Source: Chlamydiia bacterium | GTDB lineage: Bacteria; Chlamydiota; Chlamydiia; Chlamydiales; RGXB01 | Assembly: GCA_040382515.1 (NCBI GenBank) | Contig: JBEIFH010000022.1 | Span: forward strand, 1 to 16,896 | Length of the DNA: 16,896 nt | Direction of reading: 5' to 3' | Part shown: piece by piece, positions 1 through 16,896 of the stretch | Position numbering within the stretch: position 1 is the first letter of the stretch | How the letters are laid out: each line of letters opens with the position of its first letter | The notes under the pieces: model-generated | What the model was told of the DNA's origin: nothing | Database searches by the model: none | What the model saw: the letters and a program-made list of their open reading frames with translations, nothing else | Made by a program: the position numbers and the translations under genes

Positions 1-91
1 TAAACAATTTAGGTCTTTTAACGGAATTGGTCAAAGTTTCAAAGGAGAAGCTGATCTCCTTGATGGTTGGTCTTTAAACAATCCAGGTCTT

Positions 92-463
92 CTAGCGGGA
101 TTCGTAACTAGGATCCCATTTATATTCCACGTTGTCGATGAGAATTTTTTTGTAAACCCAGGGGTCGTTATTCTCCCGCATGAGTCGATCGCACCCTTTT
201 ATCCAACCCTTAAGCGGACCAAAACGGCGGATGCTTAAAAGGGTGTATCGGGAACTTGTGGGTCTAAAATGGCTGCGGGGCCCATCGATCGGGGAGAGGA
301 TCTCTTGGTGAAAGAGGATGATATTTTCAAGGGTTTTGCCGACGAAGCCTTCGCTTTCAACTAAAGAGATCTGTTTGGCGGGGTTTTGGACAAGAGCATG
401 ATCCTTTCCCCAGGGCTCCACATATCCCTTCACGGCTAAAAAAATGAGTAAACTAGAAACCAT
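92..463 (-). CDS. yidD: YidD-like membrane protein insertion efficiency factor (Haemolytic domain), Cys-less variant with N-terminal extension
   Basis: The translation contains IILFHQEILSPIDGPRSHFRPTSSRYTLLSIRRFGPLKGWIKGCDRLMR...WDP, matching the YidD pattern I..YQ..ISP.....CRF.PTCS.Y...A....G..KG......RI.RC...DP. The start overlaps the stop of the upstream gene (453-463). Confidence 0.8.
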   Translation of the reverse strand: MVSSLLIFLAVKGYVEPWGKDHALVQNPAKQISLVESEGFVGKTLENIILFHQEILSPIDGPRSHFRPTSSRYTLLSIRRFGPLKGWIKGCDRLMRENNDPWVYKKILIDNVEYKWDPSYESR

Positions 464-1526
464 ATTCCAACTGCAGCAACGGGTATAATTTCTTATCTTC
501 CATCACCGGATGGATGAGTGCTTCATAAAGTCGCTCATTGTACGTTTTCGCAGCCTGGCCGGAGCCATAAATACTGCCAAAGTACCATCCCGCCTCAAAA
601 CCTGTCGTCAAAATTCCGGCAGGAATATTTCCATTTAGGAAAAAGTACGTTGCAGTTCCTATGAATAGGGCATTGATCGAAAAAGCGGTAACAGCAGATT
701 GGTATTGACCTAGATAAGCATAGCCTGCTCCAGGGATAACCGCAAGTGTTTGGGCAACCAAGGGGGATTTCTTATGTTTGATGTAGGAGGTATGGGTCTC
801 GTCCAAAACAGATCGTAATTTTCCGGTCTTAGAGAAATCCAACTGGTCATAACTCAAAAAATGGTGCGCTTTTTGCGTGTCGAAAAGGGCTTTTTGGATC
901 GAAATATTCCCCTCTTTGGCAGGGGGCGCGTCCCGATCCAATATAGCAAATGCTGTTTTGGTGTCGGCCGTTTGTAAAGCATGGCCGACGAGGATCGGTT
1001 CGGCTATTTTTGGGTAATTTTGAGCTAATGCCTGGTGTACGCTTAAAGCTTTGTGCTTTTGTTTTGTGATTTCGTAGGCTTCACCCAAAATGAGAAGAAG
1101 GTCTTGGTAAGCTCTGAAATCGGGGTGCACGAAGGCGAGGGAGGAGGATTCGAAGGTAGAGACCAGGTCTTCATGTTTTTTCCCAAGGGCATAACACAAA
1201 AGTGTGTAGTACTCTACCTCATGTTTTCGTTGCATGGTCAGAATCGGATTGGGTTCCTCGCTTAAAAGAAATTCAGCGCGCTGAAAAGAGGTGATCGCAC
1301 GGTAAAGATCGAGTCGTTTGGCAAAGTGGACTCCCATTCGATATTCTGTTGCCCAAGAGGTTTCCAGCTCTTTAGGAGACAAAGGATCGAATGCAGAGGG
1401 TAAAGCCTGCACCATTTTTTCATGAACACTGTAATGAACGTTAGGGTTGATCTCATCCGATACCGATGTGCAGGAGAGCACGAGAGATAAAAAGAGGATT
1501 GGTACAGATCTAGTCCCTTTTGACAA
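453..1526 (-). CDS. Putative lipoprotein with TPR-like helical region and C-terminal TM2-like membrane segment
   Basis: The ORF track gives 453..1592. An in-frame TTG at 1526, preceded by GGGGTGG, yields MSKGTRSVPILFLSLVLS-C, a typical lipoprotein signal, and cuts the overlap with cdsC to 17 bp. TPR-like helices include YRMGVHFAKRLDLYRAITSFQRA and LLLILGEAYEITKQKHKAL. The C-terminal KSPLVAQTLAVIPGAGYAYLGQ plus hydrophobic helices is TM2-like. Confidence 0.65.
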   Translation of the reverse strand: MSKGTRSVPILFLSLVLSCTSVSDEINPNVHYSVHEKMVQALPSAFDPLSPKELETSWATEYRMGVHFAKRLDLYRAITSFQRAEFLLSEEPNPILTMQRKHEVEYYTLLCYALGKKHEDLVSTFESSSLAFVHPDFRAYQDLLLILGEAYEITKQKHKALSVHQALAQNYPKIAEPILVGHALQTADTKTAFAILDRDAPPAKEGNISIQKALFDTQKAHHFLSYDQLDFSKTGKLRSVLDETHTSYIKHKKSPLVAQTLAVIPGAGYAYLGQYQSAVTAFSINALFIGTATYFFLNGNIPAGILTTGFEAGWYFGSIYGSGQAAKTYNERLYEALIHPVMEDKKLYPLLQLEYGF

Positions 1527-4500
1527 GATCCACCCCGAAGTCAAAGGCTTCTGGATCGGATTGATCTCTATAGATGTCTTCTTGCTGCTCACTGATCTCC
1601 TTCCACTGCTCAGTTGATTGAATAATCTCGGGACGGATGAAAATGACTACGTCGGCATTTTCGTTTTCTTTAAGCGATTGGCTAAAAGCAGCACCAATCA
1701 TGGGGAGGCCTCCCAGGCAGGGAAGACCCGATTTTGCCACTGTTTTGGTATTACGGATTTGGCCGGACAGTACAACAAATGCTTTATCGGGAACATGGAC
1801 ACGTGTCTGCATGCTGGTTTTATTTGTCCTGATCCCGTTCACGGATTGAGTGTTCACATCGTTATTGTCATTCGTACCGGTATTAGCTTCCTCGGTAATC
1901 TCTTCATCTATCTCTAAAGTAATAATACCATTATCGCCAATATTTGGGGTAATGTTTAGAGACACTCCGATGTTACGGTATTCAAGGTTGGCATTCGTTG
2001 TTTGTGAGATACCCGATGTGGTGATGATGGATCCGGTAAACGGGACGTTTTGACCGACGAAAATTTGGGACATGCGGCTGTCTTGAGCGAGAATTTTTTG
2101 GTTGAGGATTGTTGTTGTGCGCCCCTCTTCTTGCAAAGCTGTAAGAAGGGAGGTGAGGGTAAGGTAGGATTTTCCACCATGAAAAATGATATCGCCTATG
2201 ATCCCCAGCTGGCGGGATGCGAGGCTGGGGAATAGATTGGGCGAGGGGCCGTTTACTGCATTAACGCCTGATGAAGAACTCCCTGCAGAGGAGGAAGCCC
2301 CTTTAACAGTATCTTGGAAGTTAGGTAAGTTTGCAGCGTCTACCCGTGGATTGTTTGTTCCAATACCTGCAAATTTACCTTTGAAATTACTGTAGCCACC
2401 CCAGCGTAGACCTATATCAAGAACGTCCCTTAAGGTTGTCTCGAGCACAAGCACCTCTATGAAAACCTGCTTAAGAGGGATATCGATCGATGATAAAATA
2501 TCTTTCAATTTCGTAAGAGTTTGCGGATCTCCTGTTGCTATGAGGGAGTTTGTCACCCGGATCCACTGCACCGAACTAATTGCTGTGATCAAAGATTCGT
2601 TTTTAGCGTTCTTTGAGAGCTGCAGCTCCTCACCGATTTGCTTGAGAGCCGACTGGATATCGGATCCCGTATGAAAATTCAATTTGTAGTTTAAAAAACC
2701 GATATTATCAAAGGACTCTATAGAGGTAAGGGGTTTAGCTGTTTCTGCAGTTGGGGTATCGAATTCCTGTAGTAGTTTCATGATCTGGTTGATATTTTCC
2801 TGAGCCCCGACAACTACGATCCTTCCATTCAAGAACTGAAGATTATCTATAGACTTTGAAAGCCCGTGGTCGTTCACCCCTTTATTCGAGATGTGATCCA
2901 TGTAGGCTTGCACCTCTTTGATCAGCTCCGGGCCGGACTTGTACACAGGTTTGTAATTTTGATAATTATCGATGACTTTTTTTCCGGTCATTCCAGGAAT
3001 TCTTTGGTCGAAAGACTCAAGGAGTTTCTCCACCTTTTCCAGGTTTTCCGGTGTGCCGGAAAAGACCAGTATTCCGTCGGTGATTTTCGCGCTGTAGACT
3101 GTTTTGACCAGATCCGGGTCTTCGTCTCTTATCTCTTTTGTGGTCGATTTGAGCTGTTCTAAAAGATCCTTAGCCGATTTGGTTTTTGGACTATAGCTAA
3201 GAAATGTGGACGTTCCTACTTGCGAAATCTTCGAAGTGGTTTGCGTTTGCAAATCGATGGCATTGATCATCTCCCGAACTTTTGCGATATTGACCTCATT
3301 ACCGCTGACAATAATCGAATTCGAATTTTTTACGAGCTTGATCCCCTTGAGTGTCTGTATTAGGCTTGGATCTGCGTTTCCGGAATTTTCCAAATCATTA
3401 GCTATCCCCTGGAGTGATCGGATCATTTCGGCTGCACTCATATGGGTTGGCCTGTAGATAATATACTGCGTCGAGGAGACGGTATGGATGTCGAGTTTGG
3501 TGATGATCTCGGTCAGTTGTTGGATCGTCTGCGGGGTTCCGCGAATGGTAAGCGTATTGTTTGCTTTGTTCCATTGGATATCTTTTACTGCACGGATAAA
3601 GCCCATGTTTTCGGGTGAGTCGGGTAGCTGCGATGCCATTTGATCCAGTTGCTCTACGACAAATTTTCCAGGGACATTGTGTAGTTTGACGATCGAAAAG
3701 CCGGTTGAAACTACCGGTTCCGGGAGTTTTGTTTGCGAATCGATGGCATTGATCATATCGCGAACTTTTCCGATATTGATCTCGCTTCCGCTCACTATGA
3801 TAGAATTCGAGTTCTTTACGAGCTTTATCCCTTTAAGCGTTTGTATGAGGCTCGGATCAGCGGTTCCCGATTTTTCGAGGTCGCTCGTGATCCCGTCAAG
3901 AGATTTGATCATTTCGGCTGCGCTCATATGGACCGGTTTGTAGATGATGTATTGGGTCGTGGAAACAGTATGGATGTCGAGTTTGGTGATAATCTCTGTA
4001 AGCTGTTGTATGATCTGCGGGGTTCCGCGGATGGTGAGCGTATTATTTGTCTTGTTCCACTGCAGGTCCCTGACTGCATGGATGAATCCGATGTTTTCGG
4101 GGGTATCGGGGAGCTGCGATGCCATTTGATCTAACTGTTCTTCGACGAATTTACCGGATACGTTCTGCAGTTTGATGATGGAGAAGCCGGATGATGCTGT
4201 CGTCTGTTGGTCGATTTTCGAAATAAGGTCGCTGATTTCCTGAATAGTGTGTGGTGATCCCTGAATAACGATAGAATTTGTATCTTTATTCCACTTGAGT
4301 GTATCCATCGCATTCAAAAAATCACCATTTGCAGTGTCATCCGGGATGTCTTTGGCCATCGATCGCAAATGGTCCATCACCATTTTTCCTGAAGCAAACT
4401 TTAGTTTTACGATGGAAAATGTGAGATCCGATTTCACCTGTTGCGGTGTGTCTATAGTTTTGATGAGGGTCTGTACCTTGCTGATTTCAACAGGTTCACC

Positions 4501-5493
4501 AATAAAAAGGATGAAATCGGGGGCGATCAAAGTTGCATCGTTGACCAGCCTAGTGAATCCGGCTGAGCTATACTCGGTTGTTTTCGAATCTTTAGAGATG
4601 GCTCTCAGAGCGGTCGAGATGGATTGGATGGAACGGTTGGCACCTTTATAAAGATAAATGTTACCGTTAGTGATAGAGCCTTGTTGCTTTGAGGCTTTCT
4701 CTTCGATCTGTTGAAAGACATCTAGCGCCTTTTCGGTAAGCTCTTTGCTGCCGACAATAAAAACCCTTTGCGTCTCCTCTTGGGGAAGCAAGGAGTAGCT
4801 TTTCTGGCCGCAAACGGTGTCTAAAATAGGTGCTGCGATCGAAACTAGCTCTGTTGGCTGGAAAAATACCGTCTCGTAAGGGACGCTGACCGCACCTGTT
4901 TCCGGTTGATCGACTGCCTTAACCAAAGAATCGATCGAGAGGATATTTTGTATAACATCGGATATGATGATAAGCTTCCGCTCGGGGAATGCTTCGATCA
5001 CGCTTGTTGAGGATAAATAGGGCTGGAGCAGAGTTAAAATTGTCGCAACGGGGCTATTTCTAATTTGATAGATTTTTGTGACTATCGGAGCGACGGTTTC
5101 CCCTTTATTCAGATCAGAGCCAAATAATAGGGGCATCTCTTTAATGTCCGGATTTTGGTGAATGACGAGCGTACCGTTTTCCTCAAGAATACTGAATCCC
5201 TGTATCCTCAAGGTTTGCACGAAACCCGAGACAATCGTTTCTACTGTCATCTCTTCATCGGAAACCAAATTGATCGAAAAATTCAATTCAGCCGGGTTGT
5301 ATACGAAATTGAGCCCGGCTATTTCGCTGAGAAATCCAATAAATTCCTCGGCTTTCACTTGGCTGAAATTGATTTTATAACGCGATTCGCGAGACATTTT
5401 TTGTTTGGGACGGCCCCAAGCATTCAGACCAAATGGTATGATTGAAGCAGTTAAGCAGTAGAAAAGTACATATCTTTTAAAGGCTGGCACCAT
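1510..5493 (-). CDS. sctC: Type III secretion outer-membrane secretin CdsC/SctC, greatly enlarged (1327 aa)
   Basis: N-terminal signal peptide, then an N0 domain (YKINFSQVK...LNFVY) and repeated secretin N-domains. The C-terminal secretin domain has KQVFIEVLVLET, IFVGQNVPF, EYRNIGVSLNITPNI, GLPCLGGLPMIGAAFS and VVIFIRPEII. It sits at the end of the chlamydial cdsD...pkn5-cdsC cluster. Confidence 0.95.
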   Translation of the reverse strand: MVPAFKRYVLFYCLTASIIPFGLNAWGRPKQKMSRESRYKINFSQVKAEEFIGFLSEIAGLNFVYNPAELNFSINLVSDEEMTVETIVSGFVQTLRIQGFSILEENGTLVIHQNPDIKEMPLLFGSDLNKGETVAPIVTKIYQIRNSPVATILTLLQPYLSSTSVIEAFPERKLIIISDVIQNILSIDSLVKAVDQPETGAVSVPYETVFFQPTELVSIAAPILDTVCGQKSYSLLPQEETQRVFIVGSKELTEKALDVFQQIEEKASKQQGSITNGNIYLYKGANRSIQSISTALRAISKDSKTTEYSSAGFTRLVNDATLIAPDFILFIGEPVEISKVQTLIKTIDTPQQVKSDLTFSIVKLKFASGKMVMDHLRSMAKDIPDDTANGDFLNAMDTLKWNKDTNSIVIQGSPHTIQEISDLISKIDQQTTASSGFSIIKLQNVSGKFVEEQLDQMASQLPDTPENIGFIHAVRDLQWNKTNNTLTIRGTPQIIQQLTEIITKLDIHTVSTTQYIIYKPVHMSAAEMIKSLDGITSDLEKSGTADPSLIQTLKGIKLVKNSNSIIVSGSEINIGKVRDMINAIDSQTKLPEPVVSTGFSIVKLHNVPGKFVVEQLDQMASQLPDSPENMGFIRAVKDIQWNKANNTLTIRGTPQTIQQLTEIITKLDIHTVSSTQYIIYRPTHMSAAEMIRSLQGIANDLENSGNADPSLIQTLKGIKLVKNSNSIIVSGNEVNIAKVREMINAIDLQTQTTSKISQVGTSTFLSYSPKTKSAKDLLEQLKSTTKEIRDEDPDLVKTVYSAKITDGILVFSGTPENLEKVEKLLESFDQRIPGMTGKKVIDNYQNYKPVYKSGPELIKEVQAYMDHISNKGVNDHGLSKSIDNLQFLNGRIVVVGAQENINQIMKLLQEFDTPTAETAKPLTSIESFDNIGFLNYKLNFHTGSDIQSALKQIGEELQLSKNAKNESLITAISSVQWIRVTNSLIATGDPQTLTKLKDILSSIDIPLKQVFIEVLVLETTLRDVLDIGLRWGGYSNFKGKFAGIGTNNPRVDAANLPNFQDTVKGASSSAGSSSSGVNAVNGPSPNLFPSLASRQLGIIGDIIFHGGKSYLTLTSLLTALQEEGRTTTILNQKILAQDSRMSQIFVGQNVPFTGSIITTSGISQTTNANLEYRNIGVSLNITPNIGDNGIITLEIDEEITEEANTGTNDNNDVNTQSVNGIRTNKTSMQTRVHVPDKAFVVLSGQIRNTKTVAKSGLPCLGGLPMIGAAFSQSLKENENADVVIFIRPEIIQSTEQWKEISEQQEDIYRDQSDPEAFDFGVDLVKRD
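3245..4188 (-). repeat. Intragenic tandem duplication in cdsC, period 486 bp (162 aa, two N-domains per unit)
   Basis: Copies lie at about 3731-4188 and 3245-3702; for example gatgccatttgatc occurs at 3632 and 4118. A manual alignment of GFS...QT shows 25 differences in 153 aa (about 84% identity). Confidence 0.95.
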
Positions 5494-5604
5494 ATGCCCC
5501 TTACATAGAAAAATATGTTAATTATTGCAATAGAGCTCGTTAGAAATTGTTCGTAACTATGAGAAGAACAATAAAAAAATAGAAATCACGCAACGAATAG
5601 GGAA

Positions 5605-6312
5605 TTAAAAAGGGACCGTTTCATCACCGGTTGGATCGCAATCTAGTCGAAAGCCTAAGTTGTAGAGCTCTTTTTCTAATTGGTCAGCATCGTGAAACCA
5701 GATAGCATTCCAGGATTGTTTTTTTGCAACGAGAATATTTTCTAATTTATCATCGATGAAAAGACAGCTACATGGCTCGACGCCGATTGTTTCTATGACA
5801 AACTGGTAGGCCTCTTTTTGCGGTTTGCGCAGGCCGATCTCATACGACAAAATTAATTGCTCGAAGGGCTCATAATATCCGAGTTCTTTGTATAAATCGG
5901 CTTTGTGTTTTTCCGTGTTAGAAAAAAGGATCACATTTTTTTGTTTTTTGAGAGCTTGGATAATTTTAAAGACTTTCTTATCCATTAAAATGGAGCCTTT
6001 GATCTCTTTTTTAAATTGTTTAAGAAAAGAAGAGGGCATCTCTTTACCGAAATTTTTGAAAATATTTTTAAAAAAATTTTTATCCTCATCCCCATGCAGA
6101 AGGGCCTCTTTCCTTTCCTTTAGAATTTCTTTTGCAGTTTCTTCGCTAATCTCCAACTCTTGAGACAAAAATGCCTCCACAAGCCGCGTATCCTTTTGGA
6201 CGACCACATTTCCGAAGTCAAAAATAACCGTTTGGACTTTATTTGCAGGGGTATCAACATTTACATTTGCCTTGCAAAATAGAGCCAAAAGGAGAGTAAA
6301 GAGGGAAATCAT
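5605..6312 (-). CDS. HAD-superfamily phosphatase (IA variant 3, YihX-like) with N-terminal signal peptide
   Basis: Motif I VIFDFGNVV, motif II LFSN, motif III GLRKPQ and motif IV FIDD are present. The N-terminus MISLFTLLLALFC is hydrophobic. Confidence 0.9.
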   Translation of the reverse strand: MISLFTLLLALFCKANVNVDTPANKVQTVIFDFGNVVVQKDTRLVEAFLSQELEISEETAKEILKERKEALLHGDEDKNFFKNIFKNFGKEMPSSFLKQFKKEIKGSILMDKKVFKIIQALKKQKNVILFSNTEKHKADLYKELGYYEPFEQLILSYEIGLRKPQKEAYQFVIETIGVEPCSCLFIDDKLENILVAKKQSWNAIWFHDADQLEKELYNLGFRLDCDPTGDETVPF

Positions 6313-6345
6313 AACTACTTTTTAAAATATTCAATAAGTATTGCT

Positions 6346-6374
6346 ATTATATAGCATTCAAAAGAAAAAGACAA
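6346..6374 (-). promoter_or_regulatory. sigma70/sigma66-type promoter for the HAD gene (and possibly cdsC)
   Basis: On the minus strand, TTGTCT (6374-6369), a 17-bp spacer and TATAAT (6351-6346) end 33 bp upstream of the HAD ATG. Confidence 0.7.
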
Positions 6375-6394
6375 ATAAACGAAAAGGGGGGGGG

Positions 6395-7879
6395 TCAGTC
6401 AAGACGGCGGATTACTAGGGCTGCGGAGGAATCACCTATAGAATTTTTTTGAAAGATATCCTTTGTAAACGAGTCGGGTGATACCTTTGTGAGTTCCAGT
6501 TTCCCACCGTCGATCCCTATAATAATGGTATCGAGCGAATCGAGGCGGTCCTGGATAGGATTTGGAAAGGGGCCGCTGTTACCGAAAAGGCGGCCGGTGG
6601 CCTCAAGGGTACGCAGGGTGTTTGAAGTATACGAGTGGTGGTCAATATAGGAGTTCCCAAACGAAAAAAGGTGGAAAAGGTTTTCTGTCGTGCTCACATG
6701 CAAAAGTTGTAAATGTAGTAGATAACCCGCACCATTTTCAAGTCGCTCAAGAAATTTGGAAAGGGAGAACTCATTTCTTACCGTCATCCACTCTAAAAGA
6801 AGCTTTCCCCTCTCCATGACAGTTTTGAGTTCCAAAAGAGATTGCATATCTGTTTCGGGACTAGAGGCTATTAGTGCAAGATAGGAACCGTCAGGCAAGA
6901 TATGGTGCAAAACAGCGTAGTTTTCCCCTTTGGGGTGGGGGTTGAGTGCCAATTCCACCGAAAGATCCATCAGCCCTTCAGGGATGGGAGCTATCAGCAG
7001 CCGCTTGCTCTGTTCTATGCTTTCAAGAAGATCTTTCAATGTGTCTTCAGAGCTCTCCTCTTGTGCCAGAAGCCCTTTTTTGAGATACACGGAGAGGTCT
7101 GCAATCATCTCCATCACATCCTCATAGCGACCATTCGGATCCGTTTGAGTGGCTTTTTTTACTATTTCGCGCAAATGTTTTGGAATCAGCTCCAGATCAA
7201 TCCTTCCAAATGAGACTCGACCTAAGATCAGCTCGTAGAGAATGACACCCATAGCATAGATATCGCTACGGGTTTGGACTTTTTTAGATCCCCCTTTTTC
7301 CTCTAAAGGCATGTAGGAGGGGGTGCCGTAGAGAGGGCCCTCTAAAAGCTCCTCTTGAGTCCCAGCGATTCCAAAATCGACTAATTTGATTTCGGATGTC
7401 TCTGTGATCAGGATGTTTTCCGGTTTTAGATCTCTGTGTACGATCCCTACTGAATGGAGATACAGTAGGGCGTACAGCGTTTTTGTAACGATTTCAATCG
7501 ATCTTTTTAGGGATAAGGAGCGTTGCAAAATAAATTGCTTCAAGGAGATTCCGGGGACAAATTCTACCGCAATGTACATTCCGTCTTCATAGGCCCCTTC
7601 GCCTAAATACCGGACGATATTCGCGTGGGAGAGCTCTTTGAGGATGGCCCCTTCCTTGAGGAAGATTTTTTTTCTTTCCGGATCTTTTAGAACATCGTGG
7701 CTTAAAACTTTAAGCACCGCCAACTCCCGCTTTTGCTCATCCATACCTAGATACAGTCGGGAGAGGGCTCCTGTTGTGAGAAGCTTCTCTATACGGTAAG
7801 GGCCGATTTTTGCAGGTAGATCCGATGCGATCGTCTCGGGGCGCAATCGGACGGTGGGTTCATGGTAAAACTGGACCAT
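6395..7879 (-). CDS. pkn5: Hanks-type Ser/Thr protein kinase Pkn5 (CT673 positional ortholog) with degenerate PP2C/SpoIIE-like C-terminal domain
   Basis: Kinase motifs are AVLK, HANIV, HRDLKPENIL, DFG, GTPSYMPLE, SDIYAMG and DPNGRY. The ATG directly abuts the cdsQ stop (TAG-ATG), as in the chlamydial order cdsQ-pkn5. Confidence 0.9.
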   Translation of the reverse strand: MVQFYHEPTVRLRPETIASDLPAKIGPYRIEKLLTTGALSRLYLGMDEQKRELAVLKVLSHDVLKDPERKKIFLKEGAILKELSHANIVRYLGEGAYEDGMYIAVEFVPGISLKQFILQRSLSLKRSIEIVTKTLYALLYLHSVGIVHRDLKPENILITETSEIKLVDFGIAGTQEELLEGPLYGTPSYMPLEEKGGSKKVQTRSDIYAMGVILYELILGRVSFGRIDLELIPKHLREIVKKATQTDPNGRYEDVMEMIADLSVYLKKGLLAQEESSEDTLKDLLESIEQSKRLLIAPIPEGLMDLSVELALNPHPKGENYAVLHHILPDGSYLALIASSPETDMQSLLELKTVMERGKLLLEWMTVRNEFSLSKFLERLENGAGYLLHLQLLHVSTTENLFHLFSFGNSYIDHHSYTSNTLRTLEATGRLFGNSGPFPNPIQDRLDSLDTIIIGIDGGKLELTKVSPDSFTKDIFQKNSIGDSSAALVIRRLD

Positions 7880-9079
7880 CTATTCTAAAACTTTGAAAAA
7901 AAGTTGCTGATCAAATTCGACAATCTCTCCACGGCGAAGGATCTGCCCGTTCAGCGTCAAATAAACTGTCTTTGGGTCCAGATCGACTTTAAGGGTACTC
8001 TCCGAGTTCAAATGGGCCAAGGTTTTGTAGGGGATCGCTATCGAACCCAGTTCGATTTTGCAGTTGAGAGCAATCTCATCTAGAACAACGTTCTTTTTGT
8101 GAGCTTTCGTATGAGGAGTCGTGTGGTGCGCACGCGCCCTTTGTTCATCTAGCTCCTCCCCATCCTCCAAAAGATTCCCCTCATCTTCTTGATGTTCGAA
8201 ACTCTTTTCATCATCAAAGGTCTCTTCTTCATCTTCATGATCTCTAGAGGACATAAATTTCTCCTGAGGTGTTACGGAAAAAGGTGTGAACCGGTGCAAA
8301 TGAGCATCTTTATATTCGGCGCTCAGTAAAGGGGTATCTTGATAACAGATATGCACCAAGTAGTTTTTATCAAGGACCTCTCTTGAGATTCCTTCCAAAT
8401 GGACAAGATCGAGTGCTTCTAAACTCTTGATCTCTTTTTGTGTCAAGCGGACTTCTCCAAGCTCGATATGGACAGGGACATCGATATCGGGATGATCCTC
8501 TTGATGCGAGACGGGATGGTGATGGTAGAACTCATTGATCTTTTCTAGTGTTTTTACCGGAACGATAAGTTTTGGTGTCAACGAAAGTCCGGGTATTTGC
8601 AAAAGGAAATCAAAGACTTCAAATAACCCTTCAGAGGGTTGCGCGGTCGCCAATGTCATTGAGAGACCCTTGAAAAGATGCATCTCTTCTATCGTTGCCA
8701 AGCCTTTGAGAGCTAAAAATTTCACGACCCCTTTAAAAATCTCAGTAGAGCTGGGGAGGTTTCCTTTAGTGAAATACAGATGCCCTTTTTCGATATCTTG
8801 ACCCCTAAACAAAAGGAAGACAGGGGCCTTTACAGGCTCTAAATGGACTGCCTGTACGAAAGGTTCGGGCCCAAGCTCATGGTATATGGTATCCAGATCT
8901 GAGGTGGAAATAGATTGCATCTCTACTGAAGTTTCAGCAGCGTGCAGGTGCTTTTTAAGAATGGGCTCAAGGTCGGCAAGGTGTAGTTTTGGGACACCTC
9001 CAAAGGGAGAAGCACGGAGCTTTTCAGGCAACAGGAAACGGAGTTTTTTGATCCAGCTAGAATGCTTGTTCATATTCAT
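7880..9079 (-). CDS. sctQ: Type III secretion sorting-platform/C-ring protein CdsQ/SctQ (FliM/FliN-like)
   Basis: Two SPOA/FliN-like domains (DIDVPVHIELGEVRLTQKEIKSL and LDEIALNCKIELG...VYLTLNGQILRRGEIVEF) are separated by an acidic linker. The gene lies just upstream of pkn5. Confidence 0.9.
   Translation of the reverse strand: MNMNKHSSWIKKLRFLLPEKLRASPFGGVPKLHLADLEPILKKHLHAAETSVEMQSISTSDLDTIYHELGPEPFVQAVHLEPVKAPVFLLFRGQDIEKGHLYFTKGNLPSSTEIFKGVVKFLALKGLATIEEMHLFKGLSMTLATAQPSEGLFEVFDFLLQIPGLSLTPKLIVPVKTLEKINEFYHHHPVSHQEDHPDIDVPVHIELGEVRLTQKEIKSLEALDLVHLEGISREVLDKNYLVHICYQDTPLLSAEYKDAHLHRFTPFSVTPQEKFMSSRDHEDEEETFDDEKSFEHQEDEGNLLEDGEELDEQRARAHHTTPHTKAHKKNVVLDEIALNCKIELGSIAIPYKTLAHLNSESTLKVDLDPKTVYLTLNGQILRRGEIVEFDQQLFFKVLE
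8252..8265 (-). promoter_or_regulatory. Internal ribosome binding site and in-frame ATG in cdsQ (predicted short SctQ-C product, 124 aa)
   Basis: The minus strand reads AGGAG-AAATTT-ATG. The ATG at 8254-8252 is in frame (Met276) and upstream of the second SPOA domain. Confidence 0.65.
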
Positions 9080-9614
9080 TCACACGATACACAGTTCTTT
9101 GTTCTTTGCAAAGATTTTTTATTGTAGATGCATGTCGGGGGTTATTTTGAATAGAAGGGGGGATAATAAGGCGCAATTCATAGGGAAAAACAGAAGAGGC
9201 AATCTGATTGTAGAGATCTTGTAGACTTGGAATCAAGTGCTCGAGAGCTTTATCGGACCCCTGTATTTCCAATTGAATCTCCATTTGTGCAGTGTCGTAA
9301 TAACGCACTTCAAACTCGATAGTTTCCCCAAGAGTTTCGAGCGGGCTTGCTAGCTGAAACCTTGTTGCTTCAAATCCCTCTTTTTTTCGGCATTCAAAAG
9401 CTTGAAGAACCTGATGTTTTACTTCAGTGAAAAAAACATCAATCTCCTTTGATGCACCGTTTGGTTCGCTCCCGTTTAAGGAAAGGATCTGAAACGGGGA
9501 GGGGAGCTGTAGACATACAGGAGCAAAAAGATTTTCATAGGGTTCAAACGGTTTCGGATCGTTTGTTAACAATTCGTTTTGTTTGTAAGAACAAAGCTGC
9601 CCTGAAATTTCCAT
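9057..9614 (-). CDS. Short CdsP/SctP-like protein (FliK/T3S4-like C-terminal domain only), paralog of 10746..12179
   Basis: EGFEATRFQLASPLETLGETIEFEVRYYDTAQMEIQLEIQGS...L...L..Q aligns by eye with QGKTTTSIVLHMPNSGLDGAHIDIEHYDTAPHAFNISFFSS...L...L..Q of the long CdsP. The stop overlaps the cdsQ start. Confidence 0.65.
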   Translation of the reverse strand: MEISGQLCSYKQNELLTNDPKPFEPYENLFAPVCLQLPSPFQILSLNGSEPNGASKEIDVFFTEVKHQVLQAFECRKKEGFEATRFQLASPLETLGETIEFEVRYYDTAQMEIQLEIQGSDKALEHLIPSLQDLYNQIASSVFPYELRLIIPPSIQNNPRHASTIKNLCKEQRTVYRVNEYEQAF

Positions 9615-9633
9615 ACACTCTCAAGCATAAGGA

Positions 9634-10290
9634 TTATGGGGATTTGTGAGAATTTAAATTCTCATGTTTTTCCCTAAGATTTTTGAGGCGGGCCAAGATG
9701 TACTCCCCTTCGACAGCATCTATCAAAATAAAGCTTTTAAGCTCCTCCTCGTAGGCAAAGGTATCCCCCGTCCCGACATCAAAGTACCAGCCCCAAAGTT
9801 TTAACAGTCCCTGATCGTATTTTTCTTTTATAAGGGGGAAAGTTTTGAGATGTTCGATCTGCTTGAGGATATTTTCTTTAGCCAAACTTTCAATGGAAGG
9901 ACATTCTTTTGGGTTTTTTCCGTAAGAAAGCCAAAATTGCAGACTTTCAGGGAGAGCTTCTGTCCCCCCCATAATTGCGTGCATAGCGCCGCAGTTGCTG
10001 TGGCCGCAAACAATGATATTTTCGATCGGCAGCTGGCTTACAGCGAATTCGATGCTGGCCCGTTCAGAGCAAAGAACATGGTAGGGGGGGACAATATTTC
10101 CGGCGTTGCGCAGAACGAACAGGTGCCCCGGATGCGTTGATGTGAACAAATTCGGAACCACTCGGCTATCGGAGCAGGTGATGAAAAGCGAGTCGGGTTT
10201 TTGTCCCATAGCAAGATGGCTGAACCGGTTTCTATAATCGCTTAAGTGGAGTTTTCTGAACTCTAGAATTCCTTGAACAAGCTTTAACAT
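9634..10290 (-). CDS. Beta-class carbonic anhydrase
   Basis: Zn-ligand motifs ITCSDSRV and VCGHSNCGAM are present, plus RNAGNIVP, GQKP and LWGWYFDVGTG. An AGGAG RBS lies at 10302-10298. Confidence 0.95.
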   Translation of the reverse strand: MLKLVQGILEFRKLHLSDYRNRFSHLAMGQKPDSLFITCSDSRVVPNLFTSTHPGHLFVLRNAGNIVPPYHVLCSERASIEFAVSQLPIENIIVCGHSNCGAMHAIMGGTEALPESLQFWLSYGKNPKECPSIESLAKENILKQIEHLKTFPLIKEKYDQGLLKLWGWYFDVGTGDTFAYEEELKSFILIDAVEGEYILARLKNLREKHENLNSHKSP

Positions 10291-10310
10291 GGTTGCACTC
10301 CTAAAACCAA

Positions 10311-10362
10311 GAACAGTCCGTTTTCAAAAACGGTAATCGGGCGGCTTGAAGATTTACTGTTC
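10311..10362 (-). promoter_or_regulatory. Candidate structured 5' leader (three-way junction) upstream of the carbonic anhydrase
   Basis: The minus strand reads GAACAGT-A-AATC-(12 nt)-GATT-A-CCGTTT-TTGA-AAACGG-ACTGTTC. These nested complementary segments end 8 nt before the AGGAG RBS. Confidence 0.35.
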
Positions 10363-10745
10363 ACTTTCCTGTGGATCTCTTTTATAGACTTTTGAATTGG
10401 GGCGAGCCTTTTTTCGCGAACCTTATCCTAATCTTTTTGCCCGGCTGCATCTGCCCTGTTGAAGAACAGTGGCCTACTTGTAGGCCGTTATAGCTGAGAA
10501 AATATCTGAACAACACTCTCAAAAAAAGGTTCGATCCTAACTTAAAGGCTTCTGGCTCTATTTCAGAGACGCTTTTCGAAAGAGATCGATTCTTTTATAG
10601 CCGATTTAACATGAAAAAAGGATTAAAAATCCAGAAGAAACAAGGGATCTACTAGGTAAAGAGGGGGGGGATTTTTCCAATTTTATCTCAACCTTAGGGA
10701 TGATTTAATCTTTGGTTCGTCTGGTTTTTTCGCGATAGAGATGTT

Positions 10746-12179
10746 TTAGCTTTTGCTTTTTTTGACCTGGGTGTCACGGCGGCGGCGCTCCTCTTTAGTC
10801 TCACTAAGCAAAAGGGGCTTTTTAACCGAGATCTCAAATTGGGGAAGATTGCTGCGTAGCTGTTGTTCGAGTGTTGTGATATTGGCGTCGAGAATTTTTT
10901 GACCCTCGGGAGATGAGAAAAAACTGATGTTGAATGCGTGGGGAGCGGTGTCATAATGTTCAATATCGATATGTGCCCCGTCAAGACCGGAATTCGGCAT
11001 ATGAAGGACAATCGAGGTGGTGGTTTTTCCCTGAAATTGCATAACGGTCATCATACCGACGAGTTTTTGAAAGAGCTCAAAGACTTGAGGGGGAAATTGT
11101 GCGTAAGGTGGTGTTGTAGTGAGGGGGCTTGTTGAGGAGGTCTCAATCGCGGTAGGAGCCTGTAGGGGCTGAGGACCTTCTTGGGGTTGTTTTGAGGGTA
11201 TAAGAGAGGGTGGGGGCAATACGGGCCCCTCTTTTTCCCTTTTTTCGGACGAAAGATGCCGATCTTTATCGTGGTGGGAGGCTACCGGATGGGGATGCCC
11301 TTCAAGAGGTTGCTTCAAAGTAGAACTGTCGGATTGGGGAGTGGCGAGTTTTTCTTTTTCTTTTTTGGGAACGTGATGCAAAGCTTTTTCGTGATGCATA
11401 GAGACCAGAGGGGGGGGGCTCATGGGAGCCGAATCAGGTGGTGCTTTAGGATGGGATGGATGCAGCTTTTTTAATTTTTGTTCAATAGCATCCAGTTCTT
11501 TAAAGTGGTCGTGCGATCTTTTATTTGCCGAGGGAGTTTCATCATCCTCTGATGTGTCGGGTGGGGTTGATGCAGTCGACAACGGCGGTGGAGTTGAGTG
11601 AGCTGGTGGGGAGGTATAAGAAGGCCCATTTTGGCTTTGATCGGCATCTTTGCTTTTTAAGTTGATGGAGTCTTGATCTGTCGATGAAGATGGTGGAGTA
11701 TCCTCTGATGTGTCGGGTGGGGTTGATGCAGTCGACAACGGCGGTGGAGTTGAGGGAGCTGGTGGGGAGGTATAAGAGGGCCCATTTTGGCTTTGATCGG
11801 CATCTTTGCTTTTTAAGTTGATGGAGTCTTGATCTGTCGATGAAGATGGTGCAGCGATATTTTTAAAAAGATTTTCGTTATCACTACCGTTCTGGCTTAC
11901 CTCTTGAGAAGTTTGTCGTTTCCCTCCAAGGGAGAATTCAGTGGTCTGTTTTTTCGACATCAGTTCAGAGAAAAGATCGGGTTTTGCCTCGATTTGTTTG
12001 TCCTCTTCCCCTTCTTCTTCGTCAGTTTGCCGTGTCGGGTTACGCTTGTTTTGCTGTTGGGAAGCATCGCTATCGTCAACGGCCATCACCTTCTTAAATT
12101 TCTCTGACGTAGGGGCATTTTTTCCCGAATCAAGAGGATCTCGTTGTGGCTGGCCTGAAACGGGATGAGGATTTTGCAT
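10746..12179 (-). CDS. sctP: Needle-length control/ruler protein CdsP/SctP (CT671 positional ortholog), 477 aa
   Basis: The gene follows cdsO. A long disordered Pro/Ser/Thr/Asp/His-rich region precedes a compact C-terminal FliK/T3S4-like domain (FELFQKLVG...IDIEHYDTAPHAFNISF...LEQQLRSNL). A GAGG RBS lies upstream. Confidence 0.75.
   Translation of the reverse strand: MQNPHPVSGQPQRDPLDSGKNAPTSEKFKKVMAVDDSDASQQQNKRNPTRQTDEEEGEEDKQIEAKPDLFSELMSKKQTTEFSLGGKRQTSQEVSQNGSDNENLFKNIAAPSSSTDQDSINLKSKDADQSQNGPSYTSPPAPSTPPPLSTASTPPDTSEDTPPSSSTDQDSINLKSKDADQSQNGPSYTSPPAHSTPPPLSTASTPPDTSEDDETPSANKRSHDHFKELDAIEQKLKKLHPSHPKAPPDSAPMSPPPLVSMHHEKALHHVPKKEKEKLATPQSDSSTLKQPLEGHPHPVASHHDKDRHLSSEKREKEGPVLPPPSLIPSKQPQEGPQPLQAPTAIETSSTSPLTTTPPYAQFPPQVFELFQKLVGMMTVMQFQGKTTTSIVLHMPNSGLDGAHIDIEHYDTAPHAFNISFFSSPEGQKILDANITTLEQQLRSNLPQFEISVKKPLLLSETKEERRRRDTQVKKSKS
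11544..11851 (-). repeat. Near-perfect tandem duplication in cdsP, period 156 bp (52 aa)
   Basis: 11544-11695 and 11700-11851 match over 152 bp with only 2 mismatches (11599/11755 and 11622/11778). The unit encodes PSSSTDQDSINLKSKDADQSQNGPSYTSPPA[P/H]STPPPLSTASTPPDTSED. Confidence 0.97.
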
Positions 12180-12388
12180 GCTACCTCTTGATAGGTTAGA
12201 TTTTTCTTAAAAATGCAAATCCGGCGCTGCACTTTAAGCATATATCCTACGCTTAAGGGATACATTTGAAAAAAATCAAGAGAGTTTTTTATAGAGAGGG
12301 GATGAAACCCTACTCCCAATCTAGATTATAGTCTTTTAAATGGAGTTTGGGAGTGTTTTAAAGGGTCTTACCGAGCATCTTAAAGATT

Positions 12389-12895
12389 CTATTTTCCGCC
12401 GGGCCTGTATTTTCGCGCCGTATGAATGGTAGTTCCGATCTCATCGGTCTCTTTGTTCTCTTCGGCAGCTTCAAGGCGGCGCATCTCGACCTCCCAGTCC
12501 TCTCTGTGCAAACGCAATTTCTCCACATCCTGGCGTCTTTGTTCAAGTAGGACTCTCGCTTTTTCTACCTCATCAACCGCTTTTTTTACCTCTTTTTGTT
12601 GTTCAACAACTTTAGCATGTTCTCTTTTGAGCTTCTCTTCAACAACCACTTTAAGGTACCGCTCTTTGATCATGATCTGATCGCTTGTGGTCCCTTTTTC
12701 CATCTCGTCCATCATTTGACGGATTTTATCGATTTTGTGTTGTTTTATGAGTTCAAGTTCTTTGGTATATTGATCGAGCTTTTTTTGCTCTTTTTCGAGA
12801 AATTGTTTTTTTTCCTGAAGGCTCTTTTCAGCCTCTTCAAGCCGTTTTTTTTTGATTTGTTCGATTTCTTCGAGCGGATATTTCGGCTTTTTCAC
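12389..12895 (-). CDS. sctO: Type III secretion stalk protein CdsO/SctO (FliJ/YscO-like coiled coil)
   Basis: 168-aa Lys/Glu-rich coiled coil ([20 protein letters not shown]...[11 protein letters not shown]...E.DEIG). The GTG start overlaps the cdsN TGA (GTGA at 12895-12892). Confidence 0.88.
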
Positions 12896-14196
12896 CTAAA
12901 TAGGGCCCTTAATTGCTGCAGGGTCTCTTCATACGTCGATTTTTCGGTGACCCCTTGCTTTAAAAAACGCTGCACCCGCTCGATATATTTGATCGCATAA
13001 TCGGCGGCTTTATCAGAGCCTGGTTTGTATTCGCCGATACGGATCAATAATTCATTTTTTCGATAGTTGGCTAAAACTTCGCGGATCTTCCCGATGAGCT
13101 CCATCTGCTCTTTGGAGCAGACGTGGCTTAAAATACGGCTTGCCGACGAGAGGACGTCGATCGCCGGGTAATGGTACTGCCGGGCAAGTTCGCTTGATAA
13201 AATAATATGCCCGTCAAGGATCGAACGAACCTCATCCGACACAGGTTCATTGAGGTCGTCTCCGGCAACTAGTATGGTATAAAATGCTGTGATAGATCCT
13301 TTATCGGAATTGCCCGAGCGTTCCAAAAGGCGGGGGAGAGTTGCAAAAACCGACGGAGTAAAACCGGCTCTTGCAGGGGGTTCGCCCGCGGCGAGTCCCA
13401 CTTCCCGTAAAGCCCGGGCAAAACGGGTCACCGAATCCATCATCAAAATGACTTTTTTTCCCTGGTCTCGAAAATACTCGGCGATGGCGGTACCCACATA
13501 AGCTGCCGTCAAACGCATCTGGGCGGCTTGATCTGAGGTGGAGACGATCACAACCGATCTTGCCATCCCTTCCGGACCAAGATCATTTTCAAGAAATTCC
13601 CGAAGCTCGCGCCCCCTTTCTCCAATCAAAGCAATCACGTTGACATCGGCGCGCGCGTAACGGGCGATCATCCCTAGTAGAGTCGACTTTCCTCCGCCGG
13701 CTGCAGCAAATATCCCGACACGCTGCCCTTCACCGCAGGTGAGAGCGCCGTCTATACAACGGATCCCGGTAGAAATGGGGGTTTCAATCATTTTCCGCTT
13801 CAAAGGATCGGGTGGGGGAGACATGACAGGGTAAGTTTCCTGGAGGTTTAGAGGGCCTTTTTCTTCTTCGTCTAAAGGGTTGCCAAGCCCGTCCAAAACG
13901 CGTCCGAGCAACTCTGGTCCTACCTTGATATGCAACGTAGTTTTCAGCGGAACCACCTCGGAGGAGGGGCCCACTCCCGTCATTTCCGACATCGGGGAGA
14001 GAAACACTTCATCTTTTGTAAATCCGACAACTTCCGCCAATAAGGGGGTTCCCGGGCGTTTGATCATGCAAATTTCGCCCATCTTCACTTCGGGTACGAC
14101 CGCCTTGATCAAAAGGCCGACGATTTCGGTGATACGACCGTTCATGGCCGTCAGCGAGATCTCGTCCAGCTGTTTAAAGACCGATTCAAAATCCAT
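12892..14196 (-). CDS. sctN: Type III secretion ATPase CdsN/SctN (FliI/YscN family)
   Basis: Walker [20 protein letters not shown], Walker [37 protein letters not shown] and [12 protein letters not shown] are present. Confidence 0.97.
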
Positions 14197-14207
14197 AAAA
14201 AAGCCCG

Positions 14208-14846
14208 CTAGATCTGGACGTTGAAAAGTGTTTTGATGCTTTCAACTGCTTTAGATAAAACAATCGAAGAAAAATCCAACTGCTGCTGCGCCCGATTTAA
14301 TTTCACCTGGGCCAAAAGAAGGTCTCCCGGATTCATCGTCTGTCCGTCTGCAGAATATTTTGTGATCATTGCCTGGGCACTTTCGAGCTGCTCTTGTCCG
14401 TCCCCGATGAGCGCGATAAATTTGGCTATAGGGTTCTGTAACGCCTTAGTGTCTACGTCTGGACCAGTATCAACACCCACTTTTTGTGCAGCTTCGCGGA
14501 TGTTTGTATGGGCATCCTCAAGTTTGCTACGCACTAGAAATTTTTGAGAAGGTTTCAGTTTCAGGTTTGGGGTATTCAATTTTTGGTTGATGTCACCCAG
14601 TTGGGTGGACGTTGTCTTCATTTGCTGCTGGACCGAATCCATGGTGGGGGGGCCACTGATATTGGATTGTGGAGAAAGGGCCTGCATAGGGGTGGGGCTT
14701 TGCTGCACCTTGTTTGCGGGCTCTTCTCTCATGTAATCGGCAAAAGGGCGTTTCCCCGCCTCTGAGCTGGTGTTCTGGTCAATCGGTGACATACCGGGTA
14801 TGCTGGAAGGGTCGGAAAGTCTTGGGGGAACGTCGTTGTCTGCCAT
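14208..14846 (-). CDS. CT668-like T3SS-associated protein; C-terminus resembles inner-rod SctI
   Basis: It sits between cdsG and cdsN like CT668. The N-terminus is disordered and Pro/Ser-rich, and the C-terminus is [42 protein letters not shown]. Confidence 0.75.
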
Positions 14847-14849
14847 GGT

Positions 14850-15290
14850 TTATCTTCTTTTGTGGCTGCTGATTTCAGAGGGTGAGGGGGGAGCTTTGAT
14901 AAAATTTTTGTAGAAATTAGTGGCGTTTTCTGTCAATTTACGTATTTCGGGATCTTTCGTCTTGTCATGTGTTTTGTGAAGCATATCTGCCCCTTCTGCC
15001 GACATATCGTTGCTGAATGTGAGGCAAACCCCGAGAAGAGCTTGGGCAAACTCGTTGTGAGGCTCTTTTATAAGGGCTTGTTTGACATGTACAATAGCAG
15101 GTTTGAGCTCCAATTTGAGCAAATGCATGTAGCTGAGGCCGATCTTCGGCATCACATTGTCCCGATCAAGGATTTCGGCCGCCTTGAATAATTTGACAGC
15201 GCTATCTTCATCTTGATGCATAATAGCTACGAATCCCGCCTCAAGGAGAAGGACAAAATCTTTTTTGTGATTTTTAATAAACTGCAACAT
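14850..15290 (-). CDS. cdsG: Needle chaperone CdsG (TPR-like, YscG counterpart)
   Basis: It lies directly after the needle gene and has TPR-like helices (DFVLLLEAGFVAI..DEDSAVKLFKAAEIL...IGLSYMHLLKLEL...EPHNEFAQALLG). An AGGAG RBS lies at 15300-15296. Confidence 0.85.
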   Translation of the reverse strand: MLQFIKNHKKDFVLLLEAGFVAIMHQDEDSAVKLFKAAEILDRDNVMPKIGLSYMHLLKLELKPAIVHVKQALIKEPHNEFAQALLGVCLTFSNDMSAEGADMLHKTHDKTKDPEIRKLTENATNFYKNFIKAPPSPSEISSHKRR

Positions 15291-15302
15291 AGTGTCTCCT
15301 TA

Positions 15303-15545
15303 CTATCCGCGCATGTTGGAGATAGAATTTTTTGCAATACCATTCATACTGCTGATCACGTTAGATATGGAATCTCCGATTTGGGTCAAATTACCCATCA
15401 TGAATTGCAACATCAAAAATTGGCCTGGGGCCACCGAAGACATGTTTTTCGACAATGATGCCACAAGACGCGCCACCTTGCCTTGAGCTTCGGTGTACCT
15501 ATCGATCATCAGCTTGAATGAAATCTTATCACTTGGTACGCTCAT
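15303..15545 (-). CDS. sctF: Type III secretion needle subunit CdsF/SctF
   Basis: 80-aa helical hairpin between the two chaperone genes. GQFLMLQFMMGNLTQIGDSISNVISSMN resembles the chlamydial CdsF C-terminal helix (G.MF.LQF.M..LSQ..ES.SN....N). Confidence 0.85.
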   Translation of the reverse strand: MSVPSDKISFKLMIDRYTEAQGKVARLVASLSKNMSSVAPGQFLMLQFMMGNLTQIGDSISNVISSMNGIAKNSISNMRG

Positions 15546-15546
15546 A

Positions 15547-15780
15547 CTATGACCACCTAGTAGAATGTTTGAGAATTTTTTCTAGGGAAAGATAGCCGTG
15601 CAAAAGATGTCCTACATCTTCAAATTCTGCAGGATTTGTCCCGTTATGAATCAGAGTTTTGAGCTCTTGAATCCTTTTTTCACTTTTTTCCTGGATTTCG
15701 GCCCTTTTTTTCGGGTCTTTGAGCTCGTTTTCCAAGTCGAACTTGAAAATTTCTCGCCCCGGTTTATTTTGTCCCAACAT
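15547..15780 (-). CDS. cdsE: Needle co-chaperone CdsE (CT665-like)
   Basis: 77 aa with FDLENELKD...RIQELKTLIHNG...F.....LLHGYLSLEKIL, the chlamydial CdsE pattern. It lies between cdsD and cdsF. Confidence 0.85.
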   Translation of the reverse strand: MLGQNKPGREIFKFDLENELKDPKKRAEIQEKSEKRIQELKTLIHNGTNPAEFEDVGHLLHGYLSLEKILKHSTRWS

Positions 15781-15823
15781 GTCTAACCAACATTTCTTCT
15801 TTTAAGTCTTTAAATCTCATAAG

Positions 15824-16896
15824 TTAAGAATTGAAGTCAATTTTATATTTTACCCCATCCTTTTCCAGTAAGATCTCTTTTGATGTGATCGCTGTGATCA
15901 GCATACCGTCGAGCATTTTTCCTTTAGAAAGAATTCTCCCGTTGATCAACACAAATGCCTCTATCCCATCTTTGATGGAGCTGCCATTCACTTGATATTT
16001 TGAGCTAATGTCTATTCGTGCTGAAGATTCACTTGTGAAGGTGATGATCGATTCGACATTTTCAACCCCTTTGATTTCGGTGATTTCATCGACGATTTTT
16101 TTGAACGTGCGCTCTTGCCCTTTTTCAACGGGTCCCGAAAGGACAAGTTCTCCCATCGAGTAGTTGAAGGAGACGGTTCCGAACCCGCTTCTTGTAAGAA
16201 TAGACTGGACCCTCTGTTGAATCAAAGCATTGATCACAAGTTCATTCTTAAGTTGGTTCAAATAGGTGAAATTGAGCGCTATGTACTCGAGGAGTTCGGC
16301 TTGCTGATCGATGGTTTCCAGGTAACCGCGCAAAACGAACTCTGCCGGCGCAATCGCCTGGATCAGGATCCCTTTCCAGTTTGGATTTGTCTGGATGAGT
16401 GCATTCGCATTTTGCCAGACCAGCTCATCGATAACCACCGTATCCTCTACATTTTTCAAAAAGGGGAGCTGATTGAGCAAAAAAAGCATCTCTTCATATT
16501 CAATTTCATTGAGAACATGACCTACCAGGAAAAGTTTTCCGGTGGGGGGATTGAATGTGTATTCAATTTTAGGGTAACGCTTGAGCACGGAGGCCACTTC
16601 ATCTTTTTGCCTGCTGAAAGAGACCGGAATTTCATGCGAGGAGAATAGTGACAGGAGGAAAAATGTGGAGACGATCACGACAAAAGCTAGAGCTCCGAAT
16701 CCAACGAGATGTTTGTAGGGGATCACCATTTTTTTGAAGGCCATTTCCCGACCCTCTTTTGTGTCGGTGTCTATTGGCTTCTCTTCAACAAACGGATTGA
16801 AAACCGTCTCTTCGATCATCTCTTTATCGACAAGGATCAGCTGCGTGGTGCCTAAAGAGATCAGGTCTTGCCCTTTGAGCTCGTATTGGCCCTCAA
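15824..16896 (-). CDS. sctD: Type III secretion inner-membrane ring protein CdsD/SctD (5'-partial)
   Basis: The frame stays open past the track's ATG (16819) to the window edge, giving EGQYELKGQDLISLGTTQLILVD, the end of an FHA domain. A TM helix (LVGFGALAFVVIVSTFFLLSLF), BON-like periplasmic domains and the C-terminal VLINGRILSKGKMLDGMLITAI...LEKDGVKYKIDF follow. Confidence 0.93.
   Translation of the reverse strand, partial: EGQYELKGQDLISLGTTQLILVDKEMIEETVFNPFVEEKPIDTDTKEGREMAFKKMVIPYKHLVGFGALAFVVIVSTFFLLSLFSSHEIPVSFSRQKDEVASVLKRYPKIEYTFNPPTGKLFLVGHVLNEIEYEEMLFLLNQLPFLKNVEDTVVIDELVWQNANALIQTNPNWKGILIQAIAPAEFVLRGYLETIDQQAELLEYIALNFTYLNQLKNELVINALIQQRVQSILTRSGFGTVSFNYSMGELVLSGPVEKGQERTFKKIVDEITEIKGVENVESIITFTSESSARIDISSKYQVNGSSIKDGIEAFVLINGRILSKGKMLDGMLITAITSKEILLEKDGVKYKIDFNS

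Follow-up and report, generated by a model that had tools for sequence, protein, structure and literature searches.

A chlamydial injectisome secretin with eleven N-domains after N0 and a probable long periplasmic stack

The last gene of a type III secretion system (T3SS) cluster in an uncultured freshwater Chlamydiota bacterium (genome of 1.39 Mb, draft in 46 contigs) encodes P0001, a CdsC/SctC injectisome secretin with 11 N-domains after N0, which probably builds a long periplasmic stack of about 12 rings. The gene lies at 1510-5493 on the minus strand of the window, by which we mean the whole stretch of 16,896 nucleotides that was analysed (contig JBEIFH010000022.1, assembly GCA_040382515.1). 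The open reading frame list, the translation, and Pfam and NCBIfam scans identify its product as a 1327-aa secretin in which a signal peptide and N0 precede 11 Secretin_N-type units, with the secretin domain at the C-terminus. To our knowledge, the secretin of every solved injectisome has two or three rings of N-domains.

Domain architecture of the secretin

All features of P0001 are given in minus-strand coordinates. The translation begins with a probable Sec signal peptide (about residues 1-27; 5413-5493), recognised from a basic n-region, a hydrophobic core and NAW-G; AlphaFold2 models residues 4-18 as a single helix of low pLDDT. N0 follows at about residues 41-112 (5158-5373), where PF21305 matches residues 41-108 (E 2.5e-8), the AlphaFold2 elements run from E42 to E112, and Foldseek aligns the region with N0-N2 of XcpQ (5e-13).

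An earlier note, made from the DNA letters, had read residues 137-1006 (2476-5085) as 11 repeats of one unit after N0, and the translation, Secretin_N scans and AlphaFold2 bear this reading out. The units start at residues 137, 201, 278, 357, 436, 513, 598, 675, 762, 842 and 931 and align with each other. Over the whole protein Secretin_N reaches E 8.1e-64, with nine stretches individually significant. When the units are scanned singly it is the top family in all 11, with E < 1e-5 in eight (units 10, 2 and 3 give 3.5e-3, 0.021 and 0.057), and six of the 11 pass the 28.2-bit cut-off. The AlphaFold2 model (residues 1-1100) contains 11 compact N-domains with pLDDT of about 70-88; units 1 and 2 are beta-alpha-beta-beta-alpha, and units 3-11 add one helix behind the first helix.

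Unit 1 (residues 137-200; 4894-5085; Secretin_N E 2.4e-6) is the N1 equivalent. Unit 2 (residues 201-277; 4663-4893), a weak Secretin_N match modelled with pLDDT of about 80, aligns with GspD N2 and is the N2 equivalent; solved GspD N0-N2 chains in the PDB align to residues 34-264. The first extra unit, unit 3 (residues 278-356; 4426-4662), is covered by Secretin_N only in part and is modelled as an N-domain with the additional helix. It is followed by unit 4 (residues 357-435; 4189-4425; E 3.1e-7), by two copies of a two-domain module formed by units 5 and 6 (residues 436-597; 3703-4188; E 7.2e-7 and 3.2e-7) and units 7 and 8 (residues 598-761; 3211-3702; E 2.1e-7 and 2.7e-8), and by units 9 (residues 762-841; 2971-3210; E 5e-6) and 10 (residues 842-930; 2704-2970), with AlphaFold2 folds for units 4, 9 and 10 alike. 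Unit 11 (residues 931-1007; 2473-2703; E 1.1e-8) is the gate-proximal N3 equivalent, and solved GspD chains of N3 plus secretin domain align from residue 936.

The module of units 5 and 6 is predicted with pLDDT 85, and all 22 of its Foldseek matches at E<=1e-3 are secretins. Its unit A superposes on InvG N1 (VIA-align, Z 9.2, rmsd 1.9 Å over 62 residues) and its unit B on InvG N3 (rmsd 1.8-2.6 Å). Pfam, AlphaFold2 and the fold search thus agree that the repeat units of P0001 are true secretin N-domains.

Behind the array, the motif KQVFIEV (residue 1008) is separated from the Pfam secretin core by a G/S/N-rich low-complexity insertion, seen in the translation at about residues 1033-1095 (2209-2397; pLDDT 30-44), which is lacking in a 446-aa paralogue. 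The secretin domain, comprising the outer-membrane barrel and gate, occupies residues 1119-1292 (1618-2139) and matches the full PF00263 profile (1-169, E 4.1e-33). Its nearest solved chain is the T2SS secretin XcpQ (5wln, 4e-40).

Gene neighbourhood and identity of the secretin

P0001 closes a sctD-cdsG-CT668-sctN-sctO-sctP-sctQ-kinase cluster on the same minus strand (5605-16819; Pfam and NCBIfam scans). The cluster runs from CdsD/SctD (15824-16819), which ends at the contig edge, through an 80-aa ORF (15303-15545), CdsG (14850-15290), a CT668-like gene (14208-14846), SctN (12892-14196), SctO (12389-12895), an SctP-like gene, a carbonic anhydrase (9634-10290), a 185-aa ORF and SctQ (7880-9079) to a Ser/Thr kinase (pknD; 6395-7879) and a HAD hydrolase (5605-6312). 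CdsC of C. trachomatis likewise closes the gene order cdsN-O-P-Q-pknD. Downstream, and overlapping the 3' end of the secretin gene, lies P0123 (453-1592, minus strand), a conserved gene of 379 aa recognised from its translation and synteny, with a lipobox-like LVLSC near its N-terminus and TPR matches that are all below threshold. In relatives' loci, many of which are incomplete, the kinase is found upstream of the secretin in 46 of 80, sctO in 29 and sctN in 24, and downstream a homologue of the 379-aa gene is present in 78 of 80 and yidD in 71.

The sequence of P0001 resembles that of type II secretion (T2SS) secretins. Its TIGR02517 GspD score exceeds the cut-off (363.3 against 351.35 bits), its closest solved chains are T2SS secretins, and several sources label its relatives GspD or PulD. 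It is nevertheless very improbable that P0001 is a T2SS GspD in an incidental T3SS neighbourhood. The GspD score is a sum over seven stretches of repeated N-domains, and the colinear short form stays below the cut-off at 298.5 bits. A distinct gspD (779 aa) lies on another contig of the same genome, beside gspE, gspF and pseudopilin genes, and Pfam and NCBIfam scans found no gsp genes among those of the window. The T3SS synteny of the secretin is maintained across relatives. In a tree of N3 plus secretin domain (80 rows; quick search, LG+G4, no bootstrap), P0001 clusters with Chlamydiaceae-type CdsC: the chlamydial CdsC-type proteins form one group of 69 rows (SH-aLRT 100), away from the genome's own GspD, which is placed with the non-chlamydial GspDs of the outgroup. 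On the strength of cluster position, the separate gspD operon and the grouping in the tree, P0001 is a T3SS secretin orthologous to SctC/CdsC, as the earlier note had held.

The TIGR02516 model for SctC gives P0001 only 77.2 bits against a cut-off of 238.45, and it fails equally with a 924-aa CdsC-type protein of chlamydial family f4 (81.5 bits) and with a protein from a Simkania species (88.2 bits), so chlamydial CdsC lies entirely outside the reach of this model. The PilQ model also stays below its cut-off (159 against 284 bits). CdsC is known for its GspD-like sequence (PMC3459982; PMC4682100), and a T2SS-like origin, in which GspD is ancestral to the T3SS secretin of chlamydiae, has already been published (PMC3459982); P0001, like all CdsC, derives from a GspD-type secretin. 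Automatic annotation of such proteins as T2SS GspD would mislead inventories of chlamydial secretion systems.

Matching by sequence and by fold points most strongly to GspD, PulD and XcpQ, with their order N0-N1-N2-N3-secretin, and this is true of N0-N2, of N3 plus secretin domain and of the extra units alike. These proteins have three N-domains after N0 and belong to gsp operons, whereas P0001 has eleven and belongs to a T3SS cluster. InvG, YscC, MxiD and EscC, the SctC proteins of proteobacterial injectisomes, serve the same function there and possess N0-N1-N3 only. They are shorter, at about 560-610 aa (PMC4682100), and belong to a different secretin lineage (PMC3459982); InvG shows weak sequence similarity to P0001 (E 9e-9).

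Chlamydiaceae CdsC (921-924 aa) carries an extension of about 250-270 aa ahead of N0 (PMC4682100) that the earlier note had rightly described as absent here: N0 starts at residue 41 in P0001 and spans 270-339 in the family-f4 protein, which has just three Secretin_N stretches. Between N2 and N3, P0001 has eight additional N-domains. Four short forms have N0 starting at residues 270, 244, 308 and 137, and the Chlamydia-specific hydrophilic N-terminal domain is a feature of the short-form branch, not of the whole clade.

Spread and turnover of the arrays

Of 400 Chlamydiota genomes sampled, about 230 encode multi-unit secretins, and 160 relatives share the plan of P0001. By unit profile, P0001 has the modal count among these relatives (nine units detected; median 10, maximum 30), and 82 of the 160 have more. 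The rarity implied by the earlier note is thus not borne out, since a large clade of chlamydiae has this architecture as its standard; its reservation that the domain count might be both the norm and already described proved right on the first point and not on the second, as no description of such secretin N-domain arrays was found in the literature searched.

In each of 10 genomes taken from ten further families, short forms match P0001 only at residues of about 30-277 and 903-1322, resuming at about residue 903-931. The eight extra units are inserted between N2 and N3, and the expansion has a single origin in one large chlamydial clade. Within that clade the array turns over by gain and loss of the 162-aa two-domain module, of which close relatives have one, two or three copies, giving 9, 11 or 13 units. 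In the window the module appears as a tandem repeat at 3245-4194 (period 486 nt, 2.0 copies, 79% matches), whose copies share 79% protein and 76% DNA identity with a dN/dS of 0.084, indicating purifying selection. In a relative with a 2810-aa secretin, the 30 units have a mutual identity of only 35-58%.

Draft genomes in 46 contigs invite misassembly of repeats, and a long array could in principle arise from the collapse or expansion of a repeat or from ORF fusion. The probability of such an artefact is practically negligible here. Even the most alike array copies share just 76% of their DNA, and contigs from two other studies cross the junction of the internal duplication, one matching 3396-4786 with one difference and the other 3327-4098 with none; no alternative joints were seen in the contigs of those two studies. 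Since the junction is bridged by two independent assemblies, the repeat array is not a product of assembly. Homologues from other sources include a 97% identical protein of 1327 aa and proteins 75% and 68% identical of 1323 and 1327 aa, respectively, in addition to the relatives sharing the plan.

Periplasmic arrangement and the SctP-like ruler

The order of domains in P0001 is N0, N1, N2, eight extra N1/N3-like units with an added helix, the gate-proximal N3 and the barrel. If each N-domain forms one ring of an assembly of roughly 12-16 subunits, as in solved secretins, the protein would assemble into about 12 periplasmic rings; at about 3-4 nm per ring, these would extend some 35-48 nm beneath the barrel, a conduit two to three times longer than that of GspD or InvG. 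The number of rings would then set or permit the distance from the outer membrane to the SctD/SctJ rings, and a longer conduit would call for a matching increase in the needle and rod that SctP measures. As the earlier note proposed, this may entail a taller periplasmic tube, a wide periplasm or a telescoping basal body.

Stacking of the 12 domains, N0 included, is suggested by pair geometry. The predicted pair of units 5 and 6 resembles N2-N3 of assembled GspD channels, with an rmsd of 3.6 Å over 119 residues of 5wq7 (residues 168-321) and of 4.0-4.2 Å in 5wq8, 6hcg and 5zdh. The linkers in the same model (pTM 0.30) have pLDDT < 50 at every unit border and are predicted to be disordered. The extra N-domains might make up an array that bends, compresses or folds back in part, in the manner of an accordion, tether or cage, instead of a long rigid tube, allowing the basal body to adapt to a changing periplasm or to bind envelope components, with an envelope not much wider than that of Chlamydia. 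Host contact reduces the basal body of C. trachomatis from 34 to 29 nm, a flexibility that the authors credit to linked periplasmic domains (PMC4682100). A straight stack of at least 30 rings would pass 100 nm, which seems more than a small cell could accommodate. We consider the flexible arrangement unlikely for P0001, in view of the stacked geometry of the predicted pair, the strong purifying selection on both module copies, and the fact that N-domains of solved secretins always occur as stacked rings (PMC5745081 and solved structures).

The proposed stacked arrangement has a precedent in PilQ of Thermus thermophilus, which likewise has an enlarged set of beta-alpha-beta-beta-alpha ring domains. 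Its six stacked rings, N0-N5, are 350 Å long, are termed unusual and among the largest characterised, and have a tail read as spanning a wide periplasm (PMC5745081). PilQ belongs to another secretin branch and to a type IV pilus/DNA-uptake machine, and its six rings compare with a predicted twelve in P0001 and up to about 32 in relatives; the parts of that account drawn on here note no tandem module turnover (PMC5745081).

Across a large share of known chlamydial diversity, secretins have between about nine and thirty-two periplasmic domains, and the multi-unit secretins of environmental chlamydiae suggest an unusually long trans-envelope channel. If the domains stack, these injectisomes would have the longest trans-envelope channels known and would offer a natural series for matching basal-body length, periplasm width and needle-ruler length. 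If they do not, secretin N-domains would have a second mode of arrangement. A bolder reading, possible but on balance doubtful, is that ring number serves one large group of environmental chlamydiae as an evolvable length setting of the injectisome, the conduit being tuned from about 40 to more than 100 nm (7 to about 32 rings) as modules of one or two domains are added or lost, and SctP tending to co-evolve by about 20 residues per added ring. Envelopes at injectisome sites would then be far wider or more extensible than in any described T3SS.

The candidate ruler is P0122 (10746-12179, minus strand; 477 aa), which we call SctP/CdsP-like from its position between sctO and sctQ and its composition. 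Its translation shows a linker rich in Pro, Ser and Thr, in which 52 aa are duplicated in tandem (11544-11851; period 156, 2.0 copies, 98% matches), and a globular C-terminal domain; no family matched it in the Pfam scan, and of 401 Chlamydiota genomes, 251 contain a counterpart to its C-terminal 133 aa.

The trend between SctP-like and secretin length is noisy. Frame lengths correlate with a Spearman coefficient of 0.54 when kinship is ignored (p 4e-7, n=77; Theil-Sen slope 0.26 aa per aa), the sign expected of a long conduit and not of a flexible array. Genus means give rho 0.54 (36 genera) and values centred within genus 0.41 (p 0.0015), but family means give 0.35, which is not significant, and the within-genus Pearson r drops to 0.04 with G350 included. 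This genome combines the longest secretin, of 2810 aa and 30 detected units, with a complete SctP-like ORF of just 349 aa, a pairing that favours the flexible array, as do shifts in unit number among close relatives that are not matched by SctP: in the window's genus, G049 (13 units, 1484-aa frame) has an SctP frame of 430, shorter than the 486 of G000. Genes next to the secretin show no comparable trend with its length (379-aa gene, rho 0.00, n=62; kinase, -0.21, n=40).

The N-domain array of a type III secretin

The range 2476-5085 falls within a minus-strand open reading frame at 1510-5493 that encodes 1327 amino acids, of which it covers residues 137-1006. The surrounding draft genome comprises 1.39 Mb in 46 contigs and is 92.65% complete, one entire contig (C22) being the window. 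In this giant secretin, Pfam places N0 at residues 41-108, the secretin domain at residues 1119-1292 and, between them, nine separately significant Secretin_N stretches (whole-protein E 8.1e-64), all on the minus strand. Eleven units (u1-u11) begin at residues 137, 201, 278, 357, 436, 513, 598, 675, 762, 842 and 931, with the KQVFIEV motif at 1008. The eleven pieces can be aligned against one another, and Secretin_N is the top Pfam family for each of them when scanned singly, with E < 1e-5 in eight and weaker values for u10 (3.5e-3), u2 (0.021) and u3 (0.057). These results bear out the eleven N-domains, and their starts, that an earlier note had read from the DNA alone.

Structure prediction gives the same picture. 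An AlphaFold2 model of residues 1-1100 built from 26 aligned sequences (mean pLDDT 69, pTM 0.30) contains eleven compact domains with pLDDT of about 70-88, and the linkers of low confidence fall precisely on the unit borders. Units u1 and u2 are predicted as beta-alpha-beta-beta-alpha domains, while u3-u11 carry an additional helix behind the first. With this model as query, Foldseek ranks crystal structures of secretin N0-N1-N2 at the top (5e-13). A second model, of u5-u6 alone with 46 aligned module copies taken from relatives, reaches a pLDDT of 85; all 22 of its Foldseek matches at E<=1e-3 are secretins, and KH-domain proteins come next. VIA-align places the u5 model on InvG N1 with Z 9.2 and an rmsd of 1.9 A across 62 residues, and on GspD N3 at 1.4 A across 58 residues. 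It places the u6 model on InvG N3 (1.8-2.6 A) and the u5-u6 pair, across 119-134 residues, on the N2-N3 portion of assembled GspD channels at 3.6-4.2 A. The condition that the earlier note named as refuting its reading, a failure of the repeats to fold as N-domains, is therefore not borne out.

The gene lies in a type III secretion cluster. On the same strand the order runs CdsD/SctD (cut by the contig end), an 80-aa ORF, CdsG, a CT668-like gene, SctN, SctO, a 477-aa Pro/Ser/Thr-rich protein, carbonic anhydrase, a 185-aa ORF, SctQ, a Ser/Thr kinase, a HAD hydrolase, the secretin, a 379-aa ORF and YidD. The CT664-CT674 cluster of C. trachomatis has this gene order and ends in cdsC. Much of the arrangement recurs in the loci of 80 relatives: downstream of the secretin, the 379-aa gene is found in 78 and yidD in 71; upstream, the kinase is found in 46, sctO in 29 and sctN in 24, many loci stopping short of these genes.

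NCBIfam scores point elsewhere, to a type II (T2SS) GspD: the giant secretin scores 363.3 for GspD (cut-off 351.35, seven stretches) and 77.2 for SctC (cut-off 238.45). The same pattern is seen in a 924-aa protein (GspD 298.5, SctC 81.5) of family f4, whose genomes measure 1.0-1.2 Mb; this protein agrees in size and architecture with published CdsC. The genome containing the window encodes a separate 779-aa gspD adjoining gspE, gspF and pseudopilin genes. A tree of the N3 and secretin regions was built from 80 rows by a quick IQ-TREE search (LG+G4, support by SH-aLRT only); in it, every chlamydial CdsC-type protein falls into a single group (support 100), and the organism's own GspD falls with non-chlamydial GspDs. 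Together with the kept synteny, these observations mean that a GspD-level score does not make the giant secretin a T2SS part; synteny and tree identify it as a member of the chlamydial CdsC/SctC family, and the earlier assignment to type III secretion stands. Its closest sequence and fold relatives are nonetheless T2SS GspD proteins, and a T2SS-like character has already been described for the T3SS secretin of chlamydiae (Abby and Rocha 2012, PMC3459982; Nans et al. 2015, PMC4682100). The latter, in its treatment of CdsC, reports type II-specific insertions and one more ring on the outer membrane's outer face. In the giant secretin, a Gly/Ser/Asn-rich insertion of low model confidence occupies residues ~1033-1095 (2209-2397, minus strand), after N3 has ended with KQVFIEV and before the secretin core.

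Spread and turnover of the extra domains

Compared with short-form secretins from one genome each of families f3, f4, f5, f6, f11, f13, f15, f16, f17 and f24, the giant secretin matches only at residues ~30-277 and 903-1322, in all ten. The eight extra units u3-u10 therefore represent an insertion between N2 and N3. By Pfam, N0 starts at residues 270, 244, 308 and 137 in four short forms versus 41-59 in seven multi-unit forms; all four short forms scanned carry an N-terminal extension in place of extra units. The Chlamydiaceae-type extension is accordingly missing from the giant secretin (N0 at 41 against 137-308), as the earlier note had remarked. The N-terminal domain described for C. trachomatis CdsC is absent here, and the giant secretin bears an N-domain array of which the CdsC literature consulted makes no mention. 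One short form, a 2516-aa protein from family f16 (G064:C2:78800-88500, minus strand), has only two detected units and owes its length to a different kind of N-terminal extension, which is very long.

The multi-unit form is widespread among Chlamydiota. A protein search retrieves ~90 chlamydial proteins of 800-1982 aa with an identical Pfam set, and a scan of species genomes finds at least 420 that encode a relative. Of 400 Chlamydiota genomes sampled, 396 match at E<=1e-20 and ~230 match strongly (E<1e-80; tallied by reading the match table), the strong matches belonging to families f1, f7, f9, f10, f12, f19, f20, f22, f23, f25, f27, f28, f30, f37 and f40. Records of named relatives include Simkania sp., Simkaniaceae, Candidatus Neptunochlamydia, Candidatus Amphrikana and Rhabdochlamydiaceae.

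The unit counts rest on a profile that was iterated across 172 distinct proteins. The initial profile came from the window's own units and hence matches those by construction; upon iteration it drifted to the extra-unit type and misses u1 and u2, so that counts are about two too low and are relative only. On this scale, 160 multi-unit proteins contain 5-30 detected units (median 10, again ~2 too low), and their length follows 589 + 78 x units (r 0.97). The nine units detected in the giant secretin are the mode (41 proteins), and 82 of the 160 exceed nine. A named Simkania sp. protein of 1772 aa has 15 detected units, and the largest proteins reach 2261 aa with 22 and 2810 aa with 30. Because the units of the 2810-aa protein share only 35-58% pairwise identity, they are old, maintained domains. 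Multi-unit forms constitute one group in the tree (56 proteins, support 99) with short forms outside, which is consistent with one origin of the expansion followed by much change in unit number.

The giant secretin is an ordinary clade member, and it is the clade-wide feature that merits attention. Of the earlier note's caution that such a domain count might already be both the norm and described in relatives, the first half holds, the count being modal in the clade. As to the second, searches of the running text of the literature on chlamydial secretins and SctC yielded no account of N-domain arrays, nor do the available portions of PMC12591485, PMC7935935 and PMC2811131 describe any in chlamydial SctC.

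Unit number also varies over short evolutionary distances. Units u5-u6 and u7-u8 form a tandem duplication at 3245-4194 (minus strand; period 486 nt, 79% matches), and identity between the two module copies is 76% at the DNA level and 79% at the protein level, with dN/dS 0.084 and a saturated dS of ~1.5. Among close relatives (59-97% identity), the module is present once in proteins of 1170 aa and 9 units, twice in proteins of 1323-1327 aa and 11 units, and three times in proteins of 1482-1484 aa and 13 units. Module copies group by lineage rather than by position in their tree, and those of one three-copy protein are almost identical to those of a two-copy protein, a pattern that means the copies have either duplicated recently and repeatedly or evolved in concert. 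The module-copy junction is spanned by contigs of two further studies, which show 0 differences in one case and 1 in the other and reveal no alternative joints.

A possible long conduit and its candidate ruler

In solved secretins, every N-domain supplies one ring of the periplasmic vestibule, and the six-ring, 350 A PilQ of Thermus, the closest functional analogue of the giant secretin, has had its length read as an adaptation to a wide periplasm (PMC5745081). By this analogy, the N-domains of the giant secretin would stack into rings, and twelve periplasmic domains at ~3-4 nm each (our own estimate of ring height) could build a conduit of ~35-48 nm below the barrel. The entire basal body of C. 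trachomatis is given as 34 nm, or 29 nm upon host contact, in a periplasm that widens from ~14 to ~29 nm at the injectisome pole (PMC4682100, PMC4336559). A flexible or folded arrangement of the N-domains, rather than a long tube, is a live rival.

A ruler coupled in length to the secretin would be an independent sign of a long conduit. The 477-aa protein between sctO and sctQ, in which a disordered Pro/Ser/Thr-rich linker is followed by a globular C-terminal domain, is, by its position and composition, probably the SctP/CdsP ruler; a Pfam scan of it matched no family. Its linker contains a very recent tandem duplication (11544-11851, minus strand; 156 nt or 52 aa, 98% matches), and the ruler, like the secretin, thus changes length through tandem duplication.

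Lengths of open frames were paired by hand, excluding split, contig-edge or stop-interrupted frames, and the statistics are uncorrected for phylogeny. An earlier test confined to the loci was weak (n=29, Spearman 0.44, p 0.017). Across 77 genomes, SctP length rises with secretin length (Spearman rho 0.54, p 4e-7), with SctP gaining, by the Theil-Sen slope, 0.26 aa for each aa of secretin (0.20-0.32), or ~20 residues per 78-aa unit; the relation persists among the means of 36 genera (rho 0.54) and within genera after centring (rho 0.41, p 0.0015). Lengths of neighbouring genes do not track that of the secretin (379-aa gene, rho 0.00, n=62; kinase, -0.21, n=40; yidD, 0.24, n=58; sctO, 0.22, n=25). 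The YscP figure is 1.9 A of length per residue. A fully extended chain spans 3.7 A per residue (PMC6972891). Twenty residues at 1.9-3.7 A each amount to ~4-7 nm, on the order of one ring.

Other results speak against coupling. Among family means the correlation is not significant (rho 0.35), and in family f10 two genomes carry the trend (rho 0.31, falling to 0.16 without both). The genome with the longest secretin (G350, 2810 aa) has a complete SctP-like ORF, adjoining sctN and sctO, of just 349 aa, and its addition brings the within-genus Pearson r to 0.04. In the window's genus, the SctP frame of a 13-unit genome is shorter, at 430 versus 486. Given these contrary results and the tree-free statistics, the coupling of SctP to secretin length is only suggestive, and a flexible or folded array stays a live rival to the long conduit. 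In many relatives, a second ORF of ~210-250 aa lies directly beside the SctP-like gene, and its C-terminal domain matches the SctP C-terminal query; that of G350 encodes 233 aa (L114:1234-1935). In the genome containing the window, this query matches only once.

Neighbouring genes, transcription and occurrence

The 379-aa gene (453-1592, minus strand) overlaps the end of the secretin gene. Near the N-terminus its product carries a lipobox-like LVLSC, and its C-terminus is hydrophobic and rich in glycine; a family scan returned no match, only sub-threshold TPR hits. TPR lipoproteins pilot PilQ, and the 379-aa protein may be considered a candidate accessory or pilotin-like lipoprotein. Also within the T3SS cluster, on the minus strand, are a beta-class carbonic anhydrase (9634-10290) and a HAD-family hydrolase (5605-6312), found in three and one, respectively, of the 80 relatives' loci, nearly all of them from the closest relatives.

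A third, small secretin of 446 aa is encoded elsewhere in the genome (L113:2999-4339 on contig C29, minus strand) and consists of N0, a single N-domain and a secretin domain. At 39% identity it matches residues 937-1294 of the giant secretin, without the low-complexity insertion, and it nests within the multi-unit CdsC clade of the tree (support 93, long branch). Its neighbours are two OppA-like genes and the gene for a 645-aa protein that belongs to no known family; secretion genes are absent from its vicinity.

Contigs from lake metatranscriptomes (two libraries from two studies) span parts of the secretin gene at ~93-97% identity. Their source is a close relative, and libraries of this type can contain DNA, so that transcription of the gene is only hinted at; gaps in depth in these contigs carry no meaning. 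DNA nearly identical to 2400-5200 is present in lake and freshwater metagenome runs of several studies, which makes the source organism appear to be a recurrent freshwater lineage. Nine runs contain at least half of the words sampled from this range, and two of these runs may be the source itself.

Follow-up and report, generated by a model that had tools for sequence, protein, structure and literature searches.

The window analysed here is a 16,896-nt stretch of chlamydial DNA in which two genes of interest, one long and one short, lie between the type III secretion genes cdsO and cdsQ. The features to which the text refers are listed below:

7880..9079, minus strand: cdsQ (SctQ), 399 aa, Pfam FliMN_C (4.9e-8)
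9057..9079, minus strand: overlap of the short-gene end with the cdsQ start, 23 nt
9057..9614, minus strand: short SctP-like gene, an ORF of 185 aa with ATG start, HMM A5 3.2e-38
9135..9455, minus strand: T3S4 (substrate-specificity-switch) domain of the short protein, residues ~54–160, as placed in the AlphaFold model
9288..9299, minus strand: YDTA motif of the short protein, residues 106–109, in the turn joining model strands 2 and 3
9483..9506, minus strand: N-terminal motif 2 (LPSPFQIL), residues 37–44
9537..9560, minus strand: N-terminal motif 1 (DPKPFEPY), residues 19–26, a degenerate form of P-K-x-x-F-K-K/E-V-M
9634..10290, minus strand: beta-carbonic anhydrase gene, separating the long gene from the short one, Pfam Pro_CA (3.6e-39)
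10291..10745, no strand: spacer from the long gene to the carbonic anhydrase gene, 455 nt
10746..12179, minus strand: long SctP-like gene, 477 aa, directly after cdsO, HMM A5 1e-44, positional counterpart of sctP/cdsP
10779..11099, minus strand: T3S4 domain of the long protein, residues ~361–467, placed by hhalign to the short family
11544..11851, minus strand: tandemly duplicated stretch of the long-gene linker, unit of 156 nt (52 aa), TRF 2.0 copies with 98% matches
12389..12895, minus strand: cdsO (SctO), 168 aa, Pfam YscO-like (1.2e-41)

A sequence-only reading of this DNA had described a 185-aa ORF at 9057–9614 that has about 55 aa ahead of a C-terminal domain, shares the motif YDTA with the long protein, and abuts cdsQ in place of the long copy. 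These points were confirmed. The ORF lies on the minus strand, ~53 residues precede the domain in the model, YDTA forms residues 106–109 of the short and residues 409–412 (10944–10955) of the long protein, and the short gene runs into cdsQ. Upstream of its ATG, a stop is reached after just two more in-frame codons. As judged from its substitutions relative to genome G002 (dN 0.08, dS 0.27, dN/dS 0.29), which cluster in residues 1–55, the short gene is under purifying selection. The protein measures 185–190 aa in the eight full-length homologs of the window's clade, and the short-copy matches listed contain no stops or frameshifts. Wherever the sources name the long and the short gene, both are annotated as "hypothetical protein".

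The known T3S4 "ruler" family comprises the SctP proteins YscP, PscP, InvJ, Spa32, and EscP and the flagellar FliK. T3S4 proteins bind the cytoplasmic domain of SctU/FlhB and switch the class of exported substrates. In SctP rulers, which themselves pass out through the injectisome, the length of a linker, frequently with repeats, sets the length of the needle. The long protein of the window has such an extended linker, of ~290 residues and bearing repeats. The long protein P0007 carries one copy of the 52-aa repeat and has 425 aa, but is otherwise identical, and differences in repeat number amounting to 52 aa and 43 aa were found among near-identical relatives.

The two proteins were compared at increasing depth. 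With BLASTP, the short protein matched the long one at a nonsignificant E-value of 4.6, over the same stretch that the sequence-only reading had named. The pairwise alignment with shuffle test that this reading had proposed, run with Smith-Waterman, gave z 3.8 for the two domains (11 of 2000 shuffles scored at least as high as observed) and z 2.2 for the whole proteins (75 of 2000). Comparison of profiles with hhalign yielded an E-value of 1.8e-4 (probability 48.5%) when both profiles were built from the window's genus alone, and of 1.8e-11 (probability 97.3%, 90 columns) when both genes of two other families were included. In one genome of another family (G025), the short protein reads ...IHIRHYDTAPDRF... 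and its long neighbor ...IQIDHYDTAPHSF.... The HMM of the domain (A5) matched only the long (1e-44) and the short (3e-38) protein in the window's genome. When the A5 profile was searched against PDB sequences, 5cuk_A, a "Ruler protein", came first, with a weak E-value of 0.0038 over 88 of 107 positions, and the next entry followed at 0.19.

Searches with the single proteins of the window against Pfam and, by phmmer, against the PDB gave nothing significant for either the long or the short copy. Similarly, none of the 38 scanned proteins reached the cut-off of 29.8 bits for Pfam PF02120 (Flg_hook); two related proteins gave subthreshold matches (21.8 and 17.1 bits), and the short ORF of the window gave none. 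SctP proteins are known to have poor coverage in sequence models (PMC3459982).

The AlphaFold model of the short protein shows the compact alpha/beta fold of T3S4 domains, with a helix at residues 53–79, strands at 83–89, 98–106, and 112–118, a second helix at 121–141, and a strand at 146–150 (pLDDT 79–92 for residues 61–170). Residues 55–154 superposed on the substrate-specificity domain of PscP (5cuk) with Z 10.7 and rmsd 2.8 over 93 of 94 residues, and on the C-terminal domain of FliK (2rrl) with Z 8.4 and rmsd 3.3 over 94 residues, whereas the best chain beyond these two reached Z 5.7. Foldseek also ranked 5cuk first (E 1.6e-3, prob 1.00, TM 0.68 by target length). For the long protein, whose final 128 residues were modeled, 5cuk was again the best match (Z 8.7, rmsd 3.2, 79 residues aligned), with the next at 5.3.

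The notion that the resemblance arose by chance and that the ORF encodes an unrelated small protein could draw on the BLASTP result and on the missing Pfam match of the window's ORF, but profile, HMM, structure, and synteny speak against it in concert, as does the shuffle test (11/2000). It is refuted computationally, and we consider it barely conceivable. The C-terminal domain common to both proteins, as the sequence-only reading had it, therefore stands on the hhalign probability of 97.3%, HMM A5, the 5cuk-like models, and synteny. That reading had been prepared to give up the relationship if neither profiles nor structures were significantly similar; the profiles matched at E 1.8e-11, and both models matched 5cuk best. 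The short gene is genuine and conserved, and it encodes an abridged version of the needle-ruler protein of chlamydiae in which the switch domain has been retained. Long and short copies have in common the hydrophobic pattern and the (H)YDTA(P) turn, and HYDTAP is the form of the motif in most copies of either kind in other families. The two copies likely have the same partner, as far as this shared pattern indicates.

The short protein is also related to the long one outside the domain. Phe23 of motif 1 is invariant among 25 short proteins, and the long copies carry ...PEKFKKVM... equally far from the start. In motif 2, Ser39, Pro40, and Phe41 are invariant across the genus, and other families have comparable S/P-x-F-x-x-L/M stretches in their short as well as their long proteins. 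Motif 1 was spotted by eye and its regular expression written post hoc, and motif 2 was likewise judged by eye. Between motif 2 (residues 37–44) and the domain (from residue 53) there are only ~10 residues of linker, so that the short protein lacks the long extended linker of a ruler, which its long neighbor has. The description "ruler-less" in the sequence-only reading is thus apt for the linker, but not for the N-terminus, where both motifs of the long copy have been kept. The short protein is, by its sequence features, a compact whole SctP-like paralog with a minimal linker rather than a bare domain. The N-terminal motifs that it has in common with the long copy are compatible with putative secretion, but are no proof of it.

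Compared with known systems, the short protein resembles SctP and FliK in its C-terminal T3S4 fold (5cuk Z 10.7, 2rrl Z 8.4), and its gene lies between sctO and sctQ, as is the case for SctP and for CdsP (CT671, between cdsO and cdsQ). It differs from SctP/FliK in having neither a needle-length linker nor a significant PF02120 match, and in that its cluster encodes another T3S4 protein, the long one, as well. In size and layout alone (185 aa, domain at residues 54–160, no ruler-length linker), it can be likened to HpaC/HpaP of Xanthomonas/Ralstonia. To our knowledge, HpaC is the sole T3S4 protein of its system; in contrast, the chlamydial system has two, and the short one shares its N-terminal motifs with the long paralog. 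HpaC of Xanthomonas has ~200 aa, with T3S4 at the C-terminus and no ruler linker (PMC2427183). CdsP (CT671), unlike the long and short pair, is a single gene product of 283 aa. By hhalign, CT671 matched the short family with E 0.013 and the long family with E 0.14, in the same region and with the same secondary-structure pattern, but both values are too weak to assign it as ortholog of either. Outside the CT671 type, none of 36 proteins, the long and short proteins of the window among them, matched Pfam DUF5421 (PF17458), whereas both CT671-type positive controls did (G040, 1.2e-153; G035, 3.4e-12). Of the profile and structure checks that the sequence-only reading had suggested, Foldseek put 5cuk on top, whereas significant matches to PF02120 and to the CT671 family (DUF5421) were absent. 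Its term "CdsP paralog" holds insofar as the short protein is a paralog of the SctP-like long copy; because neither copy matches DUF5421, "CdsP" is here a positional and not a family name. Collingro et al. 2023 count CdsP as restricted to Chlamydiaceae and Sororchlamydiaceae (PMC10448858).

Next to this, the T3S4 domain was detected by HMM in 283 of 400 scored genomes of the order, in about 390 copies altogether. The same study counts the SctP role as missing by orthology in environmental chlamydiae (PMC10448858), yet the domain is detectable in those 283 genomes; an annotation gap is thereby repaired. At least two matches were found in 109 genomes from ~10 families, of which up to three are doubtful: G144 (f32) and G076 (f37), whose second matches are spurious (weak or with stops), and G168 (f32). 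A word-indexed protein search with the short-family alignment reached eight proteins, the wider survey was made by whole-genome HMM searches, and the phylum-wide sample consisted solely of genomes of this order.

The gene order of the pair loci is cdsN-cdsO-long-short-cdsQ-pknD. Twelve loci had no insertion and were read for the long gene, the short gene, and the two flanks; there the order was cdsO-long-short-cdsQ. The short gene adjoined cdsQ in all 18 loci from ~10 families, broken clusters included, either overlapping it or at a distance of ≤144 nt (16 loci with both genes placed), and all six interruptions seen separated long from short. In ~10 families of environmental chlamydiae the pair has been conserved, and the short gene keeps its place immediately upstream of cdsQ. 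A double sctP locus, which the sequence-only reading had set against systems that normally encode one SctP, turned out in this survey to be the usual arrangement in ~10 families of the order. In a search of mostly open-access main texts, no publication describing a T3S4/SctP gene pair in one injectisome or in chlamydiae was found. The short proteins measure 170–230 aa across families. Other families have a single gene, for a protein of 283–422 aa, and the Chlamydiaceae-like genomes (CT671 type, Pfam DUF5421) also have one; therefore, one gene can suffice.

In the domain tree, which is poorly resolved (20 of 34 inner branches unresolved), five of the six longest end branches belong to short copies. 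No copy has diverged further than the short one of the window's genus (end branch 4.23), which has lost the Pro of HYDTAP and in which a conserved acidic tail replaces the basic tail. Its activity may have drifted. In G397 (f8), the long and the short copy are sisters (99/85), and a single clade of all short copies was rejected (p-AU 0.001). Without the G397 pair, the single gene of G010, and the truncated L024_S263, such a clade was not rejected, although this p-AU of 0.157 is no proof of one origin. The tree suggests that the pair may have had more than one origin or been homogenized, and the functions of "short" copies therefore need not match everywhere. The faster evolution of short copies, together with the existence of entire families with just one gene, would suit a duplicate that is redundant or decaying and has no role of its own. 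We regard this as very improbable given the intact reading frames among the short-copy matches listed, the dN/dS of 0.29, and the unbroken association with cdsQ (18/18 loci), even in broken clusters.

With almost no linker, the short protein presumably cannot report needle length. We find it somewhat probable that it is a switch factor that acts on CdsU beside the long ruler, independently of length or at a very short length. Its T3S4 domain would act on the cytoplasmic domain of CdsU (SctU), as do those of FliK, YscP, PscP, and HpaC, and this action would alter which substrates are exported. Reporting of needle length would be left to the long copy, the linker of which varies by repeat number among close relatives, and the short copy would supply a switching or gating step that is length-independent or set by a very short structure. 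Whether such a switch factor leaves through the gate in the manner of the long copy or stays cytoplasmic like HpaC appears, as a rough estimate, evenly balanced. Prediction of a complex between residues 50–185 of the short protein (A6) and the cytoplasmic domain of CdsU (A7) gave a score of 0.00 in both runs, which speaks neither for nor against the interaction. The cytoplasmic domain of CdsU comprises 144 residues and contains NPTH.

A rival and, in our view, unlikely possibility is a two-ruler system, in which the short protein would be an exported tape that gauges an early structure of very small length (inner rod or needle adaptor, for instance) and sets off a first switch; a second switch would come from the long protein, as the ruler of the needle. 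Both N-terminal motifs have been kept equally far from the start, as would be expected if the two copies enter the export gate alike, and both copies have retained the T3S4 domain; moreover, the short length is tightly kept in the genus (185–190 aa), whereas the long one varies by repeats. However, the N-terminal motifs could bind CdsO or a chaperone instead of signaling export (CT670-CT671 binding is reported by Lorenzini et al. 2010, as cited in PMC10448858), and with short proteins of 170–230 aa across families no fixed "measured" length is evident. We also know of no ruler for the rod in any known injectisome or flagellum. In an extended version, which we consider doubtful, many environmental chlamydiae would have two serial T3S4 checkpoints: an exported mini-ruler, made with CdsQ, would sense when the inner rod or adaptor is complete or would simply prime CdsU, and the long repeat-variable ruler would then sense needle length. 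Ruler and switch, which are fused in the classical SctP/FliK proteins, would be partly split between the paralogs, and in the Chlamydiaceae the two would have been collapsed into a single gene.

Alternatively, the short protein could stay in the cytoplasm and compete with the T3S4 domain of the long copy for CdsU, thereby delaying or tuning the switch. The same domain and turn motif in both copies make the same binding site plausible, and the gene is encoded with cdsQ, the product of which is part of the cytoplasmic sorting platform. Yet a mere competitor would not need conserved N-terminal motifs, and at the sequence level competitor and activator look alike; we hold this role to be improbable. 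Short needles and a stage-specific (EB or RB) variant, also raised by the sequence-only reading, are speculative roles.

A switch factor beside a long ruler would bear on type III systems in general, where it is a matter of debate how the measurement of length is coupled to the switch of substrates. In a Shigella study, the two were argued to be no more than loosely coupled (PMC3542141). With a T3S4 domain borne by a long linker of variable repeat number and another by hardly any linker, the chlamydial pair is a natural experiment on this coupling.

The short protein is probably made with CdsQ, in a transcription unit distinct from cdsN-cdsO-long. In a promoter and terminator scan of 8800–12500, counts equaled those of shuffled sequences, so that the scan reveals no operon boundary. 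RNA-library contigs cover the short ORF, and one of 289 nt, identical to the window at 9517–9805, spans the junction of the carbonic anhydrase and short genes. This is a weak hint that the short gene is expressed together with the carbonic anhydrase gene. Such contigs may come from DNA: library X18, flagged as probably DNA, has the same contigs as X19. Stretches of the region are uncovered in X20 and parts of X19, but with contigs, gaps carry no meaning. The beta-carbonic anhydrase insertion occupies the same place in all six other genomes of the genus and was found in none of the other loci searched. The spacer that separates it from the long gene (10291–10745) contains two minus-strand hairpins, at 10486–10471 and 10333–10318.

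The main chlamydial injectisome cluster lies on the minus strand of the window, in a genome of 46 contigs (1.39 Mb, completeness 92.65%). Freshwater and lake-water metagenomes hold DNA near-identical to the window. The cluster starts with a CdsD-like gene, followed by three small genes and a CT668/SctI-like gene, and continues with two SctP-like genes among its members:

12892-14196, minus strand, cdsN
12389-12895, minus strand, cdsO (YscO-like, 1.2e-41)
10746-12179, minus strand, long SctP-like gene (477 aa)
9634-10290, minus strand, beta-carbonic anhydrase gene (3.6e-39)
9057-9614, minus strand, short SctP-like ORF (185 aa)
7880-9079, minus strand, cdsQ (FliMN_C)

Beyond cdsQ follow pknD, a 235-aa ORF (5605-6312) that we take to be HAD-type hydrolase-like, and a 1327-aa ORF (1510-5493), presumably a candidate secretin cdsC. 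The beta-carbonic anhydrase gene thus lies inside the injectisome cluster and separates the two SctP-like genes. The remaining six genomes of the genus all carry it at the same place (78-98% identity), and none of the loci searched in other families has it. The spacer at 10291-10745 (455 nt) is non-coding and contains minus-strand hairpins at 10486-10471 and 10333-10318, and ACTGTTCTT follows each of the two; its promoter and terminator counts were not above those of shuffles.

Re-reading of the ORFs and motifs reproduced all coordinates of the sequence-only reading, which had proposed that the short protein is related to the long one's C-terminal domain. By BLASTP alone, the match between the two proteins is not significant (E 4.6). 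The kinship of their domains is nevertheless real, as profile comparison, shuffle test and structural models agree. In the shuffle test, domain against domain, z was 3.8, and the observed score was reached by 11 of 2000 shuffles. Profile-profile comparison of short and long proteins gave E 1.8e-4 with sequences of the genus only, and a probability of 97.3% (E 1.8e-11, 90 columns) when the counterpart genes of two more families were included. In other families, HYDTAP is present in both genes and the kinship is visible by eye.

Searched against PDB sequences, the domain profile best matched the PscP 'ruler protein' 5cuk (E 0.0038; runner-up 0.19). The AlphaFold model of the short protein, built from a 25-sequence alignment (mean pLDDT 74, 79-92 across residues 61-170), shows a helix, three strands, a helix and a strand in residues 53-150. 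With this model, Foldseek ranked 5cuk first (E 1.6e-3, prob 1.00), and a scan of 48,161 chains that did not use Foldseek gave Z 10.7 for 5cuk and 8.4 for the FliK C-terminal domain (2rrl), followed by 5.7. An AlphaFold model of the long protein's last 128 residues likewise matched 5cuk first (Z 8.7; runner-up 5.3). None of the 38 proteins scanned reached the cut-off of the Pfam FliK model, and two gave weak matches. These model matches and Pfam misses indicate that both proteins carry a predicted substrate-specificity-switch (T3S4) fold that escapes sequence libraries.

The likeness extends to the N-terminus, where short (25 proteins aligned) and long proteins have features in common. The first motif, P-K-x-x-F-K-K/E-V-M, lies around residues 20-33, and its phenylalanine is invariant (F23 in the short set, n=25; F28 in the long set, n=11). 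The second, S/P-x-F-x-x-L/M, was judged by eye and lies downstream of the first. From this second motif to the domain there are ~10 residues in the short protein of the window (motif at 37-44, domain from 53) versus ~290 in the long one. As far as the sequences tell, the short protein is therefore more than a domain, namely a compact whole-protein paralog of the long one. It measures 185-190 aa throughout the window's clade. P, S, T, and Q abound in the linker of the long protein, which contains a 156-nt (52-aa) tandem duplication (11544-11851; 2.0 copies, 98% matches). The long proteins of near-identical relatives have 425 versus 477 aa and differ by exactly this 52-aa block, with one copy in the 425-aa form; another near-identical pair (444 versus 487 aa) differs by a 43-aa block. 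Such length polymorphism would be the behavior expected of a ruler.

In FliK and HpaC, according to passages of PMC2427183, the T3S4 domain binds the C-terminal domain of FlhB/HrcU and flips export specificity. By analogy, the short protein would bind CdsU through its T3S4 domain and flip export specificity. CdsU, with its NPTH site, is encoded in the window's genome, where cdsU is split by the ends of two contigs, C31 (end) and C11 (start); the final 181 codons, NPTH site included, are on C31. With almost no linker, the short protein would be unable to read needle length and could thus serve, next to the long ruler, as a switch factor that is length-independent or of very short range. It might be exported, as a mini-ruler or first checkpoint, stay inside the cell like HpaC, or antagonize the long copy.

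The sequence-only reading took one such protein per system as the norm; its observation of a second T3S4 paralog was borne out and its interpretation is supported in part, but the pair is not restricted to the window. Run over the order, the domain HMM (A5) matched 283 of the 400 genomes scored, 174 of them once and 109 at least twice. The two-match families are f1, f2, f8, f11, f20, f28, f33, f34, f43, and f47, and among genomes with a match, two-match genomes make up 7/7 in f1, 30/47 in f8, 20/22 in f33, and 34/38 in f43. Three further two-match genomes lie in f32 and f37; the second match was spurious in both of those inspected. Loci were read in the window and 17 more genomic locations, from nine of these families (f1, f2, f8, f11, f20, f28, f33, f34, and f43). 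Their gene order is cdsN-cdsO-long-short-cdsQ-pknD, and it is the short gene, as had been noted for the window, not the long one, that adjoins cdsQ (18/18).

All interruptions of the cluster fall between the long and short genes, which suggests that cdsN-cdsO-long and short-cdsQ-pknD are transcribed as separate units. The interruptions comprise the carbonic anhydrase gene in the window's genus, ORFs in G101, inserts of ~2.0 kb in G033 and ~2.6 kb in G330, and, in G025 (L011, contig C8, 6142-9849), an IS with a DDE_Tnp_1 transposase plus a 281-aa Cys-rich ORF. G121 has a split cluster: 745 kb lie between its two genes, and the short one has an IS630-like transposase next to it (L025, contig C4, 1741-2523). 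Mobile elements thus occur at the long/short boundary in G025 and G121.

Resolution of the domain tree is poor. Its short copies have long branches, and that of the window's copy is the longest (4.23). In G397 of f8 (L022, contig C1, 1912-3794; long 405 aa, short 222 aa), the two genes are sisters (support 99/85) and group with the single gene of G010. Since G013 and G202, other genera of f8, have only one gene each, this sisterhood points to recent duplication or gene conversion. A single clade of all short copies was rejected (p-AU 0.001), and was no longer rejected without the G397/G010 group (p-AU 0.157). This fits one old duplication, followed in f8 by re-duplication or gene conversion; several origins of the pair are possible.

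A single gene with the same domain (315-422 aa) occurs in G010, G037, G008, G013, and G202. The single genes of G040 (283 aa, 1.2e-153; genome 1.0 Mb) and G035 (321 aa, 3.4e-12) match DUF5421, the Pfam family of Chlamydia CdsP, which matched none of the 36 other proteins scanned; A5 matched 0/24 genomes of the family of G040. Because the DUF5421 proteins align only weakly to the same region (E 0.013 and 0.14), no ortholog of Chlamydia CdsP can be named. Collingro et al. 2023 (PMC10448858) regard CdsP as restricted to Chlamydiaceae and Sororchlamydiaceae, and Abby and Rocha 2012 (PMC3459982) describe SctP as not traceable by sequence. Existing sources name both genes 'hypothetical'. The T3S4 fold and its general role are already known; the literature searched yielded no description of an injectisome with two T3S4 genes, and the pairing, how widely it occurs and the compact paralog of the whole protein seem not to have been described before.

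The short ORF is a real gene: compared with G002 of the same genus, it has dN 0.080 and dS 0.273 (ratio 0.29), with changes mostly within the first 55 residues. Contigs of RNA libraries cover the short ORF, and one (289 nt, identical to the window) spans 9517-9805, running from the last part of the carbonic anhydrase gene into the first part of the short ORF. These contigs give a weak hint of expression, as DNA carry-over is possible and library X18, flagged as probably DNA, shares its contigs with X19. Short proteins usually end in a basic tail; those of the window's clade have a conserved ...IK(N/E)LCKEQRTVYGVNEDEQAP in its place (9057-9140 in the window). Its last 7 codons overlap the start of cdsQ, so double coding may account for some of the conservation.
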